Source: Phoronis australis
Taxonomy: Eukaryota > Animalia > Phoronida
DNA: 64,000 nucleotides
NCBI GenBank assembly: GCA_002633005.1
Contig: NMRA01000402.1
Span: 146,138 to 210,137, forward strand
Direction of reading: 5' to 3'
The translations under genes and the position numbers were made by a program. How positions within the stretch are numbered: position 1 is the stretch's first letter; the number at the start of each line of letters is the position of its first letter. Shown here in pieces: positions 1 through 64,000 of this stretch. Below the pieces are notes generated by a model. The model was not told where the DNA came from. It saw only the letters and a list, made by a program, of their open reading frames with translations, and searched no databases.

Positions 1-435
1 ATACAGTCATCCATAGTAATGAGTGCAGAACGATAGACAGTTATCTTGAGCTTGTGTTGCCAGTAGAACAGAGAAAGTCAAAAATAGTTTTGAATTAGGT
101 TAGACCTCGTGCCCAGGGGTCATTATCTGGCCTCACTGTCATGCTTTAATGCTGTGGAGAGAAGTTTAGAGTGAGTCCGTTGTTTAGTTAATGCCCTTTT
201 CTGGTCAACAGAGCCTTTAGGTTCATGAGCGCTCCCTGGCTGTTGTTTTTCTCAATATTTAAGGCTGTTGAATTTCACGGTATTGTTGTAACTTCTTCGA
301 GACCATCCTGCCATCGAATTGCTACAGTGTGCTGTAAAGTAATCAAGTGATACGTGCAATGAGACCTGGCGTAAAATGTTATCTTTGTGTGAAACAATGA
401 CTTAGAACTACCCACAACTGTCATTCTTTTTTCAG

Positions 436-479
436 GATTCTACCAGCGCAAATGTTCTTAAGGGTCTGTGTGGATTTCA
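436..479 (+). CDS. FAAH: FAAH-like internal exon (DSTSANVLKGLCGF)
   Basis: ttcttttttcag acceptor, gtaag donor; phase 0 to 2 fits the next exon. Confidence 0.7.
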
Positions 480-3400
480 GTAAGACTTTTTAAGATTTTT
501 AGTAATCATCAATTCTTGAAAGTACAGTGTACCATTTGGAAACTATTGATCAGGAGCACTGCTCTGTACTGGTTTTGCATAGATGAGAAGAGCACTTTGT
601 GTACTGGTGATGGCACCAATAGAAATGTGTCTTGTCTCAATTTTTATGCAACATGGTCTGTTTTGTGCTGGTTAGTCATTAGGGTGTTATGTTGACCCTA
701 ACTTGTTGGATTTGATAGCAAAGGATCAGGTTGTCCACTTGACTGGTGTAGCCAGTATCTTACACTCTTGATTAACTCCATCATCATATCAAAGTTGGAG
801 GGCCAGCTCTCTTTTGCCCGATAATTGCTGTAATCTCTGATAAGATATTACAGTACCTAGCCTGACTGTATTGTACTGTAGAAATAAAAGACAAGTTATA
901 AACAGTTTGAACATTAACCAATAACAATTCTAAATTCCTCGTCAAATGCTGATTATGTTTACTTTTTCAATCACCAAAATTTCCCAATTACAACCCAAAT
1001 TAAGACAATTTGTCCCAACCTATTACAGTTTCATTAACTCTTTGAAGCATGGTAGATAATTGGCCTGCATGTTGCCATACCAGACAAAACCCAACAGATC
1101 AAAAATCAGATAGATTCTGTTAACCAACCTTATGGTTTTATAGCAGTGACCTGCAGACTGGGCCAAAAAGTATTTTCTACAGGAACTTTTGCCATGGAGG
1201 CATAGTCTTTATAAAGGACTTGATTTCCCCAGACGGTAACATTTTGAACTATAATATTGTGGATGTTTTAGGTAAAACAAACTTTATGGAGTATAATAGT
1301 CTAATTTCAGTGATATTTAAGTACCAAGTAACAATAATGTGCTATTGATAGAGTTGTTAGTTTTGGTGCCTATTGTCCTGTTATGCCAACGATTTTAATG
1401 AAACTGAAAAGTGGTGGGAGATGATGTCAACATATTTGTACACAATTAAATTATAGTTCCGAAGTCTCAAAAGCGGAGTCAAAATGGGCCAAAGAACTGA
1501 ACGTAAATACAAATAATTTTTCATGGGAAGATATTTATTCCCTTCTATATAACACAAGAGACCCAAGAATTAGGTGGCTTCAGTTCAGACTCTTTATGAG
1601 AATTTTGACTACTAACTCATTTTTAAAAATAATTCAAGTTACGGATGAGGACTCTTGTTAATATTGTGGACAATCGAAAGAGACTTTGAAATAATTATTT
1701 TGGGAATGTAAAACAGTAAATTCATTTTTTTACAAATTAAAGTTAATAACGAAATTTTAAACAATGCAAATCCCCTTTGTGTCGGTACTCTTTCCTGTAA
1801 CAATTTTGTTTTTGGCTTTTTCGATAAAAAGGAAAATTTTAAAAACATTGTTTCATTATTGGGTGAACAGATTTTTTATACCCAAAAGTAAAGAATACTT
1901 CTAAGTAGGTTTTTTAACTTCATCAAACAATATTCCATGAATGAAAAAAGATGGCGTAACTTTGAAACTGTTTTTCATAGCAGTCGGGAGGATTAGTTGT
2001 GGGGTATGCGCGCGCGCGTGCGTGCGTGTGTGTGTGCGTGTGTGTGTCGGTGGTGGTGTTGTCTTATTGTGTTAAATTGTAAATGTTCTCATTGCATAAA
2101 AACTCAACAGTTAACAAATGAGCCAGATGTTATCTGATGCTCAGAACGTGAATAGTCTGATAAGTCATTGAACCACAGAAGGTCCTAATGAATTTTTAGT
2201 GCCTTTGTCTAATTACCCCCTTGCATAGCTTTGTATTCAGGATTCCAATCACTTTCATTTTCTGTGTTTTTTAGATCCATAAGTGAAATGTTTGAGTCGA
2301 CTATTGAACTTGAGGTATGGATTGTCACTTAAATTTTATACTCGTGGCATGTGACTTACGCAGTATGCAGTTACACTTGTCTAGTTGCTTGCAGAATTTT
2401 ACTTAGCTAGAGCCGCCCTGGATGTTTTAGATGCTGAGTGATGTGTTAAAAGACATTTTGTACATGAAGAAAACAACAAATTTGATTTGACTCAAAATGA
2501 TAATTACCAAAACTACCCCGGTGCCAACATGGTTGCTGTGTGTGATTTAAATTGTGTAAAGCACCGATGAATGGCAATACAGCAATGTCATGGTTGCTAT
2601 AATCTAACGCTCTTATACGCGTGGGCCTAGTTTGGAAGGTGTATTGTTTTGTTGAGGCTATTGGACTGATTTTTATCTTGGGTTTCGTAACTGGAAATTT
2701 GCATATTATCATTTTTTCAGAAATGGCGAGAAACCAACATCCATGACTGGAACTTGCATGGGCTGGATGCTGTCATTTGTCCTGGCTCAGGGCCAGCTCT
2801 ACCAATTGGCTACCCTGAAAGAGCATCACGTATGTAGGAATAAGAGCCGCATATGAGGGCAATTTTATATTTTCCTCTGTATCTTTGTGGTTCCTTGATG
2901 GCTTTTCATGAAATTCGGAAAATAGGTTTTTGGTACGGAGGCGATGATGCCATATCATTTTCTGATAGATTCAAAATATTTTAAACCACCTTGTGCCCAT
3001 TTTGTTATTTTTGTGTCTGTTTTCTGGCGTCCGAGTCTCTATGTGCCATACCGCTCAAATGATCATTACGAAGACTTTCCAGATGTGTTGCTGATAAGAA
3101 GGACATGACTGATGTTGACTTTCGGACTGGTCTGAATACTGTGGCACCCCCTAGTGACAATTTTGTTTTCTTTTGCGTATACAGTGGCATCTCTACCCTT
3201 TAAAGGAACTTGGTGAAATTTGAGATATATTCCTTAGGAGCCATTGACAAATGGTAACGAGGTGTTGAATTGGTCAAGATATCACTGTGCACACTTGTGT
3301 AGCATTTTTTATGTTCTCTGTATTTTCGGATTTCAGTAAATGTATTTTCATGAAATTCAGCAAATAGGTTTCTATTAAAGGCGAAGGCAACCTTTTTCCA

Positions 3401-6400
3401 TGTCNACCAATTGGCTACCCTGAAAGAGCATCACGTATGTAGGAATAAGAGCCGCATATGAGGGCAATTTTATATTTTCCTCTGTATCTTTGTGGTTCCT
3501 TGATGGCTTTTCATGAAATTCGGAAAATAGGTTTTTGGTACGGAGGCGATGATGCCATATCATTTTCTGATAGATTCAAAATATTTTAAACCACCTTGTG
3601 CCCATTTTGTTATTTTTGTGTCTGTTTTCTGGCGTCCGAGTCTCTATGTGCCATACCGCTCAAATGATCATTACGAAGACTTTCCAGATGTGTTGCTGAT
3701 AAGAAGGACATGACTGATGTTGACTTTCGGACTGGTCTGAATACTGTGGCACCCCCTAGTGACAATTTTGTTTTTTTTTGCGTCTACAGTGGCATCTCTA
3801 CCCTTTAAAGGAACTTTGTGAAATTTGAGATACATTCCTTAGGAGCCATTGACAAATGGTAACGAGGTGTTGAATTGGTCAAGATATCACTGTGCACACT
3901 TGCAGCATTTTTTTTTACGTTCTCTGTATTTTCGGATTTCAGTAAATGTATTTTCATGAAATTCAGCAAATAGGTTTCTATTAAGGAGATGATAATGCTA
4001 TCACATTCTCACACAGACGTGGTGTTATCTGCGCCACCTGGTGGCCATTTTTTGATTTTTGCGTCCACTTTCTGGCATCCTCCTCACTATCTCCTATACT
4101 ACTTAAAGGATCATTATGAGAATTTGCAGAATGAGTTCCTCAGTGATGAGAAGGCCAAGACTCAAGTTGCCTTTACGACTGGTCCGACTACTATGTGGCC
4201 TTCTTGTTTTTTTTTTGCGTCTGCGGCCAAATCTACTTAACCCATCGAAGGAGCTTTGTGAAAATTTGAAAGGTGTATTCCTATGAAGCCGTCGACTAAC
4301 TGTAATGAGGGTTGAACTGATCCAAATACTACTGTGCCCCACTAATTTGGCAAAAAAAGTTTCTATTAAGGAGATGACAGCTCCTTAACATTTGCTGAGC
4401 CTCTCAAAGGACAATTATGAAAATTGACAGTTGTGTTTCCGGTGGGAAAACCCTGGTTGGTATTGATTTTCGGATGTTTTATACTATTCTGGCACCCCTT
4501 TGAGCAATTTTGCTTTTTTTCATCTCCGGCTATGTCTCCTTAACCTTTTGAAGGATCTTTGTGACATTTGGCAGATGGGCTTAATTCTTTCCACATGTCA
4601 ACAGATGATGATGAGTTTCGGACCAATTGAAATATAGCTGTGCCCCCTAGTGTCAATTGTTTTTATGTTTGCTTCTGTATCTTAGGATTTTCTTGGCTTA
4701 TTTCCATGAAATTTGTCAATTAGTTGACCGTATATTACAGGGGTGACATCTTCTCAATTCGGATGGGTTTGACGCATTTTTGGCCATCTATTGGCTGTTT
4801 TTATGATACTAAAAACACACATAGAAGCTCAAAGCACTATGCTCCACGTTGCTCTTCTAAAAACAGAATCTGCTGTTAAAAATTGAGTCTGTTGAGTGAG
4901 TGAAAAAAAAAAAGTTTGACTGCAACAGAATAAAAGAGATTGTCATGTATTGCACCTGCTGCTCCTTTGTTAAGTAACTGTTCCTGTCTTCCGTCTCTCA
5001 TACTAAGACTGACTAGGCTTGTGTACCGAACCACATATTAAAGATGTATCTGTATGCTCCTAACTATGCTAATGTATAACCGGAACTATCCGCCAATGCT
5101 ATTTGAACATCATCCACGCTTAACAAAGTGCTGTCACAACTTGCAAATGTGGAAACAAATTTCTGCAAATAAGTGGCCTTTGCACTAATGACATACCTTG
5201 GGGGATCACATAGCCCACATCATGCAGTGTTATTCCCCAACACCACGTCGCGATACTTACTGGATACTGCTGAGTGATTTATGGTGGATCATTTTCAACA
5301 CAAAACTCTTCAAAGGTCTGCGTATTTGGATAAAACTTGGCATGTAGGCATTTATTAGTGAGATGACACTATCCACCCGTTTTCGGATAGAATCAACGTA
5401 ATTTCCAGCACCTAGTGGCCATTTTTACTGTTTTTGAGTATGTTTTTAGTCGTCCACCTCTCTATCAACCAAACCGCTCTAAGTATGATTCTGGAAATTT
5501 GCATGTATGCTCTTACTATGAAGAGGAAGGCTGACCATGATTTTCCGATGACTTCAGCTACTGTGGCACCTCCTAGTGGCATTTTCGTTTTTTGCGCCTA
5601 AGGCTGTATCTCCTAAATCGTCTGCAGGATCTCTACTAATTTTAGTAAGTGCATTTATATGATGTTGACAAAGGACGACGACGACTTTCGGATGGATTTG
5701 ACTACTGGTGTGCCCCCTGGTGGCAACTTTATTTGTTTTACGTTACCTCTGTATCGTCAAAGGTCCTCAACCTATTTTCAAGCAATTTGGCATACAAGCT
5801 TCTGTTAGTGTGGTGACGCTATCTTTCCATTTTTGGATGGATTCTACTTACTTTGCTTCTCCTAGTGGCCATTTTTACTGTTTTCGGGTTTGTTTTTTGG
5901 CGTCTACCCCTCTATCAACCAAATTGCTTTCAGGATAATTGTGAAAATTGGCATGTATGTTTTTCCTATGAAGTGGACGGCTGATGATGATTTTCCGATG
6001 ACTTCAGGTACTGTGGCGCCTCCTAGTGGCAGTTTCGTTTTTTGCGCACCGTGACTGTATCTCTTAAACCATTGCAGGATCTTTTATAAATTCAACACGT
6101 GTATTTATTTGATGTTGACAAAGAACAATGGCGACTTTCGGACGGATCTGACTACTGGTGTTACCCAGGTGGCAATTTTCAGGGCTTGGAATTTTCCGCG
6201 GAAACGCGGATTTCCGCTTTTTCAAATGTGCTTTCCGCTTTTTTTATAATATTTCGCGTAAAAAAATCGGATTTGATATAAAATTTCCGCGGCAAATTCC
6301 TTTCTTACCGCGGCGTTGCAGACGACGTTCACTTCGAAAAGCGGAAGTTGCTCTTTATGTTTCGGAGGAACGTAAATTGTCAACATTGCCGGGGCATCTG

Positions 6401-9259
6401 GGACAGCGTGGTTGGATTTTCAATGGCGTCTCGTGTTATTGTTAAGCGCGGTGACAAATACTACCGCTCTGCAGCCAAAAATGTGTGGGTTGGGAGTGGA
6501 CGGGCGAGCTAAAAGGACGCAGACGCATGCTACTGATGGTGGTAACGTTTTTTTTTTTTTTTTAGTCCTCCCGATTTTTGTCAGGGAAAGGTTCACATTG
6601 ACCATTTCAAGGCTGGTTATCGGGCATGATTTGGGCCGTAAAAGTTTCAAAGTTTCCGCGTTTTTTGTCATTGGTCATTCCAAGCCCTGAATTTTAGAGT
6701 TTACGTTTTACCGTATCTTCAAGGGTCCTCAACGGATTTTCATAAAATTTTTAATACGGGCATCTGTTGGTGAAACGACGCTTTCCTCCCATTTTTGAAT
6801 GAAATCGTGGTATTTTGCGCCACCTAGTGGCCATTTTTGCTGTTCTCTAGTCTGTTTTTTGGCGTCCACCCCTCTGTCAACCACATCATTCTAAGGATGG
6901 TTTTGAAAATTGGTGTTTATGTTCTCTGTGTGAAGAGGATGGTTGACGATGACGACTTTGACTACTGTGGCGTCTCCAATGATAGTTTTGTTTTGTTTTG
7001 TTTTGCGCCCATAGCTGTATCTCCTAAACCCACTGCTGGGTCTTTATTTAATTTTATAGTAAGTGTATTTATATGAAGCTACCTACAGACAATGACGACT
7101 TTCAGGCGGATCCAATGAACACTGCCCCCTAGTGACAGTATTCATTTTATTCTGTTTTCCTTTGTTTCTTTGAAGTTCCGTGACATATTTCAATGAAATT
7201 TGGTGAATATTAGCTTTCTATTAAAGAAGCCGTGACATGTTCCCATTTTCTGATGGATTGTACGTTTTTGCGCCATCATTTTTATAACCAATAAACAACT
7301 CTAAAAGTGCACCGTTTGCGATGCATTTGTTGTCGCATTCCAACGCTCTGCGTTGCTCTTGTGATTATTTATAACAATTGTTGCGTGTTATTTTCATATT
7401 TAGTTCACCTGCTTTTCAGATGTAGCAGCACTTACTTCTGTGTTTAACATACTAAACTTCACCGCTGGAGTTCTTCCTGTTACCACGGTGACAAGGGAAG
7501 ATGAAGATGGAATGAAACACTTTCCTTCCTCAAGTCTGTCTCAGAAGATGGCGAAGCAGGTACTCAGCTTTTGCTATGTTACCAAAGACAGATTTTCTCT
7601 TTCTTGGTTTAATTTTCTTGCCTTTGTCAAGAAAAGTAACTTGTGAATAAAAATATTTAATTTTGAATGTGAGAAGTTCGCTATTTTGTTGTTTTTTTAC
7701 TAATTTTGGGTCTGTTCTTCATTTTCATACAAATGGCTGTACTTCAGGAGCAAGTTTTCGGTTATACATAACTGGTTAAACGCATGACACTTTTCATTGT
7801 TCACAGTCTTTATTCCGCTATGTTCATACCTGCGGAACAAAACTCTACTCTCAACTGAACATAGATAAAGTAACTGACCTAGTGACATAATTAAAAGACA
7901 CACGATATTTCAAAACATACTTGCTTCATTCTCGAGTGAAGATAAAATGACAAAGTAATGCCACCACAGAGCATAAGCTGATGACACACACAGTAGGACA
8001 TGGCGGGTGTGAAATACTGCAAAGAATGACTAATGCAAGGGGTAACAGGAAAGTTGTGCAAACAAGTGTAACGTGCGGCGCGACCCTGTTTGCTGCTCAT
8101 TCAAAACAGGCTTCTCAATTGCAATTGTGAACAATGAAAAGTGTTGCGCATTTAACCATTTCATACAAATGAGGAAATAAATGTGCATGGTTCACTATAT
8201 GTAAAACGTTGTCCCTTTAATTATAATCTCCAGAAAATTTTCAGCCCTTTATTGTCTCTATCCAACATTGTGATTGTGCCAGTTTGCCATGAAACTGAAG
8301 ACGTTATACAGTCACATGGTTGATTGTCAGGACTTTTGGTTCTTTCTTCAAGACATCCAGAGTAAAGTCCTTACAGTGATCTCATTAATGAAATTTAAAG
8401 CTACATTCTGTCTTAGTTCCATTATCATCTCAGAACCAAATCTTTATAGAGGATGTTGGATGCTTTCGGATTGTTGGTTAAGATCACTTATTTGCACTCT
8501 TTGCAGTCACTGTCGTTGGTGTTTATTCCTTAACCGATGTGTTAAAGGAAGTCATTCTTTGCAAGAAAACTAATTTTATTGAGAAATTAGCAATGGCATG
8601 GAATGGAACCCTCGTGCTCTGCAGTAGTTGTCCAAAGCTCTGCTACTGAGCCAAATCTCATGGCATTGTTAGTGTATTTTATGTATATTTATGTGGTAGA
8701 CACTGGTCTTAGCTTCTCAAATGTCTGGCAGACAACTGCGAGAATTGGCGATTTGCAACAAAGTCACCAAAACATTGGATTTTGTTTGTTATAGCTCTGG
8801 GGCTCATTCCAAGAAACTGATTTAGTTCATTTTTTACATAAGCCAAAGGTTTGTCTCAACTTCCAAACTAAATCTTAAAACTCGCAAATTAGGACAAATT
8901 TAAGTCAAACACTAACTTAAGTCAATATCTTTCTTGAAACAGACTTGAGGTAAACTTAAGTAAATAAAAAAACTTGACTGAACTTCACAAGTTGTCTTAG
9001 CTAAGTCAGTTTTGTTGAAACGGGCCCCTGACTAGCTAATAACTTTAAGACGTCCGTCCCATCCATTAGTAAGTCCACAAATTTACTTTTCGATTGTAAA
9101 ACCAGTATTGTATTATTATCATTTACTTGTTCTCTACAGGGCCTGTCCAACAACACGGTCGGCCTGCCTGTGAACGTACAAGTGGTAACCCTGCCTTATC
9201 ACGAGGAGCAATGTCTACGTGTTATGAAGGACATTGAGAAAAGCTTAAAGGACCAGTGA
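436..9259 (+). CDS. FAAH: 3' part (last 5 coding exons) of a fatty-acid amide hydrolase (FAAH1/VDHAP-like amidase-signature) gene; 5' exons lie upstream of the window
   Basis: Exons 436-479, 2275-2314, 2721-2829, 7420-7559 and 9140-9259 are all AG/GT-bounded with matching phases. They splice to DSTSANVLKGLCGFQ-SISEMFESTIELE-KWRETNIHDWNLHGLDAVICPGSGPALPIGYPERAS-HVAALTSVFNILNFTAGVLPVTTVTREDEDGMKHFPSSSLSQKMAKQ-GLSNNTVGLPVNVQVVTLPYHEEQCLRVMKDIEKSLKDQ*. This matches the FAAH C-terminus (LDVVLTP, YNCLDFPAGVVPVTTVTAEDE, VGLPVAVQCVALPWQEELCLRFM in the vertebrate protein, from memory). Confidence 0.9.
1180..2105 (+). mobile_element. Decayed 3' fragment of an L1/Tx1-clade non-LTR retrotransposon (ORF2 C-terminus with zf-RVT/CCHC finger)
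   Basis: Translation across stops and frameshifts gives GIVFIKDLISPDGNILNY (~1199) and TRDPRIRWLQFRLFMRILTTNSFLKIIQVTDEDSC*YCGQSKETLK*LFWEC (~1553-1709). This is the typical L1/Tx1 'W.Q..I..RIL.TN...C.FC....ET..HLFW.C' pattern. A (GT)n tract and an A-rich tail follow. Confidence 0.75.
2007..2047. repeat. Compound microsatellite (GC)n/(GCGT)n/(GT)n
   Basis: tgcgcgcgcgcgtgcgtgcgtgtgtgtgtgcgtgtgtgtgt read directly. Confidence 0.9.
2275..2314 (+). CDS. FAAH: FAAH-like 40-nt exon (SISEMFESTIELE)
   Basis: tgttttttag acceptor, gtatgg donor; corresponds to the SAGKLWELQHEIE segment of vertebrate FAAH. Confidence 0.75.
2721..2829 (+). CDS. FAAH: FAAH-like exon (KWRETNIHDWNLHGLDAVICPGSGPALPIGYPERAS)
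   Basis: ttttttcag acceptor, gtatgt donor; amidase W..xLDAVxCP motif. Confidence 0.9.
2801..3987. repeat. ~600-bp near-identical direct duplication (2801-~3380 vs 3406-~3987) across a single N at 3405; probably an assembly overlap of two haplotypes
   Basis: The sequence after the N restarts at accaattggctaccctgaaagagcatcacg, identical to 2801. The copies differ only by scattered SNPs and short indels. Confidence 0.85.
2841..4856. repeat. Degenerate ~150-bp-period tandem array (copy 1), possibly the body of a non-autonomous Helentron/HINE-like element
   Basis: Recurring unit with tgaaattt..., gactttcgga and (g)cccccTAGTGg/ac motifs. It ends in ..cacgttgctctt, similar to the end of copy 2. 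Confidence 0.55.
5290..7361. repeat. ~150-bp-period array with a ~450-bp three-unit higher-order repeat (copy 2), interrupted by a MITE
   Basis: cctagtggccattttt recurs at ~5411, ~5861 and ~6824; the last interval is ~450 bp plus the 516-bp insertion. There is a 3' hairpin caacgc-tct-gcgttg at 7341-7355. Confidence 0.7.
6180..6689. mobile_element. 510-bp MITE with perfect 13-bp TIRs and 6-bp TSD (hAT-like CAGGG termini)
   Basis: 5' CAGGGCTTGGAAT (6180) and 3' ATTCCAAGCCCTG (6689); AATTTT at 6174-6179 and 6690-6695. The host repeat unit resumes seamlessly across it (compare 5701-5780). Confidence 0.88.
7420..7559 (+). CDS. FAAH: FAAH-like exon (..TSVFNILNFTAGVLPVTTVTREDE..)
   Basis: cttttcag acceptor, gtact donor; amidase N-x-L-x-F-x-AG-x-x-PV motif. 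Confidence 0.92.
8800..9027. mobile_element. PIF/Harbinger-like MITE
   Basis: Imperfect ~27-bp TIRs gggctcattccaagaaactgatttag / ctaagtcagttttgttgaaacgggccc, with CTG on both sides (CWG 3-bp TSD). Confidence 0.7.
9140..9259 (+). CDS. FAAH: FAAH-like terminal coding exon (GLPVNVQVVTLPYHEEQCLRVM...*)
   Basis: tctctacag acceptor; amidase GLPxxVQ motif; TGA at 9257-9259. Confidence 0.92.
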   Translation, partial: GLSNNTVGLPVNVQVVTLPYHEEQCLRVMKDIEKSLKDQ

Positions 9260-9549
9260 TTATCGAATGTGATGTTAACGAGAATATGAGCTGAGGATTA
9301 GATGCTGTATTTCTCCTCCAGATCTCAAAAATCTGGACCTTATTCCTTTTTCAAGGCGCAGTTGTGTAAATGTTATCTGGATTAGACTAGTGCCCTGTCT
9401 AGGCTCTAAACACTATGTTCACAGAGTATAATTCTATGTGGAATTTCCTCCAAGGCCACAAACTTTTGACCAGCCACGGAATTGAAGTTATGTGATATCC
9501 TTCGCGCTGCTATAGTGTTTTGTATTTGATTTGGTAACAATTTTGTGAG

Positions 9550-9555
9550 AATAAA
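9550..9555 (+). promoter_or_regulatory. Candidate polyadenylation signal of the FAAH-like gene
   Basis: AATAAA ~290 nt after the stop codon, followed by T-rich sequence. Confidence 0.45.
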
Positions 9556-12303
9556 CATATTAGAACATATCAGAATGTATCATATTATATTGTATTATAT
9601 TATCTTGTTAATGCATTATTGTTTACTAAGCAAAGTCAAGGCATTTGTCTTTAGTGAAAATTTTGCCTTTTGATAAGAAACTAAAAACATAACCCCAGTA
9701 ACATAACAATAGTTCAGTGCACTTCTCTGTACGGTTACACCAGAAAAGCAAATAAAGCGAACTGATGTTGAAGAAGCTATGTGTTTAATCGAGATGGGAA
9801 AAGAACACGTTTCTGGTGTTCCCAGTATCAAAATACAAATCCGTTGTTGCCGTGGAGGGACTTTTCTTCCCATTTTTGCTGGAAAAAGTTAGAAAAATGA
9901 TGCAAGTTGGCTCACTCCTTGAGTGCCACCTTCGCTCCTGCCACTGAACGAACACATCCTAGAGCTACATGTACTCTGTCGTGAGAGATATTCGGGACGT
10001 TACCGTTCACATGTGTGACCATTTCCCGACCTGTTTCCCTATAAAAGGTGCCTTTCTGATTTAATCCCATGATGCATTTTATGTATTTGACTCTTTTCCC
10101 AACTGCAAATGCCAGTTACAGAAGTTACTTGTGTATGCCAAAAACTACCATAATTGGTTCTGCTCTGCGCTCGATTCGTGTTATGTAATGCGTCCAAGTT
10201 TGGTGGCCGCTGGGTGAAATGGTGGTATTCCATGTGGCATCGGATCACGCTGGGTACAGAAGGATCCGGCCGACTCATTTCAGGTATCGCGGGGGAAAGG
10301 AAGACCGGAACCGCTTCACCTGGCACTACATGTACGATACTATTTTGGAAAATATTTCAGAGCAACTACAAATACTGTAGCACCGCACCCACTGTTTTCA
10401 AAAAAGAAAAAAAAAACAGACCAGAAACTATCGCCAGGTAAACTTGCCTTATTCCATATTTGACTAGCTCATGGCATCTTTTCTTGTAGATCTACCATTT
10501 CGACAGTTTGGAGCTTTTTCATCAAAAAATTAACACTTCGATAAGCTTGTCTGATTGTGTTTTACCGTAATCTTGGGCATTCATTAAAAGTACAGTGCCT
10601 CAATGCTAGCACTCGCGAGGTCTCGTTTTTCTACCGATGCACTATTGAACTCGACTGCGTCTTGTCTCGTCTTCAGACAGAAATGACCACTGACATGTTA
10701 AGAGCAGCGGGTCACAAAAGGTCACAACGCACACAGACTAATGAAACGTGAATCCAAAGAAGCAATGGGAGGTTCTTAGGGAACAAAGTCAGCTGTCTGC
10801 AACGCACACCCTTGAGGTGCTCGTTCCTCACAGATTTTCCACAAGTTATAAGTCGAGACTCTAATGTTTCCAATACATGGCTGTCGTGTTCATTATACCG
10901 AATATTAGGCCTACTGAGTTTTCAGTGACTCGTATTTAGAGCTTGTGGTTCTACTCCGCTTACAAGAGATCGTTGATATCACAGAACAGTTTCACTCGAT
11001 GATATGCATTGGTATATGTTTAGCAATAAAGCTCTAAGAAACTGCTTATTCGGGAAAATTTTAACCTAGCAATAAGATGATAAAATTCGGGCTGTTTAAT
11101 TAATATCATTTGCCCGCTTCCGGTAGTCAGCCACTAGACACCCTGGCCGGGGAACCCATTTTGAGCTGTACATAAGGAATGTACAAGGTACAAAGGAACT
11201 GCTCATCTTCAAAGTGTACCCCGTCAATGCATGATCCCACACGAGGCCCTAGCCTTGACCTTAGGCCCCATTTTTATTCTCGAAGTCGATGAAACTAAGT
11301 TGCCTACACGGTTCCATGTACTCCGAGGCGATGTCGTTACTCCTCGTATTCTAATGATTTCTGTGTAACTAGCCTGCCGTAGGGGTTTCATATGTTACCT
11401 TCATATTCATTAAAGAATGATGATTGGCAGGAAATCATACAAGATATCATCTAAACGTCTAAGTCATGCAATAATTGCTTAACCGAGTAACTTCCATACG
11501 AATAACGTAACTCTTCCTCAACTGAAAAAAATTTTTGTAGGTGACTCCATGGCCGAGTTTTGCAAAATGAAAAGTACACACGAACTTTCACGTTAATTCT
11601 GTCAGAAGAAAGAAGCATGCGAATCAACCAGGCTTTGCAGCCTACCTGAGCAAGCTCAGCATTTCAGGAAATGTTCAACTGATCCTCTCGCACGAAAACC
11701 CAATGCTCGGCTTTCTTTCTAAATGTTTACTAGTGACTCAGTTCAGTCTCCTAGCCCTTTCGTCAAACAAACATTCAGAAGATAAAAAATACGTCGTATT
11801 TGATCAACACAAGAAACCGGAATCTTTCACACCGTCTAGCAACAAAACAACTGATGAGGTGGTAGCGTCGATTTCAGTTAAATTTGACTGAAAGCTTTCG
11901 TGAGGAATCGGCGATTTCTGATAAAATCACTAAAATGCAATTAGTTTTACTGTGCAGTGGTTGAAGTTGATATCTTCAGGAAGTCAACTATAAATAAAAT
12001 AACCCCCAAAAAAGCGTTTTTGCTGTAAAATCGACAGTGTTACTTTAATAACACGCTTGTACTATGGAATGCTGGTGTACTACATGTTATCTTATGCTAC
12101 GAGGTTAGGTGTCCAGGCGTTGACATGTATTATCACTCTTGCATAGGCGGCGTGGAATTCCATGACCTCACGACGATATCGGGAATGCAAAAGGTCCCCT
12201 CCCAGATAACCAGATTGTGACGCGATACAGCGAAGTATATTAATTAGATGCGTTGAGAAAAAATACTCTTGGATGAGAATTTGACTCACAGTCGAAAGAC
12301 AAA

Positions 12304-12354
12304 ATGCGGGAGCCGTTGATTTTCCTTTCTGTATCTTTTATTTTTATATATCAG
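12304..12354 (+). CDS. Exon 1: signal peptide (MREPLIFLSVSFIFIYQ)
   Basis: aaaATG context, hydrophobic stretch, CAG/gtaaat phase-0 donor joining in frame to MDVVDG-RG. Confidence 0.75.
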
Positions 12355-15300
12355 GTAAATGGCTCATTCATAAATTAGACGTATCTTTTATTTTTATATA
12401 TCAGGTAAATGGCTCATTCATAAATTATACAGGTCACATGTAGAACTGGCTGTGGTGTATTATTACCGAAGTATATTTTTTCTTTAATTCTGCCAGTTAG
12501 AACTAATAGGACATGAGCTGATCAGGATAATTAAGGGGCTGTAAATTTAAGGCCAGCTCGAAAACCAGCATCTGTACAAAATAGCTACACATGTACATGT
12601 ATATGAACCGTTGTGCAACAGTTTCATGCGTGAGAGAATTTTCTTATGACGAAGTGTTAGATTAGTGTTTACTGTTTTAGATGGATGTTGTCGATGGAAG
12701 AGGTAAAATGTTGGTTCGATTTCTGGAGTACCAGAACCCTGGAAATATCGCCTTCAACGGCCAGTGTTGTGATGGGGAAAAACTAAACGATGGCACATGT
12801 TTTGAGTCGTGCAATCCCGTCTTCACACTCTGCCTTAAACGCAATTCGAGGTAAGCGTAATTTTTCTGTTCGAGAAGCATTTCTATCGTATTCTTAAGCT
12901 TAAAACCTTTCCATTCTGTTAAAATTTCACCCAAAATGGAATTTGGTAACTTTACTAAAACCTCTTGGACTTGAGATACTTTGTTTCCACAACTGTTTCT
13001 TCGTTGTTGACAAGGAAGGTTAATCCCGTACTGTAACGACGAAGTACCTAAATTTTGATCAATACTATAATGTACTTTCTGCAACAAAATTGATCTTAAC
13101 ATGTTCCATACACTGTAATCAGATGATGAGTAATTTTTGTGATCTTGGAAAGAAGTTTTGTTTAATCGTTCTTTATTCCTCGAGGCAAGCATCCAAGAAT
13201 ATACGTAAATAGTCACTGAGATAATTTTTGTAAATCTTTTCTAGGCCGTGATGTGATCATAATTACTTGGCTAAACCTTTTTTGGCAATTACGACGTGGG
13301 AGCGTAAAACAGAATTTCTTTGTTAAGTCACTTTACGATACAGGCTGCTGATCTCAAACGAGTATAAAATATTCCCAGTTCTTTACAAGCCCCAAAATCC
13401 CAATATTTTGATTTATAATTAAATTGAGACAACGTTCATAACGGAAATAGTCTAAAGCAATGATTATTGTTCTTTGAGAGGAGTCCTGGGTAGAGTTCAG
13501 TAACGCTAAGACCTACGCTAGGACTTCGCTATAATCTAGCCAAAATCATGCGTTCTCATTTAAACTACACGGCAATACCGCACGTAATCTTATAAACGTT
13601 ACTGAAGCCTACCATGATTTATTGACGTTTTTAGTATAATGAAATAAATGTACACGTAAACTACTAGCAACAAGGATCATGCTGTCCGTAGAAGATTATT
13701 AGAATCCGTGATGTACACAGAGTTAAGATGAAACCGTATTTCAGCACGGCTACGGTAGCTGTCAGTACACTTTTAAAACTATATAATATATGGTGTCTGT
13801 GCAAACAGTTGGGCAACTGTTCTACAGGTGTATAGATCGTGTGCAAGGTGAGCAACGATATACCATGTTACCTTTGTTATGCGTTATCATGGAGACCACT
13901 CAAACATTAATTTTTTAACTCTTTTTCTAACGCTTTAATAAATTTCGTGTTTGTAGTTCCCCGAATAATGCCCCATGTGATGGCAGCTATGGGAAATTTG
14001 TCGTGGAACAGCATAGGGAGAACATCCGATTTCCAGAGCGAGGATCTGCAATTTCACTTGATTTCAATCGATGGAAGGTACGTGTCGTTCTCCCTGACTT
14101 CCCGCCTGTTTTTCGACTTGTTTTACCTAATTGTACAATACCTGTTTCTTTACCTGTCTTACCATTAGCTCCCACCCACTTGCCCACCTGGCGATTGAGG
14201 GGGATTTAAACACCCACCTCTATCAGGATGTTTTGATTTATTATTACGGCTTAATATTGTTTCTTGAAATGTTTTTTGCACATCAAATCGCTTTTACGAA
14301 CGCACACCTCTTTGTGTTCCCAACTTACTAAAAAGCGTGCCTTTTCCGTGTAGGAAACTCTTTCCTGTACATTTGTTATCTGTCATCTGCGTGAGAAACT
14401 TTAACAAACGTACCGGTACTATTTCATGTTCGCTTAACCATATGCAGACATTCGAAGCTCATTTTCCAGAATAAAAAACGCATTAAAACCATCATTTGTA
14501 TGGAAAACACAGTGTCCAAACATCTTTTATTGTTAAGCCGCCTAGAAAAAAACACGCGATTTCCACTTAATAGTTTTTGGAGTATGTCCGATTGTTTTGT
14601 TGCTTAGTTACAGATAAGATCGCTGTCGACTGTTATCAAGGAGTGGTTTCACATCCAGTGTCTTATCAGTGAATACGAATTGAATTTAATTAAAACTCAG
14701 ACGTATGAGCATTTAATTGGCTCCTCGTGAAATGATCAATCAAATGAGGGGTGGCACACAATATGTTTGTTTACAAGTACGACTGTCTGTCAGTGGAGGT
14801 ATTAGAGACAACGGGCGATTTTTTGTTGCCCATCCTTGTTATGTTAGAAAAATGGTTTATATACCTATTATAATATTAAGATTTATACATTATTTTAGCT
14901 TACAATAGACATCTCAACCACACTCCATTTTTCTAACTAACTAGCTAGAACCCCCTCATCAGCAAAATATTGTCCTAAATAAAGGTGTGGTTCAAATGAT
15001 TTTGTAGAAAGTATACAACTGACTGCGCTTACGTGTATTGCTAGTCAGGTTATATTGCGTGCTACTTCAAACAGCCAGTTTCAAACCCGAAGCGTAACAT
15101 TTCAAAAGCAATGAGTTTCATCTGAATTGAATTGTTTTCTGCTGTTATCTCGAAAGCAGATACATGTACAGTTGAAACAACAAATCAACCTGATTCACAC
15201 TATTGAATAGATGTTGTTTTCATTTATATTTATCACGGCTTCCCGTATACAAAATATTCAGCAAAATTATTCCATTGGTAGAACTAACTTCTGTGGTAGT

Positions 15301-18300
15301 ATATTTTATTGAGGATGCCCATTTTACATGTACGATGATCTGGGAAATAGAATGTTACGTAAAATGTAATTGACCAATCCGGCTAATCGTGGATTTCTAA
15401 GATTAATGAAAATTTCTGATCCCAGTGTGCTTAAAAACCTAATCAAATTTGTTTATCATGCTTCTATTTTAAGACGAAAACTACTTGACGATTGAAAGTA
15501 CATGTACTATACATGCGAATGCGTATTTACTGTATTTTATTGTTGTGTTTGATATGTACATGCAAGTACTGTGGGCCGATGGCCTCGAGTATGAATAAAC
15601 GTTTCTAATTTAATAACTGGTGTGTAGACATAAAAAGGTATTTAAATCAATAAAGACCTTCACGTTTTTATGTTTGGATTGTCAGAGCGTACCTGAAAAA
15701 CGTACATTGTCACGTTTTCAAAATGTTACTTCCAGTGTAGATATCTGACACGAAAAAGGTATGGTTGTGTAACATCTAGACAGGAACCACAACTATAAAA
15801 CACAAAATGCAACAAATCGTTATTGGATTGCGATATTGGTATGACATTGTTTAGATTTATGGACAGGCGGCATTTGGTTTTTAAGGAATGGTTGAAAAAA
15901 ACAGTTGCGAATTTTAGTTGAACAAGCTTTCAGAATGTGTAAGCGATGAAATCCACACGCCACAAACTTCGAATGTTTACTATCTTTCACTGAAAGTTCG
16001 TCTTTGTGCGGCTAATTATGGTATCTCTTGAAGTTCATGGTTATGAATATTAGTTGAAGTTTTGGTTGGCCAGAAAAAGTAAAGGAGACTTAACCGATTC
16101 CTTTAGGTTCAGGTACGAATTTGTTGTTTGGTAGCTCATTGGTCCTTGTACCATTATTACCAAGATGAGGGAGTAAAATCTATACATGTAATTCGGCTGG
16201 CGCCCATTAAAAGTGTGCGGAGAAAATTCAAAACAGTCTTTGAACTTGAGGTCGCGTTTTGGGGAGTAAAATTCGAATTCGCGTTAGGCGCTTGAGGATA
16301 GCCGGATAAAGTGGCAATAGACAATCTGAGATCACATTAGAGTGGCTGCAATTTGTCCAATCGGTCGTTGCCGGCATGGTGTGTGAAATGGTAACCCAGA
16401 ATGACCAGTTGCGAAGTCACTGATGTGTTTATTCTAGGTTCTAGTTTGTCACACTTTTTATTATTTTCTTTAATGTACTTGGCTTCAACTGGTGAGGCCA
16501 AAACTGTACCAAAAGTATTGTGAAATATAAAAGCATTAGGTGTACACGTAAGTAGTACCTTGATATACCTACACATGTAGTCAAATAACTATTTGTTATA
16601 AAAATTGCGCGATCACCGTAAACGCTTCTTGTAATATTTGTCTGCAACTTGCAATTTATTCATTAATTCTTCAGCTAAACTTTTTTGAATTTTCTTTTAA
16701 GACCTTTACTCTCAAACGTGACGTTTAAAAACACTACATCGAAATTCCGCGAAAATGGAATTCTCCACTTTTGACATCGGAATATTTTGGATAATGCTTG
16801 AAGTAGTGTGACCCTTGCCATTCAAAGACGCGTCATCGTTTTAGGGCCGAAAAGGTTAAAGTTATAAGACTTGAGTAGTGCTAAAAAGCACATTGTGTTT
16901 TTATGATTTTATTGCAAATCGTCGATTCTCCTCGTTGTCTGCTTGAAGTTCACTGAAATAAAGCTGGTGACTTTACCTTTTTCCATTTAAGACACCCTGT
17001 CGTTGATTTAGTGGGATTTAACTCCTCCAACATAGCGTTATGTGTGCGGCCACGGGGGTTGCAGGTTCGATTCTGCGCCCAGATTATCAGAAAACCACTT
17101 CTATCGCCGATTCGGCCCTCACTACACGAAAGACGTTTCACATTGAAAGTTAAATAGCATTAAATCGAGTGCGGTATTTACAGTTTCACTGGCCTGGAAC
17201 TGACTCACATACGTTTATTCCTCTGGAAAGAACAAGTACGGCCATGCAACGTATTTCTGAGTTTTGTGTATGTAACCTCGGTCACTCATGTACATGATTT
17301 TGTGAGCAATTTGAACCGCTGTATGACATTATTTTTATTTTGGTAGATTCCTATTGGAAAATTAATCCGATAGACCACAATGTTGTGATGCTTTGATCTA
17401 CAATGTTGTAGGGAAATGCTACCATTATCATAGAAGTACACGATTACGACACCGGGGCAGACGAACTTGTGGACAGTTTCGTGTTCAACCATGCGAAGAA
17501 AGAAGCGAGTGCAAATGAATACGTAGCAGAGGCTACGTGTGGCTGGGGAACACCAACTAAACAGAGTGGGAGAAGAGGTGTACGGCCATCCACGTGAGTT
17601 CTTTTGTAGCCGAAGGTACTGTCATTTGAAACGTGACTCTAGCTGCAGTTACAGCGGAAGTGAGCAGAACTACTCTCGCTGCATTTTCATTGCAAAAATT
17701 TCTAACCATGCTCGCACCCAGCCTAAAATATACGGGGCTAGAATTTTTCATTGTGTGGAGTCCTCACTGAAAAATAACGGGGAATAAAAAAAACGCTGTC
17801 TTATGTTCAGACTTATGAATTGTGCATTAGCACCAACTTCTTGTGGACTTTTGTTGCGTTTTCTAGGTCTTTTTGTTTCTCTAAGAAGGACCTTTTTGTC
17901 CACTTTGCCAAATGGGGGTCTCCCTCGAGCCCTCCCCGAGCCCCCCGGTTTTGCACATGCTAACGGTAGTGTTAAACATTCACCTAAATCCTGTACCCTA
18001 TAACCACCTTCCGTAAAATCTCTGCAGTAGAACTTCGTATTATTGGTGGCTATTATTCAGTTGCTAGTGCTGTAGGTTTGTTGGTGTCGGCAAAAACGAA
18101 TATTAGCAAACATGGGTAAGGAGCGCATCATTGGCACACAAACATTTTCATTGGCGCACTGGTGATTGCTCAACTCGGGTCAAATGTCCCATTAAAACTG
18201 TGTTAGCAATCACATACATGTATAAAACAACTGCATTGTATTTTACTTTGCATTAGAAATATTATTTATTACATTCAGATTTTGACAGGACGTTTGGTGT

Positions 18301-21300
18301 GAAATAGCAAATCAAAAATTCTACGTGACCAAAGCAACAAGGGCAGAGCACCATTACACGTCGTGTAACGTACTGAGTTAACAGTCGAAATCTCTCGACA
18401 AAGATGCCGTCCTAAAAAATTCAAAAGGGCTCTCTAAATTAACTCGTAGATTTGAGGATCTGCCTATGTTTTCTAAAACGTCTCCTGGGCTCGGTCTCCA
18501 ATCTTTTTACTCGAAATGGAACTCGAAATTAGGTTTGGCATTTTCTACTCTACTTTTGGGCGAACTCAAGATAAGTGTCTATTATTCTATGCTCGAGTAC
18601 ACAATAACTTACGTAGATAATTTATTGCCCTTAGTTCACAGTTTGTAAACCCAATATTAAAGCAATAAGTTCGAGTTTGAACTCGAAATTTCGAGTTTTT
18701 ACTCGAGTTTGTAGCACGAATATAAGGGTCTTCAAGGGCAAACTTGAACTAGAAACTCCTATGCATAAACTATAATGTATTCGAGCACAGTCTGATAACC
18801 AATTATCTTAAGTTCGCACAAAAGGAGCAGAGAAATAGCCAAAAATAGTTTCGAGTTCATTTCGAGTACAAAGATTAGAGACCGGGACCTGATATTTGAA
18901 GTGAGGTTTTAACTCTTCATCAATACGTCGTTCAAAATTGAATAAAGGATCATAGTTTTATTTCCCTCGCGCCAGACAACTATATTTCAAAATCACTCGT
19001 GACTACATATCTTACCAGTCAGGTAAATAATAATTTTGCTGTTGCAAAGAAACGTCTTTAGCTTGTTTCTTCATTTATAAATTAAGTAATCACTTACTAA
19101 GGCAGGATTTGTCCTGTTATTCAAAATTCAAGTCAAATATGGCGTTCCGGGGGTTATGAACATGCTTACTTGTAGATATCAACGTTTGAGATTTTCTGTG
19201 CTAAAGCGCCTACTGAATAATGTATTACACCAACTCATCCGTACTTGCGGAGAGCCAAGACTTGACGTGTTTGATACCCGGAATCCGGGTTCTAAAAACC
19301 AAAGCTGTTTATTTATCAAGTTTGATTCAGTCGATCAATTCAAGTTTTGGTTTTTGGACGACGCATTATTTTGGAGACTTGTTGGGTAATTACATTTTTC
19401 AAAGTTTTGTGCTGCGCTTTAATTCAATTCTGGCACAATTTCAGTCTAACGCTGTGTCTCAACCCATACTGTGACAAACATTACTATACGGCGGATTGCT
19501 CTGTGAGATGCGTACCCCAAGATAGCTGTGCCGGGCACTACAACTGTGATCAGACGGATGGCAGTAAGATATGTCACAGTGGATGGGGTGGTGAGAACTG
19601 CGACCAGCCTACGAAGGACTTCTTAGGTTGCAAAGGTAAGGCATGCTTCTATGAAAGCATCCTAATTACACCAATCCTCAAGTGAAATGTGAGCTATTCT
19701 TGCCCAAACGGTAGACGGAGGCGGAGAACGCATGGTTAATTTAATCCCACAACTCAAGCAGACCGGGTGAGGAAGCTATGTACAGTGTACACTAGTGTTT
19801 GGTTTGGTATAGTCATGCCGCAATATATACGTTTACACTCCCGTGATACAGGTGTATACTGTATAGGTCAGATGTGGACCAAAAGTATCATGCTAGTCTA
19901 CTGCATCCTCAAAATTTAATAAATTTTTGATTTATAGAACTCTCTCAACGTTTGACAAACACACATCGGGTTAGCTTATTGATTTTTTGTTTTGGTATCC
20001 TAATCACTTTACGTTTACTTTTAGCTGGATCTAATCCTTGCATGAACAATGCAACCTGCATCCCATACAAGACAAGCTCTTATTGCTGTTGTCCACCAGA
20101 CTGGAAGGGGAGGAAATGTGATGTCCCTGTTTCGACTATAACTACAAAATCGTCGACAATCCCGTACACCAAGGCTATATCCACCGCCAAGTCAACGCTT
20201 ACTTCTACACCGACAAGTTCATCACAAATCACACCTGATAGCACGGCGCTAACAGTTACCCAGACGCCTTTGGACTCCAAAACATCGTGGCCAACGACAC
20301 CTATAACTATCACCAAATCATCATCTCGATTCACCATCGATGTTTTCCCAGAGTCAACAACAAAACAGTCTTCGCTCACACAAAAGGCCACAACGACATC
20401 TTTGAATTTCTCCAGCACCTACAGAAATGTAAACCAGACGTCGACGCGACCTCCAAACACGAGTGTTGAGAACCCACTTACTACCACGAATTCACCTCGG
20501 CTAACAACGCATACAGAACCATGGTCACACACTAGCAGTGTAATTACAACAACAGCTGTACACTTGTCCTCCACAACATCATCCCCATTTACGATTGATG
20601 TTTTTCCAGAGTTAACCAAACAATCAACGCAATCAACGTCTAGCAGAATTTCTACTGCAATGCCGACCAATGTTTCTTCTGTATCACTTTCGAACGTAAC
20701 CATAGGGAACCACAACGATTCGTCGGGCTCCACTACTAACGTGCCTCTAACATCACCTACCGACGTCACTGCTTCAACCGAAGCAGAAAATAACCTGTTT
20801 ACAGATTCATTTACGTCGTCAATGGCATCGTCTACTCCAAAAACTGAAACGACATCCAAAGACTCTATAGTATCCACGACAACACCATCGCTTTTTACAA
20901 TCGACGTTGTTCCAGAGTCAACGAAACTTTCCACGCCTACCCATGTAGCATCGACAAAGTCCAACAAGAGTTCTGTTACGTCTACTTCAACACAGCCATC
21001 TTCAAACGCAACTGGTGCAAAGCTAATTAAATCAACACTTTTTACTACAGAAAGCCAATCGACGGTGTCTTTCTTGAGCCAGATAACAACGACAGACGCA
21101 TCTGAACAGACTACGCCACCGTCAGAGAAGTCGACCCCATCTTTCACACTGTCAAGTACGACTTCTTCTCTATTTACGATAGATGTCTTTCCAGAGTCAA
21201 CCAAACAGTCTACGTCTAGTAGAATATCTACAACGTCGAACAGTGTTTCCGAACCACTTTCGAACGCTACTACAGGGAACTACAACGATTCTTCGAGGTT

Positions 21301-24300
21301 AACCACTAACGTGCATCTAACATTACCTACCGACGTTGCTGCTTCAACTGACGGGGAAAATAATCAGTTTACAGATTCATTTACGCAATCAATGACATCG
21401 TCCAATTCGAGAATTGAAATGACATCTGCAGTATCCACGACAACACCGTCGCTTTTTACAATCGACGTATTTCCAGAGTCAACAAAACACTCACCGACAG
21501 TTCCTAATACAACGTCTACAATTGACAACAGGACCAATGTAACAGGAAACGCAAACACGGCTTTAGCAAGTTCTACCGCATCTCCGAGAAAGACGCCGAC
21601 ACCTTCTCTAAGGACAACTGTTCAGCATCCTAACAATTCTTCGAGCGCAGTGGTACAGTCAACTTTGACGCCAAGTCAAGCAACTGCCACACTGGTGACC
21701 GCGTCAACTGCCTCTTCCAATACAATTGATGTGTTCCCAGAGACAAATTCATCATTGGGATACAGGACAACTACTGCAGAAAATAGATCATCATTGTCAA
21801 CGAGGTTGCCCAAGTATGCAAATTCTACTGATCAGACCACGCTTCAGTCTACCGATGTAATCTTACAGACTACCACTGCAATGAACGCGGTAACCCAAGC
21901 AACGTCTCAATCGCACACGTCTTCGAAATTGAGCAGCTTAGTAACGACAGGAAATGTTTTATTGTCAACTACAGCAACAGCGGTCACACAAACTCGACCA
22001 ATGGGAACGCAAACAAACCAGGCATCAAGCTTTTCACCAGTTAATGCCAACCTCACTCTAGCAAGTACCACAACACCAGGCAAACCCGGATATGTCACTG
22101 GGAGAGTTGAGATCAACATTATACACTGGCAGGAAAAGCACGTTTTGCTACTACTAAAGCGCTCACTTCTCTCAGCATGGGTGAAACAGAACCGCGAGTT
22201 AGCGAACGACACGTCAGGAATTGTTATAGAAAGTATCCAGAAAGCTCTTGGAGATAATGGGTAAGCTTTGTTCTGATCATCTTTGTACTGGCTGACTGTT
22301 TAGTCTTGCGTTGTTCCAAGCAGTATGAAAACGTACGCAAAATTTTTGATGTTTTCCGAGTTCAAAGACAGCATTATGGGAAATACTGTATGCTGGCAAA
22401 ATGCTTAATAATCAGAAAATTTTCACCATCGTATTTTTAAATCTGTTGTCCTTTTACTTAGTGTCAAATGTATATATGGCGTAACCTTGGGTGTGAACCT
22501 GAGCGCAAAATTCAATAGAACCAAACTTGCAAGTGTACATGTAGGTTGAATTTTTATTCCAGCATTCGCCTGACAGTTTATACTTATCGTCTCAAGTTTC
22601 CAAGTGACGGAAGTGTTACCTCGCTTACAGTGCCCGGTAATGTAGTGGTTCAGAAGGAACTCAACAAACACATCGTGCGACACGTCATTTACACTGGTGT
22701 AAAAGTCACACTGTATAAATATCACTACAAGCTGACCATTAATGGGACTGTAACGGAGAACGAATTGCCTGATATCACACGAGCTATAAAGGATGCATGG
22801 TTGACGATATTTGCAAGTATGTTAACATTGTTCAAAATAAATAATAACAATGTTCTGAAATTCCAATGCTTCCGGGAATTCTACTTTGTGTGTTGTGGAC
22901 AATTTGACTAGATTTATTTTAAACGGCTGTATAATTCTTACTGATTTTATTTTTTTTGCATTTAAATACTACTGTCTTATAAAACGGTTCGTCCAAACTG
23001 TAGCATTATTCCGTTCAAGTATTTTATCCCTGCACGAAGCTAAGACACATGAATAGCAGGATTCGTAGATATATCCGTGTTCTTCGTTGAAAATCGTGTT
23101 TTTAAATGCATGTAATGTAACTACTCGTTTTCGAAGTCATGGGACTAGCAATGGATATTTTTCTTTCAGGAAATCTGACGGTTGATACGGCACGAGTTGA
23201 TTACTCAAATAGGTTTGTCATCTTTTGCGTTTCTGTTTTGTACACGTATTGGATGTTTAGAGTTCGTGTTCATGAATTTCTCGTCCACTGCATGTCTAGC
23301 CCGGTTTACTGCTGAACAAATATGGACGTATAGGAAATGGATATAAACAGTACGTTAGTAACATTCTAGAAAGTGACATGCAAATGTTTACAACTGAAAG
23401 TTAATTGTTGCATTATTTCCAGAACGAGCACAACTGACGTCATATACTTTGTACGTGTTAACGGTACCTTAATTGACCCCAATGATGTCTCTGCACCCAC
23501 AATTAAATGCCAAAGATTTGTCGCTTCAACCGTCACCACAGCGTCATATGCCACCGCCACAAGCAGCCAGGGATTAACCACCACGGATATTTCCATGAAG
23601 ATAACTGTTCAACAGACGACTACTCCTCCCAAAACCATAGACGTGTTCTTACAGACGACGAGCGCTTTGAAAACGCCATCCAACCCACCAAATAGCCAGT
23701 CGCCTGTCAACTCAACCCTCACCCCCAACACTACCGCAGCACCAGGAAAACCAAGCTACGTAACTGGAAGAGTAAAAATCAACATAGTACACTGGCCAGT
23801 GAAGCACTCTCTTTCACAGCTAACTCGTTCACTTCTCTCGGCATGGGTTGCACAAAACGGTCAACTTGAGAATGACACGTCAACAATCATTATAGAGAAC
23901 TTTGAGCAGGCTTTAGGAGATGATGGGTATGTCTGTCACTCAATTTTACACAGGCGGATTTGGGGTGTTGCATGGAAGGGGGGCATCCATAATTTCCAAA
24001 CAAAAATTGCGTAGTTCTTCAAAAAGGCCTGCCGGTGGCGTTTTTCGATCGTGTCCGTAAGTGGTGGGATGCAGGTCGGTGGAAGGGGGCCCTTGAGTTT
24101 CGCTAAATCTGCCTACATGTATGTGGCACCCTATAGTTTCTGAATATGCAGCGTAGATACAGTGTAGAGTAGACCACGTGCAGGTGGAATCTCCTTACAG
24201 TTTTACTAGATAACAAACGAAGGTAACTTCAGGGGCCTCGGTCTGATCTCGAAATTGTACAAGACTTTTTTTATAGTTTCCGTCTTACTTTATAATACAA

Positions 24301-27300
24301 AGTCAAGAAACATGTATTTTACTCTGCCTTCGATTATACTATGGTTTGCACAGATGGGTGTCTAGTTCAATTCGTTTGCACTTGATGACTCGTAGATTCG
24401 AGCCTCAAACTCGAGTTCAAATCGAATTCAGACTTGGAACCTTAGACGAACCAATAGCATAAAGCTGAGGTCACCATGTACAAAATACGATATTTAGAGA
24501 TTCACTCATGCAAACTATAATAGTCTCTAGCACAGAACAATAAACAGTTAGGTCGAGTTCGTAGTTTTAAGTACAACGAAAACTGTAAACAAAGTTTCGA
24601 GTTCGATTTTGAGTAGAAAGGTATGACCCTGGTACCCCAAGTGATTCTCAGATGAACAATAACAAAGTTTTGGAGCGTATCAAATTACTGCCTATGGTTT
24701 GCATGTGCGAAAATTAACATTACATGCACAAGGCATTTCTTAATACAATGTATCTCTGATCTAGCTAGGAAAGGTCTGGCCCCTTGAAACTCAACATTAG
24801 AGAGGACGAAACGATCAAAAAAAGGGGAACTGGTGCAAATCATTCCACATGGCCAGTTTGATTCTGAATTATAATTATAGGATTTTCGTATTTTACCGTA
24901 TAACCGCGCAATTGAGTGCATGTGCCTACATGCGGGACATTTGAGTGGGAACTGAGAGTTATTCAATCGGCAATCGAGGCTGAGCGCTTTCTTGAAAATA
25001 AAGCCATCAGTTTTAAAACGGTATCATTTTAAAGTCTGACCGTTACTCTAAATTTTTTTATTTCAACCAAATTGTCACTGACGCCAGTGGCGGATTTAGT
25101 GGGGGGGCAAGGGGGCCATGCCCCCCTAAAGTTCTCCCAGATTCCATCTGGTAGTTCGGGGTTGCGATTGTCTAACGCCCAAAATCCTGGCTAATACTCT
25201 GCCTTGCCCCAAAATTTCAAATCCTTCAAACGCCCCTGAACGCCATACTCTTTGTGAAATAAAATGGTTCGGTAGTGTATTTTTTAAACATCTAGGTGCA
25301 CTTAATTGCAGGACTTAGGTGTTTGCGCCTATACACGGGACATTTGCGGAAAAACGCATTGCGCTGCATAGAGGCGCAAGCGCTTATTTTCGGGGTTATG
25401 CGGTAACCGGACATGTGAATTTGTGCAATGTCTGTCTTTTAGCACCCAGCTTGTGACAAGACAGAGATAATCGTCTGAATCGTCATCACGTTTTGAAGTC
25501 AGTCAATGTAAACAATTGTTTTCGTTATAAAAGTAAGTACTAATAAAATTGTTGAAAATCAGTTTATCGTACATTTTTACATTCCAGCGTTCGCCTGACA
25601 GTTTATACATATCGTCTCAAGTTTCCAAGTGACGGAAGTGTTACCTCGCTTACAATACCCGGCAATGTAGTGGTTCAGAAGGAACTCGACAAACGCATCA
25701 CCCAACACGTCATTTATACTGGTGTGAAAGTCACACTGTACAAATATCACTACAAGTTCACCATTAATGGAACTGCGGCGGAGAACGAATTGCCTGATAT
25801 CACACGAGCCATAAAGGATGCGTGGTTGACAATATTTCCAGGTATATGTATGTTAAAATTGTTCGAAATAAAATTAAAATAACACTGCCAGAAAATGTGT
25901 TGCTCCCATTAAGCCTACTTTACGTGTTGTGGATTTTATCAGCCGATTTGACTAGATTTTTCAAAATAGTTATATACTCTTTACTACAGTTAAAATATAT
26001 GGATATTTCCTTTTTAATACCCGTTTCATATACATGTCAAATGTTTCGTCTTAATTCTAGGAATATTTCGTGTAACTATTTTACATCCGTACATAGATAA
26101 GAGTCTGTAGTAGAGGGAGTCAAGAGACCTACTTTGTTGAAAATTACGTTTTGTATTAGATGTGCGCTTACTACATTTGTTCGATGATATGGGACTAGAT
26201 TTGGATACTTTTCTTTCAGCAAATCTGACTGTCGAGGCGGCTCGAGTTGATTACTCAAATAGGTTTGTTATTTTTTGCATATTTATTTTGAATTCACTTA
26301 ATGGGTGTATACAGTTATCGTATTTCTAATCCACTGCATGTTTTGACTGTTTTATTGCTGGAAACATGAACGTTTCGTGCATGGATGTACGCAATAACGT
26401 CATTCACATTCAACACAGAGACATGCAGATATTTGTTAATGAAAGATAAACGTTACATTATTTCCAGAACGAACACAACTGACGTCACTTACTTTGTACG
26501 TGTTAACGCTACGTTAATTGATCCCAAAGATGTCTCTGCGCCCACAATTAAGTACCAAAGGTCTGTCGCTTCAACCGTCATCACAGCGTCATATGCCACC
26601 ACCACAAGCAGTCAGGGATTAACCACTACGGGTAGTTCCATTAACACAACTGTTCAACAGGTTACTGCAACTCCAAAAACCATAGACGTATTCTTGCAGA
26701 CGACGAGCGCTTTGAAAACGCCATCCAATCCACCAAATAGCCAATCACCGGTCAACTCAACCCTGACCCCCACAACTGTCACAACACCAGCGAAGCCCAG
26801 CTACGTAACTGGACAAGTAAAGATCAACATAATACACTGGCCGGTGAAGCACTCACTGTTACTGCTAACTCGTTCACTTCTCTCGGCATGGGTTACACAC
26901 AACGGCCAACTTGATAACGACACGTCGACAATCATTATAGAGAATACGAACCGGGCTTTAGGAGATGGTGGGTAGGTATATCTCTCAACAACTGATATTT
27001 TATTGTAACGGATTTAGGGTGTCGTAATGAAGGTGAGCCAACCACAAATTTTAACGGAAAATTTGATAGTTCTTAAAAACGGCTAGTCTGTGGCTATTTT
27101 CGATCATGTCCGTAAGGCCCGGTGATGTTTCAATGGAAACGGTCCCCCGGGAGTCTCTAAACGCTTTTATGCGGTGCCATGAAGTTCCTGATATGCAACG
27201 CAGTTATAGTATAAAATAAATCGCGTGCATGTACATGTAAGTGGTGCCTCTTTAACTTTTTACCGCAGAACAAGCAAAAGTAACTTTTGGAGCTGCGGCT

Positions 27301-30300
27301 TGATCCCGAAATTGTACTCGAAATACCTTTTCACGTTTTCGTCCTGCGTTTTTTGATACGAACTCAAGAGAAAAGTCTTTTATTCTGCCCTCGTTCATAC
27401 CATGATTTACTCAGATAGGTGTCTAGTTAAAGTTTGCACTTGATGACTCGTAGCTTCGAGCTATAACCTCGAGTTCAAACTCGAGATTTCGTGTGTAGCC
27501 TCGGAAATAAAAGCTTTAATGCTGGGGTTATCAAATGCAAAAAGGAGTAGATATCCAGTAACATAAACTATAATACACTCGAACACAGAATAATGTTGAC
27601 TTCGTACTGAAGCAGATCGGACAACGTCAACATGTTTCGATTTCAAATTGAGTACTTAGGTTAGACTATGAGCGATGATTTCACTTCCACAGGAAAAATG
27701 CCAAAACTTTGGAACCAAGAAAATTAATGTGTGTGTGCTTTATATGTACGAAAACTGACATTCGTGACGATAAACATCACGAACTGCAATGCCTACGACT
27801 AAACTAATTAGTGTCAACATTCTTGATAATGGCAAATTATCATATATATATTCTGTATTTTTTATATTCCAGCGTTCGCCTGACAGTTTACACTTATCGT
27901 CTCAAGTTTCCAAGTGATGGGAGTGTTACCTCGCTTAGAGTACCCAACAATGAAGTGGTTCAGAAGGAATTCGACAAACTCATCACGAGACACGTCATTT
28001 ATACTGGTGTAAAGGTCACACTGTACAAATATCACTACAAGTTCACCATTAATGGAACTGTGACGGAGAACGAATTGCCTGATATCACACGAGCAATAAA
28101 GGATGCATGGTTGACGATATTTCCAGGTATGTATGTTAAAATTGTTCAAAATAAATAATAACTCCGCCTGTAAAATGTGCGGCTTCTTTTAAGCCTACTT
28201 TGCGTGTTGTGGATTTTAACAGCGGGCTTGACTAGATTTTTCATACTAGCTACACACTTTTTACATTTTAATACCCGTTTTATATACAAGTCAAGACTGT
28301 CGTCTAAATTTTAGGGATATTTTGTTTATATATTTTGCACCTAACTATGACCCCGTAATAGAGGGAGTCCAAAGACATTTGTACTTTTTGGAAAATTATG
28401 GATTCTAATGGGTGTGTGCTACATGTAACTACACTTGTTCGATGTTATGAGACTAGCTTTGGATATTTTTCTTCCAGCAAATCTGACTGTTGATACGGCA
28501 CGGGTTGATTACTCAAACAGGTTTGTTTTCTTTTGCATTTTCGTTTTATATATACAAATTAGGTGCATTAAATCTTTTTAATGTATTATTAATCCACTGA
28601 GTGTCTTGACTACTTCATAACTGGAAATTCGAACGTGTAGTGCATGAATGTACATGTACGCAATAGCGTCATTCACATTCAACAAAGAGATATTCAGATA
28701 TTTAATACTGAACGATAAACGTTGCATTATTTCCAGAACGAGCACAACTGAGGTCATTTACTTTGTACGTGTTAACGGTACCTTAATTGATCCCAAAGAT
28801 GTCTCTGCGCCCACAATTAAGTACCAAAGGTCTGTCGCTTCAACCGTCAACACGGCGTCATATGCCACCATCACAAGCAGCCAAGGATTAACCACCACGG
28901 GCATTTCCATGAAGATAACTGTTCAACAGGCGACCACAACTCCAAAAACCATAGACGTATTCTTGCAGACGACGAGTGCTTTAAAAACGCCATCCAACCC
29001 ACCAAATAGCCAATCACCGGTCAACTCAACTCTGACCCCCACCACTGTCACAACACCAGGGAAGCCCAGCTACGTAACTGGACGAGTAAAGATCAACATA
29101 ATACACTGGCCTGTGAAGCACTCACTTTCACTGCTAACTCGTTCACTTCTCTCGGCATGGGTTACACACAACAGCCAACTTGATAACGTCACGTCCACAA
29201 TCATTATAGAGAACACGGATCGGGCTTTAGGAGATGGTGGGTAGGTATATCCCTCAATAACTGAGATTTTGCACAATGGATTTAGGGTCTCGTAAGGAAG
29301 GTGGGCCCACAATTTTTTAAAGGAAGAATTGGGTAGTTCATAAAACCGGCCTGCCGATTGCCTTTTTCGATCATAGCCCTTAAGGCCGGAGAAGAGTCAA
29401 TGGAAGTGGTCCCCTCAGTGTCCCTAAACGCGCCTATGCGGTGCTGTGAAGTTGCTGAATATGCAACGCTGTTATAATATGAAATAAATCGTGTGCATGT
29501 AAATGGTGCCTCTTTTCCGTTTTGTGCCAAAACAAGCAATTCTAACTTCTGGAAATGCGGTTTCATTTGGAAATTGTACTCGAAATTATTTTTCATATTT
29601 TGTGTCCTAAACTTTTAATAGAACTCAAGAGAGGTGTCTTTTATTGTAGCCTCGTGTATACTATGGTTTACTCAGATACATGTAGGTGTGTAGTTCAAGT
29701 TTGCACTTGATGACTCGTACATTCGAGCTGTAAACTCGAGTTTAAACTAGTGATTTTGTGTGTAGCTTCGGAAACAAAAGCTCTAATGCTGGGGTCATCA
29801 AGTGCAAAATGAGATTACATATACACTCACGTGAACTATAATACACTCGAATACAGAGTGATGGACAGTAATGTTGAATTCGTACTGAAGTAGATCGGAA
29901 AACGCCAGCATATTTCGATTTGGATTTTGAGTAAAGCAGACTATAGGCGAAGATTTCACTCCAGGCGAAAAACGCCAAAGCTTTGGAACGAAGAAAAATA
30001 CTGTGTGCGCGTTACAAGTACGAAAACTAACATTACTTTCTTGACCCTAGATATCACGCACAGCAATACCAACGATTAAAATTAAGTTGTGTTCACATTT
30101 TTGATAATCACGATTTATCATATATATTATGAATTTTTTATACTCCAGCGTTCGCCTAACAGTTTATTCATATCGGCTCAAGTTTCCAAGCGACGGAAGT
30201 GTTACCTCGCTTAAAATACCCGGCAATGAAGTGATCCAGAAGGAACTCGACAAACGCATCACGCGACACGTCATTTATACTGGTGTTAAGGTCATACTGT

Positions 30301-33300
30301 ACAAATATCACTACAAGTTCACCATTAATGGAACTGTGGTAGATAACGAATTGCCTGATATCACACGAGCCATAAAGGATGCATGGTTGACGATATTTCC
30401 AGGTTCGTGCATGTTAAAATTGTTCAAAATAAATAATAACACCGCCCTTAAAATGTACTGCTTAGAGTAACCCTACTTTGCGTGTTGAGGATTTAACAAC
30501 CCATTTGAGTAGCCATATATTTTATACTGCTTTCAAAATATTTTCCTTTTTAACACCCGTTTCCTATACAAGTCAAATGTTTCGTCTAAATTGTAGGAAT
30601 ATTACGTCTAAATGTTTTACATCTGCGCCTAGCTAAGACCCCGTAATAGAGGGAGTCAAGAAACATATGTACGTTGCTGAAAATTACGTTTGTAATGGGT
30701 GTTTACTAACTACACTTGCTCCATATTATGGGACTAGCTTTGGATATTTTTCTTTCAGTAAATCTGACTGTTGATACGGCACGGGTTGATTACTTAAACA
30801 GGTTTGTTTTTTGCATTTTTGTTTTGATACACGTATTGCTTGTATACAATTATCGTATTTCTAATCAAATGTATGTCTTTAAAAACTTATCGCTGGGAAT
30901 AAGAACTTGTAGTGCATGGATGTACGCAAAAACGTCATTTCCAGTCAACACACAGATATCCAGATATTTATTACTGAAAGATAAACGTTACATTATTTCC
31001 AGAACGAACTCAACTGATGTCATTTATTTTGTACGTGTTAACGGTACCTTAATTGACCCCAAAGATGTCTCTGCGCCCACAATTAAGTACCAAAGGTCTG
31101 TCGCTTCAACCGTCACCACAGCGTCATATGCAACCACAACAAGCAGGCAAGGATTAACTACTACGGGTAGTTTCGTTAATATAACTGTTCAACAGGCGAC
31201 CACTTCTCCAAAAACCATAGACGTGTTTTTGCAGACGACGAGCGTTTTGAGAACATCATCCAACCCACCAAATAGCCAATCACCTGTCAACTCAACTCTG
31301 ACCCCCACAACTATCACAGCATCAGTGAAACCCAGCTACGTAACTGGACAAGTAAACATCAACATAATACATTGGCCGGTGAAGCACTCACTTTCACTGC
31401 TAACTCGTTCACTTCTCTCGGCATGGGTTGCACAGAACGGCCAACTTGATAACGACACGTCGACAATCATTATAGAGAACACGGGGCTGGCTCTAGGAGA
31501 TAATGGGTAGGTATATCACTCATAAATGAGACCTTACACCGGCGTACTCTCCAACAAAGATTAATAGACCGTCCAGATACAATGGTTTCTTGCCCTGTAT
31601 GGGCGTAACTCGTGTTATTGCTCATTGTATTTTTCCTAATAAACATTAAAATTATGTAGACAGTAATATCGAGTTCCTACTGAAGTAGAACGGAAATTGA
31701 CAATATTTTTCGTGTTTTTTTTAGTAAAGACCCTGGGCGACGAAGTGAAGAAATCATTCGCACGTGAAAATACCAAAGCTTTGAAACGAACCAAATTATT
31801 GACAATGACTTACATGAACAAAATTAACATATAAATTTGAATTGATAAATATCACTTACAGCAGAGCGTGCGAAGAAAATAGATACTGCAGTGTTTAAAT
31901 ATTCTTGAAAATAAGCATTTACCATATATTAATATTTTTAAATTCCAGCGTTCGCCTGACAGTTTATACATATCGTCTCAAGTTTCCAAGTGACGGAAGT
32001 GTTACCTCGCTTACAGTGCCCGGTGATGTAGTGATTCAGAAGGAATTCGACAAACACATCGTGCGCCACGTCATTTATACTGGTGTAAAAGTTACACTGT
32101 ACAAATATCACTACAAGTTGATCATTAATGGAACTGTAACGGAGAACGATGTACCTGATATCGCTATCGCCATGAAGAATGCGTGGTTGACAATATTTCC
32201 AGGTATTTCTAAGGTTGCACCGTCGAATTATAGTTAGTTGGTAAATAAAATACATTTCTGCTTCTTACTTTGTTGTCTTGAAAAAAACTGCTGTTATATT
32301 AACAATGCGACACAATGTCCACATTTGATTTTAAAGTAAATTTATCGCCATTCATCCTGGACCAGAGACATATGTAAGCAATATCTAGGTGTGCATGTAG
32401 TTATATGGTGTACCGTGCATCCAACACGCTTTTGAAGAATTTGTGCATTTATGGCTTGTGTTTCAGATAACCTGACCATTGATGTTGCACGAAACGACAC
32501 AATTTTTGAAGTGACAAAGTAAGTTTTTAGTAATTAGTTTCAACGTTCTTGGGAATTATTTCGCATGATCTTCACTGATAGTATCGACCACAGCAATGTT
32601 ATATGTAGCTCTTTAACAATGCGCAGACGGCTACAAACCACATTGGCATTATTTAAGCAAATCGAGTCATTAATTCAGGCAATGTTCTTTTCAGAATCGA
32701 GTACACACGCTTGACTTACTTTGTTCGCGTCAACGCTTCGCTAATAGACCCGGAAGTTGTCCCTCCACCTCTAGTTCTGTGTGAGAAGCTTCAAAAACTT
32801 GGGCTTATTCTACGCCAATGTGCAAAATCATCGGATATGACAACGTTGTCGCCCGGTTTCTCCACAACTGACTTCGCGTCTACCGACCGTACGATGACCT
32901 CTACCAACAGAACCTCTGTTGACACCACCGTGGCCACATTGCTCTCCACGACGACGCCTGTAAAATCTTACGTTACCCGCGACGTCACAGTTACCCTTTT
33001 TAAGTGGAAAGCAGATCACACGATACAATTAATAAAGACGGCTCTTGCCGCCGCATGGGAAAAGTCGGGCCTTCAGCTGTCCACCAAAAACGTTTCCGTC
33101 ATTATGCAAAGTGTGGAAAATGCTTTAGGCGACTATGGGTAAGGGTTTCTCACTTCACGTGATTATATTGTTTTTCTCTACCGATTATAGATTTTGATAG
33201 TGCACATCAATTTTCTTCGTCATGCCAGAGAGTGCTGATTCTCAGCCACACAATTTCTAGATTTTTTGTAACACATAGGTATTCCCGAAAAATGTTCCAG

Positions 33301-36300
33301 ATCAACCACACTGTGTTTTGTGCAAATACCTGGTAGTTCGATTATCACTCTAATGGTAGAAGTTGCAGAGAAACTGGGGGAAATTAAGACAACAACATTC
33401 TAATTTGGAGCATCTGCACTTTAGTTAATAATAACCACCCAGTAGTCGATGCTTAGCATAACAGCAACTCGCCAAATGGGACCTGGCAAAATTCCTAGAT
33501 CGTCAAGAAAGAACTGAGGTCGACAAATCAAGGAAACTTTGTATGGGCTGTTGCGGGTGTCCGGCTTATCCCTGCAAACGTACCGTGGACTCAGTAATGT
33601 TCAGGCAGGGCACCCAAGATCTCGCAGACGGCATTTTTAGTCGAATGGCAAATTGAGAGTATGTCACTTGTTCAGCAACAACCAATTTCGGGCAAAATAC
33701 CCCGCACAGGTTTACTACTAAAAAGATTCGTGAACTGGTTCTTCCGTATTTTACCGAATGATTCCAACTGATGTCTTTCTAAAATACTTTGATTCGTTCT
33801 CGAATGTGGGCTTGGCCAAGAAATTGAGTACAAAAATACTGTTGAGAATGTAAATACAGTTTATAGCATTTCACACTTACTTGCAGACGGAAAAACAGCA
33901 ACCTGTAAGTCATAATTCCTTAAAACTTTTTCAGTGTTTACGTTTCGATTTTTACCTATCGGATCACGTTCTCGAGCGCAGAACCAGTGACGTCACTCAC
34001 CATTCCATCAACAGTACAAGTTCAAACAGAGCTCGACAGGTTCACCAAAGGTGCAAAGATCTACACTGGAATCAAGCTGACACTCTACAAATTCCATTAC
34101 AAACTGGATGTTCTCAAAAAGACAGTCGGGTCACAGATAAAGAACATTTCAGACATCATATACAAGGCATGGTTAACTAAATATCCAGGTAATTTACTAT
34201 TTGGGTAGTGAATTAACACCGGTAGACTGGTGCGCTTAGTTTGTATTTACATTCAAAAATTTCTCAGCGATCAAGGATGGCTGAAATAGCAGAAAATAAA
34301 CGATATCAGCGACCTCTGGATTCCACCAAAAGCACTGTAATGCTATGATCACTATTACGATTATCGCTTCACTGTTTCTTCTTGTGTAATACATGTACGA
34401 CATAAAATCTTCCGTCTGAACAAATTTTAGCAGTAGAGTGTTTCCATGTGGGCACTTTTTGTTCCAGTCAACCTAACCATTGACGTCGCCAGAATTGACG
34501 ACATGATTGATAACAAAAAGTAAGTACAATTTGCAAACTCCAGACCATAGCTTTACGTAGCATGTCTCCGAACTGAACAACAAAATAATTAACTGTTTGT
34601 GTACAAAGATTTGTATTTCGCCGGAAACATCTTAGTGAACTGTTGTCGCATGAGCCAACGCCTCAAGTAACGGGTAATGCGTACATTTTCCTTTATCGAA
34701 TCTGCAGTTTTATGGTTGGCCAGCCCAATAAGCTCTGGATTGATTTCTTCGGTCATTTATGGTTTCGATGTTTTTGTTGGTAACTAGAATAGAAACCTAT
34801 CATGGCAAGGAATAACATGAGAGTCAAAGTTCTAATTTGGTTTTTGTTTTAGCCAGCTACAGAGGTTGGAATGCAGCCTTAACTCATTTGGGTACATATA
34901 CGTTTATAGGTATAGCTGTCAATTCAACTTAATGGCTGACTAACTGCATACCAAGTCCTTATACTGTGATCTGCTTGCTGTAGAAAAGGATATGGAAGGT
35001 CGTTTATGAGTTTCTCCACTAGCTACAAACGTGTCGTTTTACGCATTTTTACGGATTGTCTTTATCTAATTTTTTAAAAAAATAAATAGATACCTAGAGA
35101 AAGTTGCATTAAATTTACTGGAAGAACCGTAGCAGTTTCCGCGGAATTCCATTTGTGGTGAATGTGTTAAATTGGACCGATTTGTTAACCTTTTCTGTCC
35201 AATACTTTGAAGCACAGCCGATGCAGAACGCCAAGCATCCTTACTTTGTACCTTTCAGTGTTTCTTCCGTTCGCATAATTTACTTCGTGAGAGTTAACGG
35301 TTTGTTGATCGACCCCACACATGTGCCGCCTCCGCCCATACTTTTCAAGAAGTTGCAAGAACTGGGTATAAAGGTGATTAACGCAACCAACTCTACAATG
35401 GTCTCGACAACACCGAAAACCACGCCCTCTACAGTCTTTACACCAAACACTACCAATGTGGTTGCTGGATCAACACTTCCGGTAAAAACCATTGGGATCT
35501 TTACTCAAAAACACAGCACACGGTCACCAACTCAGAACACCATGTCTCCGTCACTGACAACCGACTCACTTGCCAACCAATCGACTTCACCAGCGGCCGG
35601 GAATCAAAAGACTTTCATAACTCACGAATTAACTGTTAACCTCTTCAAATGGAGAATTGACCTCTCTGTGGAATCCGTAAAGAAGGCGCTTGTTGCTGCG
35701 TGGGTGAGCTCCAATAATAACATGATGATCAACAGTACTACATTGGTGGTTAAACACACAGAAGATGCACTGGGTGATAATGGGTAAGAAGTTAACATAA
35801 CACATGAGCTACTAAAATTTCTCACACAGACTCCAAGATTTAAAGGAAGTACATATATTTTTAATTGATGCCGTTTTAGTCCATGCAACAATTGCACGGA
35901 TAACAATTTGCCAAATTGGAAACGCAATAGTAGTGGCCTATGCTTTCCTGCAATGTTTAAGGATTAGTTGAGAGCGTGCTTCTGACTTCAATATAAATTT
36001 ACTCACAGATACAACTCAATAGATCTATGCATATGTATATTGGCGAATACAGGCTTTGAAAGGAGACGTCACGCTTCATTCGTTGAAAGGTACATTCTTA
36101 GTGGGATATTTTAACGGTCGTCTTATCATACGCTGAATCTTCTTGTGTTATGCAATTACCGAGTCTTGCGAAGTAAGAACACGCGTATACCTGCGCCAAT
36201 TTCCTAATGCTACAGTGTTTTGTTATTTCAGGGTGCACGTTACCGTATTCACTTACCAAGTGAAAGTTGTTAGCCGCACCGTCCTCACTTCAGCAGTACT

Positions 36301-39300
36301 ACCCAACCACTATCAGATCCAGAAGAAACTTGACAGACACATTCCATCGGAATGCATCTACACGGGTCTGAACTTAACGCTGTACAAGTACCACTATGAG
36401 CTTGACATCAAAGGAAGACTTGGTGTGGATGCTGTCGGAAACATCTCTGATATTCTGCTGAACGCGTGGGTGACAGAATATCCACGGTTTTGTAAGTTGT
36501 TTGAATGTGCAGTAAATATCAACGATAATATTGATAATGTTATCGACTCTACCGTAATTTTCAAAGAAACGACAAAATTTCGTTAAGAGGTGCCAGTTCC
36601 TGTAAATTTAAAGCCAAAAATAATTGTGAAAATGGCTCAAGTTAAATGTAAATCGTTGTTAGTGTAGGTAGGTGACATTTGCTAAAGTCAAGGAAGCAAC
36701 TGTTGCATTAAGACCGTGAAGATAGCGAGTAACGGTCACGATAACAAGGAGTCGATGAACGAGGCAGTTGGAAGATGGTTCGATACCTCGGTCTGCAGTA
36801 TATCTCATAATGTTTCCATTACAGCTAACCTTGTCACCGAAATTCCTCGAATTGACCAGATGGTAAATGGAGACAAGTAAGGCTTTCGTACTACACATTA
36901 GGACATATAAGTCTGTTGCGTTAACATGTGGAACTGTAATTTGAACACGGGGAAGTGCTTTCATTGAATTGAGCTGTCGTTTTTGGTAATGGAGGCGAGT
37001 TGCGAAATTCATCTCGGATGCGTTTTTTGGTATTTTTGTTGAAGTCCAGACTAAATAATGAATGCCCTATACTTGACTACCCAAAATCATGGGGGGAATG
37101 ATACGCAAATACAACAAAACTTATTATTTTTGGAATTGTCCTTAATCTCTTGCTAAACTATGTGTTCACGGGAATCTACGTACCGTGACCAGGTTTTCAA
37201 CACATACTCCCCTTCGCCCCACAGCTTTCTGAAATTCCAGACACGTTTGTTTTGCCTATTAGACATGTCTCATATATGTGTTGATCCCTAAAACAACCAA
37301 ATGAAAACTTAATAAACAGCCAGCATGTCAATAGTCTTTTGATGCATTTAAGGTTGCTGTTTGTTGTTTTTTTAATCAAAGAAACTACCGTGTTATTTAT
37401 GCTGCCTGAGGAACACCGTGAAGGTTACTTTCATGAAATTCTATAACAATCTTAGTAAATAAGACGTGTTTTCTTTACCACTGTTAATAAGCGGATGCTT
37501 ATTCGTGCCTTGACAACTCTAACAGTTACTAAGCTTTGTCCATATGGAAGGTTGGAACCTAAGGCTTTGATGTTGTGAACTTGCTATTGGGGTGTGTACA
37601 AAAGGTAAAAAGGTCGGTTTACCAAATTTTGATAGAACCAGTACATCTCAGACGCCTCGTAATCCCTAAGGTTTGAGCAATGCGTAAACGCATTCTTCAA
37701 CATAGACAACTACGGCATAATATGTAAAAACAGGCCTACAATGGCTTAATATTGGCATCATTTTTTATATGGCTAAATGAGACTAAAGTCGAACTGAGTT
37801 TAACGGCACTTCTTTCAGAACTGAGTTCAGCCGCTTCATCTATTTTGTACGTGCCAACGGTACACTTCTGGATCCGAAAGCTGTGCCGCCACCACAGATA
37901 TTATTCGAGAAACTTCTAAAGAAAGGATTTCAAATAGCAAATGCAACAAATCCTCAAATGAAACGTCAACCAACCACCACGACCTCCAATATCACTGATG
38001 TCACCACTGTTTCTGGCATCTTGACCACAGTTTCGAAGCCAACAGTTGACCCCAACGCGACATTGAAAACTGTCAAGCTCGTAACGCATCAACCGTATAC
38101 GTCAACTACCGTAGCGTTTTCAACCAAAAAGGACACACGCATATTTACGACAGGAGAACTGAAATTGACGCTCTTGCACTTCAAGATACACCACGAGGAA
38201 AAGATGATTGTAAAGTCATTACTTAATGCATGGCTTCACATCAACAGTGCCTACACAGGTGGATTTTCTGTTGTCATTAAACGCTTGGACGACGCCCTGG
38301 GTGACAACGGGTAAGATACGTAAACTTACATTCTTGACATTTTCATGTAGCAATTCTGCCAAATATTCAATTTTCAGATCGCTTGATGGAGGATTTCGTA
38401 TTAGGAGTCTGGAGGGAGCCGGGTAGAAAATCACACAGCAACCTAGTCCCGTAATATTTGTAACCTGGTTACTCTTTAGTATTTGAACTTCAAAATAACG
38501 TGTCTATTCTCAGAGTTCAAACTTCTTGTAGCACCTTGCAGTACATCTACTAACTAAGTGTGTACATGTAATTGCTCTCTATGAGAGACAGTTCAGTGAG
38601 CTCATTATACACGACATGATTTCTGGTTAACGTTACAGTGTGAAAATATCTGTCTTCACCTATCACGTGCGAATTCAAAGCGTGAGAGTTATCACGTCAC
38701 TGAAACTACCAAGATCTCAACTAATTCAGGAGGGTCTGAACATCAATACAAAAGACAGTGTCATATACAAGGGAAACAAAGTCACATTGTACAAATATCA
38801 TTACAAGCTTGATTTCAAAAGTAACGTAAAAGAAGCCAAGAACATCACTGATATTCTACGTAGCAGCTGGATGACGCTGTATCCTAGTAAGTGCAAGAAA
38901 ACATTAGTCACTGTCAAGCTGCAACCACGAAATATTCGTGGGGATCAGTGAGTTAACTTGTGCCACCTTACGGTTTCGCAGCTCCTAGCTATTTTAAATG
39001 TTAAGGCCCTGTCCATTGCAATTCCCACATTTCGCCACAATTTTCGAACTACCCCCGGTCGGCTCAGCTTTCGAGGGGCCCCTGTAGTGATAACGACTTG
39101 TCAAGTGCCCATGTGTCGACGGAACAGGCACCCTCTTTCGTGCCATCATGAACTAAGCCTTTAATTTGCTGTAGTTTTTTCGCTTAATGCATTGTCCTCC
39201 TCCCGGTCGCCACAAAATTTAACACCCCTTTTGAAGATGGGGCCACAGTTTTCACGAGGACTCAAGCTGTAACACTTTGAGGTTAATGGATAGTCTGGCA

Positions 39301-42300
39301 CTGAAGGTAACTGTCGCCGATTGTGGTAAAGACACTTTTTCTATTCTTCATTGTGTCTCAGAGAAATAATATTAAACGTAGGGCTTAATCATTTGTAACT
39401 TGCGCCATTTCTTAATAAAGCAGGCAACAAATACTCTTTAGAAAACTTCTAACCTAACACCATCCTCTTAAACCTTAAATCCACATTCTTACATAATTGC
39501 AGACTTCCTCAAGATAGAAATTGCAAGAAAAGATCCCATGATTGACACAAAAGGGTAAGACTGAACGTCGTATCAATTCAGTGAAATCCTAACTACAATT
39601 TATTGTTGTAACGGCTGCAAGGTAGTTGTGATTATGCATCACATGTAAATAAATAATTTCCTTGTGGAGCTACAAAAGCCGCCTTCCATAACAAAAATAC
39701 TTGTAATTTAGACCACCATTAATCTGAAATTTTCAGTGCTTCTAAAGAACCAGGCTCGACATGTTGAGTTGTCACGGCTTGTCGTTTTATTCGTGGAGCA
39801 TGTTATGGAGGAGTAACAAACTGTCAGCTCTTTTCAAGACCACAAATCACTTCTCATCTGAGTAATGATAAGATGGTCTTTAATATGTTTTATATTATGT
39901 ATTTCCCATTTTGAGGTATTGCAGCGGAGGCTGGTCAGGGTGAAATTCTATGATACATGTATTAAATTTACTTGCAAAGGTCCTGATGCAGAATGCTAGG
40001 CTGGCACTTTGCACCCCTTTCAACACTGCATACTTTCGATGGATTCACAAGAGTTACCATGGAAATTTTACGTGTACAAATTATTTACCCACAAAGAAAC
40101 AAAACAAAATTTCTTTCTTCCGAAAGCGTTGCAGGGTCTAAGCTAAAAATTATTCGAAATCATTTCCGTGTCTAGTGCGAGAGAATGACAGCCTTCGGCG
40201 ATAATCTAAAAGGGATTCCTTGCTTTAAGTAGGAAGCTAGCCGTCCATTTGCACTTTTCGTCACTTTGATCACCGTTTTCAAGTGTATATTAATCGGCAC
40301 ATTTTATTGTCCCTTAATTCACTGCTAGCTACTGAATTTGTAACCTTCTTAACTTTACCTTGAGGACTATGGAGTGAATAAGTCTCACCTTATCTTGTGT
40401 TGGATATACACTTTATCCTCTCTAAATAAGGTCTCTTATTATTGTTAGTGTTGTTGATAATAATGTTGCTATCAGCATACTTAAATATGATTTTGCAATT
40501 TTAGCACACGTTGATACATGTATGTTTGTACATTTGAGAATGTGATATTTCCTCTTTGTTTGCTTTTGTCCAACGAACACGTGGGTCATCATATTTCGTC
40601 GTTTCAGAAATGACGTCACCCGCCTAATCTACTTCGTTCGGGTCAATGGAACTCTTATAGACCCGAACGATGTCGATGCTCCAGCCATCTTGTTTGGTAA
40701 GTTGAAGGAACTTGGCATAGGTATGCCTAACGTGACAGACCTGATGCCGAAGAACAACTCCAGCCTAACGACAGGTATATCAACGCATTCCACCACAACG
40801 ACCTCCAACCATTTCACTAGGCAAACACCAGAGATACAGACCATTAACGTAATTGCCATCAACACAACGAACGCGGCCAGATTCTCAACGACTGTTGAAA
40901 CACCCGTTAAGAAGAACTACACAGACGTTGTAAGTCAGTCGACGACGCCTGATACAACGCCATCGACAGGTGTAAACACAACGGATCTGGGCATTTCCAC
41001 TGAGTCAGCTGCTAGCGCTACGATGACAAGCACACCATCGCAAGATTTAAAAACCATTCCCAGTGGTAGCACTACAAAGAAACTTGACATTTACGTCACC
41101 CAGTCTTCAGTGATCAACATTCTGGAATGGAAGGTGCACCACAATGTGGAACTGATAAAGAAGTCGATTCTATCTGCTTGGCGGAATAATAATTCACATT
41201 TGCAAAAGGAAACCTCAGAAGTGATCATAGAGAGCACCGAGAATGCCCTTGGTGTTAACGGGTGAGTATGTGATATTAACTCATTTTCTTTTGAGCTTAC
41301 CTAGATCTGATCTAAGGCGTAAGATCACGGGATGCGCGCTGAGGATGTACCGTGCTTGGTAGGTTAACTCTATGGGAGAGTTGTGCCCAACGGAGCAGGG
41401 GAAGTGATAAAAATCGCCATCTCGTTGCATATCACGGCCGAAGGTCTATAGGCTTGCACGTAGAAAACCAGCATGAGGCCTAACCAAGGCGAATTCCCAA
41501 AGATTAGTGCCAAACGTACCAACGTGACCCCAGGGGAAGTGGTACTAACATCTACGTTGCCTCATCTCTCCAAGGATCCACTCATGATTATGTTTATAGC
41601 GGTATTGTAACACTAACTCCCTGTGTAGCTCTCCGGTGTAGATCAATAACCAGAATGAAGTGACAAGTAAAGCAACCTAAGCGGCACTAAGAGCAGACCC
41701 CCAAATTCACATCAACGCATCTAAATGGTCATCGTTTTATCGTCAATCACCATTCGTTGGGAGAGGATAAACTTGACGTCAGTTTATCTTGGATGCAACT
41801 GTCAGTGTTTGTGCTTAGGCCACAAATATAAGAAGATTCAGCACTGTCAGGTCCATGGTTTGTCGTTTCATCGAGCAAAGCCATGCTTTACATGTATAAT
41901 ACTACGAGTTCTTTGGTTTCATTTCCAGCACTAAGGTTACAATATACACATTTAAGTTCGAAATCCGTGGAGTCAACATAACGAGACTTTCACGTCCAAG
42001 TGATTCTGAACTACAAAAAGAGTTAGATACCTTGGCGAAGAAGGAAAAGGTTTACACTGGCTCCAAGCCAATCCTGTACAAGCTCCACTACAAGTTTAGT
42101 GTCAAGGCAACTGTAGACGAGGAAGAAGCCAGGGTTCTCTCCAACATTACACTAGAAGCATGGCGCAGTGTGTATCCAGGTAAATGTACAAGTGTTTCTT
42201 TCAACGAAGATTGTAGTGTGCTATGATTTATATGACACTGAAAATTCATTTTCGAACGCCCAGTTGACATGCTGTTAAACACAGTAAAGAATACTGCAAA

Positions 42301-45300
42301 AACCCTCTTGCTTCACCAAGTCAATACAATATGTAGTAAATTGCCAGCTGAATTCAAAGAACCTTTTACCGCTGCGTGTTTTGAAAAAGTATCGTAATTT
42401 AATTTGTTTGAACAAATTTATTGTGATTTCTTTCAGACAACCTGACAACTACTAACGTAAGAAAGGACGAAATGGTGGACAGGAACGGGTGAGATTTTAT
42501 CAGTGTAGAATCTTAACCCTTTGTTTGGACAAAATCGTTTTAAACGCTTTCTCTAGAGAAAGTGTGATTGGTAGAGACTTGTTCCGGAACCTTGGCTGTC
42601 GTGTGCTTCGATTGTTCGACACTTGAGTTGTTATAAATGCACTGTAATTGTTTCCTTTTCAGAACCAAGTCGACCCAAATAACATACTTGGTTAGGGTAA
42701 ACGGGACCATAATAGATCCCATTGACGTTCCTGCACCTCCAATTTTGTTTGAAAAGTTAAACAAGGCTGGCTTCGAAGTGTTGAGCTCAAATGATACAAA
42801 CCGTCGCAACATAGAAGACAAACAAATCCAATATCTTACGGGATTTTTAACCAAACACGACAAAGAGAAGCTAGAGGATAAAATTGAGCAAACATGGAAG
42901 GACCTAGTAGAAGGTGAGNTGCGAAAGTGATGAAAAGGTGTATGTTGTCGATCGAAGAGCTTGTGGCTTCCATTTCAGACTACGACAAATGCAGTTGTAC
43001 GGCTATTGAGATGGGCGTCGTCGATCAGCTTATTGATAAGAAGGGGTGAGTTGAGCGAGAGAAGTTTTAACTAATTAAAATTTTAACCACAATTTTCGAG
43101 AGTTCCTGTCAGATTTGTTTGGCGTACTTGACAGAGACTTGTTGATAAGCATGCATGTACAGCAGGGCAATTTATGAAGATATTATCAAACCAACAATAA
43201 AATTCACGGAAGTACATATGTAACACGTACATGTATCACATGCATTCATTCTTTGAAAGAACTTAGATACATCACTGGTCACATTCAACACCCAGCCCGC
43301 ACTGAGTGCATAACTGACGCCGAGAGATCCACAAACACTTGGTACATTGGACAGTCATAGTTGAAGAGCCAGCAAGCAGATTTTTCATCAAATCCTTATG
43401 TGACTTGCGGCTTATTAAAGTAGGAAAGTTTGACCTTACTCTTGCAAGCAACGTACATACTTGGAAAGTTCTCGCGTCTCTCATTCATATGTCTTGTGCC
43501 ATATTCACAGCCTTTTGGCCCGCCTGGTAGATCACAAAAAGCACTCTTTCTTGACTACTGAACTTCACTCTTTTAATAATATCTATCTTGTTAAATCTGC
43601 AGAAAGGACGTGACGAGGATTGATTACTTCTTAACTGCCAATGGGACAGCTTCCAAACGCTTAGATAGAGAAGACAAAGAAATCTTCGACCGACTGCTCA
43701 AAAAGGCTCTCGGCGGTCTCCTAGACAGGAATGGCGTTCCAGTTCAACCGTACACTGGGAATGTGGACACGTTGAGGAGATATAAGGACAGCCAAGTTGT
43801 ACGTGTTCGAGGAGAGCCGACACCGGATGGCAAAAGTCAGTTAAGAGAAGCCATCAAAGATGCTTGGCTAGATGGCAATGAAGGTAAAGATAATGACGCA
43901 TTGTATTCGAAATGACAATGAGATGTTACATGTTTCAGATGGTGTAAGTACAGTTTTGTTTAGTTTCGCGTTTGTAGTATTCTTCACTATTAGCATATGT
44001 GACGACAACACTAGCTTCTTCAGAGTTTAGCTGACTCTGAGTCCTCTCACAATTTGGGAACAACACTCACTGTGTGCCCTCTTTCTTCTTCTTGCATGTT
44101 GGTCCGTTGTTACACCGCGTGCTGTTATTCAGAAATTATAACAGGACTTTGAAGAAACTGGGATGGACAATTTTTTTATCACCCGTTCTTTCATGTGTTT
44201 AGTTTTGCGTAGATGTGTTCAAAATTTACAATTTGCCCAGTGCGCGTGTGTGTTTTCATCATGGTACCTATGAACTACCTAGTTGTGCTTTATTTTTCAG
44301 ATCTTAAAGCATGCGGCTGTGTGGATGTAGTCATACCAAAGTATGAAAAATTTATTGATCCGGGTGACGGGTAAGTCATTTTAAAATAAAATTCAATGTC
44401 AATAAAAAGACTGGAAAAAGTATTGATTTTGTTTCGGAATGTTTTTGTATTGGATTCAACGAACTGGTTATTTTTATTCTTGCGTTGAACTCCTTTTTAA
44501 AACGCCATACGCGAGATGCGATTATTCACTTGATCTCTTTAAGATTTCGTGATTGTCAGGAGCTTTTCCATTTATTGTTACTGATCTTGAAATCTGTACA
44601 GTTTGTAAACTTGCTGTTATCTTTTTCCTCTAATGAAAAGTAGGGATGTCTGAAAAGGTACTTCAAAACCCATTCTTCTTGCAGCAACATTGTAACGAAG
44701 ATTACGTATTTCGTTGACAAGAATGGGTCACGTACTGATCCAAAAAGCATCAAACCAGATAATCTCAACAGCCTCATTGGACGGCGCACATCTTCCCTGA
44801 GCGGCGAATCCGGCACAAAACACCTCTTGTTTGATAACACAGTTAAAATTTCAACACTTTTGCCATATGCCAATCATTACGAAGTCACCGTAAAGGGAAA
44901 CTTAAAGAAGAAAGACTGGGATTCCTATAAAGGCGCTCTTCATGAGGCGATGATAAAGAAGCATCCAGGTAAAAAGAGCTATCTTTTCGTTATAAACGTA
45001 TGTATTGTTCATACGCCCAGTGTAGATATTGGTTCAGGTTTTCGAGGGCACTGTGCCCTCCAGAAATAAGAAATATCACACTTCAAAATTATCGTCAAGC
45101 GGCCAAAATTAACTAACGGCCTCAAAATGTCAAATACATAAACTAACCTGCATACCCATAAGTTCTTGCAGGTCGAGTTAACTAAATCATGGGATCTTTT
45201 TCTTGGTTTGATATGAAAGGGTGCGTGCTGCACCTCCAGAAGGTCCTCTGGGTGGCCAGGGCTTTTGTATGAAAAATATCTATGTGGACTGATGTGGGGT

Positions 45301-48300
45301 TTGTGTTGAAACGGCCGAATAGGGTACCAGTACTTGTTGGAAAGTGCAATAGGTTTACTATGTGGAGCCAAGTTGAAATTTTTGAACTACCGGTCCACAA
45401 AAGGGGTCTATTGTCTTTGCATTAATATGTGTATTCACTGCCTTCATGATGCCTGTATGCTGAAAATCAACTATTGCCTTGCTATTTTAAAAGATTCTTT
45501 GTTTTTCAGTTCTTGCAACGTGCAACTGCAATGTTAAGCTCCAAATAGGCAGCACAGAAAAGTACATAGGAGATTTCTCTGAGGAACTTACCAAAATAAA
45601 TTACTGGGTCAAAAAAGACGGAAACTACCTTTCGCCGAAGACAACAGACTCACCACACGTGGAAGAAATAGACAGGGTGCTTGCGTCTGTTCCGATTGAA
45701 GGCAGAGTTTATCAGGGTCAAACAAAGCTGGCATTTAAGCAACGGAAAACAATAATTTATGGTGTTTTACTGAAACCAAAATATGACGAGAGTATGCGAC
45801 AAAAACTCCAAGTTGCCATCACTAAACTCGGTGAGTATTTGATTTGAAGCGTGCAGGTGATTGGGCGCCCCAACCATGCATGGTAAAACACAGTTCTACC
45901 TTAGCTAGTTTTGAGACATTCGTACACGTTTCATTCTTTACCTGGATTATTACGCTCGTTGAAATGTGTAATAAGCGCCCGTATTTATGTCAATAAATGT
46001 ACTCTTAAAGTGGCATTTAACCCATTCTGTCAAAAGTGTTGGTAAGGTCACTTACCGTTATGAAATAGGGTTTTTCTTGTTAATTCCTTTCTTAAAGAAA
46101 ACAACAACGGTTTTAAGACTTGGCATGTTTCGGTGTCATTTATTCAACACCATCTTCAGAAGTGAGAATACAGTGGCCACCTAGCTAGGCCCAGCAACAA
46201 GTAATGAAGCAAAGATACAGTCAGTTACAGGGAGTGACAATGAACTAGACCAACAATGACAACATGTGGTGTGTCAGTTACCTATTGAGATTGGGCTTGC
46301 ACCAACTTATTCTTTTCTCAGTTTGGAAGAGAGTGGGTATTGGAAAAACCAACCATTACCTACTTCTTCCTACCAAGCTCATAAAATCACGGAGCGACTG
46401 GATTTTTTCAGTTTGGTCTGAATAAATCGACGAACTGTTAGTTTTTGCAATACCAAAATCACTGTTCGTCTGAGTAAGGAACAAGTGGATAATAATAAGC
46501 CGTTTTGAAGCTTCTAGTGATCTAAATCAAAAGTTAGTTCCTTCGATCTAACGTTGGTTTATAGCTCCTTTAAATAACGCCCTACGTTTATTTCCACGAT
46601 GTATTTCTGACACCTAATTTAACTCTTTTTAGGAACACTAGGCAACAAAGATGTGGACATTATACTTGGGCCAGTAGTTACAATCTTGTCACCGAACAGG
46701 TACAATGAGATACTTAAACATATGTGTCTTCCACAAGAAATATATGTATTGACAGGGAGATTTCATCTTATCAATGGATCTTTCAAAAGAATTTTGTACT
46801 GTTACGAAAGGAAAGGCATTTTTATTTGCAACTGCTCACCACTATAACGATGTCTTCCCAAAACAAAATATTCACTGAATCATACTGTCAATTAACAAAT
46901 GAACTTTCTTCTGGTCAAACTTTATGTTGCAATCCTAAGAATGTTATTTTCGAGATCGACTGTGGGCTTAGTTGCGTTAATTTTTGTTCTTTTTGATTTA
47001 TTTACCCCATTTCACTTTTACCGGTTACGACAAATAATTACAACGATTGAAAAGACAACTCGGCGTTACGACAAGAGCATTGGTTTGTACTGATGGTATG
47101 GGATTCGGAAAGTTCCAAGTGCACTGATTGTCATTTGTCTTGAAGTATCAACTTTTAGAATCGAACTTTTAAGTTTAAGGCACGTAGCAGAAGCTTTAAC
47201 GCATGATGCAGTATCATTTACTACATCTTACTATCTGTTCTCATTCTTAGCACCAGCACATTCTGGTGGACTATACGGATATGCTTTTAAAGTGCGGATT
47301 TATATGATCCTGGAAATGGTAAGTGACCATTTTGGGTTAATTTTCAGATCCAGCAACACTTCTACTCAGGTAGATTACTTTATTCTGAGTAATGGTTCTC
47401 TGGTGGATGGTAATTCGGTAGATGACGATGATGTTAAAAAGAGTTTAAATGAGACTGGAATAAAGGTGACAAAATTGGAAGGCTTAAAAGAAAAGGACAT
47501 CGTTGTTAAGAATCGCGTTATGTTGAAAGATGTCGACAGCCTTCAACAGGCTCTACAAACGTCATGGGAAAGTAAACCAGCCACACATTTTAAGGTCAAA
47601 GTTCATGGTTTGGAACAGTACCTTGACAAGGATAACAAGTAAGTATCTAAAACTAGCGAATTTTTCATACAAATGTACGCATTGCTGTGTCATTTTCAAC
47701 AGAAAGAACAAAGTATAACCGAACAAAATCTTCTGTCTGGTGGCACTTTATGTTTTGAGCAACACTTCTACCCCAGATTTCGTTAAGTTGATCACGCACG
47801 TCCGGAGGATTTAGTGCATGTGTTTAAGCAAAATAACTCTCCTATTGACGATGTTGGTTTTGAGCCAAATATGAAGTAGAAATCACTCCTGTGCTCAATG
47901 TCAGCATTTTTCAAACTACGGAACTTTGATCTGATGTTTCAGACCGGCCACCAAAGTTAAATATACTGTTGGCATAAACGGAAAAGATCCCGACAACGTC
48001 GTCCCATCTGTTCCTCCCATAAAAGACTTTGAATCGGGAAAATTCACCGTTGTACGTTCGGGACAAAAGGTTCATACTATGTCCCTGGAAACAATCGCAG
48101 TTTCCGAGGTTGCCTTGCAGGATGAATTAGAAAAGGCATGGTTCTTCGCGAATAACAAGTCGGGTAACTATATTACTTTTGATATTTGGCTCTGATTATT
48201 CTTATAATTTCCACAATATTGGACATCTAGGAATGACATAATTCAATTTATCCTGATTGACGTTGTTAAGGAATATGAAAATACACAGTAGCTGTGAAAA

Positions 48301-51300
48301 ATATTAGAAAGTGAGGAGTGGGAATTTTCATTATGCCGGAAGGTATCTACCTTTATGAATTAAAATACGCATACGACAAGCCAAAGATAAACGGTCATTA
48401 GTTAACGTTTCGGTTAACATGTTTTTTGCTGGAGTCTGTTTGACGAAAAGTGACATTGAATGTTCAAGACAAATATTTGGACCGATGCTCCGCACAACTA
48501 TTTCTGGAAAATAATTGATACGTGTCTGAACGAAAGTGCTTTGTCTATACAAATAACTGCTAGTTGCTGAGATAATTATTTTGAATGTCTTCTAGACTCT
48601 GCACTTGGTTTGACCTTTATTCAGCAGTTGTGGAGTGGTAGCTTAAAACCGACTGACCTTTAAAAGAGTCGCTAAATCATTATTCATGAATCAGATCCTG
48701 GTAAATGCACTAGCCAGTTAATTACACTATGTTGGATTAAGCTTTTACATTTATTCATATTTTAAACGATTGCAAAATGTTTGCTCAGGTCTCCTTCGGT
48801 CAGATGTCAAGGTCAAAATACACGATGTCAGCGACGGCTTCCTGTCACCTGGAAAGTAAGTTTTTGTATCATTAAGATATGTCCTCAGCTTCTGACACTG
48901 TATAAAATTATTATGTCCAAGGCTTATGCACCACTTACGCATTGTAAGTAAATGCCTTGTCGTCGTATGCTTATTGGTAGTTTGAAGTTCATGGGTATGT
49001 GTGATATGTGGTTGGTTAACCTCTGCTTTCACTAAATCTTCGTCACGTCCATGTTAAACCGTTCCTCTTCTAAGAATGGCCCGACCTCTCGTTCACAACC
49101 CAAAGCGTTTCACGGCGGGCCCTTATTTCTACGCCGTTTGCATTCTTCACTGCTTGTACCAGATACCTCTGAGTATGCTTTGTAATCGTTCCCTTGATTG
49201 ATGTTGCAGCATCGAACTAACTCGAGTATCATATACCGTATCGGTGCGGGACACTGACTCTGGCCGGCTACGGCTTATTGAACCAGGGCAAGAAGTTTTA
49301 AGGACGGCAACGAAAAAGAAGGTTTGCCACTGTGTACCTCGACGTTTGAATACTATCTATGGTAACGATGCAGTGATGAAAATGGACAATGGGAAGATTA
49401 AATCGGCAATTGAGCAAGCCTGGAAAAAGGCAAACCCAGGTAAATTCTAAAATATCTATCATGGTGCATTTGGGTCATCTTACAGGTTGTTTTGGGGTAA
49501 TAACAAGTGTTGTCTAAGTACAATGTGTACGTCCGACGAAATGCTGAAAAGCCACATAATGATCCACAGCAAAAACACCGATAGAGCATCTGCTTGATGA
49601 TATGAATACATCGTCTGAAATTAAACTCATCTTAATAATGTATTTCGTCTAAAAGCTAAGCGACTCCATTGAAGACATGGCATGGATAACTTCCGAAAAT
49701 TGACAGGAAATGTACGCAGTGGCAGCGCGCACATACCACCTCGGGGCTTTCGTCAACTGTACTGTGACAGTTGCTTTCTGTACACTATGTTATAATGATT
49801 TTATATCTTTGTGCAGGATTAGATTTGGACAATCTGAAAGTGGATGTGGTTGACACAGAAAAAGTGTATGACAATGAAGGGTAAGTGTTTTACCTTTACT
49901 GCAAACCGAGTACCATTACGTTTGTAGAAAGTTATATACCCTGCGTGCGTTGATGTAAGGGTTACTTTACGTGTTTGTATTGCTGCTCTTGTTATGTAGC
50001 AAGATAACACCAAGATCAAAAAGATTGACCTTGACCCTGCTCTAGCGTTAGTCTTAGAAAATTTGATAAAAATTTAAATGCATTACATCAATTGCTACAT
50101 GTATGCGCTTGTAATTTTGAAAGGATGGTGAATTACATCAAGACGTTTGCTTGTATTTCAGAAAACCTTTGTCCAAAATATCCTTCAAAATTACCCCGGA
50201 TACAACTGACCCCACCATAACTGACGAACGATACACACATCCTTCAGAGGAAAGTCTGGAGAATGAATTGAAAAGGTTAAACCCAGACGCCTCTCTGCAC
50301 AGCGGCAAAGTATTCCAGACGCCGAAACCAAGCAGTGAACCGTCAGTAACAGACGTGAGTTGGTTTTCATTTACAAACATTTTTTAGTACTTTGAATTAA
50401 GGACAAAGTTGAGAGTATCTCAACGAGCACTTTCTCTTAATTACTGAATTGAGGCACGCATGTATTCGTTGGCCTACATTTGGCACTACTTGTGTGGATT
50501 GCAACCAGTTTGCACGAAACTGTCCCAATAGGAACTCTACTATCTTCCCTAAATTTCCAGCGTATTGGTAGACTAAATTACATGTATTTTATTTAATAAT
50601 CTGATATGTTCCTACCCTTTTGTTTTTATATTCATTGTGAGCTCTTCTTTTACTTATGGTATTTTCTAACACTATTCTATCTTGTTTCAATGAAAATAAA
50701 TAGAGACTAAATCCTTAAATAAGGGAATTTGCATGGAAAGGTTCCTATTTCTTTTCAATATTATTGAAAATTCAACATATTGTTATTTTACTATTACTAT
50801 TGCTATGTATCAAAAGTAAAATCTGACCTAGTAATAATGAAGATAAATTAACACAAGAAAGGACAATCGCTCTTCAAATTCGCTGAAAATTTGAAGAACA
50901 GAGTTGAGTCCGGGCCACAGGAGCGTTGCTGTGTCCACATTGGTATCGGTTGATATCTGGAGGGGAAGGTTACAAATGTATGTAGGGTATTTATAACACA
51001 ACACGAGGATACTTAGGAGGTTAATTTGAGGTGTGCTGACAATTTCTGGGCCACGACTCTAAACAGAATTGGTGGTACTTATCAGATGGGTACAGGGTAC
51101 CACGAAACAGCAGTGATACGTTTAGGTACAAGACAGACACGACTAAACAAATAGGTAGGCTGCTAGTGTACCAAATCAGGGGTACACGATGCTAGATAGG
51201 TATTTGTCGACAGCCTACCACATGGGTTCGAGCGAAACAACACATTTAACCATGCATCAGGGCTGAGTTGCATAAGGCTTTAAAAGTTATCCGCTTGATA

Positions 51301-52321
51301 CGTTTGATTGTTGCATGACGTCAAGTGCATTGTTCAACAATAACAACGTGATGCTTGATAATGGGACTAGCCCCAGATGGGTACACAAAGTATAATATGA
51401 TATCCACCAACAGTACAGGATGGTTACACGAACTTCCAAATGGCTAAAATATAATATACAGTACCATATGGGTACACAACCGCCGACTCAGCGATAACGA
51501 TACTGAGTACGCAGATTTCTGATAGATTGAGTAAGCAGACCTACCGGAGAGCCGTAATTTGCCCAGTGCGTACAGCCAGACTGAGCAGTGCTGTCGTTAT
51601 GTGGGTACAGAGAGATACGGACAAGGTGGTGTTTTGGTGCGCTTATCGCCACAAGGTCTGCAGAAGCTTTGAAAAATATTTCCAAACACTTTAATGTACG
51701 TGTGTTCTGGTGGAAAGTTAGTTTTAATGACACGTGTTGAATATTCTTCTTCAGGAACCATGGTTCTGGCCAGTTGTCATCGCCGCTTGTGTACTTTTGG
51801 CTGTGGTCGTTCTAGCCGCGGTAGGGACTTCGATAAGCAAGTCGAGGTAAGCATTGCCCAGAAAGAGGTCGAAACTCATGGGTAGTACGACCGGTGTGAT
51901 TTTGCACATGTTAAAAAATACAACCTGGTAGGTTTAGGAATATTTCTTTAAGCTGATTAGTCGGGGGGTTGTCAGTGTGCGTAAATAACAACGCAAAAGT
52001 CAATCCCAGTACAATCATGAGTGTGAATTGTTTTCCCTCTCTCAAGGATTTAACTCAAGCTGATGAACATTTGCAACAAATACAGCTTACATGTTTTCTG
52101 TGTAACCTGCTGTTGATTGTTGTTTTTCACTCTCGTATAACCATATGTTCCGGAATACAAATCAGATTATTTTTCATGTTTTCAGAAACAAAAGGAAAAA
52201 CTCGTTCCAAGTTGACAATGACCCTAGCAAAATGAACGATACGAATTTCAACGAGGAACATTTTGTGAGTCCATCAGAATTCCAAAACCCTACATACGAT
52301 GACGCTGCATTAAAAGTGTGA
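12304..52321 (+). CDS. Giant (~4,143 aa) single-pass membrane protein: signal peptide - C2/MNNL - DSL - EGF - Ser/Thr mucin - ~25 SEA-like repeats - TM - NPxY/PDZ tail (Delta-like head on a transmembrane-mucin body)
   Basis: 47 GT-AG exons, all phases consistent, total 12,432 nt: 12304-12354, 12681-12850, 13957-14077, 17412-17593, 19445-19635, 20025-22260, 22563-22816, 23170-23212, 23423-23926, 25588-25841, 26220-26262, 26468-26971, 27873-28126, 28478-28520, 28737-29240, 30149-30402, 30759-30801, 31003-31506, 31949-32202, 32467-32518, 32695-33138, 33935-34188, 34468-34519, 35259-35783, 36232-36491, 36825-36876, 37819-38310, 38639-38886, 39503-39554, 40608-41261, 41929-42179, 42437-42488, 42663-42913, 42979-43045, 43603-43883, 44301-44370, 44685-44968, 45510-45830, 46633-46699, 47348-47638, 47943-48163, 48789-48855, 49210-49439, 49817-49880, 50162-50354, 51755-51846, 52186-52321. 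The N at 42919 lies in an intron and could hide further exons. Confidence 0.85.
12331..12427. repeat. 47-bp direct repeat (50-bp period) duplicating the exon-1 donor site
   Basis: gtatcttttatttttatatatcaggtaaatggctcattcataaatta at 12331 and 12381. Confidence 0.95.
12681..17593 (+). CDS. Exons 2-4: Notch-ligand N-terminal C2 (MNNL) domain
   Basis: GKMLVRFLEYQNPGNIAFNGQCCDG..GTCFESCNPVFTLCLK / APCDGSYG..ISLDFNRWK / GNATIIIEVHDYD..DELVDSF parallels the Delta/Jagged pattern G.FEL....F.N..G....G.CC....C...C.T.FR.CLK..PC.YG......W.G...LI.EA. Confidence 0.88.
18488..18888. mobile_element. PIF/Harbinger-like MITE (~400 bp, long imperfect TIRs, CTG TSD); decayed relatives in the cassette introns
   Basis: ctg|ggctcggtctccaatctttttactcgaaatggaactcgaaa ... 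tttcgagttcatttcgagtacaaagattagagaccgggac|ctg. Related ctcgaaattg/ttcgagt-rich sequence at ~24230-24635, ~27290-27660 and ~29550-29940. Confidence 0.7.
19445..19635 (+). CDS. Exon 5: DSL domain
   Basis: CDKHYYTADCSVRCVPQDSCAGHYNCDQTDGSKICHSGWGGENC matches the DSL cysteine/YY/GHY/GW.G..C pattern. Confidence 0.92.
20025..22260 (+). CDS. Exon 6 (2,236 nt): EGF domain + long Ser/Thr/Pro mucin region + start of the first SEA-like repeat
   Basis: NPCMNNATCIPYKTSSYCCCPPDWKGRKC followed by a strongly S/T-rich tract (ORF 19952-22264); ends ALGDNG/gtaag. Confidence 0.92.
22563..32202 (+). repeat. Recent tandem segmental duplication: four near-identical 3-exon cassettes (254+43+504 nt) plus a fifth 254-nt exon, with introns also alignable
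   Basis: The 254-nt exons start at 22563, 25588, 27873, 30149 and 31949 (spacing 3025, 2285, 2276, 1800) and encode nearly identical VRLTVYTYRLKFPSDGSVTSL...DAWLTIFP. Confidence 0.95.
25085..25238. mobile_element. Short GC-rich MITE-like insertion (CAGTGGCG...CGCCCCTG), unique to the first cassette intron
   Basis: Terminal inverted repeats with a G-run/C-run core; imperfect flanking duplication gacgc/aacgc. Confidence 0.5.
51261..51373. mobile_element. Possible small Harbinger-like MITE inside a degenerate 'gatgggtacac' repeat region (~51080-51610)
   Basis: cag|ggctgagttgcat ... atgggactagccc|cag; the flanks carry repeated (a)gatgggtacac-like words. Confidence 0.35.
51755..51846 (+). CDS. 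Exon 46: transmembrane helix
   Basis: EPWFWPVVIAACVLLAVVVLAAVGTSISKS, followed by the basic stop-transfer RNKRK in the next exon. Confidence 0.9.
52186..52321 (+). CDS. Exon 47: cytoplasmic tail with FQNPTY and C-terminal -LKV
   Basis: RNKRKNSFQVDNDPSKMNDTNFNEEHFVSPSEFQNPTYDDAALKV*; the phase-2 junction matches the TM exon. Confidence 0.88.
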
Positions 52322-54116
52322 CGCCGTCAAACCTTCGATGCTGATTTTCCTTCGGATCTGATCACCTTGGCTTCCGCTACCACTTGCCAACGCATTTGAT
52401 ATTGTAATATTTGGATGTTTAGAAACCAATTGTATGCTGTTTGTTTGTTACGCGGTAACGCAATAAGTAGATTTTTTTCACGTAAGAGTGTCTCAAACCT
52501 ATAGGACTATGCATCGTTCTGTTTCTTGACGTGGTTGAATTAACACACGTGGATGCATGTATAGTGGCGGATAATGTAGATATTTGTTTATTGTATTGAC
52601 ACTGTAGAATACGACGTAAGGTTGTAAGGTTGCCGTTTGGAGAAGAGAACGCGCTAAAAATTTCGTAGACCTGACCGATTCCTTCGCATCACGCCATTTA
52701 TGTAAGGACTAGGTGTCCCCCTGAACTCAGTGTCTTGCCTAAATGTTCTTGAATGGAGCATCCACGCATTTACCGAACGACTCACGGGACCGTATTTAGG
52801 CAATCAAAGAAATTCAGGTAACACATTGAAGACGTTTCTTGGGTTTTCTGTCTTAGTACACAACCTTGCCTGATCAGCATCCGATGATCTCCCTTCTTCT
52901 GGCGGTTACCAACATCTCCACCAGACGATGACATATCAGATGAGTGATTCCACACTAATAGCTCCGTGCTTTACAACCGCGGACGTTCATTTCCAATACA
53001 CCCTACCGAGAGGGAGATTATGTCATGTCTTCAGGGGACAAACAATATAGAGTGAACTAGACCCACGCATTGGACTGATACTCGATTATTCGATGTTTTT
53101 CTTGTAGCGGACAGGACAAACACTGTGAAGTAATCCATACAAAGTCTCCCTTGTATGATAAGGACGTGGAATCGTAGACAGTGACATTAACGGGCCAGTA
53201 GTTATTTGTTTTTTTTCGAAAGATATCGAAGTCCTTCTCCCTTTGTTTTCTGAAATTGTTACACTTTTTGCCTTAGTTTTGGGCTCATCAATTCTCTCTT
53301 CCGATGTAGGATTTCTTGAACTTGTTTGGAAACCCATTTGAGGTCTTATAAACCTCAGTCAAATTCTAACTGCACAGCATCAGGCTAGAGTTATGACGTC
53401 AAGGGAAGGGGTGGCAAAACCCATCTTGTTTCTCATCTCGCATATGGTATTACTGTATACGTAGTCCAGTTGCTTCTTTAAACTGGAAAGCGTTGACTAT
53501 CGTAGCATCAGCGCTATTATTGGGCGAAAGATTATAGTAGGTTAAGAAGAAAGAGAAGTGTGTCAGATTACCTTATAAGTTAATTGCACTTATTTAAGTT
53601 ATCCGGTTCTATGCTGTATAGTCGTCATTTTAAATGATTTTCAGGTTGGGTTTGGTGCGATGTGATTAACAAAACTCAAAGCAGGGTATATTTTTCTCAT
53701 GTCATCAATTATGAATGTTATGTTTACCGTTTATACTACTTTGGTATGGGAGTACCGATTCACTGGTGTACATTTTACATGCTCACAAAATGTGCACGAT
53801 GAGTTACTCGATGGCAGGTGTATTTGATACTGTGATAATCAAGGAGTACCTTGTATCTTCAGTGTACTTTAAGCCAGACAAAATTTCGGAAATGGATTAT
53901 GCCTTCATCAGATTGTACGAAGTAATGATTCTGTGGTCTTGTATTGTACACAAAAACAAATTTTATTACCAATTGTTATCATGTATAAACTATTTTGCAA
54001 CGTGACGCGGACAATCGCTGCCGAATGGTCGTGTAAGGAGACGCCATTTTCAATGTGGGAACGTGAAACTTTTTCAACTGGTAATATGACTGAACACGAA
54101 GTTACTTTTTTGTATA

Positions 54117-54122
54117 AATAAA
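54117..54122 (+). promoter_or_regulatory. Candidate polyadenylation signal for the giant DSL-mucin gene (~1.8-kb 3' UTR)
   Basis: AATAAA preceded by ttttttgta and followed by T-rich sequence. Confidence 0.4.
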
Positions 54123-54546
54123 TCTATTTATTGTACACCATCACTTTCATGTCTCTTACAGCAAATATGTTACCACGAGCTGGATTTTAAAACACAGGAT
54201 TTTTTTCGGATTCCTCTACATGTTTCTTTTCTCACGAATTACACTTCTGTTTTTGTTACAACTTGGTGTTTTGGTGATACATTTTATCTTTACTATGATT
54301 ACCGCTGGAGTAAGCGTGAAAGTATGCAGTAAGACAAACAGAAACACAGCTTGGGAAAAATAATTGATTGACCGAAAGTCGTACAGTGTGTGTTTTAATA
54401 AAAAGTATTGTGCGATTCGTGAAGGAGGTGGCCTGAAATCGACATCATGAGTCTGTGACGTATCCGCTACGCACGTTAGATTTGCATGTCAGCGAAAGGT
54501 CATGGGCTGTTTGGTTCTTTGGAGCACGACTCGAATTAAAATTCAC

Positions 54547-54554
54547 TATAAATA
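54547..54554 (+). promoter_or_regulatory. TATA-box-like element upstream of the orphan ORF
   Basis: TATAAATA 28 nt before the ATG at 54575. Confidence 0.3.
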
Positions 54555-54574
54555 GAAATTGGCCACTTGCAAAA

Positions 54575-55144
54575 ATGGAAGTAATAGTTGACGATTTGGA
54601 TATTGCTTATAAAGCTCTGTCAAAGCTGTCAACTGACGATAGAACATTTTATGGGAAATACGAAGAACCGGCTAGCATGACTGTTCTTGTGAAGGGTGTG
54701 CGAGACCGGGTGGTCATATCGGTGGACAAGGCGAGTCCCACCCTAATTGCAGTTTTAGAGACAATATATAATGTAAACAAACATAGGCACAGGTCGCAGC
54801 ACGGACACTCAGTTGAATGCGCATACAAAGTCTGGAAAGGAGTCGTTGTTGAACGCCACGGAAGAACGCCAACTTTGCGAATTTGTGTTGATATATGGGC
54901 TTTAATGTCAGAAGAGCTGAGGCAACAGCTGTCTAAGGTTTCCCAAGGCAGCATTCAAAAGTTTGTCGTAACTGGCATGAGGGAATGGGAGAATATCACG
55001 TGGCGCATACCCGGATACTGTACCGGATATGACGTTGTTTTAGACATGCCGGATTCTAAAGTAAAGAAAAAAGACAAAGACAAAGACGACGATATACAAT
55101 ACTTTGAACAAAAGCCAAGCACTCATAATGGCAAGAAAAAATAA
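54575..55144 (+). CDS. Intronless 189-aa hypothetical protein (MEVIVDDL...NGKKK)
   Basis: Longest non-antisense ORF outside the two genes (open from 54455); aaaaATGG start, protein-like composition, K/D-rich C-terminal tail, AATAAA at 55239-55244. No family recognised. Confidence 0.55.
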   Translation: MEVIVDDLDIAYKALSKLSTDDRTFYGKYEEPASMTVLVKGVRDRVVISVDKASPTLIAVLETIYNVNKHRHRSQHGHSVECAYKVWKGVVVERHGRTPTLRICVDIWALMSEELRQQLSKVSQGSIQKFVVTGMREWENITWRIPGYCTGYDVVLDMPDSKVKKKDKDKDDDIQYFEQKPSTHNGKKK

Positions 55145-58100
55145 TTTTTTAAATGAAAAATCTTTGTTATTTTGTTAAGCTCGATCTTGCCCCAAAGATT
55201 TAGATTTTTGGAAGACGTGTTTCGTGAACCACTCCGCTAATAAATACTAATATTTGACGTTGTCAGTAAAAACTCGTCACTTTGCCATATTGTTTATTAA
55301 GTAAAGATTGAAAAGCACAGTTCGAATAAGCCGCCAGCAACTGAAGTTTTCTGGTCGACAGGGTTGTCCATTTCCAGGTCCTATTAACTGGGATTCCTGA
55401 AAAGTATGAAAAGCGAAGTTAATGTATAAGTCATTTTCGTACTTATGTGCCGGAAAACGAAGATGCATTTCAGCAAAAAAAGCTGTTTTCGCATTCTTGA
55501 CGCTTGTCAATGTTTAATTCTGTCCAGTCGAATGCCTTAGAAAAAAACATCTATGAGTGACGTTGGATAATTCAAAAGTGCATTTAATAATTACTTCCCA
55601 TCCAGCTCTTTAAAACAAAACAATACTTCGTAACCCTAGTCAAAGCCTCAGATGTTTGCAGCTAATTTGCAAATTGCAGGCTTACACAGAAGCAAAATCG
55701 ACAAGCTTGGCCTACGATTTAGGCGAGCTGCACGATAATTGTGGGGAAAGGCCCGCCACCAAGAATCATAATTTGAATTCTCAGAAAATGTGACTAACTA
55801 TTTTCAATTGAACCTTGGCGTTATCGCTCAAGTCGTAAGCCAATGGAAAATTACCATGCGACAGAACAGGGATTGATTGAAATCACCAAAAGAAGGCACG
55901 AACGAGATCGTTGCTCAAAAGACTAACCTCCGACTTAGGCCACACCCCGTTACGTAACTGTTATTCGGATCACGAGGTATTTAGTTTCTAGGCAAAAACA
56001 AAAGTTTCTTACTGCTTGAGGCCATACATGTATATAGCGCATAAAATGATCGGCGGGCAGGATCAAGACCACTTACAGTGCCAGTTCTTTAGCAATAAGG
56101 AAACATCCTTTTTTGTCTGACTATAAACAAGATTACAGCCATATTTGTCACGGTAAGTGATCTAAACCAAAATTTGTTTTGGCTTAAGGTAGGTCAACGA
56201 AAGCGGTAAATGACTGAACTCTTTGGCTGTAAATCGGTCTGACGTAGGACAGTGTCCTTGCAGGGGTTGACGTTGTACATGTATCTCACCTTTTCATCTC
56301 GTTTACTGCGTCGATGCAGCGCAAGACGCGCAGCAGGACTTCTGAATTGCAAGAGAATTGTCGTCATTCTGAGTGCAGAACGATCCGCCAGTTGCCGTGA
56401 CAAGAGCAGAACACTCCGTAAACAGCTTTTCTTCACCAGACGGATACGTCAAAGTCACCGATATAGACGCGTCAGTGCAACCTGAAGAAACGTCGCATGT
56501 ATGAATTTTCTGCTCTCAAGCACTTCCAAACTTGGAAAATTCTAAGCATGATCGTGTAAAAAACGTCATTAATGTATTATTGGTGTAAAGTGTTCTGTAC
56601 AAAAGACAGCATCGCAAAGTACTTCACAAAATAGGTGCAGTAGATGTGTGTATTATGAACTTCTTCAGAAACATGTATATGATACAGAGGTGCCGCTTGT
56701 CAGTATACGTTTCCCAATGTAGCCAGCCTTGTACAACTGTGGGCTATTCGTTAACTGTATATTTCATTTTGGCACTTACTTGCACTCGTAGGTTTCGCTG
56801 TGGTTGTAAACTCATCGCCTAAAAAACATTAAAACAAGGAATGCGTTAAAAACGTCACGCAATCGCAAAGACACTTCTGTGATACGCTTCAGTTCTTGCT
56901 TTGATCATGAGTGTTTAAGAAACAAAATTGCTGACAAGTTGATTTTGGAACTCTAAATCATCACTGGTAATAGTAGGGAAAAGTACTTCAGATTTCTTAT
57001 TTATCCTCAAAAAATGTAGAAATCAACCAACAAGTTCCATTTTCATAAAAACGCCTCAAGTCCTCACTTTGTCGGCCAATATTTCTGCTGTTTCAGAGTA
57101 AATCACATTTGACATGCATCCTTGCGACACAACAAAAACGAATGTGAAAAATTACGTTCGAACCGAACGACGCGCTGAAGAGCTGTGAGTGCCCGAACCT
57201 CCCAAAATCGCTTGAAATCAATACCCCTGGAAATCTCCCCCAACACTGATTTGGCAGGTAATTGAATTCAGCCGAGGTTCTCCCAACCAACTCGCGCATT
57301 TGGCTCATAATGTCGTTTAATAAATAACAAGGGCAGCGACAATAATAGAAACAGAATGTCACACCATTTGTGTTTACCTTTTTGAAAGACCACCCCTACA
57401 ACGTTACGATTGCATTAAAATCTTCGTTTTGGCTTGTGATTTGGGTTGTTGCAACTTTTAAGGTTTTCGATGCGGCGTGTTGGCATCTCTTACTTTATTT
57501 GTAATTTCTACGGATCGATTTATTGTAGTTAGAGATTTGTGCTTTCGACGTGACCAACTTATCGTATCACGAAGCTTTAGTTCACTGCCGTGGCATGCTA
57601 CCAGTGTCGGATTATCCAAATGTTGTCAAGGTACATTGCACACCTTAGAACTCCCACACAAATTAGATACTACATGTATGCCTTATAGCCGCACTGGAAC
57701 CTTTGAGACTCACTTTAGAGATGAAAGTCGTACACAATGATTAATTAAAACCATTTCCAGTGTGACATTGAAAATGGGACCTTTGACCATTAACGTAAAC
57801 CAAACAATGGCGACTTTAAGCTGCAGCAAGTCCGATTGAAGGCAACTCATGTAAGTCCTGACCGGTTAAAATATTTATAAAGGCATCGTAGTATTCAAGT
57901 ATATTCTACACTTGGAATTATTTGTGGAAAATCGCTAGCTTCACTGGCTTGCCTCATACAGTGATGTCGACCTCAGATTTGAAGTGCGATCACACATGAT
58001 AATCTGCCGTTAATATCCAGCTGCTCAATCAAATGGTTGCCGAATAATCGTGAGCGCATGTGCGCATTAAACATAAGTAGGAGGGAGATCACAAACTCTG

Positions 58101-59736
58101 TGGTGACTACAGTTTTAACTTCGCGCGTCTTTCAAAAATCGTGTGTTTTGTTACTTTTTCTGTAGTAGATATTGCGAGATCGTACGTTCGTCTGGAATTT
58201 GATAAACGATATTTTGACGCGTTTTCGCGTTCCATGCGTCCTTAAAACAACCAATCCCTGTTAAATTATAAAAGTATGTTGAACAAACCAATCAAGTTGT
58301 CATGTTTGAACGAGATTGACAACTACAAAGGCTTTTACTCCTGCTATCGATTTAATAAGTGTTTGAAAAGCATGTCGGCTTTCCGTACAAAGCACGCAAT
58401 AAGTGTAACACAGGAGGTGGCCTTTGAAAGGAATTTGTTCGCTCGACAACTACGATTGCCGGGACAGCGATGACAGTCAGTGATTTGTTCCCTTGGATGT
58501 TGCATTGCATGCGTTCCACCAAACAGAAGCGCGATCTAAACAGTAACAAGTGAACAACAAATAGTTAAGCTTAAAGCCTATCTTCAACGGTAACACATGT
58601 AAAATTGGTTCCTACGGTATGTTAAGAGCATCGCTCTGAACCCACTAGTGCCATAAATTGCCAAATATAACGTAGGCGTATTGGCTCGCTTTTATCTACG
58701 TCACCGCGAGAATCACCTTTAGTTCAAACAGCTGCGAATAACACCCGCACCCAATGGTGTTCTATTCAGACCCCTATTCAATACAACCTTTTGTTATTTG
58801 TGCTTGGATCTCGCGGTGACGCAACATGACAGGAAATGGCAGCTTCGCACGGGCTTACACTAGCATGATTGAACTCGCGTTTTCTTATTTTACTAAGGCT
58901 CTGCTAGGACTATCTGGTTAGCCAAATACATCTTAAGTAACAAAATTTCGTTGAAGTCAGACTTTAAGCGTGTAAACTTTAATTGTCCTTTATTGAACAA
59001 TGCTGGTTAGACGCCGGCTCAGTGGGCACGTAAACTGACTGACATCGGAGCAGACGTCTTCACTGACCAGACTACAACGTCCTATAGTGATCAAATACAT
59101 GTAGACATGCTTAGGGATTACTTTTCGAGTCAATTATGACGCGCCTAATTGTGTTCGGATAAGATCAAATCACTTGTCACCAGGTGACGCTAAGCGCGTT
59201 CAATAGACGAAGCCTCAAACGAGTAAATGCAGCAATTGGCAGTCACTTCCACATAACATTACAGTATGGGCATATTTTTTCTCAATTCTAGACTCGACAG
59301 AACTGAAAAGAGGTCGCTTTTTCAGGTACTCGGTGGGAATCAAAGTTTTTGTACATAAGTTTACGGTCGACTTCTGGAGACAAATCTTGAACAGATTAAC
59401 AACTAATTTCTTCTCATAAACGTTAGTAGGCCTTTATATAATTCGTATTAAATGTTTTGCTTGAGAAAGTATATCAGAATGGCGTTAATTCTTTGCATCT
59501 TATTAATACATAGACGACTCTTCAAATATTCATTGCATTGTTTCATGAGTCCGTCATCATTGTATTCAGTCAGTTGCGTGTCAGGAACTGCCAAAAGTCG
59601 ACGCCGGAATGCACAATTCATAGCTCTGACCGCACCCCGGGAATAAGTCTAGATCCATATTCTCAAACATTCGAGCTCCCCGATTTTTTTGAGGGGGGTG
59701 GGCCCATGTATTGAGAGGTGGTTATTTTGTCCTTCC

Positions 59737-59810
59737 GCACTTTGAAGTCCATAAAAGCGATGTTTGAATTGCACTTTGAAGTCCATAAAAGCGATGTTGG
59801 AATTGCCCTT
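59737..59810. repeat. 34-bp tandem repeat, ~2.2 copies
   Basis: gcactttgaagtccataaaagcgatgtt(t/g)gaatt at 59737 and 59771. Confidence 0.9.
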
Positions 59811-60453
59811 GATAAGGGGTCACTCCAACGACATTTTTTGTCAATCTTGGTCGTTTAGATACGTGCATGATCACGGTACTTGGCAAGGTGCTTACTATGA
59901 ATCCGTCAGCCACTGCACCGCCTGACGTAACGTATTATGTCATATAATCAATCATGTATGTCACTCCGTTTCTTTGCAAGTGCGGGGATGTACGTGTTGT
60001 TGTTTGCCCGGTTGTCCCGGACATGAAACGTCACGAAACAGTGGAACTGAAAAATATTTCAGATTTCAGAATAACCAAGGGCGTTTCCACAGAGGCTACC
60101 AATATCTCCTCGTTTGTCAGTGCCATGGCAGTGACAATGATTGGATATCTTGGTAGGGAAACAGCTAGGGCGCGAAGTGGTGGGGGTTGACATCATTGTC
60201 AATCGATTAAATATGTCATTTATTGATGTGTATTATTCCTTTAACAAAATTAAAACTGAAAAAAGATTCTGAAAGGAGTCTGTGATTCTTAATAAGTTTT
60301 CGCTTTCTGGTGAAATTGAAACCGTGAAGCAAGTACAGAGGTTGCATAAAAGGGAACGCACAAACTAGACTACTGATATTGCTTCGTACTATTTTGGTAA
60401 TAGTTTTTACTTTTGTTTATCCTGTTCGAGATTTATATATTTCCTACAGGAAA

Positions 60454-60594
60454 CATAGGTGGCGCAGCACTGTAAAAAAGGGGCTATAGCCCCCATCCCT
60501 CCTGTGTTGCACCGCCCATAGGCCATGGTCGGCGCAGCACTGAAAAAGTGGGGGGCTATAGTTCCCCCAACCCTCTTATGGCGTGCTGCCCATG
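60454..60594. mobile_element. Two adjacent ~70-bp mini inverted-repeat elements of the same family
   Basis: cataggtggcgcagcac...gcaccgcccata (60454-60520) and catggtcggcgcagcac...gtgctgcccatg (60524-60594), each with a ggggctatag(c/t)cccc internal hairpin. Confidence 0.55.
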
Positions 60595-63500
60595 GTAAAT
60601 GGCCCTATCATTGGTAATAGATTTGATACGAACCTCGTGCCACACATTTGCCTTGGATGCACCACATGTTTGGACCACAATCAGTGCCATCTACCGGTGG
60701 AGTGTACTTCGTTACGCACTTCGTGCCGTCAGAATTCTTACACCACAGGCAATTGCATGCACTCATACCAGTCTTTTCATAAATCCACTGAAATTATTTT
60801 GCATTTTTCAGAAGTTGAATTATCTCTAGGGGTAGAAGATGTGATACGGTCCCTCAAAATTGCAGAAATGAGTCAACACGTGTGATCGCCATTGATAGAA
60901 GAGAATAGTCGGCGTTGCACTCAACATGCTAACAACAGTATTTTTTGAATGAATTGAAACACAAGTACGACAATAAAAGCTAACTTTTTAATTCACAATA
61001 TATGGCCTGAAAACCTGTGCACATCAAGGGTTTACTTTCCAAAGGTACGCCATGCGATTTCACGTGCATGTGGACGATAAATGTGGTGACGTTTAAGAAC
61101 ATGAAGCCGCTCTTATAAAATGCATGGATCCACAAAGCAATGATTCGACCCTGTCAAAAGTGGACAACATGCATAACTACACAAAACTTGATCGATGTGA
61201 CGCACATCCAGAGCTAGTCGGTATAAGGGTTTCCTGGCTTGTTCGGTCATGTGTAATTGTTATAATGGGGGTAATCTAAAGGGTACCTATTGTTCACTCT
61301 CAGATCCATTATAATTGCTTTGGAAATGCGACTTACATTTCCACATGCACCAGCACTCTGTTTAGGGAAATTCATGTTTTTACACTGGCTATCTTTGGTG
61401 TACAGGTCTCCAGCTAGGTGCTTCATGTGAAGATCCCAAAGATTTTTCTCTGAAATCGTCTCCTCGTCCAGAACACATTTCGCTGCAATGTTGCTGCAAT
61501 TTAAGGGCATAGATTTTATATCTCTTCTGTTTGTATCTCGACTCCTGTCATCAATAAGACCACTAACAAATGTTGCACGTTTCCATCCGATTGCATACTA
61601 CATGTACACCCAGATCAAGAAATATGCAACCGTGAACAACATAAACGGTCCAGTGGAAGAAATTTGTATTTTTCTGCGCGTAACAATTTTTACTTTACTT
61701 ACCATTTACCGCAATATTAACAGGAAGACATGTCTTCCAGGTGGGCATTATTAACTGCACACATAGTTAGTGACTTTAAACGGTCTGTTTACGAGACGGT
61801 TTGGTCTTTGGAAAGTCCAATGCCGAGTATAGTAGAGACAATATGAGTTACTACTCTTAGTTATTCCTTCATTCACCTACACTTATCATTCAGTTGCAAT
61901 TTTATTTAATATATTTTCAGTTAGTACGATGTGTAATCCAATTAGTCCAGCCCCGGGTGCTATTAGCAATAAAGTGAAGAGACATGTTGCTTACTTACTT
62001 AAGGGTCATAAGGAAATCTTTATCCGAACATTTTGAGAACAAGAAGACATTTCCTAGGTTTTGGTTGGAACCGCCCGGAGACATAACCATATTTGATGTA
62101 CTCGAGCAGTCGGGATGACTATCTCCGCCATCATGCTGAGAACCTAGACTGAAAGACGGAGGCACAAGTTAAAGGTTAGATGACACAAGAACGTTACTAA
62201 CGGCATGAAGTCGTACCCAAACACTCCCTGAGAGACGAGCGACGTCATAAAAACAAAGTAAAGTGACGCATGTGGAGGTTTAATATTTGCGAGTGAGCTT
62301 GCAGTCTTACTATCTTATACTTGTATGATGACTGGCACTGAAGTGATTGGTAGGCCTACGCGAGGTTGCATGACGAATTATGAGAAAAAGCTGTAAGATT
62401 ATGAAAACACATCATTTCCGTTCCAAAATCTAAGATTGCTCAAAGCCAGTGTTTGGCGACTGTTTTGGGTTATGGAACGTGCCCCTGACTTATTGGCAGA
62501 AATTGTGTCCAAACTAGAATTTAGAGACCGCCAGATTCTATTAAAACCATTTTGTATTGTTTGCAACCGAGGAAAATTAGCTTGGTGTGAAACACTTACT
62601 TGTGTCCTAACTCGTGGGAAGCCACGCCAATTGAGGAGAAACCGCCATATGCTTCTGTGAGAGACACGGCGTACTTGCCTTTACATATTCCTCCAACAGG
62701 CGCGAAACCTTAAAAAATTGAATGAGACTGGAATTGTTAGCAATGCACTAAAAAATAATAACAGTAAAAGAACGACTTAACTCACGGAATGAAGCAAAAT
62801 TAAAAAATTTTAACCAAAGGTCCTGATGACGATTTAAGCAAGGGTGGATTACAGCTGCCGCGGCGTTTGCACACCAGTACAGCGTATATTTATAAGCAAT
62901 GTTTACCCATATTTTACAAGTTTTGTTTGTAACTTGATTATATGTGTTAAACGCGTGCGTGAATAGAGAATAATGCTCGAGTCGCGATTTTCGTTGCTTT
63001 CATCGAAAGATTTGTCCTGTTTCGCCACCTATTCTGGCGTCCACCAAATACCTAAAAATTCACGAGTCTCCCCTAAACGTTTTCAAGTTGTAGACACATT
63101 CCCACCACGGAACTCTGTCGAAATCTAGTGCAGTAAATTTTCTTAAAATCTCTGAGAAGACTCCTTGCTACTCGTAAAATACGTCACAAATAGGAAAATG
63201 TGAGTACGAATTCAAGGTTACAACAGAAGTCATGGTTTTGAATTTGCGCTTTGTGGGTGCATCCAAAGTGCTGTAACTTGAATCCGGGCAAATTCGATAG
63301 ATTGGTTTTAAGTATCAGTCCACGGATCCACCGACCACAGTACAGCCAAAAAGCGGCAAGGTGGGGGGTCAACCATTCAGATCCATGTTTAGTCTGATAA
63401 ATCACATTAGGGATGAGAGAAAATGGGTGAAGTATGACACCACAAAGTTTGGTGGTTTAGGAGATACAAGGGAAGTGTTCTGGGGGGCAAAATGAGGCAA

Positions 63501-64000
63501 TTTCTTGGTGTGGAATGAGTAATTTTTGACCAAATTTTCTACTCCAGTTTCTGCTTCAAACAGAATCGTTTCTGAACAATTTTGATATCACATGATAGGT
63601 TCATGACCAATGTCAGTAAAAACGGCACCGACACTCCAATATCGGTTACCATGGTAACACTGGAACTGTTTCCGTGGAGGTACGTTTCCGTCTTGTGAAA
63701 AACCAGCAGTAAGCTGCACTCTTATAGCGAAGCTGCCCCCGTGAGAAAACTAAAAATAATAACATGGACATGTAGAAGACTCCATGCCCTTGAAATTAAT
63801 ACAATAAAAACTTTGTCAGCCCTTCAGGCAGGCTTGGTAATAGGTGTCTGAATTTCACTATTTTCAGACCGCGTAAGTGTATTTGTCATGTAAACCAGTC
63901 AATAGTTGTGAGCCGTTTCTACGCATTAATATGCTGTGGTATAATACAACAATTAAAACAATTGGTTTGCTCAAATGTTTTTAATTAATTTTAAGGATAC

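What the first reader, a model, noticed from the sequence alone, without database searches (positions are those of the whole stretch)
24114..29684. Paralogous introns capture repeated TA -> TACATGTA insertions: probable Tc1/mariner excision footprints
Seen: five sites where one duplicate has TACATGTA and a sister copy has only TA. They are 24114 (gccTACATGTAtgtgg vs gccTAtgcgg at 29435), 27232 (vs ~29500), 28420 (gcTACATGTAactacac vs acTAactacac at 30707), 28651 (vs 26388) and 29677 (agaTACATGTAggtg vs agaTAggtg at 27416). At least three (24114, 28420, 29677) have no pre-existing CATGTA, so slippage cannot explain them. Established: Tc1/mariner elements duplicate TA and many end in CA...TG, so repair after excision can leave TA-CA-TG-TA. 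Inference: a very high historic rate of insertion and excision (five scars in a few kb of young intron), or another site-specific 6-bp insertion process acting at TA.
Basis: partly seen in the sequence, partly recalled or inferred. Interest (0 to 1): 0.8.

Follow-up and report, generated by a model that had tools for sequence, protein, structure and literature searches.

The report
Six-letter transposon scars, one still polymorphic
In this invertebrate animal's DNA the word TACATGTA keeps appearing as a six-letter gain at TA sites, and one site differs between two alleles; these are likely scars left when a Tc1-type jumping gene hopped out, although that gene was not found.

Summary
Observation confirmed. 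All five sites are exact 6-base length differences between intron copies of a tandem mucin-like repeat. Three cannot be slippage; two are exact tandem duplications and could be. TACATGTA occurs 27 times in 64 kb against 1.6 expected, and in none of about 11.9 kb of approximate exons. It accounts for 4 of 29 indels between the two copies compared over a full unit, against 338 substitutions. A dispersed MITE copy polarises 29677 as a gain. At 39954, outside the finding, contigs from two runs of one sample lack exactly these six bases, so the site has two alleles. TACATGTA is a documented germline Tc1 excision product in C. elegans (24 of 103 frame-restoring revertants, PMC4490562 supplement). 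Best reading (0.68): excision scars of a Tc1/Tc3-type element with 2-nt overhangs. Against it: no TA-flanked CA...TG element in the window, no excess of one-sided scars, and no genome to search. This scan noted the same pattern earlier in urchin, bivalve and oyster DNA (unchecked notes). It is a known scar at unusual density and uniformity.

The parts
24114..24121 (.). TACATGTA in unit U1 intron; six bases longer than U2 and U3; not a tandem duplication; lies at the right end of an old MITE-like inverted repeat (about 23948-24123)
   Evidence: polarity weaker because U1 is the most divergent unit
27232..27239 (.). TACATGTA in unit U2 intron; absent from U3 (29500) and U1; compatible with slippage
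28420..28427 (.). TACATGTA in unit U3 intron; absent from U1, U2 and U4 (30707); not a tandem duplication
28651..28658 (.). TACATGTA in unit U3 intron; absent from U1, U2 (26388) and U4; compatible with slippage; one contig of run X1 lacks six bases here (allele or further paralogue, not resolved)
   Evidence: (table 4)
29677..29684 (.). TACATGTA in unit U3 intron, inside a decayed copy of a high-copy MITE; absent from U1, U2 (27416) and the dispersed MITE copy; not a tandem duplication
39954..39961 (.). TACATGTA with an allele six bases shorter; single-copy depth; not a tandem duplication
   Evidence: left out 6 in a 1632-bp contig of X1 (12 other letters) and a 1709-bp contig of X3 (13 other letters, 6 gap letters in all)
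26031..26038 (.). Candidate older, decayed scar: U2 has a one-mismatch form, U3 and U4 a two-mismatch form, and U1 lacks six bases here; not counted
9966..61606 (.). Field of 27 TACATGTA words (9966, 10327, 12594, 15161, 15325, 15499, 16183, 18215, 22536, 24114, 27232, 28420, 28651, 29677, 34390, 38563, 39954, 40515, 41889, 43228, 50096, 50579, 56025, 56276, 57671, 59096, 61599), none in approximate exons
22557..33142 (+). Tandem units U1-U5 (three exons each, Thr/Ser-rich third exon) of a gene with upstream DSL and EGF-like exons; the duplication that exposes the indels
18487..18891 (.). Dispersed copy of a very high-copy MITE; serves as outgroup for site 29677

Best explanation
The TACATGTA words are six-base gains at TA sites, likely the scars of a Tc1/Tc3-type cut-and-paste transposon that inserted and later left. 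Shown here: gain of CATGTA at TA, recurrence, an allelic difference at one site, absence from exons, and avoidance of TA sites preceded by T. Established for Tc1: insertion duplicates TA, and excision leaves non-complementary 2-nt 3' overhangs on the flanks; joining that keeps both overhangs gives TA-CA-TG-TA. Inferred: (1) a family with CA...TG ends and a 2-nt stagger is or was active in this germline; (2) repair here mostly either keeps both overhangs or restores TA invisibly; (3) most insertions were later excised, since no retained element was found beside about 25 excess scars; (4) the process has run for a long time and was active recently, since transition-decayed forms are in excess and one site has two alleles. 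The two duplication-compatible sites could be slippage or re-insertion into a TA next to CATG.
For: 27 against 1.57 expected. 5 of 5 alignable array sites are private to one unit. 4 of 29 indels and 4 of 5 six-base indels between U2 and U3, against 338 substitutions. Constant insert with unrelated flanks at 27 sites, 24 of them not duplication-compatible. Outgroup MITE copy is empty at 29677. Shorter allele at 39954 in contigs of 2 runs of one sample. T at -1 or A at +1 in 7 of 54 half-sites against 32% of background TA, p 0.001, the direction of Tc1, Tc3, Minos, Mos and SB targets, which have A before TA (PMC2577343 table). One-mismatch transition neighbours 28 against 11.1 expected, transversions 27 against 27.2; outside the array 17 against 9.2. 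C. elegans Tc1 breaks have 2-nt non-complementary 3' overhangs, and the TACATGTA class was 24 of 103 revertants in repair-proficient worms, 10 of 36 in lig-4 and 3 of 39 in polq-1.
Against: No TA-CA...TG-TA inverted-repeat element among 14,365 candidate end pairs up to 6 kb apart; the best was 14 of 20 matches, with about 1 expected by chance. No Tc1-like transposase was recognised among the ORFs inspected (only 10 ORFs were scanned with Pfam). One-sided scars TACATA/TATGTA (46 against 41-47 expected after masking) and 3-nt scars TACAGTA/TACTGTA (12 against 12-13) are not enriched, whereas C. elegans shows 26 distinct products in 103. The wider Tc1 target consensus is not matched: position -2 p 0.33, -3 p 0.15. 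Variants with 1-10 extra bases are only mildly raised (37 against 23) and the reversed control is raised too (30 against 19), so this is inconclusive. 40515, 41889, 43228 and 38563 keep the word in the contigs listed over them. The indel tables were truncated (11 and 28 rows not shown), so the share of polymorphic sites is unknown. Seidl et al. call the footprint rare and reject it as the source of the abundant Phytophthora motif.
Confidence: 0.68

Rival explanations
1. A TA-targeted process inserts the four bases CATG with a TA duplication directly, with no long element ever resident: for example abortive transposition or capture of joined terminal dinucleotides by a transposase, a domesticated nuclease, or single tail units of a retroelement.
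For: One uniform product, no one-sided or 3-nt variants, and no parent element in 64 kb beside about 25 excess words.
Against: No such activity turned up in nine paper searches. The flanks share no common sequence that would mark a retroelement tail. The same product is made by ordinary Tc1 excision.
Confidence: 0.17
2. Replication slippage or templated repair duplicates six neighbouring bases, and the palindrome is a favoured outcome.
For: 27232 and 28651 (and 12594) are exact tandem duplications.
Against: 24 of 27 window sites, including 24114, 28420, 29677 and the polymorphic 39954, have no adjacent template. Duplication yields the word at only 21 of 4535 intron positions. Tandem Repeats Finder found no array of this unit.
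Confidence: 0.06
3. The word is a transcription-factor site (Irx-type homeodomain or Myb-type) built by point mutation, for example CpG decay of TACGCGTA, and kept by selection.
For: TACATGTA is the preferred Irx site as cited by Seidl et al. and is bound by PsMyb37 in Phytophthora sojae. It is non-coding here, and transition neighbours are in excess.
Against: Sister copies differ in length, not by substitutions, and no site is shared between alignable paralogues. TACGCGTA occurs 0 times. One site is absent from another allele. Selection could retain sites but does not explain how they arise.
Confidence: 0.05
4. TACATGTA is ancestral and is repeatedly deleted to TA through the 2-base TA microhomology.
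For: 39954 cannot be polarised from two alleles, and 24114 lies in the most divergent unit.
Against: 28420 and 28651 would need loss in three units and 29677 in two units plus a dispersed MITE copy. Deletion does not explain a 17-fold excess.
Confidence: 0.04

Closest known systems
Tc1 excision product TACATGTA of Caenorhabditis elegans (PMC4490562: passages and Supplementary Data 3 read in full; Eide and Anderson 1988 seen only as cited in PMC3520976)
   Same: Identical sequence: TA target duplication plus CA and TG from the two ends; heritable; net +6.
   Different: In the worm it is one class among 26 at one selected locus (the assay recovers only frame-restoring products) and is called rare by Seidl et al. 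Here it is the commonest 8-mer of a 64-kb window, about one per 2.4 kb, with no sibling scar enriched and no element found.
Sleeping Beauty canonical footprints cag/ctg between TA duplications (PMC5224488, figure-legend passage)
   Same: Stereotyped scar between duplicated TA after cut-and-paste excision.
   Different: The 3-base, one-ended scars TACAGTA/TACTGTA are not enriched here.
Phytophthora motif-1 / AM-20 TACATGTA (PMC3520976 and PMC11134190, passages)
   Same: Same palindrome, very abundant in non-coding DNA.
   Different: There it is read as a transcription-factor site and the footprint origin was dismissed without an indel test in the passages seen. Here the word is shown to arise as a 6-base gain.
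Natural excision footprints of the pogo-like Emigrant MITE in Arabidopsis (PMC1636448, passages)
   Same: Footprints seen as natural polymorphisms at TA sites.
   Different: Two cases beside many retained elements; here there are many scars and no retained element in the window.

Membership tests
Tc1/mariner (IS630-Tc1-mariner) excision footprint | Lies at a TA target with the TA duplicated | tested here: met
   Empty sisters have one TA, full copies two; allele at 39954
Tc1/mariner (IS630-Tc1-mariner) excision footprint | Is a gain relative to the ancestral empty site | tested here: met
   Parsimony at 4 of 5 sites and an outgroup MITE for 29677; 24114 and 39954 not firmly polarised
Tc1/mariner (IS630-Tc1-mariner) excision footprint | Added bases equal the terminal bases of a resident element | tested here: inconclusive
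   CA/TG match Tc1 ends, but no resident element was found in the window and no genome is held
Tc1/mariner (IS630-Tc1-mariner) excision footprint | A full allele exists or existed at the same TA | tested here: inconclusive
   None seen in the printed, truncated tables of two lays, whose DNA runs come from one sample
Tc1/mariner (IS630-Tc1-mariner) excision footprint | Palindromic target preference around TA | tested here: inconclusive
   T at -1 depleted, p 0.001; positions -2 to -6 not biased; compare
Tc1/mariner (IS630-Tc1-mariner) excision footprint | DDE/D transposase that cuts 2 nt inside the ends and produces this scar | not testable with these tools
   Needs the genome and an excision assay
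Sleeping Beauty-type 3-nt footprint | TACAGTA or TACTGTA scars | tested here: not met
   12 observed against 12-13 expected
Microsatellite slippage | Inserted bases copy adjacent bases | tested here: not met
   Met at 2 of 5 finding sites and 3 of 27 window sites only

The most novel reading that the evidence does not exclude
A hit-and-run transposon, or an element-free transposase reaction, acts as a standing germline mutator in this animal: it writes the same in-frame-sized palindrome at TA sites about once per 85 substitutions, leaves almost no element behind, and seeds non-coding DNA with a ready-made homeodomain/Myb binding word. The abundant TACATGTA motif of other lineages, such as oomycetes, would have the same origin.
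Probability: 0.35. Interest if true: 0.75.

Novelty: new variant of a known kind. Interest (0 to 1): 0.52.

Why it matters
Transposon activity is normally counted from retained copies. Here the scars suggest a large amount of traffic that left no copies: about 25 excess scars in 64 kb, and 4 of 15 indels of 2-19 bases between two paralogues. A fixed-sequence insertion with a known empty state is a low-homoplasy marker and a possible clock of past transposition. It also reports which end-joining outcome dominates in this germline. It offers a testable origin for a palindrome that has been treated as a regulatory motif elsewhere.

Tried and rejected
Whole genome: none held, so the genome-wide indel spectrum could not be computed. 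Parent element: an inverted-repeat search of the window and two TA-CA...TG-TA scans found none. An attempt to fetch related host DNA through a MITE motif gave 0 viral contigs and 1 metagenome contig, L001, with no BLAST hit to the window and no TACATGTA. RNA runs: no RNA holder listed; X5 and X6 had almost no cover outside repeats, so they were uninformative. Naming the animal group: two protein searches and one Atlas search gave no usable hit, so 'invertebrate animal' rests on gene content (DSL/EGF) and introns. Spacer variants of the scar: inconclusive against the reversed control. Using the left inverted repeat to polarise 24114 was weak. The unit tree is poorly rooted because U5 is a long branch. 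Rfam: 0 matches at gathering score. Eide and Anderson 1988 is not held. Paper searches for a genome-wide report of this scar in invertebrates listed none; the library omits most subscription papers, searches showed only part of their hits, and supplements were searched only for PMC4490562.
Full report
Setting. The window is animal DNA with spliceosomal introns. From about 12.7 kb to 50.4 kb on the + strand runs what appears to be one gene, with a DSL exon (Pfam PF01414, E 2.5e-12) and an EGF-like exon, followed by tandem three-exon units with Thr/Ser-rich segments. Units U1-U4 (22557-31900) are close enough to align through their introns and differ at 13-23% of aligned sites. No whole genome is held. 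Protein searches did not name the animal group.

Observation. All five sites are real. With the six bases removed, each aligns across the site to one to three homologous positions; 7 of 9 hits are gap-free and 2 have one gap opening. All five TACATGTA words that fall in alignable intron are private to one unit. A sixth, 22536, lies in intron that does not align with the sisters. 24114, 28420 and 29677 have no adjacent template, while 27232 and 28651 are exact 6-base tandem duplications. Between U2 and U3 there are 338 substitutions and 29 indels; five indels are 6 bases long and four of those are this word. A random insertion would give the word 0.06% of the time and a tandem duplication at 21 of 4535 positions, so chance is excluded.

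Beyond the finding. The word occurs 27 times in the window against 1.57 in shuffles and is the commonest 8-mer; the other fifteen TA-xxxx-TA palindromes occur 0-6 times. None falls in about 11.9 kb of approximate exons, where 5.0 were expected (p 0.004; exon bounds are my estimates from ORFs and alignments). One-mismatch neighbours are in excess for transitions (28 against 11.1) but not transversions (27 against 27.2), which fits older copies decaying. A candidate older scar shared by U2-U4 lies at 26031. Reconstructed empty sites avoid T before TA (7 of 54 half-sites against 32%, p 0.001), but farther flank positions show no bias. The first 8 kb hold no copy.

Polarity and polymorphism. 28420 and 28651 are absent from three other units, and 27232 from two. 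29677 sits in a decayed copy of a MITE whose dispersed copy at 18713-18785 aligns without a gap to the empty form, which gives an outgroup. 24114 is less firmly polarised. Four public DNA runs of one sample hold this stretch; they match the window without a difference over much of 9.8-22.6 kb, so they may be the sample the window came from. At 39954, contigs of runs X1 (1632 bp, 12 other letters) and X3 (1709 bp, 13 other letters, 6 gap letters) leave out exactly six bases, in a region of single-copy depth. That is an allelic TA / TACATGTA difference at a site without a slippage template. One X1 contig also lacks six bases at 28648, but in the tandem array it could be an allele or another unit. 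The contigs listed over 38563, 40515, 41889 and 43228 keep the word. The indel tables were cut (12 of 23 and 12 of 40 rows shown), so no polymorphism rate can be given.

Mechanism. A constant insert between unrelated flanks must come from outside the site. Tc1 excision leaves non-complementary 2-nt 3' overhangs (PMC4490562, Fig. 1 legend), and keeping both gives TA-CA-TG-TA. In that paper's Supplementary Data 3, which I read in full, this class was 24 of 103 germline revertants in repair-proficient worms (precise excision 25), 10 of 36 in lig-4 and 3 of 39 in polq-1. It is therefore a real heritable product that does not need LIG4 there; the assay recovers only frame-restoring products. I infer a Tc1/Tc3-type family with CA...TG ends, long active and recently active, whose insertions are mostly excised again. 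The repair route here is untested.

What argues against. No TA-flanked CA...TG inverted-repeat element lies in the window. One-sided (TACATA/TATGTA) and 3-nt (TACAGTA/TACTGTA) scars are at background, and longer variants are inconclusive, so the spectrum is narrower than in the worm. No full allele was seen. An element-free insertion process at TA therefore keeps a 0.17 share. Slippage can explain two of the five sites but not the pattern. A selected transcription-factor site (Irx as cited in PMC3520976; PsMyb37, PMC11134190) or CpG decay cannot explain length differences.

Comparison and novelty. It works like the Tc1 both-ends-retained footprint. Membership is met for target and polarity and unproven for the element. 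Paper searches (listings only, open-licence library) showed no report of this scar at genome scale in invertebrates. Seidl et al. mention the footprint only to dismiss it for the Phytophthora motif (passage). Papers seen: passages of PMC3520976, PMC2872659, PMC1636448, PMC2874221, PMC5224488, PMC11134190 and PMC2577343; passages plus one whole supplement of PMC4490562; Eide and Anderson 1988 only as cited. Earlier notes of this scan report the same pattern in urchin, bivalve, oyster and other mollusc windows, several saying the element was not found (unchecked, and not independent support). No note on the word came up for this genome.

Verdict. A real, non-random and repeated 6-base insertion at TA, most likely Tc1-type excision scars (0.68). 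It is a new variant of a known kind; interest 0.52.

Noticed in passing
window 18487-18891: Very high-copy MITE (summed contig depth thousands of times the single-copy level) with long internal inverted arms. Loose ends of related copies read AAACAC-CTG-GGCCCGG, resembling the PIF/Harbinger CWG target and ends (recalled, not tested). Decayed copies lie in the introns of U1-U3.
   Followed up: partly
window 25085-25230 and about 23948-24123: Short GGCGGATTTAG-ended MITE-like inserts in U1; the first is high-copy. hAT-like by recall; no clear target duplication.
   Followed up: no
window 46095-46307: High-copy repeat whose minus strand has a hammerhead-like core, CUGAAGA-stem-GAAA, as in Penelope-like retroelements (recalled). 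Rfam gave no match at gathering score.
   Followed up: partly
window 12681-50400 (+): Delta-like N-terminal, DSL and EGF-like exons followed by a long series of three-exon mucin-like units with a conserved non-Pfam domain; no homologue found in the protein search.
   Followed up: partly
window 9800-22614 versus 23800-46500: Contigs of the DNA sample are identical to the window in the first stretch but differ at roughly 0.1-2% of sites in the second: a boundary between apparent homozygosity and heterozygosity. A contig laid at 28141-28187 looks intermediate between U2 and U3, suggesting conversion or unequal crossover.
   Followed up: no
window 42919 and 3405: Single N positions; at 42919, contigs of two runs hold 220 letters in place of the N.
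   Followed up: no
window 523, 13109, 19781, 24158, 13823, 19847: TACAGTGTA/TACACTGTA and TACAGGTGTA forms are mildly in excess (spacers of 1-2 bases: 12 against 4.7). They could be longer scars from CAG-starting ends; no indel evidence.
   Followed up: partly
window 56300-61600 (-), 7404-7643 (+), 1124-1658 (+): ADAMTS-like exons, an amidase (FAAH-like) exon and a LINE reverse-transcriptase tail fragment, recognised by eye in translations; not tested by profile except 61247-61594, which had no Pfam hit.
   Followed up: no
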